Shown: positions 1 through 59,565, counted from the stretch's first letter. The stretch: 59,565 nucleotides of DNA from Deltaproteobacteria bacterium (GCA_024275045.1 JAJRZX010000073.1:1-59565), one strand, 5' to 3'. Notes: generated by a model not told the origin, from the letters alone. Translations and numbers: made by a program.

Positions 1-700
1 AGACCTCTGTAGCCTTCTGAGTGCCGTAAGTCGAGGTATTAGCTTTGTCCAGCAGCGCCATGGTATCAACGGCAATCTCGCCCGTCTTAAGAACCATCCC
101 GATGAGCTCATCGGACGTAATGTCGGCCTTTGTCGTTGCGGCAAGTGTCTCTTCGATAAAGATGAATATCTTTTCGTTTTTGTAATCAAGCACATGGGCT
201 TGGTCCACGTACGCGGCTATACCCTTAAGACCGTTGATAAGAAGTTCTTTAAGGGAGCGAATGTCCTCGTCAACCTCACTCATTACACCAACTGCCAGTG
301 CCTTCTCGAACATGTTCTCTCTGGTGGTACCGTTCCAGACGGCGGAGTCATGGAGAGCCTCGGTAAATGCCCTTCCGTTAGCTCCTTCGTAAGCCTTCCT
401 GAAGAGCCCCTCTGTGTCGGCACGAACCTTAAGGGCCTCTGCTATACGCTCCACAAACCAGTCCTCATCAAAGTTTACGTTTGTCACAGTGGAAAAGAGG
501 CTTTTTACCACAAAGATGTCAGCCTTCTCATCGGTCACCCCAAGCTCTCTTGCCTTTACATTCCAGAGGGAAATCCCTTTAAGTAGATAGTTCAAGAGAT
601 CCTGCAGGTTGGATACCCCTTCCTTTTTGCCGCATACACCTGTTTTAGTACAACCGGCATTGCCTGCCGCTTCCTGACATTGATAACAAAACATACTCAT
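1..700 (-). CDS. hcp: Hybrid-cluster protein (hydroxylamine reductase), N-terminal part; runs off the 5' window edge
   Basis: Reverse-complement reading from 700 gives MSMFCYQCQEAAGNAGCTKTGVCGKKEGVSNLQDLL..., the Cys-rich N-terminal Hcp signature. GGAGG lies 10 nt upstream. It is absent from the ORF track because it is open at the window edge. Confidence 0.85.
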   Translation of the reverse strand, partial: MSMFCYQCQEAAGNAGCTKTGVCGKKEGVSNLQDLLNYLLKGISLWNVKARELGVTDEKADIFVVKSLFSTVTNVNFDEDWFVERIAEALKVRADTEGLFRKAYEGANGRAFTEALHDSAVWNGTTRENMFEKALAVGVMSEVDEDIRSLKELLINGLKGIAAYVDQAHVLDYKNEKIFIFIEETLAATTKADITSDELIGMVLKTGEIAVDTMALLDKANTSTYGTQKATEV

Positions 701-780
701 TGGTTACGCCTCCATATATAATCTTTGTTATAGTTTATAGGTTATGTTGTTATAATATAGCAGAAGTTTTGGATAATAAA

Positions 781-794
781 TTGACAGGGGTCAA
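781..794. promoter_or_regulatory. FNR/CRP-type palindrome TTGAC-N4-GTCAA in the hcp / regulator divergent intergenic region
   Basis: TTGACAGGGGTCAA is a perfect 5+5 inverted repeat. It sits about 87 bp upstream of the hcp ATG and 3 bp before the regulator ATG. An AT-rich -10-like TATTATAAC lies on the hcp strand about 25-35 bp away. Confidence 0.45.
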
Positions 795-796
795 AA

Positions 797-1456
797 ATGA
801 CGAAAATGAAAGCCGTAGAATACTTTTTAAATGTCTTTTTAGACGGCGGCGATAAAGAGTTATATGGATTAATCAGCGATATAAGTCATCTAAAGGCCAT
901 TGGAAAGAGGGAGATGCTGTTTTTGGAGGGCGATGAGGGGCACCATCTTTTTTTTATGATTTCGGGAAGCATTAAGCTCTTTAAGTCCAATGAGGAGGGT
1001 AAAGAGGCTATTATCCGTTTTATCGAGCCAGGCGACCTTTTTGCGGAGATAATACTTTACCTGAAGAACCGTTATCCCGTAAGCGCCATGTCCATAAAAC
1101 CATCAAAGCTTCTTGCCATTGACGCGACAAAGCTCTTTAAGTTAATTAAGGCGCACCCTGATGTGGCCATGAAACTTATAGGCAAACTGGCCTCAAAGTC
1201 GCAGTACCTTGTGAAGATGGTTGAGAATCTCACGCTTGAAGATATTAGTGGGCGTTTTTTGAATTACATTAAACACCTGAGTAATAAGACGGAAAGCGAT
1301 ACGGTTACCTTGCCAGTGCCAAAAGGTGAGCTCTCTGTGCTGCTTGGCGTCTCGCCTGAGACTTTTTCAAGGCTGCTAAAAAAACTCGCCGAAGACGGTG
1401 TAATCGAAATGGAAGGAAAAAAGATAAAAATACTGAAATCCCCGGACCGGGCCTGA
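797..1456 (+). CDS. Crp/Fnr-family transcriptional regulator (cNMP-binding domain plus C-terminal HTH), HcpR-like by context
   Basis: 219 aa. The beta-roll region reads LFFMISGSIKLFKSNEEGKEAII, and the C-terminal HTH reads LSVLLGVSPETFSRLLKKL. It is divergent from hcp. Confidence 0.8.
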   Translation: MTKMKAVEYFLNVFLDGGDKELYGLISDISHLKAIGKREMLFLEGDEGHHLFFMISGSIKLFKSNEEGKEAIIRFIEPGDLFAEIILYLKNRYPVSAMSIKPSKLLAIDATKLFKLIKAHPDVAMKLIGKLASKSQYLVKMVENLTLEDISGRFLNYIKHLSNKTESDTVTLPVPKGELSVLLGVSPETFSRLLKKLAEDGVIEMEGKKIKILKSPDRA

Positions 1457-1649
1457 TGCGTATGCGGGGAGGGGGTTTTGTTCTCCCATACAACGATAAA
1501 TGTATATTTAATGTGATGAAAGAGGGCGGGAGCATGAGATTAAGAAACCGAAAATATGTAGAGGCACTGCGTGGTGGTTAAAAAAAGTTTTTAAGTTAAG
1601 TGCGTTGAGGGGAGGGCGAATCCCTTCTGCGTGAACCGGTAAACCTGAG

Positions 1650-1683
1650 GGGGCAGCGTGATCGACGCGGCCCCTTTTGTTTT
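1650..1683 (+). terminator. Rho-independent terminator-like hairpin in the 390-bp spacer upstream of the Kef-type gene
   Basis: GGGGCAGCG-tgatcga-CGCGGCCCC (one mismatch) followed by TTTTGTTTT. Confidence 0.45.
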
Positions 1684-1848
1684 CCCCTTTGATTTTTCGT
1701 TGCCCCATTCTTTTCACCTAAATAACAAGTCCGGCTCTTTAGTCTTCGGACTCTGCGCAGGGCGCGCTACGGTTGCATTCCTACCCTTAATATTGTTATT
1801 GTAGAGTAACTTATAAATAAGCATATTTACGCAGGAGCGGCACTTGCT

Positions 1849-3828
1849 GTGGAAAACATACCTATCCTGAAAGACCTCATTATCCTCATGGTGGCGGCGG
1901 TACCCATTACTTTTTTCTTCCACAGACTGGGCCTTCCCACCATAGTTGGTTTTCTTATCACCGGCGTTGTTATCGGCCCCTTTGGTTTTGGTCTCATCAC
2001 GGACCATCACGCCATTGAGGTCCTGGCCGAGATAGGCGTAGTCCTGCTTCTTTTTACCATTGGCCTTGAGTTTTCTATCTCAAAACTGATGAAGATAAAG
2101 AAAGAGGCCCTTATCGGAGGCGGGCTTCAGGTCGGCCTTACCACCCTTAGCGTCCTTATCATCGCGGGGATCTTTCACCAGCCCATAACCGTTGCCCTTG
2201 TTCTGGGTTTTATTATATCTCTCAGCTCATCGGCCATAGTCTTGAAGCTTCTCGTTGATAAGGGAGACGTGAACTCCTCCTACGGCAATCTCTCAGTAGC
2301 CCTTCTTCTTTTTCAGGATATCTCCATGGTCCTAATGGTCTTAATAGTCCAGGGATTCGGGCTGGAGGGAGGGGCCTCTACCTTGGCAATAGTAAAGAGT
2401 CTTCTGGTGGCCCTTATAGCCATTGTTGTTATAATCACAGCCGCATCCTATATTGTGCCAAAGATCCTTTATCAGATAGTGAGGCTTGAGAGCAAAGAGC
2501 TCTTTATCCTTACCATACTCCTTATATGTCTTGGCACAGCGTGGCTCACCTCGCTCTTTGGCCTCTCACTTCCACTTGGCGCATTCATAGCGGGTATCGT
2601 AATCTCAGAGTCCGAGTACAGTCATCAGATTGTAGCCGAGATACTTCCATTCAGGGATACGTTTCAGTCCCTCTTTTTTATCTCCATAGGCATGCTCCTT
2701 GAGTTCTTTTATTTTATGAACCACCTGCCCCTTGTTATCGGGCTTTCCCTTACCATACTGATTCTAAAGGCCCTTATTATTACCGGTATCGGCCTGGTGC
2801 TGCGATACCCTTTTCGCACCAGTCTTACAGTTGGTATATGCCTTGCGCAGATAGGGGAGTTTTCTTTTGTCCTCATAAAGCTGGGCCGTGATTACGGCAT
2901 ACTCAGCTCCCCGGCTTATCAGACGCTCCTTGCCTCATCCATATTAACCATGGCCCTCACCCCTTTTCTATTTAACAGATCATCTGCCTTTGCCTTTCAT
3001 GTAGGCAGGCTGCTGCGGCGAAAAGGCATGACATCATCTATCGCCGGCAGGACCACCCTTGCTAATCACGTAATCATCGTAGGGTTCGGCCTTAGCGGAC
3101 GCAACCTGGCGCGTGTCTTAAAAGAGACGGGGATCAGCTACATTATCCTTGATATGAAGGCCGAGCAGGTGCGAAGCGCCCGCAAGGAGGGGCATAAGGT
3201 GCGCTTTGGAGACTGCAGCCACGCCGACGTATTGAAAAGTCTCGGTATCGCCAGAGCCCGCATGGTGGTCTTTACCATACCCGACCCCATAGCCACGCGG
3301 CGCGGCGTTGTGACTACAAAGGGGCTAAACGCAAACGCCTCCATCGTGGTGAGGACGCGGTACCTTACGGAGATTGAGGAGCTTTATAAGCTTGGCGCAA
3401 CAGAGGTAATCCCCGAGGAGTTTGAGACCTCCATTGAGATATTCTCAAGGGTTTTGCAGGACTACAAACTACCCACAAATATTATTGAGAACCAGATAGA
3501 TATTATCAGGCAAGAGGGGTACGCCATGTTCAGAGACCCCACCCTGGCAGGGGCGAAGGTTGCCGAGCTCAGCTCTATCCTGAAAGAAGATGTGGTAAAT
3601 ACTTTTTACGTTGAAGAGGGTTCCGCCATTGTGGGTATGAATTTCGTGCAGCTGGATCTCAGAAAGGCGAGCGGTGTGAGCATTATCGCTGTTGTAAGAA
3701 AGGGAAAAGCCAGGACAGAACCTCCCGCTGATTACACCATTAAGGCGGGTGATGTATTTATCCTCCTTGGCAGACACGAGGCCATGCACAAGGCATTCGA
3801 GATACTTCAGTATATGTGCGTACTGTAG
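1849..3828 (+). CDS. Monovalent cation:proton antiporter-2 (Kef/YbaL type) with TrkA-N and TrkA-C domains
   Basis: 659 aa with a GTG start. It has a multi-TM N-terminal half, a Rossmann motif VIIVGFGLSGRNLARVL and a C-terminal RCK-C-like region. Confidence 0.85.
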   Translation: MENIPILKDLIILMVAAVPITFFFHRLGLPTIVGFLITGVVIGPFGFGLITDHHAIEVLAEIGVVLLLFTIGLEFSISKLMKIKKEALIGGGLQVGLTTLSVLIIAGIFHQPITVALVLGFIISLSSSAIVLKLLVDKGDVNSSYGNLSVALLLFQDISMVLMVLIVQGFGLEGGASTLAIVKSLLVALIAIVVIITAASYIVPKILYQIVRLESKELFILTILLICLGTAWLTSLFGLSLPLGAFIAGIVISESEYSHQIVAEILPFRDTFQSLFFISIGMLLEFFYFMNHLPLVIGLSLTILILKALIITGIGLVLRYPFRTSLTVGICLAQIGEFSFVLIKLGRDYGILSSPAYQTLLASSILTMALTPFLFNRSSAFAFHVGRLLRRKGMTSSIAGRTTLANHVIIVGFGLSGRNLARVLKETGISYIILDMKAEQVRSARKEGHKVRFGDCSHADVLKSLGIARARMVVFTIPDPIATRRGVVTTKGLNANASIVVRTRYLTEIEELYKLGATEVIPEEFETSIEIFSRVLQDYKLPTNIIENQIDIIRQEGYAMFRDPTLAGAKVAELSSILKEDVVNTFYVEEGSAIVGMNFVQLDLRKASGVSIIAVVRKGKARTEPPADYTIKAGDVFILLGRHEAMHKAFEILQYMCVL

Positions 3829-3840
3829 GGGATTTGGGGA

Positions 3841-4308
3841 ATGCGGAATAGTTCTGAATTGAAAATATGGGTAGACTCCGACGCCTGTCCACGTGCAGTG
3901 AAAGATATTATCTTCAGAGTATCTTCAAGGCTGCAGGTGCCTGTTTGTCTTGTGGCAAATAACTATATGCTTGTGCCCACGGAGCCTCTTATTACATTTG
4001 TTCAGGTACAAAAAGGCAGCGATATCGCCGATATGTATATCTTTGAGAATGTTACCGCAACTGACCTTGTCATCACCGCTGATATTCCTCTTGCCGCCCG
4101 TGTAGTTGAAAAGGGCGCCACTGCCATCAATCCCAGAGGCGAGGTCTATACTGAGGCAAATGTTGGAGAGCGCCTATCCATGCGCGACTTTATGCAGGTC
4201 CTGCGCGATAAAGGCGTAGACACGGGAGGCCCGCCGCCATTTGGCCCAAAGGACAGGGAGCGTTTTGCCAATTCCATTGACCGCATACTTACGAGGATGC
4301 TGCGGTAG
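3841..4308 (+). CDS. yaiI: YaiI/YqxD family protein (DUF188)
   Basis: 155 aa. The N-terminus KIWVDSDACPRAVKDIIF is typical of the family. Confidence 0.7.
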   Translation: MRNSSELKIWVDSDACPRAVKDIIFRVSSRLQVPVCLVANNYMLVPTEPLITFVQVQKGSDIADMYIFENVTATDLVITADIPLAARVVEKGATAINPRGEVYTEANVGERLSMRDFMQVLRDKGVDTGGPPPFGPKDRERFANSIDRILTRMLR

Positions 4309-4311
4309 GGT

Positions 4312-4337
4312 TTGTAGGGTGGGCACGGCCCACCATT
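4312..4337. repeat. Copy 1 of a 26-bp perfect direct repeat TTGTAGGGTGGGCACGGCCCACCATT, with internal palindrome GGTGGGC-ACG-GCCCACC
   Basis: Read directly from the sequence. It is identical to 5504-5529. Confidence 0.9.
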
Positions 4338-4410
4338 ATGGCTGAATTTTCTTTTACCCTTTTGTTGGTTTGCGTTATAAATTAAATCTTAAAAAGTTGT
4401 TTTTTTTATG

Positions 4411-4432
4411 TTCTTACGTTACAATGTAAGAA
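4411..4432. promoter_or_regulatory. Inverted repeat TTCTTAC-N8-GTAAGAA overlapping a TACAAT -10 box; likely vapBC operator/promoter
   Basis: Perfect 7-bp arms lie 13 bp upstream of the vapB ATG, with a GGAGG RBS in between. Confidence 0.35.
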
Positions 4433-4444
4433 TGGAGGCGCGTT

Positions 4445-4702
4445 ATGGACAAAGTATTATCAGCAAGAGTTGATGAGAGGGTACTTCATCAGATTAATAT
4501 GCTCGCTAAAGAGCTTCATACGAGTAAAAAGTCTGTTATTGAAGAGGCCATCATGACATATGTAAAGAAGATTGAGGCGGAAAAGGGCATGGATGTCCTT
4601 GATCTCACCTCGGGCGCATGGAAGCGTGATGAAAGTGCGGAAGAGATTGTTAGCAAGGCTCGCACTGCCTTTAGAAAATCTATGGAGCGTCATCGTAAAT
4701 GA
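4445..4702 (+). CDS. vapB: Ribbon-helix-helix (CopG/VapB-like) type II antitoxin
   Basis: 85 aa. The N-terminal RHH-like segment reads LSARVDERVLHQINMLAKELHTSKKSVIEEAI. There is a 4-nt ATGA overlap with the downstream PIN gene. Confidence 0.7.
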   Translation: MDKVLSARVDERVLHQINMLAKELHTSKKSVIEEAIMTYVKKIEAEKGMDVLDLTSGAWKRDESAEEIVSKARTAFRKSMERHRK

Positions 4703-5082
4703 GGGTCTATATTGATTCTGATGTCCTTATCTGGCATTTGCGGGGTAAAAAAAAGGCAAAGGATTTTATCCGCGCTCTTAGAGAGAATAATGAGTTTGAG
4801 CTCTGGATAGGGGCCATGCAGAGAGCCGAGGTCGTGTTTTTCATGCGTAAAGACGAGGAAGAAAAGACCCTTCTCTTTCTCTCCCTCTTTAAGACCGCGC
4901 CTGTTGATCAGGTCACTGTAGATAGGGCCGGTGAAATGTACCGAGAATGGAACCCAAGCCACGGCATAGATACCAATGATGCCATACTCGCGGCCACGGC
5001 CATGCAGGCAGGGGGAAAGATATTCTGCCTTAATACCAGGCATTACCCCATGCCGGACCTGCCGGTTGAGAGGGCGTGGTGA
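4699..5082 (+). CDS. vapC: PIN-domain ribonuclease toxin (VapC)
   Basis: 127 aa. The sequence starts MRVYIDSDVLIW (first acidic residue) and has DTNDAILAATA near the C-terminus. Confidence 0.8.
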   Translation: MRVYIDSDVLIWHLRGKKKAKDFIRALRENNEFELWIGAMQRAEVVFFMRKDEEEKTLLFLSLFKTAPVDQVTVDRAGEMYREWNPSHGIDTNDAILAATAMQAGGKIFCLNTRHYPMPDLPVERAW

Positions 5083-5164
5083 TGGGGGAACCAGTTAGGG
5101 GATGTGAGAATTTGTTACGGTATTTAAGTATGTTGTCCCTGGAATTTACCCAGGTGGAGTATTT

Positions 5165-5509
5165 ATGTCAACAAAACATCCAAAAGTTTTTTTGAGTCAC
5201 GCCAGTGAAGACAAGGATAGATTTGTTTTAAAATTTGCGAAAAAATTATACTCTAAAGGTATTGTGGCATGGGTTGATAAATGGGAAATGAATATAGGGG
5301 ATAGTCTTATTGACAAGATTTTTGAAGAAGGTATCAATAATGCAGATGCAATTATTGTTGTACTTTCAAAGAATAGTGCTAATAAGCCTTGGGTTAGAGA
5401 AGAATTGAATGCGAGCATGGTTAAGAAGATTGAAGACAAAAGGAAACTCATTCCAATTTTGATTGATGATTGTAAGGTTCCAGAATGTTTAAGATCTACA
5501 GCCTTGTAG
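5165..5509 (+). CDS. Stand-alone TIR-domain protein, short; its stop codon lies inside the 26-bp repeat
   Basis: 114 aa. KVFLSHASEDKDRFV...WVDKWEMNIGDSL...AIIVVLSKNSANKPWVREEL matches the bacterial TIR_2 pattern and includes the W-x-x-E-L glutamate. The gene is visibly AT-rich relative to its flanks. Confidence 0.75.
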   Translation: MSTKHPKVFLSHASEDKDRFVLKFAKKLYSKGIVAWVDKWEMNIGDSLIDKIFEEGINNADAIIVVLSKNSANKPWVREELNASMVKKIEDKRKLIPILIDDCKVPECLRSTAL

Positions 5510-5529
5510 GGTGGGCACGGCCCACCATT
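5504..5529. repeat. Copy 2 of the 26-bp perfect direct repeat
   Basis: Identical to 4312-4337. It contains the TAG stop of the TIR ORF. Confidence 0.9.
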
Positions 5530-5596
5530 GCGACTGACACTCCCCATCTCCAACGCCACTACCTGCACCTAAGACGGAGCTATTTGCGGTACGCTA

Positions 5597-5872
5597 TCAG
5601 GCAATCTCGACCTCAAGGCGTTTGCCAAGTGCCGAAGCTACCCGCGCCAGAGTCGAGAGTTTGATATCCTCGGCATGGTTTTCTATACGGGAGATAGCGG
5701 TCTTCTTGGTGTGAAGTCTGCGCGCAAGCTCTTCCTGAGTCAGTCCTGCTTCCTCGCGTGCCTGTTTGAGCACTACGCCTATCTTGAACTGCTTGAACCC
5801 CTCGTCATAACCATCTGCAAATGCCGGGTCTCTCTTTTTTCTTGAGGTTATGTGTTTTTTAAGGTCACTCAT
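5597..5872 (-). CDS. higA: XRE-family HTH antitoxin (HigA-like)
   Basis: 91 aa. The HTH reads LKQAREEAGLTQEELARRLHTKKTAISRIEN. It overlaps the end of the upstream toxin fragments. Confidence 0.75.
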   Translation of the reverse strand: MSDLKKHITSRKKRDPAFADGYDEGFKQFKIGVVLKQAREEAGLTQEELARRLHTKKTAISRIENHAEDIKLSTLARVASALGKRLEVEIA

Positions 5873-6229
5873 CTTTTTTTCTCCTTTTCAAAAAATCTTT
5901 CCTGTATGCCTCGGCCTTTTTTATCGCAGCCTTTGGCGTCTTTTGGCTCTTCTTTATGAAACCATTGGTCAAGACAACCAGGTCATTACCTGCGAAGAAA
6001 CAAAGTGTCCTGTAGGCATTTGAGTTGATACAATCCTGCACTCCCATATCTCTTCAGTACTTACAAGTTTTTTGAAATATGAGGACGGTACAACCTCTAA
6101 ATCCTCAAGGAGTTTGAGAACCCATGTTATCTTCCGGCTAACCTTTCCGGAGAGGGAGTCAAGGAAGTCATGAATAGGACATTCTCCATCGGTTGTCTTG
6201 CAAAAGATAACGGTTCGACTTATATCCAC
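5865..6229 (-). pseudogene. higB: HigB/Gp49-like (RelE superfamily) toxin split by a frameshift
   Basis: ORF 5969-6229 carries the N-terminal half (DGECPIHDFLDSL...EIWECRI). ORF 5865-6047 carries the C-terminal half (SNAYRTLCFFAGNDLVVLTNGFIKKSQKTP) in another frame. The frame switch lies around 6021-6036. Confidence 0.65.
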
Positions 6230-6231
6230 AT

Positions 6232-6258
6232 GTTAACCTGTGTGTTAACTTTTGTCAA
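6232..6258 (-). promoter_or_regulatory. GTTAAC-N6-GTTAAC repeat next to a TTGACA box upstream of the higB fragment; putative TA operator/promoter
   Basis: Two GTTAAC hexamers lie at 6232-6237 and 6244-6249. TTGACA (minus strand) is at 6253-6258. Confidence 0.3.
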
Positions 6259-6298
6259 GAAGGCCGTTCAAGGGACACCATTCTTAATTACCCCCACC

Positions 6299-6697
6299 CT
6301 ACCGTGGAAATAAAAATATAGCCCAGCCCGTAACGGCAACGTAAATCCAGACCCCCGCCGTATATGGGGCTATGCGTCTGTGTCTTGTGAAGCGCTCCTT
6401 AAAGGCAAGGTATATGGTGTAGGCGGCCATGGGAAAGTTTATCATGGCAAGTAAGGTGTGGGACCAGAGTATGGAGAGAAAGAGGGTGCGGTGGTCTCCG
6501 GCGTAGCGCTCAGGAGGAAATAGAGATGAGCGGAGGAGGTACAGGACTACGAATATTATGGCAAATACCGAGGCCGTGAGCATGGCCTTTTTGTGCGTAG
6601 CCCTGAGCCCCTTTTTTATGAGGATAATGCCGGTGATTATCATCACCCCGCTTAGTCCAATGGTGGCGAGGCTTGAGTATAAGAGAAATTCCTTCAC
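6299..6697 (-). CDS. DUF420 membrane protein (commonly linked to haem A / cytochrome oxidase clusters)
   Basis: 132 aa with 4 predicted TM segments and a GTG start. It is the last gene of the cox operon. Confidence 0.65.
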   Translation of the reverse strand: MKEFLLYSSLATIGLSGVMIITGIILIKKGLRATHKKAMLTASVFAIIFVVLYLLRSSLFPPERYAGDHRTLFLSILWSHTLLAMINFPMAAYTIYLAFKERFTRHRRIAPYTAGVWIYVAVTGWAIFLFPR

Positions 6698-6700
6698 TGC

Positions 6701-6820
6701 TTAGAGTCTCCAGGCCAGGACTATCATATTAAATAACATGATAACAGCGATAAGTATGCCGACCCTAATGGCGAACTTTCTCTTCTTGGCTTTTATTTCA
6801 TCAGATGTTGGATTAGACAC
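6701..6820 (-). CDS. Unannotated 39-aa single-TM protein (VSNPTSDEIKAKKRKFAIRVGILIAVIMLFNMIVLAWRL)
   Basis: GTG start preceded by AGGAGG. The start overlaps the stop of the upstream 438-aa gene (GTGTCTAA), and the stop is 3 nt before the DUF420 start. It is below the ORF-track length cutoff. Confidence 0.4.
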   Translation of the reverse strand: MSNPTSDEIKAKKRKFAIRVGILIAVIMLFNMIVLAWRL

Positions 6821-8129
6821 TTCTGTTTTCCTCCTTTATTAGTGTAATTGCGGTATAAAAGACAAAGAGTATGCCTCCGATAACGGCAAGCAGGGTTCCG
6901 ATGCCCATGACGGTTAGGGCAGTCAGCACCACAGGGTCTGATGTGAATGATACCCCGTAGGTCTTACGCGGGGCACCGAGGAGCCCTGATACGAATAATC
7001 CCAGTATAAAAAATACCATACCAAGGCCGTAAATAACAGGCTGAACACGGGCTATTCTCTCGGCGAAGATGCGTGCCTTGTTCTCTTTTATCATATAGTA
7101 GGAGAGCCCCATGAGGGCCAGTGTGAGGCTTGTTACGGCGCCGTGATAGTGTGCCGGTACGCGCAGATCATTACCAAAACCGCTGTAGGCTATGGCCATG
7201 CCAAGGGTGTAAATGGTTACGGAGAGGATAAGCGAGATGTTGGCAACGCCAAGAGGGTTTTTATCCGCTACTGTGCTCCTTTTGCTGCTCCCAAGGTTCA
7301 GTAGTATATGTATTATGTGGATGAATATGGGTAAACCAAGGCCAATGCCGTAGATGGTCTCTGCGGCAATCTTGGCGCCGCGTGTAAGCGGGTCGGTTAC
7401 AAATGGTATGAAAAAGAGCAATAGCGCGGAGAGGGGGAAGGCCAGGGTTACGTACCGTAAAAAAGGCCACCCCGCGGGGCTGCTGCCGCTGATGCGTTCA
7501 CGGAGCGCGTAGAGCACGGCCACAAAGAGCGCGCCGCTCATTACCTGCTGAATGTGACCCGGTATCCAGAATAAACGCTCGTAGTACAGGATAGGTACTG
7601 TATTACGGTCCTGCATGAAGATAGAGGCGGCCATGGAGAGCACCATTATAAGGGCGATGATTACGGAAGAGGCGATGGCACCTTTTTGGAGGTCTCTTGA
7701 TAAGATGTTACTCAGCGCGCCGCGTAGATAAGCCAATATGTTCAGCGTGAAGGCGATATAAAAGAGGGTTAGCCCAACGAGAAAGAGCGGTGTATCAATA
7801 GTTGGCACGTAGTTGTTGATGACGGCTTTGCCGTCTCCAAGGAGTACGGCAAGTATTATTAGCAAGGCCCCGAATAGGGCCAGTGGGCGTGTAAAGTTCA
7901 GCTCCGCGCCCTTAAAGGTCTTGCTCCAGAGCACCACGGCAAAGGAGAGCAGCCAGAGCAGTATGGCAAGTACCACGTGCGCCACGAGCGTGCGGTGCAG
8001 GGCATCAGCGGGAAAGTATTTATAACCAAAGGGCGTGCGGCTCATGCCCACCATAAAGGCAAAGCCTCCGCCTATGCCAAGAAATAGTACCGCCAGGACA
8101 AACCACTTGTAGGTATATCTTTTCTCCAT
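6813..8129 (-). CDS. Divergent haem-copper oxidase subunit-I-like integral membrane protein, function unknown
   Basis: 438 aa, roughly 12 TM. HCO-like motifs are LHRTLVAHVVL (helix II-like His), RLFWIPGHIQQV (compare LFWFYSHPAVY in CoxI), IFIHIIHIL and VPAHYHGAV (compare VVAHFHYV). Confidence 0.55.
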   Translation of the reverse strand: MEKRYTYKWFVLAVLFLGIGGGFAFMVGMSRTPFGYKYFPADALHRTLVAHVVLAILLWLLSFAVVLWSKTFKGAELNFTRPLALFGALLIILAVLLGDGKAVINNYVPTIDTPLFLVGLTLFYIAFTLNILAYLRGALSNILSRDLQKGAIASSVIIALIMVLSMAASIFMQDRNTVPILYYERLFWIPGHIQQVMSGALFVAVLYALRERISGSSPAGWPFLRYVTLAFPLSALLLFFIPFVTDPLTRGAKIAAETIYGIGLGLPIFIHIIHILLNLGSSKRSTVADKNPLGVANISLILSVTIYTLGMAIAYSGFGNDLRVPAHYHGAVTSLTLALMGLSYYMIKENKARIFAERIARVQPVIYGLGMVFFILGLFVSGLLGAPRKTYGVSFTSDPVVLTALTVMGIGTLLAVIGGILFVFYTAITLIKEENRSV

Positions 8130-8132
8130 GAG

Positions 8133-9023
8133 TCAGGTTACATCCAGTATCATGGCGGTGAAGAGAAGGGTAAGATAAAGTATGGAGAAAAAGAAGAGAA
8201 ACATATCGTACTGACGCGTAGAGCGCAGAAACTTTACGGCAAGTACAAGGTAGAGTAAACCAAGTCCTATGGCCGCGGCAAGGTAGAACGTACCTGTTAT
8301 GCCGGCGAAAAAGAGCAGCGTGGTAGCAGGGATTAATACGACGGTGTAGAGGAAAATCCGTACCTTTGTGGCATGCACCCCTTTTGCAACGGGTATCACG
8401 GGTATAGAGGCACGGGCGTACTGGTCTCTGTATTTAAGTGCAAGGCTGAGTGCGTGTGGCTGCTGCCAGAGGGCCACTATGGCAAATAGTATAAGGGCCG
8501 TGCCGTTGATTCCGCCTGTAATTGCCGTATAACCTATTAAAGGAGGCAGAGCACCGGCAAGCCCGCCTATCTGGTTGGCAAAGGGACTTCTGCGTTTAAG
8601 GATAATACCGTATAAAAAAACGTAACCGCAGGCCGCCATGGCCGTAAGCAGGGCCGTGACGTGGTTTACCTCCAGGGCAAGGACTGTGATTGAGAGTACA
8701 ATAAGTCCAAGCCCTGTTAAGAGGGCCTTGTTGGGTGATACCTTTCCAAGGGCAAGGGCCCGCATGGAGGTGCGTTCCATGAGTCGGTCAATGTCTCTAT
8801 CAAAGTAATTATTAAGGAGAGCCGCCCCGGCCGTAGCCGTACCAAGCCCGCCAAGTGTCCATAAGATGAGAGTGAGGTTATACCCTCCGCCTTGTCCGCC
8901 AAGGTAGATGCCCGTTAACGCGGCTACGAGAACAAGGCCGATAATGCCCGGCTTTACAAGGGTTACGTACTCACCGGCGGTGGTGCGTAACGGCAGTATA
9001 ACCTCTACGGCGTGCTGATTCAT
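8133..9023 (-). CDS. ctaB: Protohaem IX farnesyltransferase (haem O synthase)
   Basis: 296 aa. UbiA-type motif NNYFDRDIDRLMERT. There is a 4-nt overlap with ctaA. Confidence 0.85.
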   Translation of the reverse strand: MNQHAVEVILPLRTTAGEYVTLVKPGIIGLVLVAALTGIYLGGQGGGYNLTLILWTLGGLGTATAGAALLNNYFDRDIDRLMERTSMRALALGKVSPNKALLTGLGLIVLSITVLALEVNHVTALLTAMAACGYVFLYGIILKRRSPFANQIGGLAGALPPLIGYTAITGGINGTALILFAIVALWQQPHALSLALKYRDQYARASIPVIPVAKGVHATKVRIFLYTVVLIPATTLLFFAGITGTFYLAAAIGLGLLYLVLAVKFLRSTRQYDMFLFFFSILYLTLLFTAMILDVT

Positions 9024-9940
9024 GAGGTTATGACCCTCCTTTTTGTGCTCTCAGAGAGGAAAAAGGGCATTGCCTGATAGGCAAGCCAGCCAAGAAAGAG
9101 AAAACCCGTGGCAGCGTGGAGGATAATCACAGGCAGGAACATGCCCGTGGCTACGATGAGTATGCCGAAGGTGGCCTGGGCCAGCACGAGTATGAAGGTT
9201 ACAAGAGAGGCCATTGTATCTTTTTTGCCTGATATGGCGGTGTAGAGTTTTATGGCTGAGATTATAAATATGGTAAGGGCCGTGACTCTGTGAAAGAAGT
9301 GCAAGACCACGGAGTAGTCCGTAAATGCGGGAATTATGCTGCCCCTACAGAGCGGCAGGTCAGGGCAGGCCAGCGTGGCCCCTGAGTACCGCACAAGTAT
9401 ACCGAGAACCACCTGGATGTATACAAGACAGAATAGGAAAAAGAAAAAGTTTGACCCCTCGGGCCTGCCTCTGCGCCTGACGTAATGCAGTGAGAAAGTG
9501 AGGCACGTAAGCACCAGCGTGGAGATAATCAGGTGTGATGAGATAATGGCCACATTAAGAAAGCTGTCAAGGCGCGGAGCCTCTACAAGCACGGTAAGGC
9601 CGCCAAGGCCCACACCTGTAAATAAGAGCAGAACTATGGCAGAGGTGAATACCCGTGGCAGCCCTCTGTAGCTTCGCCAGACAAAGACGGTTGAGAGGAT
9701 TATCAGTGTGCCTGCCGTAGCGCCAAGGAGCCTGTGCCCCCACTCAAACCAGATACTGAGGCGCATGGGCGGGGCCACTGTGCCGTAACAGAGAGGCCAG
9801 TCCGGGCAGGCAAGTCCGGAGCCCGTGGATGTTACAAATGCGCCCATTACCATGAGCAGATAGGTGAAAAAAACTGTTGCGCCAAGGAGCAGGGGGAGGC
9901 GGGAGGAATACCGGTCTCTTCCCATGTAAGATGTGTCCAT
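9020..9940 (-). CDS. ctaA: Haem A synthase (COX15/CtaA)
   Basis: 306 aa with paired motifs CPDWPLCYG and CPDLPLCRG and conserved His in the TM helices. Confidence 0.85.
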   Translation of the reverse strand: MDTSYMGRDRYSSRLPLLLGATVFFTYLLMVMGAFVTSTGSGLACPDWPLCYGTVAPPMRLSIWFEWGHRLLGATAGTLIILSTVFVWRSYRGLPRVFTSAIVLLLFTGVGLGGLTVLVEAPRLDSFLNVAIISSHLIISTLVLTCLTFSLHYVRRRGRPEGSNFFFFLFCLVYIQVVLGILVRYSGATLACPDLPLCRGSIIPAFTDYSVVLHFFHRVTALTIFIISAIKLYTAISGKKDTMASLVTFILVLAQATFGILIVATGMFLPVIILHAATGFLFLGWLAYQAMPFFLSESTKRRVITS

Positions 9941-10085
9941 AAAAACAACTCCTCCTTTTTCCGCTTTAATCTCTTTTCAGCCGGTGACTTAACCTCGTTA
10001 TCTCATCTTGTGAAGACTTTTTTCTTATGGTTAAGAGCTGAGCCTTCTACTTCCGGCCCACACCGAGAGCCCGCATGGGGCGCTC

Positions 10086-11690
10086 TTAATCGGGGTTAAC
10101 GCCGTAACCGTAGGGGTCCCAGTCTTCGGGCAGGTCAAGGGGCTTACCGCCGAAGTTTCCTGGCCCCGGAGGCGACTCAGTATGCGTCCACTCAAGGGAC
10201 CTTGAACCCCAAGGGTTGGTGGGGGCTTTTTTACCGTAGAAGGCCCCGTGAAGCCACGTTATAAGTATAAGCAGTGCACCCAGTCCGATGACAAAGGCAC
10301 CGTAGGTCTGTATCTTATGAAGATGCTCAAGCTGAGGCATGTGGCTGTAATCAAAGTACCGCCGTGGCATGCCCTTTAGTCCCACGATGAACATGGTGAA
10401 GAATGTAACGTTCACGCCGATGAAGAGGACGAAAAAGGCGAGTTTGGCCAGCGCCTCGTTGTACATCTTGCCCGTCATCTTGGGGAATAGGTAGTAAACG
10501 CCGCCAAAGACCGCGAATGTGCCTGATACGGCAATGACGTAATGAAAGTGCGCTACAACAAAATGCGTATCATGGAGCGCCAGCGTAAGGGCCGCCATTG
10601 CGTGAGGTATACCCGTAAGGCCGCCTACAAGGAAGAGGAATATGAAACCGCAGGCGTAAAGCATGGGGGTCTTGTACTGTATGGCGCCCCTGTACAGGGT
10701 GCCTACGAGCCCTATCATCATGAGCCCCACGGGAACGCTGATAAGGAGTGTGCTTACCATCATGCCAAGGCGTATCCAGTTGGGCATGCCTGATGTGAAG
10801 AGGTGGTGTACCCAGACCTCGCCGCTTAGGACCGTTGTGCCGATGAAACCTCCGAATACAACTACTTTTTTGTTGAAGATACGGTTTTTGGCAAAGGTTG
10901 CCACTATCTCATAGATTATACCCATCATGGGCAGCAGTATGACATAAACGGCAGGGTGTGAGTAGAACCAGAAGAGGTTCTCGTACAAGAGTACGTCTCC
11001 GCCCATGGCAGGGTCGAAGAAGTGCGTTCCCAGATACTTGTCAAGGGTCAGAAGCGTTACCGCAGAGCCAAGCACAGGGACAAAGATAAGCTGCAGTATA
11101 AAAGCGCACATGGTGGCCCAGACAAAGATATTAAGTTTTGCCCAGGTAACGCCCGGGGCGCGCATGTAGATGATGGTGGCGATGAGGTTGATACCGCCCA
11201 CAATGGATGAGAAACCCATAATCAGAACCGTAAAGGTATAAAAGGATGTATTACCTCCGGACATGATGGAGTACGGCGGATAGGCCGTCCACATGAAGTC
11301 CGGCGGGTTTGGTACGACAAAGGTGAGCAGCGCTACGATGATGCCCATCCAGAAGAGCCAGAGGCTGAGGGCGTTCACGCGGGGAAAGGCAACGTCCTTG
11401 GCGCCTATCATGAGCGGTACGAGATAGTTTGCCAGAAAGCCCGTCAGGGCCGGTATCTGAAAGCCCAGTATCATGGCGGCCCCGTGAAAGTAGAGCCAGA
11501 CGTTATATGTCTGAGGGTTTGTAATGGTTGGCCCTATGCTTGAGAGCTCCACCCTTATGAGCACGGCCATGAGACCGGCCACGGCAAATGCCGCCAGAGA
11601 CCCTATGAGGTATAGAATGCCAACCCTCTTATGGTCGGTGGTAAATATCCACTGACTTAAATTTTTTCCGAAACTAACAGACTGACTCAT
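10086..11690 (-). CDS. ctaD: Cytochrome c oxidase subunit I, A2-type
   Basis: 534 aa. Motifs: FWFYSHPAVY (YS motif with no Glu in HPxVY, so A2 subtype), VHHLF and AHFHYV. Confidence 0.95.
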   Translation of the reverse strand: MSQSVSFGKNLSQWIFTTDHKRVGILYLIGSLAAFAVAGLMAVLIRVELSSIGPTITNPQTYNVWLYFHGAAMILGFQIPALTGFLANYLVPLMIGAKDVAFPRVNALSLWLFWMGIIVALLTFVVPNPPDFMWTAYPPYSIMSGGNTSFYTFTVLIMGFSSIVGGINLIATIIYMRAPGVTWAKLNIFVWATMCAFILQLIFVPVLGSAVTLLTLDKYLGTHFFDPAMGGDVLLYENLFWFYSHPAVYVILLPMMGIIYEIVATFAKNRIFNKKVVVFGGFIGTTVLSGEVWVHHLFTSGMPNWIRLGMMVSTLLISVPVGLMMIGLVGTLYRGAIQYKTPMLYACGFIFLFLVGGLTGIPHAMAALTLALHDTHFVVAHFHYVIAVSGTFAVFGGVYYLFPKMTGKMYNEALAKLAFFVLFIGVNVTFFTMFIVGLKGMPRRYFDYSHMPQLEHLHKIQTYGAFVIGLGALLILITWLHGAFYGKKAPTNPWGSRSLEWTHTESPPGPGNFGGKPLDLPEDWDPYGYGVNPD

Positions 11691-11708
11691 AGTTTAGGCA
11701 CCTCGTTG

Positions 11709-12437
11709 TTAGATATTGGCTTTTTCTTTCTCAAGCCAGGTATTAAACTCATCTACAGGCATTATAATCAGTGTGCCTCTCATGTTTGAATGCATTACTC
11801 CGCAGAACTCGGCGCAGGTGATGACATGCTCTCCCACTTCTTTTGGATAGAACCAGAGATAGGTTACGCGGCCGGGCATGGAGTCTTCTTTTACCTTGAA
11901 ATCAGGTAGATAGAAGCTGTGAATCACATCGCGGCTCTTCATCCTCATTACTATTGGTTTGCCCACGGGTACGCGCAGCTCGTTAGTGGCCTGAACACCG
12001 TTTGGATATGTGAAGTTCCAACTCCACATGGCGGACTCAAGTTTTATCTCCATGCTGTTCTCGGGAACATTCCTGTATGTATTGTATAGTGCCCAGGTCT
12101 TTCCCGCGAGATAGAGGTCATCGGCCATGAAGATAGCCGCCGGCAGCAGGGCCCATAACATCATGCCCGCAAAGGTGAGCTTTACCTGTTTGCCTTCCTG
12201 CTGAGGGAACCTTCTTCTGTACCTCCACATGAAGTAGATGGTGATAAGGGCAAATATAACACCCATTACCGTAATGTCCCAGAGCATCTCGTGCCAGAGG
12301 TGGTTCCAGCCCTCAACAGGGTCTGCGATACCGGTCTTCTCATAACCGGATTCATGTTCCGAGCTTGCCAAGACCGGCACGGCAAGTATAAAGAGCGTCA
12401 TTAAGGCCGTTGATGCCGTTCTGATTCTTCTCCTCAT
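11709..12437 (-). CDS. ctaC: Cytochrome c oxidase subunit II (CuA centre, no fused cytochrome c)
   Basis: 242 aa with a signal peptide plus 2 TM. CuA motif H...CAEFCGVMHSNM. Confidence 0.9.
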   Translation of the reverse strand: MRRRIRTASTALMTLFILAVPVLASSEHESGYEKTGIADPVEGWNHLWHEMLWDITVMGVIFALITIYFMWRYRRRFPQQEGKQVKLTFAGMMLWALLPAAIFMADDLYLAGKTWALYNTYRNVPENSMEIKLESAMWSWNFTYPNGVQATNELRVPVGKPIVMRMKSRDVIHSFYLPDFKVKEDSMPGRVTYLWFYPKEVGEHVITCAEFCGVMHSNMRGTLIIMPVDEFNTWLEKEKANI

Positions 12438-12441
12438 CTCC

Positions 12442-13272
12442 TTACCTCCTAACCCGTTTCCTTACAACGATTAATGCTATTATAATAGCTGAGATACCAA
12501 GTGCGAGCGAACCGACCGCGATAAAGAGGGGGTAGTTAATGGAGTATTTACCCTCTTTATAGTTGTAGCTGAAGCAGGCAAGCAGTACCAGGTCCTTTAA
12601 GTCCTCAACTTTTGAGCGGCCGCTCTTGCCAAAGGCGGCCTCGTTTATGGCAAGCTCCACGTCTTTCTCGCCAATTGTGGCCCCGTACAGATACCGCACT
12701 ACGCGGCCGTCGGGGGAGATAAAGATAAAGACATTGGGGTGGAGAAACATCTGGTCTCTAAGGGACCAGAAAAAACGGTACCCAACGCTCTCTGTAAGAG
12801 GTTTTATATCCTCGTCGTTCTCGAATATGGCCGTTCTCCAGCCCTTGTTCATCCATTTGGGGAACTTGAGCTTGGCGTTAAACATCTTCAGCCTCTCAAG
12901 GGTCTCATCTACATCAAAAGAGAGGCTCAGTACGCTGAAGTCCACTCCAAGTTTCTTTTTCTTCATCTTCTGTACTATGGCCCTGAAGTCCCTGTTAACC
13001 GTAGGGCAGACACCGTCACAGCGGTAGTACGAGAGTAGCAGGATAAGCGGCTTGCCCCGAATCATATCACTTAGAACAAAGTGCTCTCCCTGCTCATCAA
13101 TAAGTTTATAATCAGTCTTTATGGGCGCGCCGAGGAACTTATCCTCATCTATCCTCATCAGCTCGGGGTCAATCTCCGACTGAACGGTACGGCTGAATGT
13201 CGCCAGTCCGTCACCCGGTCTTAGAGAGGCCGAGAGCAGCAAAAGTATGATTAACAGGACTCTCTTTCTCAT
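12442..13272 (-). CDS. SCO1/SenC copper chaperone
   Basis: 276 aa. Thioredoxin-like fold motif CDGVCP plus a C-terminal TM anchor. Confidence 0.8.
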   Translation of the reverse strand: MRKRVLLIILLLLSASLRPGDGLATFSRTVQSEIDPELMRIDEDKFLGAPIKTDYKLIDEQGEHFVLSDMIRGKPLILLLSYYRCDGVCPTVNRDFRAIVQKMKKKKLGVDFSVLSLSFDVDETLERLKMFNAKLKFPKWMNKGWRTAIFENDEDIKPLTESVGYRFFWSLRDQMFLHPNVFIFISPDGRVVRYLYGATIGEKDVELAINEAAFGKSGRSKVEDLKDLVLLACFSYNYKEGKYSINYPLFIAVGSLALGISAIIIALIVVRKRVRR

Positions 13273-13342
13273 TATATTTATACCGGTTTACCCTGGTTTT
13301 TTTTATAAAGTGTACTCCTCCCGCGCTTAAGTCTCTTGTACC

Positions 13343-14101
13343 TTAGAGCCAGAAGTAAACCTGTGAGACAACAAAGAACCATACAATATCTACAAAGTGC
13401 CAGTACAGGCTGGCGGTCCTTATAAAGGTAGAGTTTGTTTTTCTCATATGGGCCGGGATAAGTATGCAGACAAATAAGGCGACTCCTATAAAGACATGGG
13501 AGGCGTGCAGGCCCGTTATGGAGTAAAACACAGTGCTGTAAGCGTTAGTCGTTGTGTTAAAGCCCTCGCCGATAAGGTGGGACCACTCTTTCATGGTGAG
13601 GAAGAAGAAGACGGCTCCAAGTATGATGGTAACCCAGAGCCAGCCGAGAAACCCGGTATGGTTGCCGGCCTCGTGGCGCATCTCGGCAAGGTGTATGGTT
13701 ACGCTTGATGAGACCAGTATAACGGTCATGATTACAGGTGTTACCATTGAGATATGAGGCGTGCCCGCAGGTGGCCAGTGAGGGGCCTTAAGCCTTATCA
13801 TCCAGTAGGCGGCAAAGAGCGCCACAAAGATGAATGCCTCGGCCAGTATGAAAAAAGGCATGGCCGGAAAGCTCAGCCCCGCGCCCCAGCCGTGTTTATC
13901 CTCAAGGCCGTCTTTTACCCAGCCTATGACCGAAATAAGGATGAGCACTCCGCCAAGGGCGAGAGAGACCAGGGTTGCCGCGGGTTTCTCGTAAACAAAG
14001 TGAAAGGAGAAAGCCAGCGGGGCGAATAAAAGAATCCCCACGCATACGATTAGCGGCCAGGGACTTGTTTCCCATTCAAGTTCGTGTGAATGCTCACTCA
14101 T
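13343..14101 (-). CDS. ctaE: Cytochrome c oxidase subunit III
   Basis: 252 aa, multi-TM. The C-terminal WHFVDIVWFFV motif is typical of subunit III. Confidence 0.85.
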   Translation of the reverse strand: MSEHSHELEWETSPWPLIVCVGILLFAPLAFSFHFVYEKPAATLVSLALGGVLILISVIGWVKDGLEDKHGWGAGLSFPAMPFFILAEAFIFVALFAAYWMIRLKAPHWPPAGTPHISMVTPVIMTVILVSSSVTIHLAEMRHEAGNHTGFLGWLWVTIILGAVFFFLTMKEWSHLIGEGFNTTTNAYSTVFYSITGLHASHVFIGVALFVCILIPAHMRKTNSTFIRTASLYWHFVDIVWFFVVSQVYFWL

Positions 14102-14481
14102 ACCCTCACTCCTCCTGTAGGCTGTTGGTTTTGTGAAGTTCTTTATGGCACATGTATATGCGAAACCAGAGTAAATCTGTAATGCTTTGCTCTTAGTTCT
14201 GCCTTTTCGTCCCCTAAGCGGTAAAGCAAGGGGTTTTTAAGAGGCGGTTTTTCTGCTCAAGACTTTACAAGTGAGCGGAGTTCTCTCAAAGAGAGGTCAC
14301 AAAAACCGCAAAATCCGCTGATAAGCTTAGGGAAAAAATAAATTCAATGCATTTAAGACAATATTTATCTTATTACTCTCGGTCTGTCAACTATTTTTCT
14401 GTGATTTGTATTATTTTTAAGGGGATTGTGTCTTGGGAGGTGTGTTTTAGGACTTTCTTAAGCGCGCTCTTCTGTACTTAT

Positions 14482-15426
14482 TTATTGCTTATTTGCCTTG
14501 GTCGTTACCTTTGAGGTAAGTTTTTTTGCCTCTGATAATTCCTTTGGGCTCATCCTTGCCTCAAGGCTCTTGAGCGCTTCCTCGGCGTTATCTATCTTGC
14601 CCTTTGCCGCGAGGCTCAGCCACATGTAACCCAGGGGATAATTCTGCTTTACGCCTTTACCGTATGCGTACATGAGCCCCAGGCTGGCACGGGCCTTTGC
14701 GTTGCCGTTAACAGCGGAGCGGTGAAACCAGAGAAAGGCTTTGCCGTAGTCCTGGGTCACGCCGTTACCGTAGGTGTACATTACGCCGAGCTGCAACTCG
14801 GCCTCAGAGTAGCCCTGAGCCGCGGCTTTTTTGTACCACTCAAATGCCTTGCCGTAATCCCTGGGCACTGTCTGACCCTCGTAGTACATGAGCCCCAGAA
14901 TGCTCTGAGCGCCGGGGTCGCCCTGCTTCGCGGCTTTCTCATACCAGTAGAATGCCTCGTGATAATCTCTTTTTACGCCGTGGCCTGCGGCATACATGAG
15001 CCCCAGAATGCTCTGAGCGCCCATGTCGCCGTGTAAGGCCGCCAGATGGTACCACTTAAAGGCCGTTGTATAGTCCCTTAAAACGCCGTGGCCCTTGTAG
15101 TACATGAGGCCAAGGAGGGTCTGGGCCTTTGTATTGCCCTGCTCAGCGGCTTTTTCGGCCCAATTGAAGGCCTTTTTGTAGTCCCTGGTCACGCCGATTC
15201 CCTCGTAATACATCTGCGCCAGATAAGCGCGGGCTCTGGCGTCTCCCATCCTGGCGGAGTTCTCTATCTCCTGTAAATTGGTCTTAAGGGTGGTGCGCCC
15301 CTGGGGAAGGGCCGCGCTCGTACCCTCTTTGCCTTTCCTGGCGCCGTATGTAGGCGGCGTGAGCGCAAGGAACAAGAAAAGTATTATCAGGTGTATGGGG
15401 GCATGGGCCCGTACCAATGCAGGCAT
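14482..15426 (-). CDS. Secreted Sel1-repeat (SLR/TPR-like) protein
   Basis: 314 aa with a signal peptide. It has about 7 repeats of the form GxGVxxDYxKAxxWYxKAAxQG. Confidence 0.85.
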   Translation of the reverse strand: MPALVRAHAPIHLIILFLFLALTPPTYGARKGKEGTSAALPQGRTTLKTNLQEIENSARMGDARARAYLAQMYYEGIGVTRDYKKAFNWAEKAAEQGNTKAQTLLGLMYYKGHGVLRDYTTAFKWYHLAALHGDMGAQSILGLMYAAGHGVKRDYHEAFYWYEKAAKQGDPGAQSILGLMYYEGQTVPRDYGKAFEWYKKAAAQGYSEAELQLGVMYTYGNGVTQDYGKAFLWFHRSAVNGNAKARASLGLMYAYGKGVKQNYPLGYMWLSLAAKGKIDNAEEALKSLEARMSPKELSEAKKLTSKVTTKANKQ

Positions 15427-15428
15427 AT

Positions 15429-15920
15429 TTATTTTTCCTTTAATTCCTTTGACAAAAAGTCCCTTGAGAGTTTTTGCGCTTTTGCCACCTCAGCGGGGGT
15501 CATCTTTGCCTCAAGGCTGTCAAGCTCAGGTATGGAGCGAACGTAACCTCCGGCGCTTGCCAGGTTAAACCACATGTAGCTCAAGATATAATCGCGTCCC
15601 ACGCTCTCACCCCTCATGTACATGAGGCCAAGGTTATACTGCGCCTCTGCTACTCCCTGCTCAGCGGCCTTTTTAAACCACTTGTACGCCTTATCATAGT
15701 CCCGCATGCCCCCTCGGCCTCTGTAATACATGTTGCCGAGCTTTAGCTGCGCTTTTTCGTCATCCATTCTCGCCCTGGCCTTCAGGGACTTTAATGGACT
15801 CGCAAGGGTACTGTCAGTTGTAAGGTTTACTTTAGCCCCGCACTCGTTGCGGGGGGTGATGAGGGTAAGGGTTGCGAAAAAAAGAAATGAGATAGTGGCG
15901 GAGATGATGAAAGACTGCAT
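15429..15920 (-). CDS. Secreted Sel1-repeat protein (short)
   Basis: 163 aa with a signal peptide and 2-3 SLR units. Confidence 0.8.
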   Translation of the reverse strand: MQSFIISATISFLFFATLTLITPRNECGAKVNLTTDSTLASPLKSLKARARMDDEKAQLKLGNMYYRGRGGMRDYDKAYKWFKKAAEQGVAEAQYNLGLMYMRGESVGRDYILSYMWFNLASAGGYVRSIPELDSLEAKMTPAEVAKAQKLSRDFLSKELKEK

Positions 15921-16053
15921 TTTTTATCCCGTGGGGAGTCTGTATCGGGCTGTAGAGTTAGGGGGGGTGACACCCGACTTTATATAATTATAACGCAAAC
16001 CTCTCTGAAGTGTCAAAAGGCTTGAGTGCGGTGCCTGTAGTTTTTTGCTGCAG

Positions 16054-16848
16054 CTACTCTCCTGTTTTGACGAGAAGGCCGCGGTTTTTAACGGCTCTGA
16101 AGTTCCATGAGAAAAATAGCACTGATACTGTGACATAGGCGATATTTAGTATAAAGGCGTAGATTAAATGAGCTGTTGGAAAGGGTGAGTGGCTTATAAC
16201 AGCGCGCATGCCCTCAAAGACATGGGCAGAGGGTATAAAGGCCACGATGTGTTGGAGCCACGAGGGCATAACTTCCACGGGGTAGAATACGGCGGAGAGG
16301 GGCTGAAAGAGCAGTGCCAGACCCCAGGCCAGGACCTCGGCCTGCTGACCGAATCGCAGGATCAGGGCTGTTGTGATTATGCCTATGGACCAGCCCATGA
16401 TAATGAGGTTAAGGGCCAGCGGTATAAGGGCAGGGCCTATGGTGAATACGTTAAAGGCGTATAGAAGGTATGCAAGAAGCACAAGTACAAAAGATGAGAG
16501 CATGAGTTTTATAATGCTCATTACCAGAAGGCTTAGAATATATTCAACGGCGCTTAGCGGACTTATGAAAATATTAAGGAGGTTACGCGACCAGAGGTCT
16601 TCGAGAAAAGATATGGAGATGCCCTGCTGGGAGCGGAAGAGTATGTCCCATAAAATAAGGGCCCCGAGAAAAAAAGTAACGAAGTTAGGCACATTGCCTT
16701 TAAACCTTGTAAGGTAAAGCCCCACAAAACCCCAGAGCGTGAGGTCCAGAATAGGCCAGTACAGTATCTCCATAAGCCGGGGCAGGGACCTTTTATAGAG
16801 ATAAAGGTTACGCAGCGTGTATGTTAATATTCGTCTCGGATTTATCAA
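16054..16848 (-). CDS. ABC-2 type transporter permease
   Basis: 264 aa, 6 TM, downstream of the ABC ATPase. The TTG start is uncertain. Confidence 0.7.
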   Translation of the reverse strand: MINPRRILTYTLRNLYLYKRSLPRLMEILYWPILDLTLWGFVGLYLTRFKGNVPNFVTFFLGALILWDILFRSQQGISISFLEDLWSRNLLNIFISPLSAVEYILSLLVMSIIKLMLSSFVLVLLAYLLYAFNVFTIGPALIPLALNLIIMGWSIGIITTALILRFGQQAEVLAWGLALLFQPLSAVFYPVEVMPSWLQHIVAFIPSAHVFEGMRAVISHSPFPTAHLIYAFILNIAYVTVSVLFFSWNFRAVKNRGLLVKTGE

Positions 16849-17051
16849 TTTTTTTGTCTTTTTTAGTAAATCTGCAAATGTTTTTATTTTTTTGGGTTGG
16901 TTGTGCCCATACGGCCTACAAATTGTTGAAGATTTTGTCCGATTTTCCCCTATTACAGACAGAGCAGGCTGTAACTAAATTTTCAAACGAATCTTCTCCC
17001 CCTGCAACATGAGGTATTTTGTGGTCACATCCCCCTGTTGGTTTTCTTTAT

Positions 17052-17081
17052 CTTACTTTCTTTTTTCCAAAAGAAAGTAAG
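17052..17081. other. Perfect 13-bp-stem hairpin CTTACTTTCTTTT-TTCC-AAAAGAAAGTAAG in the spacer between the ABC ATPase and permease
   Basis: Read directly from the sequence. It begins 3 nt after the ATPase stop codon. Confidence 0.8.
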
Positions 17082-17084
17082 GGT

Positions 17085-17813
17085 TTATTGCCGTGCGATC
17101 TTTAGAAAGACCTCTTCAAGGTCTTGTGCATTAAATTGTTCAAGGAGCCGCACCGGCTCGTCTACCGCGAGTATTTCACCTTTATTCATGAATATTATCC
17201 TGTGAGAGAGCTCTTCCATCTCGGCCATATTATGTGAAGTATAGAGTATGGAGATGTTTTTTTCTTTATTTAGTTTTTTTAGCAGCGCCCGTGTCTTATC
17301 GGCCATATCCGGGTCAAGTGAGGCCGTGGGTTCATCAAGAAAGAGAATTTCCGGCTCGTTAAGAAGGGCCTTGGCAAGGCAAACCCTTGTCATCTGTCCT
17401 GATGAGAGTCTTCTTGTGGACTGCTTTCTGATGTCCTCAATCTCGAATACGCTCAGGAGTTCGTTTATCTTGTCCTTGATTTTTTTAATCCCGTAAAGGC
17501 GCGCAAAGACCTTGAGGTTCTCTTCCACTGTAAGTGAGAAGGGCAGGGAGATGTAGGATGAGGAAAAATTCACTCTGCCAAGTATGGCCTCGCGGTCTGT
17601 TTTCATGGTAAGACCGAAGATACGTACCTGCCCGCTTGTGGGGGTGGTAAGGTCAAGGAGCATCTGCATGGTCGTGGTCTTGCCCGCGCCATTGGGGCCG
17701 ATAAGGCCAAGTATCTCCCCTGCGTACATCTTAAAGGATATGGAGTTAACGGCTGTTATGCCGTTAAAGGTCTTTGTGAGGTTACTGGTCTCAAGGAGGG
17801 TTTTTTTATCCAT
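17085..17813 (-). CDS. ABC transporter ATP-binding protein
   Basis: 242 aa. Walker A GPNGAGKTT, signature LSSGQ, Walker B ILFLDEP. Confidence 0.9.
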   Translation of the reverse strand: MDKKTLLETSNLTKTFNGITAVNSISFKMYAGEILGLIGPNGAGKTTTMQMLLDLTTPTSGQVRIFGLTMKTDREAILGRVNFSSSYISLPFSLTVEENLKVFARLYGIKKIKDKINELLSVFEIEDIRKQSTRRLSSGQMTRVCLAKALLNEPEILFLDEPTASLDPDMADKTRALLKKLNKEKNISILYTSHNMAEMEELSHRIIFMNKGEILAVDEPVRLLEQFNAQDLEEVFLKIARQ

Positions 17814-18190
17814 AAACCATTATTCCGTTAGTTAATGCCCTCATTATAAAGACTCGTTTTTTTGCTGTACAGAGGTGAGGGGTGTGTTCTTTTTCGGAGT
17901 AAAGCTCAATCTTCGCGCAGTGGTTCTGCGCTTTTTAAAGGCTCTGCACAGTGGTTTTTTATATAAATTATCTTACACCTATTTAGAAAAAATAACAGAA
18001 AAACCATGCTCTTACAATAAGTTTTGGAGCCCTTGGCAGTGCGGAACAAGTCTTTGTTTTTTTAGCGCTTAAGCATCTTGCCGTAAGCCCTTGCTCCCCA
18101 TATTATTTTTTCTCCTGCGATTTACAGCCCCAGGTAATTGTGTTATCCTTAAATTAATCACCACTACGCAACTTATCGAGTGAGGTCTTT

Positions 18191-20356
18191 ATGAATGTAC
18201 GTGAATTTAAAAAAGAGCTTCAGGTTCATATAGAGGCAAGGTATCCCATTCTCTGGCTTGTGTCTTTTGAGGAGCGGAGAATTGAGAAGATTCTTGAGGA
18301 AATGTCCGAGTCCATGAAAATGGTCTACTGGACGTGGTCTGTATCAAAAGGGCTTTACGGCGGAGAGAAGAAAAAGAGAGAGAAGATGGGGCGCGAGAAG
18401 ATTCTCATTAATATTGAGGAGCGTTTCGCGAGAAGCGAGGAGGTTAATAACCTCTTTCTCCTAAAAGACATATCCGGTTACTTTAACTCCCATGAGTTTC
18501 TGCGCCGTTTTCGAGATCTTCCGGCGGCTATTGAGGATAACCGCGCGCTTAATACCATCTGCATACTCTCACCTACGCTTGGCGACGTGCCCCCTGAGCT
18601 TGAGGAGGACATTATTGTCCTGGAGTTGTCGCTCCCTGATTACGAGGAAATCGCAGAGCTTGTTAACGCCACATACGGCCACCTTATACCTGAATCATGG
18701 TCAACTGCGACTCGCTCTATCCTCTATATGTCACTTCAGGGCCTATCCCTTGATAATGTAAAAAGGGTAATACGAAAGGCCGTAAGCCTGAATAACGGCG
18801 TGCTTAACGAGGACTGCATACAGTACATTCAGTCTGAGAAGCAGCAGATAATCCGCAAGCAGAAGATACTGGACTACTATCCCTTTAAAGAGACCATAGA
18901 GCATATCGGCGGTCTTGAGGAGATAAAAAAGTGGTTTGTTGAGAGAGAGCACATCTTCAGGCTCTCCAATGAGAAGATGAAGACCCTGGGCCTTGATATC
19001 CCAAAGGGGCTTCTCCTTATCGGCGTGCCGGGCTCAGGTAAGAGCCTCTGCTGCAAGGCACTGGCCGGTATTTGGAATCTGCCGTTGCTGCGCCTTGACG
19101 TAGGCCGTCTCTTTGGCTCCACAGTGGGAGAGTCGGAGAAAAACATTCGCCGCTGCATCCAGCTCAGCGAGGCCATCAGCCCATGCGTACTCTGGATAGA
19201 CGAGATTGATAAGGCATTTGGCGGTATCGGCGGTTATCAGGGAGACTCGGGCACGCAGCTTCGCGTCTTCGGTACCTTTATCACGTGGCTGCAGGAAAAG
19301 AGTAAACCCGTCTTTGTCATATCCACGGCAAATGAGCCAAAGAACCTTCCGCCTGAGCTCTGGCGTAAGGGCCGTTATGATGAGGTCTTTTTCGTAGACC
19401 TGCCAAGCGTTGACGAGCGTGATGAGATTTTCAGGATTCATCTTGAGAAGAGGATCGGAAACATCAGCAGCCTGCATATAAGCGAGTTCGCGCAGAACAG
19501 CCACGGCTTTACAGGCGCGGAGATAGAGCAGGCAGTTAAAGACGCTATTATCACCACCTTTAATACCATCAATGAAGCGGGCGACCCCGTGGAGATGGAA
19601 AAAAAGATAGACGGCCTGCTCAGCCTTGATGTGCAGCAGTCTACCATATTAACATCCATACGCAATATTACGCCTCTCTCCGTACTTAAGAGAGAAGAGG
19701 TGGAAGAGCTTAGAAAGTGGAGCCATCAGCGTGCGCGCCCGGCCTCAAAGGCCCTGTATATCCAGAGGGCCGAGATGATGAGCGAGGCGGAAAAGCGCAG
19801 TATCGCCGTACACGAGGCAGGGCACACCCTTGCAATGATGTTCCATTACCGCAGCACCCCCATATTTGTCAGCCTTGACAACTACAGCGGGGCAGGGACT
19901 TTTATACCCAAGGACGATGCCATGAGGGCCACCTTTACCAAAAAAGACCTTGAGTGCGAGATTGGCGTAATACTTGGCGGCATGGTGGCAGAAGAAGAGC
20001 TTGGCGGTACGGGCTCGCAGACTGTTGGGGCATCGCAGGACCTTATGCACGCAACTGAAATTGCGCGAAGAATGGTGGTGGAGTACGGCTTTGGCGAGAA
20101 GATGAGCAACAAGAGCCTCGTGGCCCTGCAGGACTATGCCATAACCTCGGGAGTAGAGGTTCTTGACGATATACAGAAGATACTGGATAATGCCATGGAG
20201 ATGACAACGGATATAATTTCGGCAAATAACGAGGTGCTGCAGAAACTCGTGGAGGAGCTCCTTAAGGACGTGCTTATGAACGGCGAGGCCATTAACAGGT
20301 TCTTCAGCAGCAACCCCCTAAAGGTCACCTCTTTCTCAACAGGCCAGCCCGCCTGA
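18191..20356 (+). CDS. Soluble AAA+ ATPase (Ycf46-like N-terminal region and AAA module) fused to an FtsH-type M41 zinc-protease domain
   Basis: 721 aa with no TM segment. N-terminus [20 protein letters not shown]; Walker A GVPGSGKS; Walker [10 protein letters not shown]; [14 protein letters not shown]. The C-terminal part reads [10 protein letters not shown] ... [23 protein letters not shown], which is FtsH protease-like. Confidence 0.85.
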
Positions 20357-20528
20357 TGTTTGTTTAATATTTACCCATGTTGCCACGGCCTCTTTACGGT
20401 GACGGTAATATGAGAGAGTACTTGGGCCTGATGTTTTTTTAATGTGATAGTTTACCATAAGCGCAGACTCAGAATACGCCCTTTGCAGCTGCTGTTGTTT
20501 TAGGGGCGCTTGAACTTGGGAGGCAGAA

Positions 20529-20870
20529 ATGTCTTTTTATACCAGAATACAGACACAGCTTAAGAATAAACAGTACGTTATCGCCGCCCTTGTGGAGCTT
20601 AGAAAAAGAGGCGAGATAACAGAGTGTACCATTGATGAGAAAAAAGAGGTTATGGAGGTTGACCGTTCAGGCGATATCATCAAAGTCTCAAGGAACAAAA
20701 AAGGCGACTTTGAGCTTGGGGGCGACAACCGCGTGGTGCAGGCTTTTTCCAATAAATTAAAGCAGTTCTATGCCCTTGAGTCCATAAAAGACAACCTGCC
20801 TCTTGATTTTGAGATAGCCGAGGAAAAAGAGACCATCGCAGGCGAGATTAACATCCTCCTGAAAGGCTGA
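20529..20870 (+). CDS. DUF1257 (Ycf35)-like small protein
   Basis: 113 aa. The N-terminus MSFYTRIQTQLKNKQYVIAALVEL resembles the DUF1257 pattern as I recall it. The family is known to neighbour Ycf46-type ATPases. Confidence 0.5.
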   Translation: MSFYTRIQTQLKNKQYVIAALVELRKRGEITECTIDEKKEVMEVDRSGDIIKVSRNKKGDFELGGDNRVVQAFSNKLKQFYALESIKDNLPLDFEIAEEKETIAGEINILLKG

Positions 20871-20928
20871 GACGGCTTCTGCGTAGCGGGAATGGCCAAG
20901 TGAGGCTATGGTCAAGCATGGTGTGGCA

Positions 20929-20966
20929 GGGGGTAAGGCGGGGGTAGGATAGGGGCAACAGGGGGG
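20929..20966 (+). other. Canonical G-quadruplex motif G5-N6-G5-N7-G4-N5-G6 in the DUF1257/DUF2997 intergenic spacer, on the sense strand
   Basis: GGGGGTAAGGCGGGGGTAGGATAGGGGCAACAGGGGGG, read directly from the sequence. Confidence 0.6.
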
Positions 20967-21075
20967 CGGACGGTTTTTAAGGGTTTCAACACATGAGCAG
21001 GACATATAAGTGTTTTTTTCTGTATAAAGGGTTTATTGCGGCCTCTTTATACTTAAGAAAAGGCGGTTAAGGATA

Positions 21076-21258
21076 ATGGATAGAAAGATCAGTATCAAGA
21101 TAACAAAGGACGGTCATGTGGAGATAGACTCCACGGTATTTACGGATTGCAAGGCCGTTGCCGACCACCTGGCAGAGCATCTTGGCAAGATGGAAGAGTT
21201 TGTGGAAAAAGATGATTTTGATACTCGGGTAAAGGTGAAAATAGACTCAGAGTCTTAA
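21076..21258 (+). CDS. DUF2997-like small protein
   Basis: 60 aa. KISIKITKDGHVEIDSTVFTDCKAVADHLAEHLG fits the short beta-hairpin plus conserved Cys pattern of DUF2997. AAGGA lies upstream. Confidence 0.45.
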   Translation: MDRKISIKITKDGHVEIDSTVFTDCKAVADHLAEHLGKMEEFVEKDDFDTRVKVKIDSES

Positions 21259-21300
21259 CGGGAGCCTGCAAGGGCTCTCTTTATATAGAGTTAAGGGATT

Positions 21301-21879
21301 ATGGGAATTATTCTGAACCTACATGGTCTTATACCCATGTCAAGGGTAAACGGGCCGGGCACAAGGAGCGTGGTTTTTTTTCAGGGATGCGGCCGCGGCT
21401 GTGCGGGCTGCTTTAATACATCTACCCACGACTTTTCTCCCAATAAAACCATGACCGCGGAGCAGGTCCTCTGCCAGGTCCCAGATGGGGTCGAGGGCCT
21501 TACGATTAGCGGCGGTGAGCCTTTTGAGCAGCCTTCAGGGCTTCTGGCCCTCTTAAAGGCCGCGAGGTTTAGCCCCAGACGTACGCTCTCGGTACTTGTG
21601 TACACGGGGTTTACCTTGAAAGAGATAAAGACCGATGAGGCCCGCATGGAGGCTCTGCCATTTATCGATCTCCTTATCGCAGGCCCTTATGATGAATCAA
21701 GGCCGGAAAAGACGGCTCTTGCGCGCGGCTCTACGAACCAGACCTTTCATTTTCTCTCCCCCCGATACACTCTTAATGACCTTTATCTCCCTGCCCGCTC
21801 TGAGATAAGCATAGGGGCCGACGGCTCTCTTACGGGCACGGGATTTTCCAGACTATCATCTATTGTGGAATCAATATGA
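21301..21879 (+). CDS. NrdG-type (glycyl-radical-enzyme activase-like) radical SAM protein
   Basis: 192 aa. Motifs: NGPGTRSVVFFQGCGRGCAGCFN (CxxxCxxC), LTISGGEPF, YTGFTLKEI, LIAGPYDES, GSTNQ. Confidence 0.8.
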   Translation: MGIILNLHGLIPMSRVNGPGTRSVVFFQGCGRGCAGCFNTSTHDFSPNKTMTAEQVLCQVPDGVEGLTISGGEPFEQPSGLLALLKAARFSPRRTLSVLVYTGFTLKEIKTDEARMEALPFIDLLIAGPYDESRPEKTALARGSTNQTFHFLSPRYTLNDLYLPARSEISIGADGSLTGTGFSRLSSIVESI

Positions 21880-24527
21880 ACAGGGCCGCTGTAAAGGAGA
21901 CCATAAAGAGTCTTATGGGCAGCGATGACCGCTACGCCATCCGTGATGTCGTTGGGGTGCTCTCGCGAGATTTTACGCGCGGCGTTGAGACTATTGATAT
22001 ATTCGAGCTTGCTTTTGACCTTGTAAACCCCTTGAAAGACCCTGCGGAACGCCTGGGGCTGCTATCTTCCCTTGTAACGGGCATGCCCTGCACCGGACCC
22101 TTTACTCCTTTATATACCGCTTATATGGAGGTCTCCATACTTGCGGCAGATGCCCTGCCTGCAAAAAATCACAGGACTACGGAGCTGCTGAGGCTTGCCC
22201 GCGCCCTGCCTGCCACGGATGAGTTCGAGGGGCAGAGGGTCTCTGCTTGGAGGCTTGCCCTTGGTCTGCCCGACAGGCCGAGGTTTGAGAAACCTTCGCT
22301 GAAAGCCCTCTCTAAAGAGCTGCCCAAATCCAAGGACTATACCTTTTACAAGAGTTATACCCTTCTGGGCATAGCGGCGCAGCTGCCCACTAATCCGCCT
22401 TTTACGCATATATACCGCGAGGCCATTGAGCTTGCCATTGAGGCAAGCGGCGTTGCAGAGGAGCCGTACTACAAGAAGTACGCCCTTATATCCATAGCAA
22501 AGGAGATAGAGGGCAAGCCTGAGTTGGAAGACTTATACGTGCTGGCCTTTCGCAACGCACTGAAGGCCAGTATGGAGATGAAAGACGAGTTTGCCCGTGA
22601 GCACGCCCTTGTGGACCTATTCAGCGAGGTGCCTGTTACTGCTATTTTTTACGATCTCCTCATGGAGGTACTGGAGAAGTCTCTTGGTTTCTTTACCGTA
22701 CGCAGCCGTATGGAGGACCTTGAGATTACCGATGTAGTGGATTTTGTCCTCTCTGCCGAGGATCTCAGCCTTAAGGATTCGAAGAAAAAGAGGTTTGCCA
22801 GAGAAAAATACGCTAAACGACTGGCAAATGCCCTCCTTAAGCGAGGTAAGGATATTAAAGACACTCGTTTTATAGAGGTTCTGCGTCCCTATGCCCATGT
22901 ATGGATAAGACCTGCCGTGCTCCGTGAGGCCGTAAAGGAAGTCATCACAGGGATTGAGTCCCTTAAAAAGACCTTCCACGGACGGGAGATAGAGCGCCCG
23001 GTGCTAATAGGCGGAGAATCCCTTGCCGCTGGAAAGGCCGAGTCCGCAGCCTCCAGAAAAGCCCTCTACAAAGGCTGCGTGGCAATAGACCTTGGCGCTA
23101 CCAATACACTGGTTATGAGGAGAAAGGCCGAGGAGCCCCCCGAGTTTTTACCCTTGCCCTCAATCTCCATTAATTACGGCCATGCCGTTATAGTGCCTAC
23201 TGTTATCAGCAAAGAGACTGATACCATTGGGGCCGAGGTCATTGATGAGGACCCTGTTGTTAATATGAAACAGATGGCCCTTGAGGGCAATGATGATGCA
23301 AAGGCGCATCTGGAGAGGTTTCTGAGGATACTCTATACTCACATAGAGGGCAGTATAGTGAAACCCGGATGGTTCAAGCTCTTCTCGCAGAACCAGGGCG
23401 ATGTACTCTACATCACCGTACCAATAGGTTTTAATCTGTACAAAGATACGCTTGAAGAGATATCGCGCAAAGTCTTTAAGGGCCTTGCCGTGGAGTTTGT
23501 AGAGGAGCCGCTGGCCGCGGCCGTTGGGTATCAGGTGGCAGGCGAGGAAGACAGCGTTATTATGATGATAGATTTCGGCGGCTGCACCCTTGATTGCATG
23601 ATACTGCGGATAAATGTGGACGGGGTGCATGTTATAGCCAAGCCCGAGAGGGCGCAGGTACTTGGCGGTCATGATATAGACCGCTGGATAGCCGGTTTTC
23701 TTGCAAAAAAGGCTAATATTACGGGGCCGCCCTCACGCACTCTCCTGCTCCTTGCGGAAAAGCTCAAGATCGCTCTCTCCACGGAGAAGTCCGTGCCTTT
23801 TGAGTGGAACGGCAGAAAGATTATGGACTTTACACGGTATGACCTCGAAGAAGCCCTTGATGCCCATGACTTTTACCATGTTGTGGACCGCACCATGAAT
23901 TACGTCCTCAGAAGGGCCGTAAGGGTGGGATTACAGAAAAAATCAATAAGCGCTGTAATACTTACAGGAGGGTCATCACAGATACCTTCTTTTAAGGATA
24001 AAGTATGTGAAATTTTTACGGAGCTGCGTTCACAGAACCTTGTCTTTGACCACAGTCCCCTTACGGCGGTAGCCGAGGGCGCGGCGCTTTACGGCACAAG
24101 AGACGTGGTGGACAGGCACCTTGCCATGGCCTATGCCGTGCGGTACGCCACAGGCTCTGAAGAGGACCCCTTTTCCTACAGCATAGTTATGGAAAAAGGC
24201 GAGTCTCTGCCTGTCTCAAGGGTTTTTTCCATAGTTCCGGCAAGAAGGCTTGGTGAGCAGAAGGAGATATTCCTTGAGCTCTTTGAGGTTCCCGAGCCTC
24301 TGGTGGTAAGACGATGGGTAGAAGAGGGCGGCGTGGAGCTGCTTAAACAGAAGATAATCGATACAAGGGGGATCTCCTTAAATCTCCTAAAGTCTTTTAG
24401 ACTTCCCCTGCCCGAGGGCGCAGGCGATACGCTTACCCTGAGCCTTATTGTTGAGCAGAACGGCGGACTCTCAGTGCAGTGGGGCGGCACGGAAGAACCT
24501 ATACCAACGGGTATACGGTTACAGTAG
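21876..24527 (+). CDS. Large fusion protein: about 390-aa alpha-helical repeat N-terminal region plus an Hsp70-family ATPase and beta-sandwich substrate-binding-like domain
   Basis: 883 aa. Hsp70 motifs: VAIDLGATNTLV, MMIDFGGCTLDCMIL, VILTGGSSQIPSFKDKV. The start overlaps the activase stop (ATGA). Confidence 0.8.
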   Translation: MNRAAVKETIKSLMGSDDRYAIRDVVGVLSRDFTRGVETIDIFELAFDLVNPLKDPAERLGLLSSLVTGMPCTGPFTPLYTAYMEVSILAADALPAKNHRTTELLRLARALPATDEFEGQRVSAWRLALGLPDRPRFEKPSLKALSKELPKSKDYTFYKSYTLLGIAAQLPTNPPFTHIYREAIELAIEASGVAEEPYYKKYALISIAKEIEGKPELEDLYVLAFRNALKASMEMKDEFAREHALVDLFSEVPVTAIFYDLLMEVLEKSLGFFTVRSRMEDLEITDVVDFVLSAEDLSLKDSKKKRFAREKYAKRLANALLKRGKDIKDTRFIEVLRPYAHVWIRPAVLREAVKEVITGIESLKKTFHGREIERPVLIGGESLAAGKAESAASRKALYKGCVAIDLGATNTLVMRRKAEEPPEFLPLPSISINYGHAVIVPTVISKETDTIGAEVIDEDPVVNMKQMALEGNDDAKAHLERFLRILYTHIEGSIVKPGWFKLFSQNQGDVLYITVPIGFNLYKDTLEEISRKVFKGLAVEFVEEPLAAAVGYQVAGEEDSVIMMIDFGGCTLDCMILRINVDGVHVIAKPERAQVLGGHDIDRWIAGFLAKKANITGPPSRTLLLLAEKLKIALSTEKSVPFEWNGRKIMDFTRYDLEEALDAHDFYHVVDRTMNYVLRRAVRVGLQKKSISAVILTGGSSQIPSFKDKVCEIFTELRSQNLVFDHSPLTAVAEGAALYGTRDVVDRHLAMAYAVRYATGSEEDPFSYSIVMEKGESLPVSRVFSIVPARRLGEQKEIFLELFEVPEPLVVRRWVEEGGVELLKQKIIDTRGISLNLLKSFRLPLPEGAGDTLTLSLIVEQNGGLSVQWGGTEEPIPTGIRLQ

Positions 24528-24735
24528 TCTGCTCTCGGTTTTATCCCCCCTTTTTTTTTACCTTCTTTTTTTATCTTTGTTACTCTTTTTTGAGTCTTTG
24601 TTCCTGTGTTTTTTTTCTCTGATTATCCGGGTTTTACTTTTAACAGTGATAGGTGTCACATGAAAACCAGAGCGCGCCCTCTATAATGAATTTACCAGGA
24701 ACCGCTATCTTCACCGTACACTAAAGGAGGCGCCA

Positions 24736-25191
24736 ATGGATGCAAAGTTTCTTGCCGAGAAGGCGATAAGGCTTGCCGAGACCGGTTGTTACAGCGAGGC
24801 ATTGAGGATATTCGATAAAAACGTCTTCAGCGCTCTTAGTCCCAGGGCCCAGTCTTTTTACGCCCTATCCATGGCTACTGTGGATGAAGATTATGACCGT
24901 GCCGTTAATATGTGTTTAACGGCGGCTGCAAAGGAGTTTTATAACCCGGAGATATACCTTAACCTGGGTAAAACCCTTGTGTTAAGCGGCGCGAAGACAC
25001 GGGCCCTGAAAGCCTTTAAGAAGGGGCTGAGGTTTGATGAGGCCAATGCGCTCCTTATCGCGGAGATACGGAGGCTGGGTCACAGGCGTGCTCCGGCGAT
25101 TTCATTTCTGTCGCGAGGCAACGTCATTAACCGATTTTTCGGCATTCTTACCCATAAGGTAGGTGGGCTGGGTCTGGCACGTACCGGTTGA
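24736..25191 (+). CDS. Small TPR-like protein
   Basis: 151 aa. Helical repeat segments include YSEALRIFDK and NPEIYLNLGKTLVLSGAKTRALKAFKKGLRFD. AGGAGG lies upstream. Confidence 0.55.
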   Translation: MDAKFLAEKAIRLAETGCYSEALRIFDKNVFSALSPRAQSFYALSMATVDEDYDRAVNMCLTAAAKEFYNPEIYLNLGKTLVLSGAKTRALKAFKKGLRFDEANALLIAEIRRLGHRRAPAISFLSRGNVINRFFGILTHKVGGLGLARTG

Positions 25192-25246
25192 AGACCAATC
25201 GGGGCAGGGGTAAAAAAGGGGCAGGTAAGAGTAATCATAAATTAGA

Positions 25247-25279
25247 GACGCCGTCACAATGGACGGCGTTTTTTTTTAC
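25247..25279 (+). terminator. Rho-independent terminator closing the 18.2-25.2 kb gene string
   Basis: GACGCCGTC-acaatg-GACGGCGT followed by T9. Confidence 0.65.
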
Positions 25280-25757
25280 TATTTTTATAATTTTATCTAA
25301 GGTTGTAATCTTACAAAAAGGCAGGGGGTAGGCCCCGCGCCCCTCCTGGGGCGCAGAACCTGGTGTTACGGGGAGGAAGTCAGCTGAATGGGTACAAAAA
25401 CTTTAGAGGGTGCTGCCGGGGAAGTATGTGAAGAACCACTTAAGACTTAAGAGTATCTGGGTTCTTTATCCACTGTCTTTATTATGCGGCACTTGTGCTT
25501 TTTTCTCTGTGACCTATGTTACAGGGAGGCGGTTATCATTTTTAGAGGGAAAAACTTCAGACATTTGACGGTGAAAAACTGTTATAATAAAAAAACCGCA
25601 AAGTCCTCAGAGCAGGGTTTGGACTTTTTTTTATGTCTTTAATCCCATGGACCTTTTACTTATATAAAAAGTTTTTATCACGGAAAATTCAGGGAAAAGT
25701 TTTTTTGCTGCTGAGTATTTTGTGTGTTTTTTTCAGCCGCTGCCTTAGAGATAAATT

Positions 25758-26678
25758 ATGAGAATTATGAGTGAGAGTTCAATAACCATACAGAGCTGGC
25801 CTGCCCGCTCTCTGATAAACCTGGAGCTGGGGCCTCTTCTTCAGCCTTGTTTTAAGACCCTTACCGCAGGCATATCGGAGTTTACCTTTGCTAATATTTA
25901 TCTCTTTCGTAAAGTTCATAAGTACATGATCTCAGACCTTGGCAACAGGCTTTTTCTTATAAGCGGCAAAGACGGCGAGGAGGACTTTTTCATGCTCCCC
26001 TTTGGCCTGCCTCCTGCCAAAGTCCTTGAGGAGCTCTTTAGAGATTTTGCTTTTATGAAAAACGCCTCCAAGTCTCAGGCCGCCACGCTTGGCACCATGG
26101 GGTACAAGGTGGAGGCGGATAAGAACAACTTTGATTATCTATACTCCCGTGAAGGGCTTGCCACGCTTCGTGGCAGAAAGTACCACAGGAAGCGAAACCG
26201 TGTCTCCGGTTTTATCGGTAAATACCGGTGCCTCACACGCCCCCTTGATGCGGATACCGCATGGGACGCCCTCGTAGTGCTTGAGAAGTGGCGTGAGGCA
26301 AGCGAGACCGATGGCGACTACGGTGCGGCAGTAGAGGCCATTGCTGAGATGCAGGCCCTGAGATTATGGGGGCTTGTTTATTACATTAACGAAACTCCCG
26401 TGGCCTTTGCCATGGGTGAGCCTCTTGGGGTCAATCAGTTTGCCGTGCATTTTGAGAAAGGCGTACCCGGGTATGCGGGGCTCTTGCAGTTTGTGAATCA
26501 GAACTTTGCCGCCTCCATACCCGAGAGATTTATCTTTATCAACAGAGAGCAGGATCTTGGCATTACCGGGCTTCGTCACGCCAAGCTCAGTTACAGGCCC
26601 GATGCCTTTACAGAAAAATATCGTGTTTACCGCGGCAGCGTTGAGAGTAAAACTGCAGAAAAGGCAGGCCAATTATGA
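25758..26678 (+). CDS. DUF2156 protein (MprF C-terminal / aminoacyl-lipid synthase-like domain)
   Basis: 306 aa. Pattern: FTFANIYLFRKVHKY ... NFDYLY ... KYHRKRN. Confidence 0.6.
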   Translation: MRIMSESSITIQSWPARSLINLELGPLLQPCFKTLTAGISEFTFANIYLFRKVHKYMISDLGNRLFLISGKDGEEDFFMLPFGLPPAKVLEELFRDFAFMKNASKSQAATLGTMGYKVEADKNNFDYLYSREGLATLRGRKYHRKRNRVSGFIGKYRCLTRPLDADTAWDALVVLEKWREASETDGDYGAAVEAIAEMQALRLWGLVYYINETPVAFAMGEPLGVNQFAVHFEKGVPGYAGLLQFVNQNFAASIPERFIFINREQDLGITGLRHAKLSYRPDAFTEKYRVYRGSVESKTAEKAGQL

Positions 26679-26838
26679 GACCCCTTAATATAATGAACCG
26701 AGATCTCTCTGGCTGCGCTTTAGATGTTTTTCGCGTGCTCTACTATTTAAAAGCGTTTCGTGAAGCTGACCTCTGCTGCAGGCTGAAGAGGTCTATGAAT
26801 GGGGTTGAGTTATCGTGCCTGGCGCCTGAAGGCGGGGA

Positions 26839-28053
26839 GTGGATATGAGCCGCAGGCCGCTTGGAGTATATATACATATTCCTTTTTGCAGGAGCAAGTG
26901 TAATTACTGCGCCTTTAACTCAGTGGCGGAAGAGGGGTTTTCAGCAAAGAAGTGGTACGCGCTCTTAAGAGAGGATTTTCTCGGTGCTCTTGACCACGAG
27001 GGTATTAGCGCCGCTACTCACAGGCTAAGTACCATATACTTTGGCGGCGGCACGCCATCGCTTATGCCCTCCCAATACATAGGTTCTCTTATCACTCTCA
27101 TAAAAGATACTTTTAAGTGCGATGATAAAGGCGGAGTTGAGACTGATGGCAGAGTTGAGGTAACCCTTGAGGCCAATCCCGAGGGCCTTGGGGCGGAGGT
27201 CCTTAAGGGGTTTTTGGATGCAGGGGTAAAGAGGCTCAGCCTTGGTGTGCAGTCCCTTGATGATGCGGCCCTTAAGATCCTCGGCAGAGGCCACGGCGCT
27301 GCAGAGGCTGTTGAGGCGATTAACCTCTGCAGGAGTGCGGGGTTTACAAATATAAGCATTGACCTTATCTACGGCCTTCCGGGTCAGTCCCTTGGGGGCT
27401 GGCTTGATACTATTGGCAAGGTACTTGCCATGCGTCCTGCTCATATATCCTTATACAACCTCTCCATTGAGGAGAATACGCCCTTTTACAGGGTATACCC
27501 GCCGCTTGATAAGGGCAGGGGGCAGGAAAAACCCTTCATGGACGAGGAGCTGGAGCTGCTCATGTACGAGTCTGCCGTTAAAAAGCTGAGAGCAGCCGGG
27601 TACACTCATTACGAGATATCAAACCTCGCCTTAGAGGGCCGTGAGAGCCGTCATAATCAAGGTTACTGGCTGGGCTGGGACTACATGGGGCTGGGGCCGG
27701 GTGCACATTCTTTTTTTGGCGGCAAGGGTTTTGGCAGACGGCTCTGGAACGAGAAGGATATTGTTCTTTACGAGAAAAAGCTGCGTAGCGGCAGCCCTGT
27801 TGCGGGGTTCGAGGTGCTCTCAGCGGATGAGGCCGGGACAGAGGCCGTTCTGCTGGGGCTGAGGATGCTGGATAAGGGCATTGATGTGGAGGCGTACAGG
27901 TGCAGCTTTGGCGATAAGGCATGGGGGCGCCTTCATGGAAAGTGCCTTGAGTACGAGAGTAAAGGGCTTGTGCATCTATATAAAGACAGGGTCGTGCTTG
28001 ATAAGAGCGCACTCTTTACGGCAAATGAGGTATGCCTTGGTCTTCTCTCATGA
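26839..28053 (+). CDS. hemW: Radical SAM haem chaperone HemW (HemN-like)
   Basis: LGVYIHIPFCRSKCNYCAFNS and the HemN_C region. The more likely start is the ATG at 26845. Confidence 0.85.
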   Translation: MDMSRRPLGVYIHIPFCRSKCNYCAFNSVAEEGFSAKKWYALLREDFLGALDHEGISAATHRLSTIYFGGGTPSLMPSQYIGSLITLIKDTFKCDDKGGVETDGRVEVTLEANPEGLGAEVLKGFLDAGVKRLSLGVQSLDDAALKILGRGHGAAEAVEAINLCRSAGFTNISIDLIYGLPGQSLGGWLDTIGKVLAMRPAHISLYNLSIEENTPFYRVYPPLDKGRGQEKPFMDEELELLMYESAVKKLRAAGYTHYEISNLALEGRESRHNQGYWLGWDYMGLGPGAHSFFGGKGFGRRLWNEKDIVLYEKKLRSGSPVAGFEVLSADEAGTEAVLLGLRMLDKGIDVEAYRCSFGDKAWGRLHGKCLEYESKGLVHLYKDRVVLDKSALFTANEVCLGLLS

Positions 28054-28188
28054 GCCTGCTTGCATTGTCCTCGATATGACCTTGACATAAAGTGGGGCCG
28101 TTGATATCTTTTTATATTAAACGAGTTTTGCCGGTGGGGGTTAAAGAGACCTCTTAACCGGTGTAAATACTTACGAGGTCCTGTACAC

Positions 28189-29259
28189 TTGGATACATTG
28201 GTTGAGAAGGGAAAGGCGGATTACGGCTCAGTAGCTGAGATGCTCTCGGAGCGGGCAAAGCACGTTCTTGGCGCTATTGTAAAGGACTACATTGAGAACG
28301 CCGAACCCGTGGGCTCAAAGACCATTGCCTCAAGATACTATCCCGGGCTCTCATCAGCCACTATACGTAATATCATGGCGGGCCTTGAGAAACTGGGCCT
28401 TCTCTTTCAGCCCTATACATCCGCGGGACGAATACCCACGGAAAAGGCATTTCGAGTTTACCTTGATACCTTAATGGAGCTTGAGGAGCCGGGCAGGGCG
28501 GAGAAGGAGTTCCTGTACAGCCGTGTTGAGCAGGTCTTCGGCATAAAGGATATACTTACGGGCACAACCAGGGCCCTCTCTCATATTACCAACTGCACTG
28601 GGCTTGCGCTTCTTATGGGTAGTTATGATTTTATCATAAAAGACATCAGGCTCCTGCCCATTGATACGGAGTCGCTGCTACTTGTCCTTGTACCTGATAC
28701 GGGCCGAGTCTCCACTACTGTCTTTCACGGCGGCACGCGCACCGAGGGCCTTGATCTTGAGAAGGTCTCCAATTACCTCAGGGAGATAGGACGGGGGCTT
28801 ACGGTAAAGAGCCTTCGGAGCCGCATAGTGGAGGAGATGAGGGATGAGAAAAACCTCTACAATGAGCTTCTCCGAGAGGCCCTGCAGCTCGGAAAGCTGG
28901 CCCTTAGCGGTTACAGCGAGAGCGACGAGGGAGCGCTTTACGTGGAGGGGCAGGCCAATATCCTTGGATACCCGGAGTTTCGCGAGGACTACGAGAAGAT
29001 GAAACAGCTCTTTACAGCCTTTGAGGAGAAGAGTATTCTTGTGAAACTCCTTGACCAGAGCCTTCGGCAGGAGTGCATACAGGTATATCTGGGCTCTGAG
29101 AGCAGTTTTGAGGGTTTTGACGGGCTGAGTTTTGTTATAGCCCCTTATCATGTGGATAACCGCATCTCAGGCACACTGGGGCTTATCGGGCCCGTGCGCA
29201 TGGATTACTCAAAGATAGTGCCTCTTGTATCTTACGCAGTGGGGCTTATCGAGGGGTAG
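28189..29259 (+). CDS. hrcA: Heat-inducible transcription repressor HrcA
   Basis: ILGAIVKDYIENAEPVGSKTIA at the N-terminus and a typical C-terminal GTLGLIGPVRMDY. The start may be the ATG at 28240. Confidence 0.9.
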   Translation: MDTLVEKGKADYGSVAEMLSERAKHVLGAIVKDYIENAEPVGSKTIASRYYPGLSSATIRNIMAGLEKLGLLFQPYTSAGRIPTEKAFRVYLDTLMELEEPGRAEKEFLYSRVEQVFGIKDILTGTTRALSHITNCTGLALLMGSYDFIIKDIRLLPIDTESLLLVLVPDTGRVSTTVFHGGTRTEGLDLEKVSNYLREIGRGLTVKSLRSRIVEEMRDEKNLYNELLREALQLGKLALSGYSESDEGALYVEGQANILGYPEFREDYEKMKQLFTAFEEKSILVKLLDQSLRQECIQVYLGSESSFEGFDGLSFVIAPYHVDNRISGTLGLIGPVRMDYSKIVPLVSYAVGLIEG

Positions 29260-29345
29260 GGGCTGAGAGGCGCTTTAAGGTTTTTTTAAGTCATAGGGTC
29301 CGGGCCGTGCTGATTAGGCACTCCCATTTTTAAGCGTGGTATTTA

Positions 29346-29990
29346 ATGAAAAGGGCGAGTATGAAGGACAAAAATAAAGAGAAAGAAGAAGAGTTGAAGG
29401 TAAAGGTGGTTGATGGTAAGGCCTCTTCCGCAAAGGACTCAAAGTGCGGTCTTGACGGTGGTGGTGCAGAGGAGGAAAAGAGTCTTCAGACCCTTCTTGA
29501 GGAAAAGACGGACGAGGCGGCACAGAACTATGACCTCTTCCTCAGGGCCCGCGCTGATATACAGAACCTTAAAAAACGCAGCGAGAAGGAGCGGGCAGGG
29601 TACATAAGCTACGCAACAGAGCAGGTTGTGCTGGAGATACTCCCGGCTATTGATAACCTTGAGCGCGCTATTGAACACGCTGAGTGCGAGGGTGAAAAGA
29701 GCGCCTCTCTTGTAGAGGGCGTTAAGCTCACCATCGAGCAGATGCGCAAGGCTTTGGAAAAATTCGGGGTGGTAGAGATAAAGGCATGCGGTGAGGTTTT
29801 TGACCCTGCCATTCACCATGCCATCAGTCATGTTGATGCGGTTGACGCAGAGCCAGGCACCGTGATTAAGGAGTTTCAGAAAGGTTATCTCCTTAAAGAC
29901 AAGCTTCTTCGGCCTTCAATAGTATCTGTTGCCGGAGGTACTGATTCTGATGATGATGAGCGAGAGGCAGAGGCAAAGAATCTGCATTAA
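29346..29990 (+). CDS. grpE: Nucleotide exchange factor GrpE
   Basis: 214 aa. Motifs: YLRARADIQNLKKR, LPAIDNLERA, FDPAIHHAIS. Confidence 0.9.
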   Translation: MKRASMKDKNKEKEEELKVKVVDGKASSAKDSKCGLDGGGAEEEKSLQTLLEEKTDEAAQNYDLFLRARADIQNLKKRSEKERAGYISYATEQVVLEILPAIDNLERAIEHAECEGEKSASLVEGVKLTIEQMRKALEKFGVVEIKACGEVFDPAIHHAISHVDAVDAEPGTVIKEFQKGYLLKDKLLRPSIVSVAGGTDSDDDEREAEAKNLH

Positions 29991-30166
29991 CTCAGGCAAG
30001 GTATGAGATGTGCCTGAACCATACTGCGGCTCATGGTGGTGCCGCTATTTTCATATAATTGTAAGTCTTTGAAGGAGTGAGAAAGAGGGTGGCTACGCTC
30101 TCTTTCTCGTCTTCCGCCAACTTGGGGACGAATGATTCAGAGGTCTCGCAGAGAGGAAAAGATGTA

Positions 30167-31261
30167 ATGGGAAAAGATTATTATACTATTCTCGGTGTAC
30201 AGAGAACAGCTTCAGATGATGAGATAAAAAAGGCGTACCGCAGTCTCGCTCTTCTGCATCACCCTGACAAAGAAAAGGGGGATGAGGAGAAGTTCAAGGA
30301 GATAAACGAGGCATACAGCGTCCTTAAAGACCCGGCCAAGAGAAGGCAGTACGACCAGTTCGGCACCGCCGGAGTGGGCGCAGGGTATAGAGAGGCGGGT
30401 TTTGGAGGAGGCGCAGGCGGGTTTGAGGACCTCTTCGGCGAGGTCTTCTCTGACTTTTTCGGCGGCGGACGCCGCGGTCCCTCTGCAACGCGCGGTGCGG
30501 ACCTGCGTTACGACCTTGAGCTTACCTTTGAGGAGGCGGCCTTTGGCACGGAGAAGGATATACAGATACCGGTTACCGTTGACTGCTCCAACTGCGGTGG
30601 CTCGGGCGCGAGAGACGGCACCCAGGCAGAGACGTGTTCACGGTGCAATGGCTCAGGCCAGGTAAACTTCAGACAGGGTTTTTTAACCATAGCAAGGCCC
30701 TGCGGCTCCTGCGGCGGCAGAGGCGTGGTAATAAAAAATCCATGCGCCTCCTGCTCGGGTCTTGGTAAGGTGCGACAGAGGACCAAGCTCTCGGTAAAGG
30801 TACCCGGTGGCGTGGATAACGGCTCAAGGCTGAGACTTGCGGGCAAGGGCGAGGCAGGAGATCTCGGAGGCCCTCCCGGAGACCTTTACGTAGTGGTAAA
30901 CGTAGGTACCCATGAGATATTCAAGAGAGAAGGCGATAATATCATATGTCATGTGCCTATCAGTTTTGTGCAGGCAACCCTTGGGTGCGAGATAGATGTA
31001 CCCGTGCTTGGCGGTACGGCAAGGCTGAAAATTCCCGCAGGGACTCAGCCAGGTAAAGTTTTCTCACTAAAGGGCAAGGGCATTGCATCGCTGCAGACCG
31101 GCAGGCGCGGCGAGGAACTCGTAGTCATAGAGGTGTGTATACCAAAGGGGCTCTCGAAAAAACAGACCGAGCTCCTTGAGCAGTTTGCTGAGATTAGCGG
31201 AGACGAAGTCTCTCACCCATCGAAGAATCTTTTCTCAAGGGTAAAGGAAATTTTCGAGTAA
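30167..31261 (+). CDS. dnaJ: Molecular chaperone DnaJ
   Basis: [12 protein letters not shown]-domain with HPD, a G/F region and four CxxCxGxG zinc motifs. The ORF-track start at 30077 is probably an upstream extension. Confidence 0.95.
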
Positions 31262-32919
31262 TGATATCTAAGAGATTATTTTTTATTCCTGTGTTTATTG
31301 CCTCCCTTCTCTTTTTTGTAAGCAGCGGGAGCGCCAGCGCAGCGGATACCGCCGCTGCGGCGGATGATAGCTTTACCGCCCCGCAGGAGACTCTGCCTCT
31401 GCCTATCTCAGATACCCCTCAAGTACCTGATGAGGTGCCTGCTGAAAGTGCCGGACACAGGGAGAGACCTATGCGGGATATCGGCCCTGCCGGGCTGCTG
31501 GACCTTGCGCGTAACTTGGCCGTGCAGGGCGAGGTGGCGGAGGCCGAGAACACGTACAGGCTTCTTATTGACCGTTTCCCGGACAGCGATAAGAGGAACG
31601 TGGCTTTTTATGAGCTTGGGATTTTGCTATATAAAAACGCTCGCATAATCGAGGCCAGGTCTTATCTTGAGCGTGTGGCCTCATCGTGGTGGGTAGAGCC
31701 TGCGCTTCGTGAGAAGACAAGGGTGCTGCTTCGGGAGATAGACTCTGTACTTAAGAGAGGCACGTCGCATAGCGAGCTGCCGGCCATAGGGCTTATTCTG
31801 CCCCTTACGGGAAGGTACGCCCCATATGGAGAGGCCGCGCTCAAGGGCGCGCTCCTTGCAGCCCATGTATTTGGCGGAGGCAGCGGAGGAGATATATACG
31901 GCAGTACAGTGGATGTATTTGTAAGGGACGTAGGCGGGTCCGCGGCAGAGGGCTCCAGGGCCGTAAAGGAGTTAGCCGAAGACAAGAGGGTCGTTGGGGT
32001 AGTGGGGCCGCTGCTGAACGCCACGGCCTATCAGAGCGCTGCCATGGCCGAGTCCCGCGGTCTGCCCCTTATTACACTCTCGCAGAAAGAAGACGTTACC
32101 GGGGCAGGGCAGTATGTCTTTAGAAACTCCCTCTCGCCCACGGGACAGGCAAAGGCAGTGGCAGAGTACGCGGTTAATGTACTCGGCAAGTCCCAGTTCG
32201 CGGTACTGTACCCAGACAATCACTCAGGCAAGGTTATGGCAGAGGCCTTTATGGAGACCGTTATAACACTTGGCCGTGAGATTACGGCACAGAGATCATA
32301 TGAAGATGGGACAAAAGACTTTGGTCTGATAATGCGCGAGCTCTTTATGATAGAGACAGACGAGGTTCAAGAGGGCAGGCGCACCATCTCCGAGTACTTT
32401 CCCTCGGCCGCCGTGGACGCCCTGTATATACCGGACAGCTACAAGACCGTGAGCCTTATCTCACCGTACATAAAGTATTATAATATTGATGACGTGCAAC
32501 TTCTTGGTTCCAGCGGATGGAACTCAAGGCACCTCGTGGAGCTTGCCGGAAGGGCCGTAGAGGGAGCTGTCTTTGTAGATGGTTTTTTCCCAAAGAGCCG
32601 CAGAGACTCCTCGGCGAGTTTTGCCATTCGCTTTAAAGAGACCTACGGAAGGGAGGCCGGAGAGGTTGAGGCCGAGGCCTATGACGCCACACGCCTTCTC
32701 ATAAAGGCCATTGATACCGAGTCTCCTGATAGAGACCTTGTAAGAGAGAGGCTTCTTGATATGAGCGATTACGAGGGTGCCGAGGGCTCTGTATATTTTG
32801 ACAGCTATGGCGGCGCTGTTAAGGACCCTTTTATACTCACCGTTAAAGGCAGGTCTATTGTAGAGGCCCCAAAGCCGGAGCTCATTGACCTGCCCGAAGC
32901 AGAAGAGAACCTTTACTGA
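31261..32919 (+). CDS. Secreted TPR plus periplasmic-binding-protein (type 1, LivJ/LpoA-like) domain protein
   Basis: 552 aa with a signal peptide and an N-terminal TPR-like segment. Peripla_BP_6-like pattern: IGLILPLTGRYAPYGEAALKGA. Confidence 0.6.
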   Translation: MISKRLFFIPVFIASLLFFVSSGSASAADTAAAADDSFTAPQETLPLPISDTPQVPDEVPAESAGHRERPMRDIGPAGLLDLARNLAVQGEVAEAENTYRLLIDRFPDSDKRNVAFYELGILLYKNARIIEARSYLERVASSWWVEPALREKTRVLLREIDSVLKRGTSHSELPAIGLILPLTGRYAPYGEAALKGALLAAHVFGGGSGGDIYGSTVDVFVRDVGGSAAEGSRAVKELAEDKRVVGVVGPLLNATAYQSAAMAESRGLPLITLSQKEDVTGAGQYVFRNSLSPTGQAKAVAEYAVNVLGKSQFAVLYPDNHSGKVMAEAFMETVITLGREITAQRSYEDGTKDFGLIMRELFMIETDEVQEGRRTISEYFPSAAVDALYIPDSYKTVSLISPYIKYYNIDDVQLLGSSGWNSRHLVELAGRAVEGAVFVDGFFPKSRRDSSASFAIRFKETYGREAGEVEAEAYDATRLLIKAIDTESPDRDLVRERLLDMSDYEGAEGSVYFDSYGGAVKDPFILTVKGRSIVEAPKPELIDLPEAEENLY

Positions 32920-32934
32920 GAGAGGACTTATACA

Positions 32935-33438
32935 ATGGGACTTACGCATACTGATGAGGGCGGTAAGGCACGGATGGTTGATGTGACGGAGAAGTCCGTA
33001 ACAGAGCGCGTAGCCGTGGCAAAGGGCCGCGTGCTTATGAAAAAAAACACCCTCTCACTCGTACTTGCAAATGAGCTTAAGAAGGGCGATGTCCTCGGGG
33101 TTGCCCGTATCGCCGGGATTATGGCGGCAAAGAAGACCTCTGAGCTTATCCCGCTCTGTCATCCCATATCCATTACAGGCATAGACGTTGAGTTTAAGAC
33201 CATAAAAAGACCTCCTGCCATTGACATTATTGCCACGGCCCGTATAGCCTCAAAAACAGGTGTGGAGATGGAGGCCCTTACTGCAGTATCTGTCTCTGCG
33301 TTGACCATATATGACATGTGCAAGGCCGTGGACAAGGAGATGACGCTTACGGATATAAGGCTTGAAAAAAAGACCGGCGGTAAAAGCGGGGTCTTCATTC
33401 GAAAGCGGGCCACGGTGGGGAGCCGCAAAAGGGCTTAG
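32935..33438 (+). CDS. moaC: Cyclic pyranopterin monophosphate synthase MoaC
   Basis: 167 aa. Motifs: MVDVTEK, ELIPLCHPI, TGVEMEALTA. Confidence 0.9.
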   Translation: MGLTHTDEGGKARMVDVTEKSVTERVAVAKGRVLMKKNTLSLVLANELKKGDVLGVARIAGIMAAKKTSELIPLCHPISITGIDVEFKTIKRPPAIDIIATARIASKTGVEMEALTAVSVSALTIYDMCKAVDKEMTLTDIRLEKKTGGKSGVFIRKRATVGSRKRA

Positions 33439-33534
33439 GCACAGATTTTTCCGCAGACACGAGATCAGGTCTTCTTTGTTTTAATATGAATTTAATGTTT
33501 GCAGGCATATTTTTTTTGGTTATAATAGCTAACT

Positions 33535-33897
33535 ATGGAAAAACAGAGACTGGAATATTTTAGGGGAATACTTACGGCAAAGCTTGATTGTCTTCTAAGC
33601 GGCGCCGGCAAGACGGTAAGTGATATGACAGAGTCCGATGGTGAGAACTTTCCGGACCCAACGGACAGGGCCGCGCAGGAAACAGACAACAGCGTGCTTC
33701 TCAGGGTAAAAGACAGGGAACGCAAATTAATCTCCAAGGTCAAGAGCGCCATGGAGAGGATAGAAGACGGCAGCTACGGTATTTGCGAGCAGTGTGGTAA
33801 CGATATCTCAGATAAGAGGCTGGAGGCAAGACCTGTTACCACAAGCTGTATAGAGTGCAAGAAAGAAGAGGAAGAGCAGGAGAGGCTGCGCGGTTGA
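33535..33897 (+). CDS. DksA/TraR-family C4 zinc-finger protein
   Basis: 120 aa. Zinc finger: CEQCGNDIS...RLEARPVTTSCIECK. Confidence 0.8.
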   Translation: MEKQRLEYFRGILTAKLDCLLSGAGKTVSDMTESDGENFPDPTDRAAQETDNSVLLRVKDRERKLISKVKSAMERIEDGSYGICEQCGNDISDKRLEARPVTTSCIECKKEEEEQERLRG

Positions 33898-33947
33898 TGC
33901 CGCGTGTTTCTACCTTAACCGAATAACAATTATACTGAAAGGCTACG

Positions 33948-34946
33948 ATGCCGGAACTACGCAAAGATCCTATTATAGGAAGATGGGTAATTATATCCAC
34001 TGAACGGGGTAAACGTCCCTCGGAGTTTGATTCGCCGCGGCCTGTGCTGAGGCAGGGATTTTGTCCTTTTTGTCCCGGTAACGAGTCAAAGACCCCGCCT
34101 GAAATTCTTGCCTACCGTGACGGCGGCGGCGGAGCTGATTCACCGGACTGGCGTGTGCGTGTTGTTCCCAACAAGTACCCTGCCCTTAAGATAGAGGGAG
34201 AGCTTAACAGAGAAGGCGACGGGGTCTTTGATAAGATGAATGGCATAGGCGCCCACGAGGTTATTATTGAGACCCCCGATCATCTGGCCTCACTCTCAAG
34301 CCTCTCATCCAAGAACTTCGAGGAGGTTCTCTGGGCCTACAGGGACAGGATAGTTGACCTTAAGAGAGACTCAAGGCTGCGTTATGTATTGATATTCAAG
34401 AATCACGGCGAGGCCGCAGGCGCCACCCTTGAACACAGCCATTCTCAGTTAATCGCCATGCCTATTATTCCCAAGCGTGTAAGCGAGGAGCTGGACGGGG
34501 CTCTGGAGTACTACAACTTTAAGGAAAGATGCATATTCTGCGATATTATCAGGCAGGAGACAATGCAGGGCGTAAGGGTTGTTGCGGAGAATCAGGATTT
34601 TCTCGCAGTAACGCCTTATGCTCCAAAGTCGCCTTTTGAGACCTGGATACTCCCTAAAAACCACGGCGCGAGCTTTGAAAATTGCCAGAAGACTCATTAC
34701 GAGAACCTTGCACTTATCTTCCCCGATGTCTTGAAGCGTATGGATAAGGTCCTCAACTCACCGCCATATAACTTTATCCTCCATACATCACCTGTTCAGA
34801 ACGGTGCTGAGAAGTATTATCACTGGCACTTTGAGATTATGCCCAAGCTCGCCAAGGTGGCGGGTTTTGAGTGGGGCTCTGGGTTTTACATTAACCCTAC
34901 GCCGCCTGAAGAAGCGGCAAGGTTTCTTAAAGAGGCAAATCCCTGA
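33948..34946 (+). CDS. galT: Galactose-1-phosphate uridylyltransferase-family (HIT-like) nucleotidyltransferase
   Basis: 332 aa. Motifs: RKDPIIGRWVIIS, CPFCPGNE and the active site HSHSQ. Confidence 0.8.
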   Translation: MPELRKDPIIGRWVIISTERGKRPSEFDSPRPVLRQGFCPFCPGNESKTPPEILAYRDGGGGADSPDWRVRVVPNKYPALKIEGELNREGDGVFDKMNGIGAHEVIIETPDHLASLSSLSSKNFEEVLWAYRDRIVDLKRDSRLRYVLIFKNHGEAAGATLEHSHSQLIAMPIIPKRVSEELDGALEYYNFKERCIFCDIIRQETMQGVRVVAENQDFLAVTPYAPKSPFETWILPKNHGASFENCQKTHYENLALIFPDVLKRMDKVLNSPPYNFILHTSPVQNGAEKYYHWHFEIMPKLAKVAGFEWGSGFYINPTPPEEAARFLKEANP

Positions 34947-35310
34947 GCCGGGCGGGCCGGTGGCTCGACGGGGGGGTTGGGAAGTGGTGCGGTGTGCAGG
35001 GCAAGTGTGACGGGGATTAAGCGCAGAGCATCTCTGAACTTATGGATATCCGGCGCTTAGATTCTTTTGACAATCCTGTTGCAAATGCGGTAAAGTTAAA
35101 CAATACACCTGTAAATAAACAAGGGACGGTTCCTATCTCCAAGAAGCTGTATTTTTAAAGGGGCGATAGCGTGTCTATATACGGATATTATGGTACAAGC
35201 GGGGCAGAGGGTATTGATATTAATACTCGGCTCTACGCCTGCACTTGCAATTAGTTCAATCCCAGAGTTCGTATTGCTTTGATGGTGTATCGTAAAACAG
35301 CGGAGCTCAT

Positions 35311-35667
35311 ATGAAAAAAAAGATCCTTGTAGTTGATGACGAAGAAGGTCTCAGGCTTTTATACAAGGAAGAGCTTGAGGACGAAGGCGCTCTTGTTACG
35401 CTTGCGGCCTCAGGTGCTGAGGCGCTTGAGAGGCTTGAAGAAGACAGCTTTGACCTCATACTGCTTGATATCAAGATGCCGGGCATGGATGGAGTGGAGG
35501 TTCTGCGGAGAATCAAGGAGAAGTGGAGTGATGTCCCTGTTATCCTCTGCACGGCATACCCTCATTACAAACACGATTTTGGCACCTGGGCATCTGATGC
35601 CTATGTGGTGAAATCCTCAGATCTCGGTGAGTTGAAGAAGACCATTAACGAGGTCCTCTCAAGGTAG
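35311..35667 (+). CDS. Stand-alone response-regulator receiver protein
   Basis: 118 aa. Motifs: ILVVDDE and DLILLDIKMPGMDG. Confidence 0.85.
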   Translation: MKKKILVVDDEEGLRLLYKEELEDEGALVTLAASGAEALERLEEDSFDLILLDIKMPGMDGVEVLRRIKEKWSDVPVILCTAYPHYKHDFGTWASDAYVVKSSDLGELKKTINEVLSR

Positions 35668-35827
35668 TCACCGGCTTTTTTTTGCTCTTCCCGTAAGATG
35701 CGTCTTGATTATTGGAGCGGGGCGGGCGTAGTAACCGGGGCTGCTCTTTTAAGAGGGCCTTATTTCAATTCAATCACCTTAAACCCGTTAAACTGGTCCT
35801 TCTCGTAGAAGGGGTTTTCTTATATCA

Positions 35828-35903
35828 GGGGGGTTAGCTCAGTTGGGAGAGCGGCTGGTTCGCAATCAGCAGGTCGTCGGTTCGATCCCGATACCCTCCA
35901 CCA
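35828..35903 (+). tRNA. tRNA-Ala (anticodon CGC), CCA encoded
   Basis: Cloverleaf folded by hand: acceptor GGGGGGT/ACCCTCC with the G3:U70 alanine identity pair, D-arm GCTC-AGTTGGGA-GAGC, anticodon loop TTCGCAA and T-loop TTCGATC. Confidence 0.9.
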
Positions 35904-35918
35904 GAGTATAAACCAAAA

Positions 35919-35948
35919 GGGGCTATCCATATGGATAGCCCCTTTTTT
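35919..35948 (+). terminator. Rho-independent terminator after tRNA-Ala
   Basis: Perfect 24-nt palindrome GGGGCTATCCATATGGATAGCCCC followed by T6. Confidence 0.8.
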
Positions 35949-36606
35949 GTGAGATTTTTATAAGATTCCCTACTCAAAATCTCCCGCTCCTTTGCGTGCA
36001 AAGTTTCTTTAATGAAAGGTGTTTTTAGAGGCAGGAGAAGTTTAGGATAATCGCGGCGAAGATAATGGCTTGATTGGGCCAAAATATCTTAATGACTCTA
36101 TATGAATCAATATGTTACGTCTTGGTCCTTAATGAAAGGGTTTATATTTACAGGAAATGTGGTAAGTAAGGGGTAAATCTGATAAAAATTGTCTTTATAA
36201 TCCATAGGTTATAGTATTATTCTTAACTAAGGAGATTATATTTTACGCTTATAACCTTATGTGCCGAAATCCCAGTATCTATCTATTGTTTAAGAAGAAG
36301 TATTCTAAGTAATCTTATGTTTTATATGTAAGTATTTGACTTAATTAATAATATAAATATAAGGTAAAAAGCCGCTGCTCTCACCTTACACCGAATAAAG
36401 ACAATTCAGTATCCGTAATAACGGTCTTTTTTTCTCTGCACCCCCAGCTTAAACTTACCTTTATAAAGGCGGTAAATCCGTACCCTTCTCAGAGAGGAGG
36501 TACGCAGGTAAGCGGTCATGGTTCTTCCAGAAGTCATCATGAGGAATGGAGCGGGACGGCTGAGTACCGCAGCACGTCACCATCAGGGTAAGGCAGGAGC
36601 TAATTT

Positions 36607-38340
36607 TTAATTAGACTTTTGCATTGGCGCCGAGGGGATCTCGTACTCTTCCAGCCCCGTTGATTGGGTTACAAGGGCGCTGTCAGTATACCCGGCGGCA
36701 TCTGGGTCTGCTTTTATTCGGCGGCGCATGCGTCCGCACTTCCAGAGGAGGGGAAGCATTTTTGCGTGGTTCCCTACTATCTCCCAGAGACGCCTTGGAT
36801 AGAAGATAAATGGGCTCTCTATGGGAAGGCCGGGGCGGCGGTCAAGGCGGTACTTATGACGAAAGTATCCGCCTTCAAGGGGGTGGAGGCCCTCATATTT
36901 GATGCATACATAAAACCAGAGTAGCAGGAACATGGTCTTACCGATGCTCATGTTACTTGCTCTTGCGCGCTTAAGCACGGTCTCAATATGCTCGGGTGTG
37001 TAATAGGTCTCCCAGGCCAGGCGGTACACCCGCTCCCACTCTTCCTTTGACATCCTGGGGTGTTTGGCGGTGACGTGGTTGAGGTCGTAGTTGTTAAGAT
37101 CAGGGTCCATCCAAGCACTGCTCTGCACCATTGCCTGGTGGTCCTCGGAGCCCGGCAGAGGGGTGAGGAAGAAGAACTCCAGCAGGTCTACGGGAAGCTC
37201 CCGCTGTATGGTCTTTATGTCTTTTATAATACTCTCTGCGGTGTCCGAGGGAAAGCCGAGTATGTATCCCGCGCAGGTATTTACCCCAACGCTTCGCCAT
37301 GCCAGCAGCATGCGGCGGTACTCGGGTATCTTGTTCTGACTCTTGCCTGCGGCTTGCAGGTTCTCGGGGTTTATGTTCTCAAGGCCGATAAATACACGGG
37401 CAACGCCTGCTTTGCCGGCCTTCTCTATGAAGCCGGGGATGCGGTGGCACATGGTATCCACCTGTATGGTAAGGCGGATCTTTATGCCCCTGGTTTCCTG
37501 GAGTTCAATGAGGCGGTCGAAGATAGCCTCCCAGTCTCTGTTTCTGGCAAAGTTGTCATCCGTGATGAAGAACCTCGTAACGCCCTGGGCAATGTTTTCT
37601 CTAACAATGCGCTCCACGTCATCTGCAGAGCGGCGGCGGGATTTGCGGCCCTGCACGTTTATGATGGTGCAAAAACTGCACTTAAAGGGACAACCCCTGC
37701 CTGCGTCGAAACTGGTGCAAGACCCTGCTGAACGCCTGAGAAACTCACTTGGCAGGAAAGGGCCGGGCTGTGATTCAATGCAGGGCAGCTCATTAAGGTA
37801 ATTGTATACGGGTTTTAAGGTGCCGGCATAGGCGTCTCTGAGAAGGTCCTCAAGGCGGCCCTCGGCCTCACCTGCAAAGAGAGAAATGCCCATGTCCATG
37901 GCTCGCTGTATGTCATGGGGCACGCTTTGCAGCATGGAGAGGCATCCGCTCACGTGGAAGCCGCCGATACATACCTGGACACCGGCCTCGCGGAATCGGG
38001 CGGCCAGGTCCATGGTGCGCGGGAACTGGTTGGACTGCACCCCTGTAAACCCCACAAGGCCGCCGCCATGGGCTGACTTTATCTCAGAGATGATTTTCTC
38101 TACGGGGATGCGCGTATTGGTCTCGTCATAGGCGCTTATTACTATCTCCACGTCTTCACCGAGAATGCCTTTACCTGCAAGGTCGCGCGAAAGACCGTAG
38201 AGCACGGCCAGGGTGTTTGAGGGGAGGGCCGAGCGGTGCCACTGAATAACGTAACCCTCGTCATCGTAATGTGATGGCTTTATAAGGACAACGTGGAACT
38301 CTTTCTTGTTTTTCTCTGATACCTTTGCTCTATTGTCCAT
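36607..38340 (-). CDS. B12-binding-domain radical SAM protein
   Basis: 577 aa. It has an N-terminal B12-binding-like Rossmann region, the cluster motif GCPFKCSFC, and a long C-terminal extension. Confidence 0.8.
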   Translation of the reverse strand: MDNRAKVSEKNKKEFHVVLIKPSHYDDEGYVIQWHRSALPSNTLAVLYGLSRDLAGKGILGEDVEIVISAYDETNTRIPVEKIISEIKSAHGGGLVGFTGVQSNQFPRTMDLAARFREAGVQVCIGGFHVSGCLSMLQSVPHDIQRAMDMGISLFAGEAEGRLEDLLRDAYAGTLKPVYNYLNELPCIESQPGPFLPSEFLRRSAGSCTSFDAGRGCPFKCSFCTIINVQGRKSRRRSADDVERIVRENIAQGVTRFFITDDNFARNRDWEAIFDRLIELQETRGIKIRLTIQVDTMCHRIPGFIEKAGKAGVARVFIGLENINPENLQAAGKSQNKIPEYRRMLLAWRSVGVNTCAGYILGFPSDTAESIIKDIKTIQRELPVDLLEFFFLTPLPGSEDHQAMVQSSAWMDPDLNNYDLNHVTAKHPRMSKEEWERVYRLAWETYYTPEHIETVLKRARASNMSIGKTMFLLLWFYVCIKYEGLHPLEGGYFRHKYRLDRRPGLPIESPFIFYPRRLWEIVGNHAKMLPLLWKCGRMRRRIKADPDAAGYTDSALVTQSTGLEEYEIPSAPMQKSN

Positions 38341-38953
38341 AAAAGTATTTTAACATTTTTTTTAATAGATACGGAATATATATATCTCTCTCTTAAGTAA
38401 AAGGTAAGGTCTGTATTCTGAGAGACCGTGGCCTCAATGCTGAGATTGATTTTAAGAAGCAGTGCCGCCTGAGAAGACCGCGGAGTCTCTACGTTTTTCT
38501 TGTGCCTCTTCGCGGCTTTTTTCTTGTTTACGGCTTAGTGACGGAATAAGTTTGCCGTTACCAGCCTCCTTGCTTCTCCTTGACTTATTTAACGAATTAC
38601 AATAATATTAAACCTGATGTTGAAAGAAGTAAGGCTTTCAATATTCAGCGGCGGTAAAAGAGGTTTTATTAAAGGAGCTTGGTCTTGATAATAATACCCC
38701 CTTATAAGACTCGCATAACACGCCGCGGTTTTATCCCCATATCATCCACCATGTAATTGAGGCTGTAATATTATGGGCCTTTTTTATCAAAACATCTTAA
38801 TCTCTTTATTAAAGAGGGATAACGTGTCTTTGCCGTAACCCTCTGCGCTTACTGTGAGCGTCTTACATGTTTTACTCTTAGATATCTCCTGCCCCATACG
38901 GATATGCAGAGCACTCTCTTTAATATTTTCTTTCGCAGCGGGAGAACCCTCAT

Positions 38954-40948
38954 ATGACTTTTTTCCGTGGTAAAGACAGCTCATCTATTCTCGGCAGTCC
39001 TTTTGTCTTTTTCATCAGGTTTATCGGTGTAATTTTTATTACAGAGTTTATCGTTATGCTCCTTCTCAAGCACTTTAATGTGGAGGAGACAACACTGGAG
39101 TTTCTCGGAGACTCCATCCTGCTCTCCATAATCAGCGCTCCCTTTCTGTATTTTCTTGTAATCAGGGTCTTTCTGAGGCGCATTGCCGCAGAGTCGGAGA
39201 AGGTCAAGACCGCATCGGAAAACGAGCTCAGGGCAACGGCATACGCAGATAAGATGGCGCTTAAGGCCTATGCCGATAATATAGTACAGAGCGTGCCAAC
39301 GGGCCTTTTATCCGTATCAGGCGACCTTAGTGTCTTATCGGCCAACCCTTCCTTCTGCTCCATGTTCGCCCTTAAGGTGAACCCAACAGGGGCTGCCGTT
39401 AAAGAGGTACCTATCTTTAATAAATGTCAGGATATGATTCTCGCTGCCTTAAGTGAGGGTGGGCGCAGGGATGAGAAGATTATAAAGTTTTACGTGGGGG
39501 CGGAGACAAAGTATTTCCGTGTAAATGTGGCCCCCATAGTACAGGAAAAAAAGGTCCGCTCCGACGCGCTTGTTGTTGTTGAGGATATTACCAGGCGGCT
39601 GGCCTCGGAGAGAAAGATTTTCTCAATGGCCTACCACGACAACCTTACGGGGTTGCCAAACAGGCGTCTCTTTAATAACAGGCTGCGTCAGGTCATAGCT
39701 GTTATGAAAAGAGAGAGGCTTAAGGCGGCGCTCCTTTTTCTTGATGTAGACAGGTTCAAGTACATCAACGACAGCCTTGGTCATGACGTGGGTGATAAGT
39801 TTTTGAAAGAGATAGCCAGGAGGCTTGAGGGCGCTGTGCGGCCAGGTGACACTGTGGCCCGTTTCGGCGGGGATGAGTTTCTCATACTCCTTGGCGGTAT
39901 AAAAGAGGAAGAGCATATACTTAAAGTTGTGAAGAGAATTTTTACCGCCCTTGACAGCTCCGTTAACCTGCAGGGGCATGACCTGCGTTTAAGCGCAAGT
40001 ATTGGCGTCAGCATCTATCCCAACTGCGGAGATACCCCGGGCATGCTTCTTAAGACAGCCGATACCGCCATGTATGAGGCAAAACAAGCAGGCGGGAACA
40101 ACTGCAAATTTTATGAGTCAGAGATGGGGCTTCTCGGTGCTGAATGGATTAAGATGGAGCATAATCTTAACAGGGCCATCGCCAATAATGATTTTATACT
40201 CCATTACCAGCCTCAGGTTAATCTCAGCACCGGGAGGCTGGTGGGCATGGAGGCGCTGATGCGCTGGGTGGGGCCGGATGGCGGGTTGATAAGTCCTTCT
40301 GTATTTATACCTATGGCAGAGGAGACCGGTCTTATTATCCCCATGGGAGAGTGGCTCCTGAGACAAGCCTGCGCACAGGCCAGGTCCTGGCAGGACAAGG
40401 GGCTTAAGACCTTCAGAGTGAGTGTTAATATATCCATGCTGCAGTTTGCCAGGGAGAGTTTTGTTCAGCTGGTCACCGATGTCCTCAAAGAGACGGGGTT
40501 AGACCCTGTACATCTGGAGCTTGAACTTACGGAAAGTATTGTTATGCGAAACGCAGGTGAGACTATCTCCAAACTCTCAGACTTGAAAAAGCTCGGGGTC
40601 CGCCTTGCCATAGATGACTTTGGAACAGGTTACTCATCACTCTCGTACCTTAAGCTAATGCCCATAGATGTACTTAAGATTGACCAGGGGTTTATAAAAG
40701 ACATAACCTGTGAGAGCGGTGATGAGGCAATAGTGAAGGCCATTATAAGGATGGGGCACAGCCTTAATATCGAGACCATAGCCGAGGGCGTTGAGACTGA
40801 GGAGCAGCTGCAGCTTCTAAAGGCCCATCACTGTGAAAATATACAGGGTTATCTTGTCTCAAGGCCCGGGCCGCCGGAGGTTATAGAAGAGTTTCTTCAT
40901 GAATCCTGGCGTCTTGATAAAAAAATCAGAGCCGTGAAAGCAGGTTGA
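38954..40948 (+). CDS. Membrane-anchored PAS-GGDEF-EAL protein (c-di-GMP turnover)
   Basis: 664 aa with 2 N-terminal TM. Motifs: RFGGDEFLIL, EALMRW, DDFGTGYSSL. Confidence 0.9.
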   Translation: MTFFRGKDSSSILGSPFVFFIRFIGVIFITEFIVMLLLKHFNVEETTLEFLGDSILLSIISAPFLYFLVIRVFLRRIAAESEKVKTASENELRATAYADKMALKAYADNIVQSVPTGLLSVSGDLSVLSANPSFCSMFALKVNPTGAAVKEVPIFNKCQDMILAALSEGGRRDEKIIKFYVGAETKYFRVNVAPIVQEKKVRSDALVVVEDITRRLASERKIFSMAYHDNLTGLPNRRLFNNRLRQVIAVMKRERLKAALLFLDVDRFKYINDSLGHDVGDKFLKEIARRLEGAVRPGDTVARFGGDEFLILLGGIKEEEHILKVVKRIFTALDSSVNLQGHDLRLSASIGVSIYPNCGDTPGMLLKTADTAMYEAKQAGGNNCKFYESEMGLLGAEWIKMEHNLNRAIANNDFILHYQPQVNLSTGRLVGMEALMRWVGPDGGLISPSVFIPMAEETGLIIPMGEWLLRQACAQARSWQDKGLKTFRVSVNISMLQFARESFVQLVTDVLKETGLDPVHLELELTESIVMRNAGETISKLSDLKKLGVRLAIDDFGTGYSSLSYLKLMPIDVLKIDQGFIKDITCESGDEAIVKAIIRMGHSLNIETIAEGVETEEQLQLLKAHHCENIQGYLVSRPGPPEVIEEFLHESWRLDKKIRAVKAG

Positions 40949-41471
40949 TTCCCGCCTTCTCCCTTCGGCTATCTATGCCAGCCTCTGCTGCTCCTGAACT
41001 TGATCTTACCCGTATCCCGGCGCGCTGCAATTTTTTAAATCTTTTATGTGTTTTGCCTCTTTTATTAACTTGCCTTTTAACATCTCATGGTTTAATATTA
41101 ATCTTGTATTAAGTTATTAGCTCATGTTTTTGTTCTTCGAGCACTTCTCTCCTTGATTCTCTCATCAGTGTTGCGACTTTGATTTACTCACCGGCCCCGG
41201 CCTTGTTATAAGGGCTCTTTATTGTCCTGAGAGTCAGCGGTTCTCTTAGAAGGTTAATTCTGTAATTATGTGATTTATCAGAGTAATTGGTTACCCCGGG
41301 TGCGTCTCGGTCTTGCTTCTATTTTCACCTCTATACCTGTAAAAACTCTTCGCTACTCCCGGATGTTCCCCCCTCTGTCTTTTTTTGGGAACCAGTCGTA
41401 TTGCTGAGGGTTTTTTGAGTAGTCTTTCTTTTTTTGTCTGCATTCTCTATATGCGGGGTAGAGGTAAGAAA

Positions 41472-43451
41472 ATGCCCTTATCCATGGGAAAGAAGATACT
41501 CCTGAGTTTGCTTGTAGTGGCGTTGATACCTCTTGGAGTTGCCGGTTTTATTATGTACCGCGCAACAGATAAGGCCATGAAGCAGGAGGTCATCGCCGGT
41601 CTCTCGGCGCTCTCGGCGAGCACCCTTGAGCATTTTGTTGATTATGTGAATGAAAAAGAGTCAACTGTCTCCCTGCTCTCGCGTACCCCTGTGGTTTACA
41701 AGGCAATGCAGGGCTACGAGAGAGTGCTGAAGCAGCAGAGCCCGGCAGATGATTTTGCGGCTCTTGAGAGGTCATACAGGCCGCTTCTCCGTTTTTACAC
41801 GCACTTCGGGTTCAGCGACCTTTATCTTTTCAGCACCAGAGGAGATATTGTCTTCTCTCTGCTTGAAAAAGAGTGGGTGGGCCACAACATACTTGGAACT
41901 TACTTTGAAGGTACGGAGCTTGCCGTGGTCTTTAAGAGGGCTAAAAAGAGCTCAAGAACAGAGGTCTCTGAGTTTAAGATATTCCAGCCCACAAAAAAAC
42001 CCGCGGCTTTTATCGCAGCTCCCATAATGAAGGGCAGAGCGGTTGTGGGTTTCATGGCCTTTAAGCTCAATACCGTTGGGCTTTATCAGCATGTAAAGGA
42101 TTACTCAGGGCTTGGCAAGACAGGAGAGATTGTCCTCGCGGCCCTTGACGGTAAAGACATTGTCTTTGTGGCCCCTCTCAGGCATGACCCTGAGGCGGCT
42201 TTCAGGAGAAAGGTCCGTCTTGGCTCTATGGCGGCCCTGCCCATGCAGCACGCCCTTAACAAGGAAGAGGGAGCGGGTATCTCCATTGATTACAGGGGCA
42301 AAAGCATTGTGGCCGTCTGGAAGTATTTTGCTCCAATGCGTCTGGGCCTTGTTATTAAGCAGGATACCTCAGAGGCCTTTTCTTTATTCGGGGACCTTAG
42401 AAGGTGGCTCTTTATTGTCGCTGGTCTGACCCTGCTCTTTGTCCTGGCCATCTCGGCTCTTGTGGCAAGGTCTATGACAAGGCCAATAAGGGCTCTTCAT
42501 GAAGGGGCTGAGAGGGTGGGAGCTGGAGACCTCTCATACAGGGTGGGCACGATGCAGAGAGATGAGATAGGTCAGCTCTCAAGGGCCTTTGACGAGATGA
42601 CTCTGAACCTTAAGCGAATCACCGCCTCCCGCGATGACCTTGATAGAGAGATCGCGGAGCGCAAGCAGGCAGAGACAAAGCTGAGGCAAAGCGAGGAAAA
42701 GCTGCTGGAATACTCTAAGAATCTCGAGACTATGGTAGATAAACGCACAACAGCGCTGAAGGCCCTGCAGAGAAAGCTCATTATGAAAGAGAAGCTCGCC
42801 GCCATAGGACAGCTTTCCAGCAGCGTGGGGCACGAGCTCAGAAACCCCCTGGGCGTTATCGGCAACTCTGTTTATTACCTGAACATGAAGCTAAAGCACG
42901 GCGATGCCACTGTGGCAAAACACCTGGATATACTCTCACGGGAGGTAAGGAGGTCTAACAGGATAATCTCCGATCTCCTTGATTTTTCAAGGGCCAGGGC
43001 CCCGGCTCTGCGTTTAGGTGATATTAACCTGCTCTTAAAGGAGTCTGTATCGGCCATGGAGATAGAAGATAATATTACAGTAAATATGAGTTGTATGGCA
43101 GAGGTGCCCTCCTTTGCCTTTGATGGAGACCAGATGCATCAGCTCATAGTTAACCTCATTACAAATGCCCTGCAGGCCATGCCAGGCGGCGGGCACTTGA
43201 CCCTGAAGACAGAGGTGCAGGACGGGTCTGTGCTAATTTCCATTGAGGATTCGGGGGTAGGCATACCCGAGGCTGAGAGAGATAGAATCTTTGACCCTCT
43301 TTATACAACAAAGGCGCGGGGCACGGGCCTTGGGCTCTCTATTGTAAAGGGTATCGTAGAGAGGCACGGCGGGCGGATAACTGTAAAGAGTAAGGCAGGA
43401 GAGGGCACGACTTTTACGGTAAGACTTCCTCTTGAGAAGGAGGCCGGGTGA
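41472..43451 (+). CDS. Sensor histidine kinase with periplasmic Cache-like domain, HAMP, HisKA and HATPase_c
   Basis: The start is placed at [11 protein letters not shown], a signal/TM segment. H-box [11 protein letters not shown]; G-boxes DSGVGI and GTGLGLSI. Confidence 0.85.
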
Positions 43452-43452
43452 A

Positions 43453-43812
43453 ATGGTAAAAAAATGCAGCGTACTTATAGTAGATGATGAGCCCGGCATG
43501 ACTGAGACCCTCTCGGATATTTTTTTGGAGATGGGCCATGATGTGGCAGTGGCCGCGGATGGTTTTGAGGCAATAAAGATGGTGCGTAAGAGGTCCTTTG
43601 ACCTGGCCCTTATTGATATTAAGATGCCGGGGATGAACGGGGTTGAGGCTTTTAGAGAGATAAAAGCCATATGCCCCTCTATAAAAGTTGTCATGATGAC
43701 GGCCTTTGCCCTGGATGAGCTTATAGAAGAGGCTCGAAGTCTGGGGGCAGTGGATGTGTTCATAAAACCCCTGCAGATAGATAAGATGGGGCCTATTCTG
43801 GCCATGATGTAG
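43453..43812 (+). CDS. Stand-alone receiver-domain response regulator
   Basis: [13 protein letters not shown] ... [14 protein letters not shown]. It starts 2 nt after the kinase stop. Confidence 0.85.
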
Positions 43813-43859
43813 AGTTGCGGGAGTGAAAAACAAGAGGATGCTTATGTCTGATTTTATAA

Positions 43860-46800
43860 ATGTCAATAATCCCTCAGGTGCCGGCAATGTGTATTAAGGC
43901 CCTTATAGTGGATGATGAGAGAGGGGCGCGCGAGACCCTCTCTGATATTCTCTGTGATAAGGGGTATGAGGTCTCAACCTCAGGGAGCGCCAACAAGGCC
44001 CTTGAAGAGGCCTCAGGGACTGCTTTTGACCTTGCCATTATTGACATTAAGCTACCTGACATGGACGGCATCGTACTTCTAAAGAGGCTTAAGGTCATAA
44101 AACCAGATATGCTCTGTATCATTGTAACGGGTTATGCCTCACGTGAGAACGCCATATCTGCTTTACGCTCAGGCGCTGATGACTACTTCATAAAACCCCT
44201 TGATATAGACGAGGTCTGCAGGCGGACAGAGCAGGGTCTTTTACAGAGAGCCCTCTCAAGAAAGCTTGTTGAGAGCGAGGAGAAGTTCCGTTCCATATTC
44301 CAGTCTTCCAGCGACGCCATAATGCTCTTTGGCAAAGAAGGTTTAATTGACTGCAACGAGGCCGCGCTGCGGATTTTCGGCGTAAAGGAAAAGCACGATT
44401 TTCTTGGAAGGCATTTTGGCGAGATGAGCCCTGCCTTGCAGGAAGACGGCAGAGATTCCATTGTGGCGGCTAATGAGCAGATGACCCTTGCCCTTCGTGA
44501 CGGACGGAGTTCTTTCTCGTGGACTCATTCCCGCCATAACGGCAGGACCTTTCCCGCGGAGGTGGTGCTTACAACCATGTACCTTGAGGGCAGGGTGGTT
44601 ATGCAGGCTACTGTGCGTGATATTACCGAGAGAAAGCGAGCTACGGATGACCTTGAGAGGCTCTTTAACCTCTCCGGTTCCATGGCATGCATTATTGATT
44701 TTAACGGTTATTTTACAAGGGTAAGCCCGGCCTTTTGCGATACTCTGGGTTATACCTCTGAGCAGATTCTCTCAAGGTCTGTTCTTGATTTCATCCACCC
44801 CGATGACAGGGCAAAAACCCTGCGGGCCCGTGAGAAGCTTAAAGAAGGTGAGGAGCTGCTGGATTTTGAGAACCGCTACATCTGCAGTGACGGCTCTATG
44901 CGGTGGTTATCCTGGACGTCTCGGCCAATACTTGCTGACGGCATTATTCTGGCCATTGCCTACGATATAACGAGCCGCAAAGAGGACGAGAGGGCTTTTG
45001 AGACCCTTATTGAGGCAACCTCCGGGGCCATGGGGCTTGAGTTTTTCCGTGGTCTTGTTGGTGAGCTCTCAAAGTGGCTTGATGCCGGCACCTGCGCGGT
45101 ATCCGAGCTTGTGGAGGGCAAGGCGAGCATTGTTGCGATGATACACAATGGCGAGTATGTGGAGGACTTTGTCTACGATCTTGCGGGCAGTCCCTGCGAG
45201 CAGGTGCAGGTTGGCGGGTACTGCGTCTTCGAAGAGAACGTAAGAGCGCTCTTTCCAAAAGACGAGATCCTTCAGGAGATGGGGGCCGAGGGATATGTGG
45301 GCATCTCACTCTGTGACAGAGAGGGTAAGGCTATAGGCATCTTAAGCTGCCTGTCCCTGAGACCGCTGAAGGCGCTGCCGAGAATGAAGGAGGTCTTTTC
45401 CATTATGGCGGCGCGTGCCTCCGTGGAGCTTGAGCGCATAAAAGCGGCTGAGGCCCTTAAGGATAGCGAGGAGATGATGCGCGCCATCTCTGAGACCGCC
45501 CAGGACGCCATGATTATCATAGACGAGAAGAGCAATGTTGTTTACTGGAACCCCGCGGCTGTAAGTATATTCGGTTATGAGGAGTCCGAGGCCATGGGCC
45601 TGCCCTTTACTGATCTCATAGTAGCGGAAAAGGCGCGAGAGCCCTTTTCAAAGAATCGCGAGAGGTTTATAGAGTCTCTCTACTCACACCTTGACGGCAA
45701 GACCGTAGAGATGAAGGGTAGAAAAAAAGACGGGAGCTTTTTCCCCATTGACCACGCCATATCCACTGTCACCCTCAAAGGAAAGTCCTATGCCATAGGT
45801 ATAATAAAAGACATCAGCAGAAGAAAAGAGGCGGAGGGGCTCTTGAACAAGGAGGTAGATATTACAAGAAACCTCCTTGAGATAACCGAGGTAACGGCGA
45901 GAACAGAGAACCTTGATGAGCTGATGGAGCGTATAGTAAGCGGTGTGGGCAGCATAGCCGGCTCTGATATATCCATGATTTACCTGCAGAACGAGGGCAC
46001 CGCGCTCATTGAGCCGGCAAGCGCATCCGGGCTTGACAGGCATATGGTTCCCATGTTCAGAACCAACCAGCTTAACCGTGAGCTGCCTTTCATAAAAGAG
46101 GCGTTTACGAGCGGGCCCGTCTTTATCTCAGACCTCTCAGACGGGTTTTTCAGATGGCTCGAGGGCATGGGCTCCCTGGCTGTTATCCCCCTTAAAGGTA
46201 AAGAAGCTGACCTTGGGGTTCTGGTACAGGTTTACAGAGATAAAAGAGACCTTGGAGGCGGGCTGGAGCAGGGGTTTACAGAGAGGGAAAAGAGCCTCAT
46301 CAAGGGCATAGGCTACCACGTATCCCTGGCAATCGAGAAGGCCACTCACGCGAAAGAGGCTATTGACAGGGCCATGGAACTATCGCACAAGATAGAGACC
46401 ATTGAGGTAATGCACGAGATAGACAAGACCATACTCTCAACGCTTGACCCCGCGGTAATCAGGCTCACTGTTGTTAATATGATAGCAAGGCTTGTTCCAT
46501 GCGACAGGTCTACGGTAAGGCTTGTGGACAGGGAGCGTGGGGGTTTTACTTTTGCCGCGGGTTTTGGCGGAGATAACGAGTTGGACGCCGAGTTCGTGCC
46601 CTTTAATGAGACAAGCGCCAGAGAGGTGCTTGAGTCCCTGCGTCCGCAGTATATATATGATCTAAGAAAGGTGGAAAAACCTCTTCCCTTTGAGCAGCGG
46701 CTCTTGAATTCCGGTTACCTCTCTCATATACGCCTGCCTCTTATTGTAAAGTCCGAGATGACAGGGGTGCTGCATCTGGCCTCAAAGCGTCCGGCGGCCT

Positions 46801-47480
46801 TTGTTCCCACAGACCTTGCCACCCTTGATAAGGTATCCACGCAGATTGTCATGGCCCTTGAGAACTCGCGCCTTGTCACGGACCTTGAGAAGCTCTTTAT
46901 CTCAACCATCAAGACCCTCTCGGATATTATTGACGCAAAGAGCCCCTGGACACGAGGTCACTCGGAGAGAGTCACCGCCATTGCCCTTGGCATAGCCGAG
47001 AAGATGGGGCTTGGAGAGGACAAACTCAAGAGGTTTGAGATAGGCGGGCTGCTTCACGATATCGGCAAGGTAGGCACCTACGAGGACATCCTCAATAAGC
47101 CGGATAAACTTACGCCCAGGGAGATTACCGAGTTACGTAAACACTCTATCAAGGGCGCCGAGATACTCTCTAACATCAGTCAGCTCGATGATATAATCTC
47201 CGAGGTTAGGCATCATCACGAGTTTTATGACGGCACAGGGTATCCTGACGGCCTGAAAGGAGAGGACATACCCCTTGAGGCGCGTATACTTACCGTGGCG
47301 GATACTGTTGACGCCATGGCCTCGGACAGGCCCTACAGAAAAGGCCGTCCCATGAGTATTATTTTTGAGGAGCTTAAAAGATGCTCGGGACATCAGTTTG
47401 ACCCTGAGGTTGTGAGGGCCTACCTTGATCTATCCCATGCCAGTCACTGGCACCTTAAGGGCACTCACTCCCCTAAATAA
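43860..47480 (+). CDS. Multidomain REC-PAS-PAS-GAF-PAS-GAF-GAF-HD-GYP protein (c-di-GMP phosphodiesterase-type output)
   Basis: 1206 aa. The receiver reads ALIVDDERG...DLAIIDIKLPDMDG, followed by several PAS/GAF-like stretches. The C-terminus has HSERV...LLHDIGK...HHEFYDGTGYP. Confidence 0.85.
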   Translation: MSIIPQVPAMCIKALIVDDERGARETLSDILCDKGYEVSTSGSANKALEEASGTAFDLAIIDIKLPDMDGIVLLKRLKVIKPDMLCIIVTGYASRENAISALRSGADDYFIKPLDIDEVCRRTEQGLLQRALSRKLVESEEKFRSIFQSSSDAIMLFGKEGLIDCNEAALRIFGVKEKHDFLGRHFGEMSPALQEDGRDSIVAANEQMTLALRDGRSSFSWTHSRHNGRTFPAEVVLTTMYLEGRVVMQATVRDITERKRATDDLERLFNLSGSMACIIDFNGYFTRVSPAFCDTLGYTSEQILSRSVLDFIHPDDRAKTLRAREKLKEGEELLDFENRYICSDGSMRWLSWTSRPILADGIILAIAYDITSRKEDERAFETLIEATSGAMGLEFFRGLVGELSKWLDAGTCAVSELVEGKASIVAMIHNGEYVEDFVYDLAGSPCEQVQVGGYCVFEENVRALFPKDEILQEMGAEGYVGISLCDREGKAIGILSCLSLRPLKALPRMKEVFSIMAARASVELERIKAAEALKDSEEMMRAISETAQDAMIIIDEKSNVVYWNPAAVSIFGYEESEAMGLPFTDLIVAEKAREPFSKNRERFIESLYSHLDGKTVEMKGRKKDGSFFPIDHAISTVTLKGKSYAIGIIKDISRRKEAEGLLNKEVDITRNLLEITEVTARTENLDELMERIVSGVGSIAGSDISMIYLQNEGTALIEPASASGLDRHMVPMFRTNQLNRELPFIKEAFTSGPVFISDLSDGFFRWLEGMGSLAVIPLKGKEADLGVLVQVYRDKRDLGGGLEQGFTEREKSLIKGIGYHVSLAIEKATHAKEAIDRAMELSHKIETIEVMHEIDKTILSTLDPAVIRLTVVNMIARLVPCDRSTVRLVDRERGGFTFAAGFGGDNELDAEFVPFNETSAREVLESLRPQYIYDLRKVEKPLPFEQRLLNSGYLSHIRLPLIVKSEMTGVLHLASKRPAAFVPTDLATLDKVSTQIVMALENSRLVTDLEKLFISTIKTLSDIIDAKSPWTRGHSERVTAIALGIAEKMGLGEDKLKRFEIGGLLHDIGKVGTYEDILNKPDKLTPREITELRKHSIKGAEILSNISQLDDIISEVRHHHEFYDGTGYPDGLKGEDIPLEARILTVADTVDAMASDRPYRKGRPMSIIFEELKRCSGHQFDPEVVRAYLDLSHASHWHLKGTHSPK

Positions 47481-47640
47481 ATGCGCGATCCCTGAACAAG
47501 TCTTGTGCCTTGAGGCAGGCATAAAAATGCCGCGAAAAAACATAACCGCAGGGCCCGCGAGGGAGCCTCTGCGGAAATTTTTCAGCCGCAGAGCAAGCTT
47601 CTACCCCGCATGAGCGCTTTATTAATAGAGCAAGCGTATC

Positions 47641-48237
47641 TTAACCGCCGAGGTTCGCCTCAACAAAGTCCCAGTTAATGAGTTTCTCGGTAAAGGCTCC
47701 GAGGTAATCCGGGCGGCGGTTCTGATAGTCAAGGTAATAGGCGTGTTCCCAGACATCCACTGTGAGCAGCGGAGTAAGGTCGTGGGCTACGGGAGTATCC
47801 GCGTTGGTTGTCTTGATTATCTCAAGTTTATTGTCACGCAGAACAAGCCATGCCCAGCCGCTGCCGAACTGCGTTGCCCCTGCGGCCTTGAATGCCTCTA
47901 CAAATTTTTCATAACCACCGAGATCAGCCTCTATTTTTTTAAGTACAGGACCGCTTGGTGCGCCGCCTCCGCCCGGTCTTATACACTGCCAGTAAAAAGA
48001 GTGGTTCCAGACCTGCGCCGCGTTGTTAAATAACCCGGCCAGTGACGTATCACCTGCGGTTTTTTTAATAATGGTGAGCAGATCCGCCTCCGCAAGGTCT
48101 GTTCCTTCTATCATCTTATTGGTGTTATCAACATAGGCCCTGTGGTGCTTGCCGTAGTGAAACTCCAGGGTGCGCGCACTGATAACAGGTGCAAGGGCAT
48201 CCTCGGCAAATGGAAGATCAGGTAAAGTAATAGCCAT
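47641..48237 (-). CDS. sodB: Fe-type superoxide dismutase
   Basis: 198 aa. Motifs: FHYGKHH, AAQVWNHSFYW, DVWEHAYYLDYQNRR. Confidence 0.9.
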   Translation of the reverse strand: MAITLPDLPFAEDALAPVISARTLEFHYGKHHRAYVDNTNKMIEGTDLAEADLLTIIKKTAGDTSLAGLFNNAAQVWNHSFYWQCIRPGGGGAPSGPVLKKIEADLGGYEKFVEAFKAAGATQFGSGWAWLVLRDNKLEIIKTTNADTPVAHDLTPLLTVDVWEHAYYLDYQNRRPDYLGAFTEKLINWDFVEANLGG

Positions 48238-48482
48238 TTTTATCCCTCCTTTTTGTACCTCTCACCCTGTGTGCATTACCGGAAAACACTTTCATCAGGT
48301 TGATAAGGTGTGGTGTAAATCTAAATTGTGGAATCAGTATACTTTAAGTCTATTGCACTATGACGCTTTGTCAAGGTATGCCGTCTTTACACGGGGCGTG
48401 TATGGAGAGGTTTTTTCTGTGACCTTTTACCCGGGTGCTGCAAAGAGGGTTGATAGGGACTTTGGCGTTAAGGGCCATGAGT

Positions 48483-48938
48483 TTATTTTTTCTGTTTTCT
48501 CAGGGGCTCGCATTGACAGGTTGCTGAGATATCAGCGCATATGACATACCAGGGATTATCAAGCTCCGGCATGCCTGCGCTTCTGGAGAGACGCTTGCAG
48601 AGCGGCCTGCCGTGGTCCTGATCCATGGAGATGCCTGTGCATGCTTTTATCTTTTTTTCCTTTGAGGACTGCTTGCAGTAGGCCACGCACTCAAGGGCCC
48701 ATTTTATCTGCACATCGGCAACAGCGGGTGTTGAGACAGAGCACATGCCAACGTCCCAGATGGCTGTCATACAGGTATCGCTCGTGGGAAAACTATCGCC
48801 GTTTGCAACCCATGAGTCATGGTACCCTTTCTGCGGAGCGCAGCTGTACCGGGCGCAGCCTGCTGTAACAAAGAGGAGCATGAGGGCAACGGGGAGCAGA
48901 GTTTTAGCTTTTAGTACTCTTCTTATGGCTCTACTCAT
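48483..48938 (-). CDS. Cys-rich putative lipoprotein, unknown function
   Basis: The start is set at MSRAIRRVLKAKTLLPVALMLLFVTAGC (lipobox). The mature part has ten Cys. The ORF-track start at 49082 is probably an extension. Confidence 0.45.
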   Translation of the reverse strand: MSRAIRRVLKAKTLLPVALMLLFVTAGCARYSCAPQKGYHDSWVANGDSFPTSDTCMTAIWDVGMCSVSTPAVADVQIKWALECVAYCKQSSKEKKIKACTGISMDQDHGRPLCKRLSRSAGMPELDNPWYVICADISATCQCEPLRKQKK

Positions 48939-49262
48939 AACTTTTTTGTAAATCACATAGACCATGCCGTGCCATGAGATATTAAAGTAAAGGGTCGTGA
49001 GGTCTCTTTCCCTTATAACCGCTCTCTCTGTAAGCCTCTCTCGTAATGGGGAATATTTAGAGCATTTTATCAGAAAAAACATCAGATTTCAATGAGAGGA
49101 TGGGGGTATGTGCGCCCTTTTACCGGAGTTTTCACTCTTGTTTCAGAGCCCTCTGCTCTCTTATGAAAGTAAATGCTTTACTTTGCAGGGGAATAGGGTA
49201 TTTTTAAAGTATATGGTGTGAAAACCCGCTTAATAGGGTGAAAAATAAGAATCTGAGTAGAG

Positions 49263-49640
49263 GTGTATATAAATATGATTAATCACAAGCTGGTTCTCCC
49301 GGAGCACCTTAACCATTACGGTTATCTATTTGGCGGTTATCTCCTGCACTGGGTGGATGAGTACGCGTATATTACGGCCAACCTTGACTTTCCGGGTCGC
49401 AGGTTCGTTACCATTGGTCTTGAGAACGTGGTATTTAAAAAAGCCATACGCATGGGCTCTGTGCTGAAGTTTGATATTAACCTTGCGCGCCGCGGCAATA
49501 CCTCCGTAACATATGAGGTGAAGGTCTTTAGCGATTCCATTACAACAGGTGCCATGACAGCTGTTTTTGAGAACCGTATAACCTTTGTGAATATCGATGA
49601 AGAGGGCAACAAAGAGGCCATAGACAAAGAGGGTGGGTAG
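49263..49640 (+). CDS. Hotdog-fold acyl-CoA thioesterase (YciA-like)
   Basis: 125 aa. Motif: LNHYGYLFGGYLLHWVDE. Confidence 0.7.
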   Translation: MYINMINHKLVLPEHLNHYGYLFGGYLLHWVDEYAYITANLDFPGRRFVTIGLENVVFKKAIRMGSVLKFDINLARRGNTSVTYEVKVFSDSITTGAMTAVFENRITFVNIDEEGNKEAIDKEGG

Positions 49641-49791
49641 TGCCGCCACTGCCTCTCGCCGAGATGGTGAAAAAGACCTAAAAGTAAGAAGAGGCCATGA
49701 GAAGTCGGCCTGTCAACATTCCGCATGCCTTACCCTCGGCTCCCGCGTTGCTCCGCAAACGTTAAGTCAGGTAATACATATCAATGTTTCC

Positions 49792-49823
49792 TTGACTCTG
49801 GAGTATGCTTCAGGGTTTATACT
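49792..49823 (+). promoter_or_regulatory. MerR-type promoter: TTGACT, a 19-20 bp spacer with imperfect dyad ACTCTGGAG-TATG-CTTCAGGGT, then TATACT
   Basis: Read directly from the sequence. The over-long spacer containing a dyad is the hallmark of MerR-family promoters. The -10 ends 7 nt before the merR ATG. Confidence 0.4.
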
Positions 49824-49830
49824 TTACATT

Positions 49831-50223
49831 ATGAAGATAGGAGAGCTTTCAAGAGAGGCCGATGTCTCAGTAGAAACGGTGCGTTACTACGAGCGCCTGG
49901 GGCTTCTTCCGAAGGTAAGGCGTACAGAGTCCGGTTACCGGAAGTACTCGGAGGACGAACTCAGGCGCCTGAAGTTCATCGTACACGCAAAAGAGCTGGG
50001 TTTTACCCTTGACGAGATCGGCAGGCTTCTCTCCATACGTTCTGATGGAAGTGAGTGTGAGAGTGTAAGAGCTCTTGCAGAGTCCAAGGCTCGGGATTTA
50101 GAGTCCCGTATTAAAAAGATGTCACGCATGAAGTCTGTGCTTCTGGAGCTCGCCCGGCAATGTGAGAAGAAGGGTGTGCTTGACCCCTGTCCGGTGCTGA
50201 AGACGCTGGAGGAAGAGGAATGA
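49831..50223 (+). CDS. merR: Hg(II)-responsive MerR-family regulator
   Basis: MKIGELSREADVSVETVRYYERLGLL. Cys residues lie at the MerR metal-site positions (GSECES; CEKKGVLDPCP, with the Cys-x8-Cys-Pro spacing). The ORF-track start at 49633 is an extension. Confidence 0.8.
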   Translation: MKIGELSREADVSVETVRYYERLGLLPKVRRTESGYRKYSEDELRRLKFIVHAKELGFTLDEIGRLLSIRSDGSECESVRALAESKARDLESRIKKMSRMKSVLLELARQCEKKGVLDPCPVLKTLEEEE

Positions 50224-50555
50224 AGGGCTCCGGAATAAATGGAGAGAAGACAACTCTTACAGGTGCCGTTCTTGCAGGAGGGCTGGCCTCGGCCTGCTGT
50301 CTGGGACCGCTCATTGTTGTGTTATTAGGGCTTGGCTCGGCATCGTTTTTTGTGGCTATGGCACCCTATCGGCCCATATTCGCTCTTATAACTTTATCCC
50401 TGCTTGGTTGGGCAGGTTGGAGACATTGGCAGGGTAAAAAATTCTGTATTGCGAGCGGTTGTGCTCCCAAAAAACCTCTTATGCTCTGGCTCCTTGGCGG
50501 GTTTGCCGTCCTGCTCCTCATACTACCTGAGCTTCTTCCATATCTTATTAAATAG
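50220..50555 (+). CDS. merT: Mercuric ion transporter MerT
   Basis: 111 aa. LASACCLGPL in TM1, APYRPIF, and a second Cys pair FCIASGC. Confidence 0.85.
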   Translation: MKGSGINGEKTTLTGAVLAGGLASACCLGPLIVVLLGLGSASFFVAMAPYRPIFALITLSLLGWAGWRHWQGKKFCIASGCAPKKPLMLWLLGGFAVLLLILPELLPYLIK

Positions 50556-50568
50556 GGAGAGTTTTGTA

Positions 50569-50865
50569 ATGGGCAAAATCATATTAATGGCTGTCTTTCT
50601 CTTATCCCTGTTTGTACCCTCAAACCATGTCTTTGCAAAGGAGGTGACTGCTGTCCTCCATGTCTCCGGCATGACCTGCAGCGCCTGTCCCATAACCATA
50701 CGCCGCCGTCTATTGACGATGAGAGGCGTGAGCAAGGCCGTTGTTAAGATGGCTGCCGGCACGGCCACTGTAAGCTTTGAAGACAACGTACAATCCGCAG
50801 CCGCTATGGCCGACGCTATTACAAAGCTGGGCTATCCAACGACGCTGAAGGGAGAGGCAAAGTGA
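50569..50865 (+). CDS. merP: Periplasmic mercury-binding protein MerP (HMA domain)
   Basis: Signal peptide plus GMTCSACP. The start is set at MGKIIL with an AGGGAGA RBS. The ORF-track start at 50404 overlaps merT. Confidence 0.85.
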   Translation: MGKIILMAVFLLSLFVPSNHVFAKEVTAVLHVSGMTCSACPITIRRRLLTMRGVSKAVVKMAAGTATVSFEDNVQSAAAMADAITKLGYPTTLKGEAK

Positions 50866-51090
50866 GAAGGTCAAGACTTCTTGCCACGGGTATAATCGGC
50901 TCTATTCTCGCTGCACTCTGTTGCTTTACCCCTATTCTGCTCATACTTTTTGGTCTGGCGGGGTTTGCGGCATGGACAGGATATCTTGATTACGTTCTCA
51001 TGCCAGCTCTGGTGTTTTTCATTGGTTTAACGGTATATGCCTACATGAAAAAAGAAAAGGGGAACGGTGAGTGCTGTAATCAAAACAAGG

Positions 51091-51107
<17 letters not shown>
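50862..51107 (+). CDS. merF: Two-TM mercury transporter MerF
   Basis: 81 aa. Motifs: ALCCFTPILLILFG, TGYLDYVLMPAL and a C-terminal CC pair. Confidence 0.8.
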
Positions 51108-52515
<1,408 letters not shown>

Positions 52516-52727
52516 GCTAAGTCAGCGGTATTTTATAAAAAGCAGTTCATCTCACACCCATTTTTCTCACGCTCCTTGCCGTGCTTCTGCATTGACAACT
52601 TAAACTCAAAAATTGTAATATAATAGACCTGTTTTACGTTGAGGTAATAAAGCGGTGTTTTCCATATATCCGTAAAAACACCGCTTTCTTTATGATAAAT
52701 TTTAATTAAATTTCTTCCGGGGGGAAT

Positions 52728-54437
52728 ATGTCATTTAAAAAATTAAGAAGATTCAGGGGCTTGTTGGTTTTATTGCTGGTAGGGCTCTTTGTTGCGGCCG
52801 GGTGCTCCAAAGAGGCCGAAAAATCCGAGAAGGTGCCCGAGCCCTCAACATCAGTCTCCGGCGCTGTGAGTACTGACAACTCTGAGCAGCAGGGTGAAAA
52901 AGTCTGGATAAAACGGTGGGCCTTTGCGCGGCCTCTGCAGGTTAAGCGCGCCGGGGTAGCCGCGGTGGTTGTAGGCAAGAGGATATACGCCATTGGCGGC
53001 GGCGAGTTCAGCAGAAAGGGCCTTGAGATTTTCAAGTCCGTTGAGTATGCCGATGTCTTGCCTGACGGCACTCTTGGCCCGTGGAAGTTCTCAAGCCCTC
53101 TTACCATGCCGCGAGTCTATCCCGTGGCGGTAATTCACGGTGATTTTATTTACGTCATGGGAGGGGAATCCCTTGATGAGCTTTACACCGGCGCAGAGGA
53201 TCAGAAGGCGCCGAAACTACTCAAATCCGTGGAGAGGGCCAGGATAAACCCTGACGGCACTCTTGGCAAGTGGACGCTGGAGAAGGTAAAGATGCATTTT
53301 CCCCGCCGCGGCGGTGAGGTATACGCCGTAGGGGGCTGGCTGTACGCAGGTGGTGGTTTTGGCGGCGACTTCTTGAACGATGTTGAGCGTGCCCGCATAA
53401 ATCCCGACGGCAGCCTTGGGGAGTGGGAGGATGAGAGTTTCTTTAATAACGACAGATATATCTCAGGCTTTGCAAGAAAGGGCCGCAGGCTCTACGTCAT
53501 GGGCGGGCATATAAACAGCCCGGCGCGCGCCATGAACTCTGTGGAGACCGCCGAGGCGCGCCCTGACGGCACGCTTACGGAGTGGGAGGAGACGAGCCCG
53601 CTGTATACGAAACGCTTTTTAAATACCTCTCTTGTAAACGGAGATACCATATATACCTTTGCCGGTCACAACACCATTAACCTTACAAGTGTTGAGAAGG
53701 CTAAAATCCTGCAAGACGGCAGACTTGGCAAATGGGAACCTGATACGCCTCTTAATGTGGCCAGAAGGGCTGCCTCCGCCGTTGAGGTAGGCAATAGGCT
53801 CTATGTCATAGGCGGTATGGTAAAACCCATGGGTGTCTCTGATTCCGTTAATATAGTTGAGACTGCGGAGATTGTTGCCGGCAAGGCCCTTGGCAATTAT
53901 GTCCCCGAAGGCTCCAAGGCCTATGAGGAATATGAGGCGATTAAGGATACCGTGCCTACTGATGCCATGAATCATATCTCACACGGCAAGGCTTATTACA
54001 GGAAAAAGGCCTTTAAGAGTGTGCTCTTTGACGCAAAAGAGGCCTTGAAGGAATACCCTGATATGCCGGAGGCCTATAATCTCATGGCCGATACATACTT
54101 TGCCATGGGGAATAAAAAGGCCGCCCTGAAGTCGCTGAAAAAATCCCTGAAGATAAGAGAGAACTTCTACGCCCTTGTGGGACTTGGTTTTATGGCCTAT
54201 GACAAGGGTGAGTTCGGCGAGTCGGCTGAGCTTTACAAGAGGGCCCTCGAAATTGAGCCTGATTCTATCGGCACTCACTTTAATCTTGGAGACGCCTACT
54301 ACAACAGCGGGGCCTTTGAGCTGGCGGCTAAAGAGTTTAAGTGGGTTCTTGCGAAAAAGCCTGACCTGAAAGAGGCTGAGATGCTTCTGGATATGAGCCT
54401 TAAGCGTCTTGGCGGAAAGGGTCATAAGCTGCATTAA
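52728..54437 (+). CDS. Lipoprotein with Kelch-type beta-propeller repeats and a C-terminal TPR domain
   Basis: 569 aa. Lipobox LFVAAGC. There are about six repeats of the form INPDGTLGKW...Y(A/V)xGG. The TPR-like tail reads AYNLMADTYFAMGNKKAALKSLKKSL. Confidence 0.7.
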   Translation: MSFKKLRRFRGLLVLLLVGLFVAAGCSKEAEKSEKVPEPSTSVSGAVSTDNSEQQGEKVWIKRWAFARPLQVKRAGVAAVVVGKRIYAIGGGEFSRKGLEIFKSVEYADVLPDGTLGPWKFSSPLTMPRVYPVAVIHGDFIYVMGGESLDELYTGAEDQKAPKLLKSVERARINPDGTLGKWTLEKVKMHFPRRGGEVYAVGGWLYAGGGFGGDFLNDVERARINPDGSLGEWEDESFFNNDRYISGFARKGRRLYVMGGHINSPARAMNSVETAEARPDGTLTEWEETSPLYTKRFLNTSLVNGDTIYTFAGHNTINLTSVEKAKILQDGRLGKWEPDTPLNVARRAASAVEVGNRLYVIGGMVKPMGVSDSVNIVETAEIVAGKALGNYVPEGSKAYEEYEAIKDTVPTDAMNHISHGKAYYRKKAFKSVLFDAKEALKEYPDMPEAYNLMADTYFAMGNKKAALKSLKKSLKIRENFYALVGLGFMAYDKGEFGESAELYKRALEIEPDSIGTHFNLGDAYYNSGAFELAAKEFKWVLAKKPDLKEAEMLLDMSLKRLGGKGHKLH

Positions 54438-54665
54438 GGTTTTTTAAGTCCTGGCGGAGAGCTTTTAAGGGGAGCGGAGTCTGGCAGAACTCGGCCAACG
54501 CGGCCTCTGTGATGTTGTTATATGCTTATGAGTTTTTGTTTGTAGAGTGCTTGGTTGTATTTTACAAGTATTGTCTTCTCTACGGGGTATGGGAGTAAGG
54601 GGGGAGGGGGCTGTGAGTATAAAAGCAGCAAATCTTAAGGGTACAGAGTCCTCTTTGGCAGGTCT

Positions 54666-55031
54666 TTACTTCGCCGTGCACTTACAGAGTACTCTAAGGT
54701 AGTCCTTGAGCTCGCTTATCTCTTTTTTCGTAAGGGTGTTTCCAAATGGCGGCATCATCCTTGACCTGTTTGTGGCGGCCCCGCCTTCCATAATTACCTG
54801 CATAATTTCCTTATCCGTTAACTTACCCATTTTTGCGGCGTTTGTGTGATTTCTCGGTTTTACGGGCTGGGTCTTTGTGTTATTGGGGCCATCGCCCTTG
54901 CCCTCGAGCCCGTGGCACGAGGAGCAGTAAAAGCGGTAGTTGTCCTTTGCCGCCGCAGCAAATGCAGAGGCAGAGAAGGCTGTTATGATAATGGCGATTG
55001 CCGCTGATTGTATCAGGTTTTTATAGCTCAT
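54666..55031 (-). CDS. Mono-haem c-type cytochrome
   Basis: 121 aa with a signal peptide, CSSCH, and a distal Met region RMMPPFG. Confidence 0.75.
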   Translation of the reverse strand: MSYKNLIQSAAIAIIITAFSASAFAAAAKDNYRFYCSSCHGLEGKGDGPNNTKTQPVKPRNHTNAAKMGKLTDKEIMQVIMEGGAATNRSRMMPPFGNTLTKKEISELKDYLRVLCKCTAK

Positions 55032-55040
55032 ATTTTTTTA

Positions 55041-55811
55041 TCACTTCTGCACTGATATATAGGCGACAAGGGCCTTTAACTTAATCTCTGAGAGCATCTT
55101 CGAGTAATTCGGCATTGGGCTTCGAGGCGTGAAGGCCCCGGGGTTCTTAATATAGCTGTAGATCCACTCAGGGTTAAGCCTCTCGGCTGTTCCAAGAAGC
55201 GTAGGTCCCGTGAGTCCGCCAACTATTCGCGAGCCACGCCTAATAGTATGGCAGCCGTAACACCCCAACTTTTTCTGAAATATAAAACGGCCCCGTACCG
55301 TGGCCTTTGGTTTAATCTCCACCTCGAGCATATCAGGAGATTTTAGTCCCTGAAGATAAGCGGCAACCTCTTCTGCCTCTTTGGAGTCAAGGGCCATGTG
55401 CCCTCCCTCTGACTTTTCAGTAAGGGAGTTATACTTCATGCCGCGTATGGGTTTCGGGTCCTGAAGCCAGCGGCTTATAAACCCTTCTTTGTACTTGCTT
55501 CCCGCGTACCACATGGCAGGGCCCTTCTCATTAAGCGCCTCTTCCACTGTGGGCCGTCTTGTTGGTCTGGTTATGCTGTGACATGTCGCGCACTCTGCCG
55601 TAAAGATATCCCTGCCGCCGGCATCTGCCGGTGCGGGGATGAAGAGGGATGCCGTGAAGATGATTGTCAGAGAGGCAAGGACAGAGGCGGCGCTTTGAAT
55701 CAAGACCCAAGGACTTGAAGAGACCTTGGGTGATATGATTTTTTTTGTGCGAATCAACATACTGTCCTTGTATAAAAGTAGGGGGCTTTTGTCAAGATTT
55801 ATCATGGGCAT
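55041..55811 (-). CDS. Di-haem c-type cytochrome
   Basis: CATCH and CYGCH motifs. The likely true start is MLIRTKK at about 55760, followed by a signal/TM segment. Confidence 0.7.
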   Translation of the reverse strand: MPMINLDKSPLLLYKDSMLIRTKKIISPKVSSSPWVLIQSAASVLASLTIIFTASLFIPAPADAGGRDIFTAECATCHSITRPTRRPTVEEALNEKGPAMWYAGSKYKEGFISRWLQDPKPIRGMKYNSLTEKSEGGHMALDSKEAEEVAAYLQGLKSPDMLEVEIKPKATVRGRFIFQKKLGCYGCHTIRRGSRIVGGLTGPTLLGTAERLNPEWIYSYIKNPGAFTPRSPMPNYSKMLSEIKLKALVAYISVQK

Positions 55812-55937
55812 GTCCTGATTTTGGCGGTCCCTGAGATGGTTGATAAAGGTCGTTTTTTACCTTGCAGGCGCTAATATGCCCTTCTGAGAGAGCCCTCCAG
55901 ACCCGCGTGCAGGGTTCCGTGAAAATTTTTTCTTGAC

Positions 55938-55956
55938 ATTCTACGGGCCGTAGAAT
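55938..55956. promoter_or_regulatory. Operator palindrome ATTCTAC-N5-GTAGAAT inside a TTGACA-N17-TATCAT promoter of the BlaI/CopY-type repressor gene
   Basis: Read directly from the sequence. The same arms occur at 56603-56621. Confidence 0.5.
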
Positions 55957-55968
55957 ATCATATAGGTT

Positions 55969-56373
55969 ATGAACAACTCGACTTACAAAGGCATGCTTGG
56001 CACTCTTGAGCAGGAAATCATGGATACACTGTGGGCACGCGGGGGTATGAGCGGCAGGGCCGTACACGAACACATTCAAAAATCCCGTCCCGTGGCCATT
56101 ACCACCGTACTTACAGTAATGGAGAGGCTTCGTAAGAAGGGGCTTCTGAAAAAGGCCAAGAGCGATGGTGTTTTTATATACGAGACAAGTAAGACAAGAG
56201 ACGAGTTTGCCCGCACTCTCTCAAGCAGGCTCTTTAAGGATGTACTTGATATCTCCACGGGCTCGGCTACGGCCTGTTTTGTAGACGCCCTTGCGGAGGT
56301 AGACCCTGATGAGCTGAAGAGGCTTGATCTGCTCATTAAAAAGAAGAAAAAAGAGCTGGAGACAAAGGGCTGA
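55969..56373 (+). CDS. BlaI/MecI/CopY-family winged-helix repressor
   Basis: 134 aa. LEQEIMDTLWARGGMSGRAVHEHI...VAITTVLTVMERLRKKGLL is typical of the Penicillinase_R family. Confidence 0.8.
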   Translation: MNNSTYKGMLGTLEQEIMDTLWARGGMSGRAVHEHIQKSRPVAITTVLTVMERLRKKGLLKKAKSDGVFIYETSKTRDEFARTLSSRLFKDVLDISTGSATACFVDALAEVDPDELKRLDLLIKKKKKELETKG

Positions 56374-56602
56374 TAGGGGCCCCACGGGGGTGCGCATGAG
56401 TTTCCCATTAGCCGTGGGTTCTTGGGGGTTGGTCTGAGAGACGAAAAAGGGCTTAACTTGTAATCAGTTTTTTTATACCTCGTTTTATTGCTCTTACTCC
56501 AACGGTGCTACTGCACTTAGCGGAGAGTCTTTGGCAGAGGTGGTTTTTTTTATTCGTAAGTGATAAGGTTTGGCAGGTAAAAAACCTTTTTTTTGTCTAA
56601 CC

Positions 56603-56621
56603 ATTCTACGCCTTGTAGAAT
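56603..56621. promoter_or_regulatory. Second copy of operator palindrome ATTCTAC-N5-GTAGAAT, overlapping a TAGAAT -10 upstream of the efflux operon
   Basis: Read directly from the sequence. TTGTCT-N18-TAGAAT, with an AAGGA RBS before the ATG at 56649. Confidence 0.5.
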
Positions 56622-56648
56622 AAACTGAGTTATTAATAAGGATATTCA

Positions 56649-58013
56649 ATGTTGAGCTTTAATAGAGTTGCTAAGGCAGAGTCTTGGACACGTAAAGGGC
56701 AATGGTCTGCGGTGATGATCTTTTTTATGCTTACCTTCTTTCTTCTTGCCGGTCTTGCGTACGGCGAGTCCGAGCCGGCAGGAGGGGATGCAAAAGCAGG
56801 TAAAGCTCAGGTTGCTGAGCCGGGTCTTCTCGAACTCAAGGACTTTTTAGATATAGCGCTGAGACAAAACCCATCCCTTAAGGCTGCGCGGCGCCATTGG
56901 AAGATGAAAGAGTATCGCCCGGCCCGGGTTAGAAGCCTTGAAGACCCGGTACTAAAGTACACCGAGGCCGCACGTGAGGTTGAGACGCGTCTTGGGCCCG
57001 TGGACCGTACCTTTTCTCTTAATCAGAAGCTGCCCTTTCCGGGCAAGCTTCGCCTCAAGGGAAGTATCGCCGAGAAAGAGGCCGAGATAGCAAGGGTTGC
57101 TTATGAAAAAATTCTAAGAGACCTTACGGCAGAGGTGCGTAAGACTTATTACGAGCTTTATTTTGTTGATATGGCCGTTGACCTGCAAGAAGAGAACGAG
57201 GCCGTGCTGGATTACTTTGCGGAGATAAGCAGGCGCAATTATGGTCTTGATGTATCTGAGCTTGATGAGCTTGTAAGGGCGCAAAGGTCCTCGGCCAAGG
57301 CCACATTCAGCCTTTATAAGGCAAAGGATATGCGCGAGACCGTTGTGGCTCGTCTTAATGCCCTCCTTGACAGGGCCCCTGATACAGAGGTAGGACGCCT
57401 CAGTGAACCGGACTTTATTGAGCTGCATACGCCGGTAAACGAGATGTACGAGATGGCAGCTAAAAACAACGAGATGGTGAGAATGGCGGGGCTGAGGGTT
57501 GAAAAAAGCGAGCTTGAGAAAAGGCTCGCCGGTTTTGCCTATAAACCCAATTTCAGCGTTGGGGTGAATTACGCTCAGATCGGACTGCCGCCCTCTGTGG
57601 TAAAGGACGGCGGCAGCGATGCTCTCTCCTTCTCGGTTGGCGTAAGTCTGCCGCTCTGGCTTGGAAAGAACAGGGCAGGCGTGGCTGAGAAAAGGGAGCT
57701 GATAAATAAGTCGCGCTTTGATAAGAGGGCCACGCTGGTGCAGGTAAAGTCCCTTGTTGATAAGGTCTACTACAGTATGAGTACCGCAAAGAGCATCGCT
57801 CAGATATATAAAAAGCGCTTTATACCTGAGGCAAAAGACTCCATGGACTTTGCCGAGGCCCGCTATAAGACGGGCAAGGAGTCTCTTGGCAGGCTCCTTG
57901 AGACGCAGTCCATGTGGATTGATTTCAGGCTCTTATACTATCGCGCCTTTACGGATTACCTTAAAGACATTGCCGAGTTAGAGAGACTTACGGCCAGTGA
58001 ACTAATAAAATGA
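56649..58013 (+). CDS. TolC-family outer-membrane efflux protein (CusC/CzcC-like)
   Basis: 454 aa with a signal/TM segment and two OEP-type repeats. It is followed directly by the adaptor gene. Confidence 0.8.
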   Translation: MLSFNRVAKAESWTRKGQWSAVMIFFMLTFFLLAGLAYGESEPAGGDAKAGKAQVAEPGLLELKDFLDIALRQNPSLKAARRHWKMKEYRPARVRSLEDPVLKYTEAAREVETRLGPVDRTFSLNQKLPFPGKLRLKGSIAEKEAEIARVAYEKILRDLTAEVRKTYYELYFVDMAVDLQEENEAVLDYFAEISRRNYGLDVSELDELVRAQRSSAKATFSLYKAKDMRETVVARLNALLDRAPDTEVGRLSEPDFIELHTPVNEMYEMAAKNNEMVRMAGLRVEKSELEKRLAGFAYKPNFSVGVNYAQIGLPPSVVKDGGSDALSFSVGVSLPLWLGKNRAGVAEKRELINKSRFDKRATLVQVKSLVDKVYYSMSTAKSIAQIYKKRFIPEAKDSMDFAEARYKTGKESLGRLLETQSMWIDFRLLYYRAFTDYLKDIAELERLTASELIK

Positions 58014-58026
58014 GAGGCTACTTCAG

Positions 58027-59532
58027 ATGAAAAAAGGTGTACTTATAATCATAGTCCTTATTGTGGGCGGTATAATCGGAGCCGGCGGCCTCTACATGTC
58101 CTCTCGTTTTATGGGAGGAAAGCTCACGACAGAGCAGGGTGGCGCAGCCTCGGGGAAAAAAGACGGCAGAAAAATCCTCTATTATAAGGCCCCCATGAAC
58201 CCCTCTTATATCGCCGATAAACCCGGAAAGTCGCCTATGGGTATGGACCTTATACCTGTCTATGAGGGCGAGGAAGACACGTCCGCCCCGGGCACGGTAA
58301 AGATAGACCCCATAACCATACAGAACATTGGCGTAAGGATAGCCGAGGTAACTCATAAAAGGCTTGAAAAAGCAGTGCGCACCGTTGGCACTGTTACCTA
58401 TGACGAGAAAAAGGTATATCACATAGATACCAAGATAGACGGCTGGGTGGAGAAGTTATACTTTGACTTTACGGGGCAGAAGGTGAAAAAGGGGGATATG
58501 CTTCTTGAGTTCTACAGCCCCAAGCTCATCTCCGCAGAGGAGGAGTTTTTACTGGCCAAGAAAATGGCCGGCAGGATGAAAGAAGTGAGAAGGACATCTC
58601 TTGTGGATCTCAGCAGAAGGCGTCTCGAATTATGGGATGTGCCCGCTCATCAGATAAGGGAGCTTGAGGAGACCGGGGTAGTGAAGAGAACCCTGCATAT
58701 TCAGTCTCCGGTAACAGGTATTATCGTGGATAAACCCATTATTGAGGGGATGTATGTAAAACCAGGGCAAAAGCTCTACACCATAGCCGATATTTCCGGT
58801 GTCTGGGTCTATGCCGATATATATGAGTACGAGCTGCCATGGGTCAAACTTGGTCAGGACGCGGAGATGACCCTTGCATCCTATCCCGGCGAGGTCTTTC
58901 ACGGCCATGTCTCTTTTATATACCCCTTTGTGGAGCCCAAGACAAGGACCATAAAGGTAAGGGTAGAGTTTGATAACCCGGGTTTTAAGCTTAAACCCGA
59001 TATGTACGCAGATGTCACACTGAAGTCCGTTATCGGCAAACACGTGGTGGCCGTTCCCAAAGAGGCGGTGCTTTTGTCCGGCAAGAGAAGCCTTGTGGTG
59101 CTCAGCCTTGGCGGCGGCAAGTTCAAGCCGCAGGATGTGGTGCTCGGGGCTGAGACGGATGATTTTTATGAGGTGCGTTCGGGGTTAAAAGACGGCGATC
59201 TGGTCGTAACCTCTGCTCAGTTCCTCATTGACTCTGAGAGTAGCCTCAAGGAAGCCGTATCCAAGATGCTTGAGGCCAAGAAGCTTGACGGCAAAAAAAA
59301 GGGCGGGACCATGAAGGGCATGGGAAAAAAGCCCTCCATGAAAGGCATGAAGAAAAAGGGCCGGAAAAAGGACATGAAGGGTATGGACATGAAGGGCATG
59401 GACATGAAGGGTATGGACATGAAAGGCATGGACATGAAGGGTATGGACATGAAAGGCATGGACATGAAGGGCATGGATATGAAAGGCATGGACATGAAAG
59501 GCATGAAGCAGGGCGGTTACATGAAGGCATGA
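58027..59532 (+). CDS. RND efflux periplasmic adaptor (CusB/CzcB-like) with a Met-rich repetitive C-terminal tail
   Basis: 501 aa. N-terminal YYKAPMNPSYIADKPGKSPMGMDLIPV (CusB-like metal-binding module), HlyD/barrel-sandwich core, and a tail of (DMKGM)x9. Confidence 0.85.
   Translation: MKKGVLIIIVLIVGGIIGAGGLYMSSRFMGGKLTTEQGGAASGKKDGRKILYYKAPMNPSYIADKPGKSPMGMDLIPVYEGEEDTSAPGTVKIDPITIQNIGVRIAEVTHKRLEKAVRTVGTVTYDEKKVYHIDTKIDGWVEKLYFDFTGQKVKKGDMLLEFYSPKLISAEEEFLLAKKMAGRMKEVRRTSLVDLSRRRLELWDVPAHQIRELEETGVVKRTLHIQSPVTGIIVDKPIIEGMYVKPGQKLYTIADISGVWVYADIYEYELPWVKLGQDAEMTLASYPGEVFHGHVSFIYPFVEPKTRTIKVRVEFDNPGFKLKPDMYADVTLKSVIGKHVVAVPKEAVLLSGKRSLVVLSLGGGKFKPQDVVLGAETDDFYEVRSGLKDGDLVVTSAQFLIDSESSLKEAVSKMLEAKKLDGKKKGGTMKGMGKKPSMKGMKKKGRKKDMKGMDMKGMDMKGMDMKGMDMKGMDMKGMDMKGMDMKGMDMKGMKQGGYMKA
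59371..59505 (+). repeat. Nine tandem copies of a 15-bp unit GACATGAA(G/A)GG(T/C)ATG, coding (DMKGM)x9
   Basis: Read directly from the sequence. Synonymous third-position variation alternates between units. Confidence 0.95.
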
Positions 59533-59565
59533 AGCAGGAGAGTATGAATTAGGCGGCCTCTTCGG

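Follow-up and report, generated by a model that had tools for sequence, protein, structure and literature searches.

A conserved operon in uncultured Thermodesulfobacteriota and Nitrospirota joins a Ycf46-type AAA+/M41 protease to DUF1257 and DUF2997 proteins, an NrdG-like radical SAM enzyme and a repeat-Hsp70

The AAA+ ATPase Ycf46 of cyanobacteria and red-lineage plastids is accompanied by Ycf35 (DUF1257) and by a DUF2997 protein. Severe oxidative stress and darkness both induce the three-gene ycf46 operon of cyanobacteria, in a ppGpp-dependent manner, and the only phenotypes reported for the trio are related to stress and CO2 (bioRxiv 10.1101/2025.07.21.665879). No published account of a mechanism for DUF1257 or DUF2997 was found in the literature. 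Putative relatives of the three proteins lie together on a 59,565-nucleotide stretch of DNA from a Deltaproteobacteria bacterium (GCA_024275045.1, JAJRZX010000073.1:1-59565; hereafter the window), next to genes for an NrdG-like radical SAM enzyme, an Hsp70 fusion and a TPR protein. An earlier examination of this DNA (the sequence-only reading) had proposed these six genes as an undescribed system. Do they form a functional unit, and if so, what might such a unit do?

Six co-directional ORFs were verified on the plus strand at the positions first given for them. Their products of 721, 113, 60, 192, 883 and 151 aa are all predicted to be soluble, with no TM segments. The 377-bp non-coding region announced ahead of them (17814-18190) is real; the minus-strand ORF upstream stops at 17813, and an LPG_synthase_C gene lies downstream of the cluster. 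A promoter scan placed a sigma70-type promoter-like site in this region (18121..18149, plus strand; TTTACA, a 17-nt spacer, TATCCT, and TG upstream of the -10 box), and the TTTACA/TTTGAA ... TGTGTTATGAT block was the sole conserved stretch in an alignment of nine orthologous upstream regions. The promoter search found no CIRCE or sigma54 site and no heat-shock promoter upstream of the cassette; a sigma32-like motif was present but not conserved. At the end of the cluster a terminator scan returned an intrinsic-terminator-like hairpin and T-run at 25244..25273 (plus strand; 12-pair stem with 6 GC pairs, then TTTTACTATT), which bears out the strong terminator claimed here, although not its coordinates of 25247-25279. 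The same scan gave a second terminator-like hairpin immediately 3' of the 60-aa gene (21260..21279, plus strand; 8 pairs, 5 of them GC, then TTTAT), which may be an attenuator.

The first gene (18191..20356, plus strand) encodes a soluble fusion protein of 721 aa, in which a Ycf46-type AAA+ ATPase is followed by an FtsH-like M41 zinc protease, with Pfam matches to AAA (E = 2e-28) and Peptidase_M41 (9e-25). Its likeness to Ycf46-type ATPases is full-length and comprises the family N-terminal domain and a single classic AAA domain: residues 6-528 share 36% identity with a complete 508-aa Ycf46-like AAA from a cyanobacterial plasmid (E = 5e-107), residues 3-544 match phrog_8638 (E = 9e-125), and Ycf46-type AAA matches with at least 80% coverage were obtained from 41 plasmid and 35 phage records. 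The DUF1257 and DUF2997 genes expected beside such an ATPase follow it directly, here and in 10 of the 11 orthologous loci. The FtsH-type HEAGH protease domain that had been noted on this ATPase thus proves to be an intact M41 domain added to a Ycf46-type AAA. As in FtsH, a classic-clade AAA domain precedes an M41 domain, whose HEXXH zinc site and GASxDL aspartate are in place; eight orthologues keep HEA[GS]H and GASxDL together with Walker A/B and the arginine fingers. The protein differs from FtsH in having neither transmembrane anchor nor periplasmic domain (no TM segment; maximum 19-residue hydropathy 1.27) and in its N-terminal 250 aa, which are of Ycf46 type, and it scores only 183 bits against the FtsH equivalog TIGR01241 (cut-off 600). 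Its best family matches are FtsH, Cdc48 and PAN, i.e. the classic protein-unfoldase clade. Pore loop 1 reads S-T-V-G, without the usual aromatic residue also found in FtsH, so that processive unfolding by this ATPase is not assured. An RVFG(T/Y) sequence that follows pore loop 2, in a helix, is not invariant.

The two small genes that follow could be assigned only at the family level. Taken singly, the 113-aa protein (20529..20870, plus strand), which has an invariant MSFYT N-terminus, misses the gathering score of Pfam PF06868 (DUF1257; 15.3 bits vs 22.2, E = 0.024), and the 60-aa protein (21076..21258, plus strand) misses that of PF11211 (DUF2997; 12.5 bits vs 24.1, E = 0.14). With hhalign, the family of the first aligned with bona fide DUF1257 proteins over 109 columns (98.4%, E = 9e-15), and that of the second with DUF2997 proteins over 48 columns (96%, E = 4e-9). 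A profile search with the 113-aa family also retrieves proteins that pass PF06868; the protein itself matches phrog_20456 (E = 1e-9), and its top viral match in Foldseek is a 147-aa phage protein (TM 0.64). The 60-aa family conserves the motif I.I.I..DGKVEIDS..F.DC..VA..L...LG, of which DG...C...LG is common to DUF2997. Profile-profile comparison therefore confirms the DUF1257-like and DUF2997-like calls of the sequence-only reading, the two proteins being divergent Ycf35-like and DUF2997 members.

The fourth gene (21301..21879, plus strand) encodes an NrdG-like radical SAM protein of 192 aa (Fer4_12, E = 2.5e-30). It resembles NrdG and PflA in its small size and in its motifs, an N-terminal VNGPGTR (GPG-R), CX3CX2C and GGEP, which agree with the NrdG motif pattern and fold, and it is 31% identical to E. 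coli NrdG across all 154 aa of the latter. It differs in an additional, hairpin-like C-terminal extension of about 40 aa, E-I-x-I-x-x-DG...G-F, which is not in E. coli NrdG and is common to radical SAM proteins encoded beside DUF1257, DUF2997 and AAA genes in other phyla and in viruses.

The stop codon of this gene overlaps the start of the fifth (21876..24527, plus strand) in the sequence ATGA, as had been noted, at 21876-21879. An overlap of -4 or -1 bases occurs in five of eight loci, and translation of this Hsp70 gene is coupled to that of the radical SAM gene. Its 883-aa product (HSP70, Pfam 1e-19) is a helical-repeat-Hsp70 fusion, for which an AF2 model (pLDDT 72) predicts a helical solenoid (1-366), a nucleotide-binding domain (400-740) and a beta substrate-binding domain (769-881); the modelled chain finishes at residue 881 in beta strands, and lid helices are missing. 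The top Foldseek matches are DnaK and BiP, aligned through both the nucleotide-binding and substrate-binding domains over 540-580 columns. The arrangement is that of an Hsp70, an actin-fold nucleotide-binding domain with phosphate-1, phosphate-2 and adenosine motifs and a catalytic lysine, then the beta domain, and the ATPase motifs (IDLGATNT, K465, EEPLAAA, DFGG.TLD and TGGSSQIPS) are invariant in 12 sequences, from which the nucleotide-binding domain appears to be active. Scores remain far below the equivalog cut-offs of known Hsp70s (HscA, 85 bits vs 620; DnaK, 60 vs 822). The protein has 130 relatives, nearly all full-length, with 40-81% identity among the 120 matches listed.

The sixth gene (24736..25191, plus strand) fits the set less well. 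Its 151-aa product had been called a TPR protein, a call that is supported weakly, by TPR matches below the cut-off (Pfam 6e-5). The gene is adjacent to the others in the window and in five related loci (L002, L006, L007, L009 and L011), lies 7 kb off in a sixth (L008) and is absent from four (L001, L004, L012 and L013). Adjacent in only about half of the loci, and with a promoter-like site (24660-24687) in the 208-bp gap ahead of it, it is a lineage-specific accessory or merely a conserved neighbour, not part of the core.

For the remaining genes, the neighbourhood check set beforehand showed the cassette to be syntenic across genomes. The same gene order was found in 11 further loci, with 40-89% protein identity and different genomic surroundings. 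Where the 113-aa gene is present, in 11 related loci, the order 113-aa, 60-aa, radical SAM and Hsp70 fusion is kept without exception, the two small genes were both found in all 11 evaluable loci, and the AAA-M41 gene is directly upstream of the 113-aa gene in 10 of 11. The gaps between genes are short, and the radical SAM and Hsp70 genes overlap. The arrangement is far beyond chance, and the cassette is a conserved five-gene operon with the TPR gene optional. The carriers are non-photosynthetic, uncultured Thermodesulfobacteriota (sulfate-reducer-like) and Nitrospirota, all of them represented by genomes assembled from metagenomes. The contexts are chromosomal and conserved, with flanks that vary between narGHJI and ABC/hemW/hrcA, the latter belonging to a hemW-hrcA-grpE-dnaJ context. 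In the window and in four relatives, a few kb separate the cassette from hrcA-grpE-dnaJ; given the lack of a heat-shock promoter or CIRCE, this proximity may be plain lineage synteny.

Well beyond these lineages, the core of the cassette is also found in cyanobacteria, algal plastids, plasmids and phages. The AAA gene served as anchor for 19 plasmid and phage loci, of which 12 had both DUF1257 and DUF2997 and six had the radical SAM gene. In 80 viral loci DUF1257 was found in 23 and the radical SAM gene in 12, all 12 of them with DUF1257 (Fisher p = 2e-8). A radical SAM protein of the same subfamily, with the same C-terminal extension, accompanies Ycf46-AAA, DUF1257 and DUF2997 on plasmids of Bacillota, Actinomycetota and Spirochaetota as well as on the 12 phage contigs; this four-family module is known from database records, and we found no paper describing it. 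It differs from the cassette in that M41 and the repeat-Hsp70 are missing (0/80 viral loci), in that it often adds a helix-hairpin-helix protein, and in its location in replication or plasmid-establishment regions. The joining of the trio to an NrdG-type activase, which had been put forward as a novelty, is thus present in the window but is not special to it. The cassette and the cyanobacterial and plastid trio have in common the ATPase, alignable from end to end, N-domain included, and the homologous DUF1257 and DUF2997 proteins, encoded by adjacent, co-directional genes; they differ in the M41 domain, in the divergence of the small proteins below Pfam thresholds, in the added radical SAM and repeat-Hsp70 and in the type of host. 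A second, independent link to Hsp70 exists on a Pseudanabaena plasmid with the order grpE-Hsp70-DUF1257...DUF2997-AAA, where the Hsp70 scores about 100 bits against that of the window, compared with at most 58 bits for the window Hsp70 against DnaK. The Ycf46-type AAA+, DUF1257 and DUF2997 core is a real functional unit, with the NrdG-like radical SAM enzyme as its recurrent partner. The wider family can do without the latter, so the core machine cannot depend on it. What sets the Thermodesulfobacteriota/Nitrospirota lineage apart is confined to the M41 fusion, the repeat-Hsp70 and the chromosomal location; there the core ATPase gained the intact zinc-protease domain, and the specialised Hsp70 was also added.

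The family calls made beforehand were all supported by Pfam or profile-profile comparison, that of the TPR protein weakly, and no PADLOC system or named pathway matches the composition, in agreement with the sequence-only reading. With the chances put at somewhat less than even, we favour a dedicated, constitutively promoted cytoplasmic pathway of protein remodelling and proteolysis, with a probable connection to stress or redox physiology, and not a defence island. In the mechanism that we infer for it, the AAA ring would unfold specific protein clients and, in the M41-bearing lineage, degrade them; the two small proteins would be its obligate cofactors or adaptors, and the repeat-Hsp70 would capture the client and present it. 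The radical SAM enzyme, like its NrdG and PflA relatives, would act on a protein loop by hydrogen-atom abstraction; the target, either the client or a small subunit, would be armed or marked by this step. In favour of this reading are the synteny, the conserved catalytic motifs of ATPase, protease, radical SAM enzyme and Hsp70, the co-occurrence of the core genes, the second Hsp70 link, the conserved promoter and the predicted solubility, and, for the stress connection, the induction of the cyanobacterial ycf46 operon and the vicinity of hrcA-grpE-dnaJ. Against it count the pore loop without its aromatic residue, the optional nature of the radical SAM gene, the replication setting of the core in phages and the glycyl-radical motif RVxG[FWY], which is in no cassette protein. 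A more specific version, which we consider unlikely, is that the NrdG-like enzyme equips DUF1257, DUF2997 or a client held by Hsp70 with a radical, or with a modification derived from one, and that the Ycf46-type AAA machine then acts on this target, in a radical-SAM-dependent protein processing unknown until now. If true, such a processing core would be common to phages, plasmids, cyanobacteria and plastids, and a first biochemical function would be given to ycf46 and ycf35, plastid ORFs known as conserved for decades.

An unlikely but better alternative than those that follow is an anti-phage or inter-element conflict system, in which the repeat-Hsp70 and the TPR protein would sense an invader, the AAA-M41 protein would serve as effector or threshold device and the radical SAM enzyme would make a toxic or modified product. 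The AAA domain matches the PADLOC and NCBIfam models of the anti-phage ATPase IetA/IteA (E = 4e-29 and 3e-27), and the Hsp70 weakly matches the PADLOC candidate PDC-M61B. These matches concern generic domains only: the set contains no IetS-like protease, vWA, MoxR or McrBC partner, and PADLOC gave nothing significant or specific for four of the six proteins. Known conflict systems offer two partial parallels. [quoted passage not shown] The vWA-MoxR 'FtsH ternary' conflict systems combine a soluble FtsH-type AAA, a large helical protein and sometimes a radical SAM effector gene in one operon (PMC7159879), whereas no vWA or MoxR domain occurs in the six proteins, a single AAA domain follows the Ycf46-type N-domain in place of a double FtsH-type AAA, and DUF1257 and DUF2997 are foreign to ternary systems. 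The setting of relatives points both ways. On a Pseudanabaena plasmid they adjoin RelE and PIN toxins, and DUF1257 and DUF2997 are separated there by a HEC-02 candidate defence pair; on a Geminocystis plasmid they adjoin an ATPase+RloB pair and a zeta toxin. Lytic-type phage genomes, however, bear the core within replication modules, and the cassette itself is surrounded by housekeeping genes whose synteny is conserved, and is not placed in an island. The conserved sigma70-type promoter and the strong protein conservation between loci (AAA-M41, 66-89% identity; 113-aa protein, 52-87%) also speak against a typical defence island, and an effector of the nuclease, NADase or pore-forming kind is lacking. 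The evidence thus leaves undecided whether, as the sequence-only reading had it, this is a conflict or stress module rather than housekeeping.

A role inherited from mobile elements in DNA replication, repair or nucleotide metabolism, with the ATPase remodelling a nucleoprotein complex and the radical SAM enzyme acting on a nucleotide or nucleic acid, seems improbable to us. It would account for the genes next to the phage and phage-plasmid module (ThyX, UvrD-type helicase, DnaG primase, DnaB and DNA polymerase), for the helix-hairpin-helix protein inserted in the Bacillus, Arthrobacter and Rhodococcus versions, and for the JAB/RadC-like, DUF3150, ParB-like and DnaQ-like neighbours on plasmids. 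The window cassette, however, has no DNA-binding domain and has gained a protease and a protein chaperone, its ATPase belongs to the protein-unfoldase clade, and its radical SAM enzyme is closest to protein-directed activases, PflA being the sole PDB match. As an observation in its own right, the position of the phage core amid ThyX, UvrD and DnaG hints at a role outside proteostasis.

Quite improbable, too, is that the radical SAM enzyme is the ordinary activase of a glycyl-radical enzyme encoded elsewhere, e.g. NrdD, with the Hsp70 and the AAA protease aiding maturation or clearing oxygen-damaged enzyme. PFL-type activation by PFL-AE requires an exposed glycine loop, which would give such helpers a task, and NrdG is the best match of the protein in both NCBIfam and PHROG, in keeping with the VNGPGTR motif and the identity over the whole of E. 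coli NrdG. Yet it stays below the cut-off of the NrdG equivalog TIGR02491 (104.4 bits vs 126.1), and its extension is that of DUF1257/DUF2997-linked enzymes. The claim that the window encodes no glycyl-radical enzyme held for the ORFs scanned, eight of at least 530 aa outside the cassette and two shorter ones. Among the clustered loci, with all 12 viral and five of the six plasmid radical SAM loci included, the only recurrent large neighbour family is a UvrD-type helicase, not a glycyl-radical enzyme, and plasmids of the aerobic genera Arthrobacter and Rhodococcus have the same module.

A fortuitous adjacency of unrelated genes in this strain only, for which the fairly long gaps in the window (172, 205 and 208 bp) and the hairpin after the 60-aa gene might be cited, can be dismissed, as the order recurs in the 11 further loci with different flanks and the components co-occur in unrelated phyla and viruses.

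The cassette at 18191-25191 on the plus strand is a real, conserved feature. All six plus-strand ORFs claimed in the sequence-only reading were found exactly where it had placed them, namely an AAA-M41 protein (721 aa), a DUF1257-like protein (113 aa), a DUF2997-like protein (60 aa), a radical SAM enzyme (192 aa), an Hsp70 fusion (883 aa) and a TPR protein (151 aa). The 377-bp gap upstream is real, the ATGA overlap of the radical SAM and Hsp70 genes was verified, and the strong terminator announced at the end corresponds to a hairpin with a T-run, resembling an intrinsic terminator, at 25244-25273. The family calls were upheld by Pfam, those of the two small proteins by profile-profile comparison. 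The cassette is best filed as an elaborated variant of the Ycf46/DUF1257/DUF2997 module, itself mechanistically unexplained. Our literature search found no paper with a mechanism for DUF1257 or DUF2997, and no description of the cassette as a system. To our knowledge, ycf46 and ycf35 (DUF1257), conserved plastid and cyanobacterial genes, have been without an assigned function for decades.

A search with the Hsp70 fusion gave 130 relatives, almost all spanning the full length (40-81% identity among the 120 listed), and all of them come from uncultured Thermodesulfobacteriota, 'Deltaproteobacteria' or Nitrospirota genomes. Twelve orthologous loci were obtained and compared with the window by tblastn, and a GTDB scan with Hsp70 motifs, the generic ones of which matched widely, gave at least 9 true orthologous loci. 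The gene order is kept in loci with differing flanks: the succession 113-aa protein, 60-aa protein, radical SAM, Hsp70 fusion was seen in 11/11 loci having the 113-aa gene, with the AAA-M41 gene directly upstream in 10 of them. The exception, L013 (1-4484), has no AAA-M41 gene within 964 bp upstream of the 113-aa gene; its Hsp70 fusion is split into two ORFs with the first ~86 residues missing, and this locus is perhaps degenerating or misassembled. Identity to the window proteins ranges over 66-89% for AAA-M41, 52-87% for the 113-aa and 49-73% for the 60-aa protein, 44-63% for the radical SAM enzyme and 40-67% for the Hsp70 fusion. In most loci little sequence separates the genes, and in 5 of 8 the end of the radical SAM gene runs 4 or 1 bases into the Hsp70 gene. 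The proposed six-gene set held for five genes; the TPR gene, whose 151-aa product gives weak TPR matches in Pfam, adjoins the others in only about half of the loci and has a promoter-like site in front, and is therefore treated as an accessory or a neighbour.

Two of the orthologous cassettes (L001 and L004) are flanked by a MarR/MFS/narGHJI region. In the window, L006 and L011 an ABC-transporter gene precedes the cassette, and LPG-synthase-C, hemW and hrcA come after it; the same downstream genes occur in L002 and L007. In the window and L002, grpE and dnaJ come next after hrcA. In the window, hrcA, grpE and dnaJ lie at 28189-31261, 3 kb downstream of the cassette, without dnaK between them. 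The only conserved block of the orthologous upstream regions is a sigma70-type promoter-like site, TTTACA-17-(TG)TATCCT (18121-18149). A search of the whole window for CIRCE elements, tolerating up to 3 mismatches, was negative; there is no sigma54 site near the cassette and no Rfam hit to a riboswitch or known RNA upstream of it. A sigma32-like CTTG-N15-CCCCAT (18077-18101) is no more frequent than chance would give, and the orthologues do not keep it. Heat-shock regulation of the cassette was rejected.

The 721-aa protein matches AAA and Peptidase_M41 in Pfam. Its residues 6-528 are 36% identical to the full 508-aa Ycf46-like AAA of a cyanobacterial plasmid, an alignment that takes in the N-domain, for which there is no Pfam model, and the Ycf46-type part also matches the phage family phrog_8638 (E 9e-125). 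The C-terminal 190 residues form the M41 domain, whose HEA[GS]H and GASxDL motifs eight orthologues keep; conservation extends to Walker A/B and the arginine fingers. Pore loop 1 (S-T-V-G) lacks the aromatic residue normally found there. No hydrophobic segment was found in the protein and its FtsH equivalog score is far under the cut-off; it is therefore a Ycf46-type ATPase, predicted to be soluble, that gained a protease, and not FtsH. Beyond pore loop 2 comes the motif GDSGT-x-x-RVFGTF (window 19232-19246, residues 348-352 onward), in which D352 and G354 are invariant across 13 Ycf46-like ATPases; in one viral homologue the sequence is RVFGY, which superficially looks like the glycyl-radical motif. 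RVFG(T/Y) was rejected as a glycyl-radical site, as it lies within the AAA core after pore loop 2 and its glycine is not invariant.

The small proteins gave marginal single-sequence Pfam values (E 0.024 for the 113-aa protein against DUF1257, E 0.14 for the 60-aa protein against DUF2997). Profiles of their orthologues matched bona fide DUF1257 over the full length (98.4%, E 9e-15) and bona fide DUF2997 (96%, E 4e-9). A search of 1.84 billion representatives with the 113-aa family profile retrieved six proteins only, of which two pass Pfam DUF1257. A PDB search with the fold of the 113-aa protein gave nothing significant (the RnlA N-domain came first, E 0.06), and its sole viral fold match is an unnamed phage protein of 147 aa.

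The 192-aa protein (Fer4_12/Radical_SAM in Pfam) shows 31% identity to E. coli NrdG across all 154 NrdG residues, with VNGPGTR, CX3CX2C and GGEP motifs in common, and falls below the cut-off of the NrdG equivalog test (104 bits vs 126). It carries a C-terminal extension of ~40 residues, E-I-x-I-x-x-D-G...G-F, absent from E. coli NrdG. This extension (21727-21879), read as E-I-x-I-x-x-DG-x-L-x-x-x-G-F, resembles the N-terminal hairpin motif I-x-I-x-I-x-x-DG-K-V-E-I of the 60-aa DUF2997 protein; the 113-aa protein holds a similar E-V-D-R-x-GD-I-I stretch.

Pfam places the HSP70 domain of the 883-aa protein at residues 541-740. The structural model (pLDDT 72) starts with a helical solenoid (1-366), which a linker joins to a nucleotide-binding domain (400-740); a beta-sandwich (769-881) follows, and there is no lid. 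Alignments to DnaK and BiP structures cover the two Hsp70 domains. Across 12 sequences neither the catalytic lysine nor any of the ATPase motifs varies. In the alignment of the fusion sequences the C-terminus shows a conserved G-x-R-L-Q, with L882 invariant and Q883 nearly so, reminiscent of docking tails such as EEVD of Hsp70/Hsp90 and HbYX of proteasomal ATPases. This tail was discarded as a glycyl-radical site, since it is not such a motif and its glycine is not invariant.

Relatives of the core were also found outside the lineage. The two distant DUF1257 matches, on short metagenome contigs, are followed, in order, by DUF2997 and a Fer4_12 radical SAM enzyme, the latter sharing 37% identity with that of the window from end to end, extension included. 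On one of these contigs, L086, the start of a Ycf46-like AAA gene comes after the radical SAM gene; a match of this gene to the Hsp70 N-domain was rejected, as hhalign gave none. A search with the Ycf46-type part of the ATPase gave full-length relatives (>=80% coverage) in 41 plasmid and 35 phage records. Among 19 of these plasmid or phage loci, picked for taxonomic spread and not at random, DUF1257 and DUF2997 accompany the ATPase in 12, a radical SAM enzyme in 6 (Treponema, Bacillus cereus, B. halotolerans, Paenibacillus, Arthrobacter and Rhodococcus) and an Hsp70 in 1. In 80 IMG/VR viral loci whose Ycf46-like ATPase is full length, local HMMs detected DUF1257 in 23, DUF2997 in 20, a radical SAM enzyme in 12 and Hsp70 in none; the small-protein counts in plasmid and viral loci are lower bounds, these proteins being hard to detect. 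All 12 viral radical SAM loci, two of which are the ends of one contig, are DUF1257-positive (Fisher p = 2e-8). The viral ATPase ORFs, of about 480-660 aa, are too short for an M41 domain.

The radical SAM enzyme, taken from sequence alone as a novelty joined to the trio here, therefore turns out to be a recurrent partner found across phyla and in viruses, and not a peculiarity of the cassette. The other differences put forward, the M41 fusion and the repeat-Hsp70, stand as lineage-specific traits, together with the stable chromosomal location. Three plasmid loci (L093, L098 and L102, from Bacillus cereus, Arthrobacter and Rhodococcus) contain a helix-hairpin-helix protein as a fifth conserved member of the AAA/DUF1257/DUF2997/radical SAM module on these Gram-positive plasmids. 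On the Treponema succinifaciens plasmid pTRESU01 (L089, L091) a DUF1257 gene lies within one phage-tail-like (sheath/baseplate) cluster; a second such cluster, ~54 kb off, holds the Fer4_12 radical SAM and Ycf46-like AAA genes as a pair beside 'baseplate assembly protein V'.

As to where the extra domains of the Hsp70 came from, HMMs of the solenoid and of the C-terminal beta-domain had no matches in ~100 plasmid and viral loci. The Pseudanabaena galeata plasmid pPg_01 (L088) encodes, in this order, grpE, an Hsp70 (528 aa), DUF1257, an HEC-02 pair, DUF2997, a Ycf46-like AAA and WD40. Its Hsp70 is 28% identical to that of the window over 323 residues, into the C-terminal beta domain (about 100 bits); the window Hsp70 half reaches 58 bits at most with DnaK structures. 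No close relatives of the pPg_01 Hsp70 were found on other plasmids, so this second Hsp70 link is rare. RelE and PIN toxin genes adjoin this cluster. The HEC-02 candidate defence pair (L088 8430-10003; PADLOC E 3e-148 and 4e-67) lies between DUF1257 and DUF2997.

The genes form a conserved operon in which, judged by their motifs, the ATPase, protease, Hsp70 and radical SAM modules look catalytically intact. The two small proteins accompany the Ycf46-type ATPase family in many loci examined. The nearest kin of the radical SAM enzyme are protein-directed activases, and its gene is translationally coupled to that of the Hsp70. We tentatively favour a single mechanism, which we nevertheless hold with less than even confidence. 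The AAA ring and the two small proteins would form the core machine, the M41 domain would turn remodelling into degradation, the repeat-Hsp70 would select and present clients, and the radical SAM enzyme would remove a hydrogen atom from an exposed loop of a protein. The new partners (radical SAM enzyme, protease domain and Hsp70) suggest that radical chemistry is coupled to the unfolding or degradation of proteins, and cooperation of Hsp70 and AAA-M41, if true, would be a new bacterial chaperone-protease pairing. The interest lies in the partner set revealed more than in an isolated oddity, as the function of ycf46 and ycf35 becomes experimentally approachable.

A conflict or defence system, which the cyanobacterial plasmid contexts of the relatives favour, appears unlikely in view of the housekeeping synteny, the high conservation and the carriage of the core by phages; as claimed earlier, the cassette proteins matched no named defence system, PADLOC giving generic hits only (IetA for the AAA domain and, weakly, PDC-M61B for the Hsp70). 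The core is frequent in phage and plasmid genomes, and one may ask what use mobile elements make of it. A DNA- or nucleotide-related role inherited from such elements seems improbable. The neighbours in the phage loci are ThyX, UvrD-type helicase, DnaG primase and DUF3150, and the UvrD-type helicase is the only recurring large neighbour family. Quite improbable is an ordinary activase of a distant glycyl-radical enzyme, acting with chaperone help. In line with the sequence-only reading, none of the 8 ORFs of >=530 aa outside the cassette in the window is a glycyl-radical enzyme. The RVxG[FWY] glycyl-radical motif is absent from all six cassette proteins. Chance adjacency of the genes is refuted.

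Two comparative-genomics papers describe a superficially similar grammar. One treats the vWA-MoxR 'FtsH ternary' systems, of which some have a radical SAM effector (PMC7159879); the other treats the CoCoNuT CnuD proteins, in which an Hsp70 NBD/SBD unit is joined to HEAT-like repeats (PMC11090510). The defining partners of both are missing from the cassette. A review mentions a cyanobacterial cluster DUF2997-DUF1257(ycf35)-fed7 (PMC4284462); fed7, a ferredoxin gene, is another iron-sulfur partner of the two small protein families. The three-gene ycf46 operon of Synechococcus elongatus is described as ppGpp-dependent and induced by severe oxidative stress and darkness (2025 preprint, 10.1101/2025.07.21.665879).

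Elsewhere in the window, a 577-aa radical SAM protein is encoded on the minus strand (36607-38340), a signalling block at 38954-47480 comprises a GGDEF-EAL protein, a Cache-HAMP histidine kinase and a 1206-aa receiver-PAS-GAF-HD protein, and a Kelch-plus-TPR protein lies at 52728-54437. Two COX1-family genes (haem-copper oxidase subunit I) form one cluster on the minus strand (6813-11690), in a genome otherwise like anaerobic Thermodesulfobacteriota. Two adjacent minus-strand genes at 14482-15920 encode repetitive proteins with short N-terminal hydrophobic stretches, whose repeat unit G-x-G-V-x-x-D-Y-x-x-A-x-x-W-[FY] is Sel1-like by eye.
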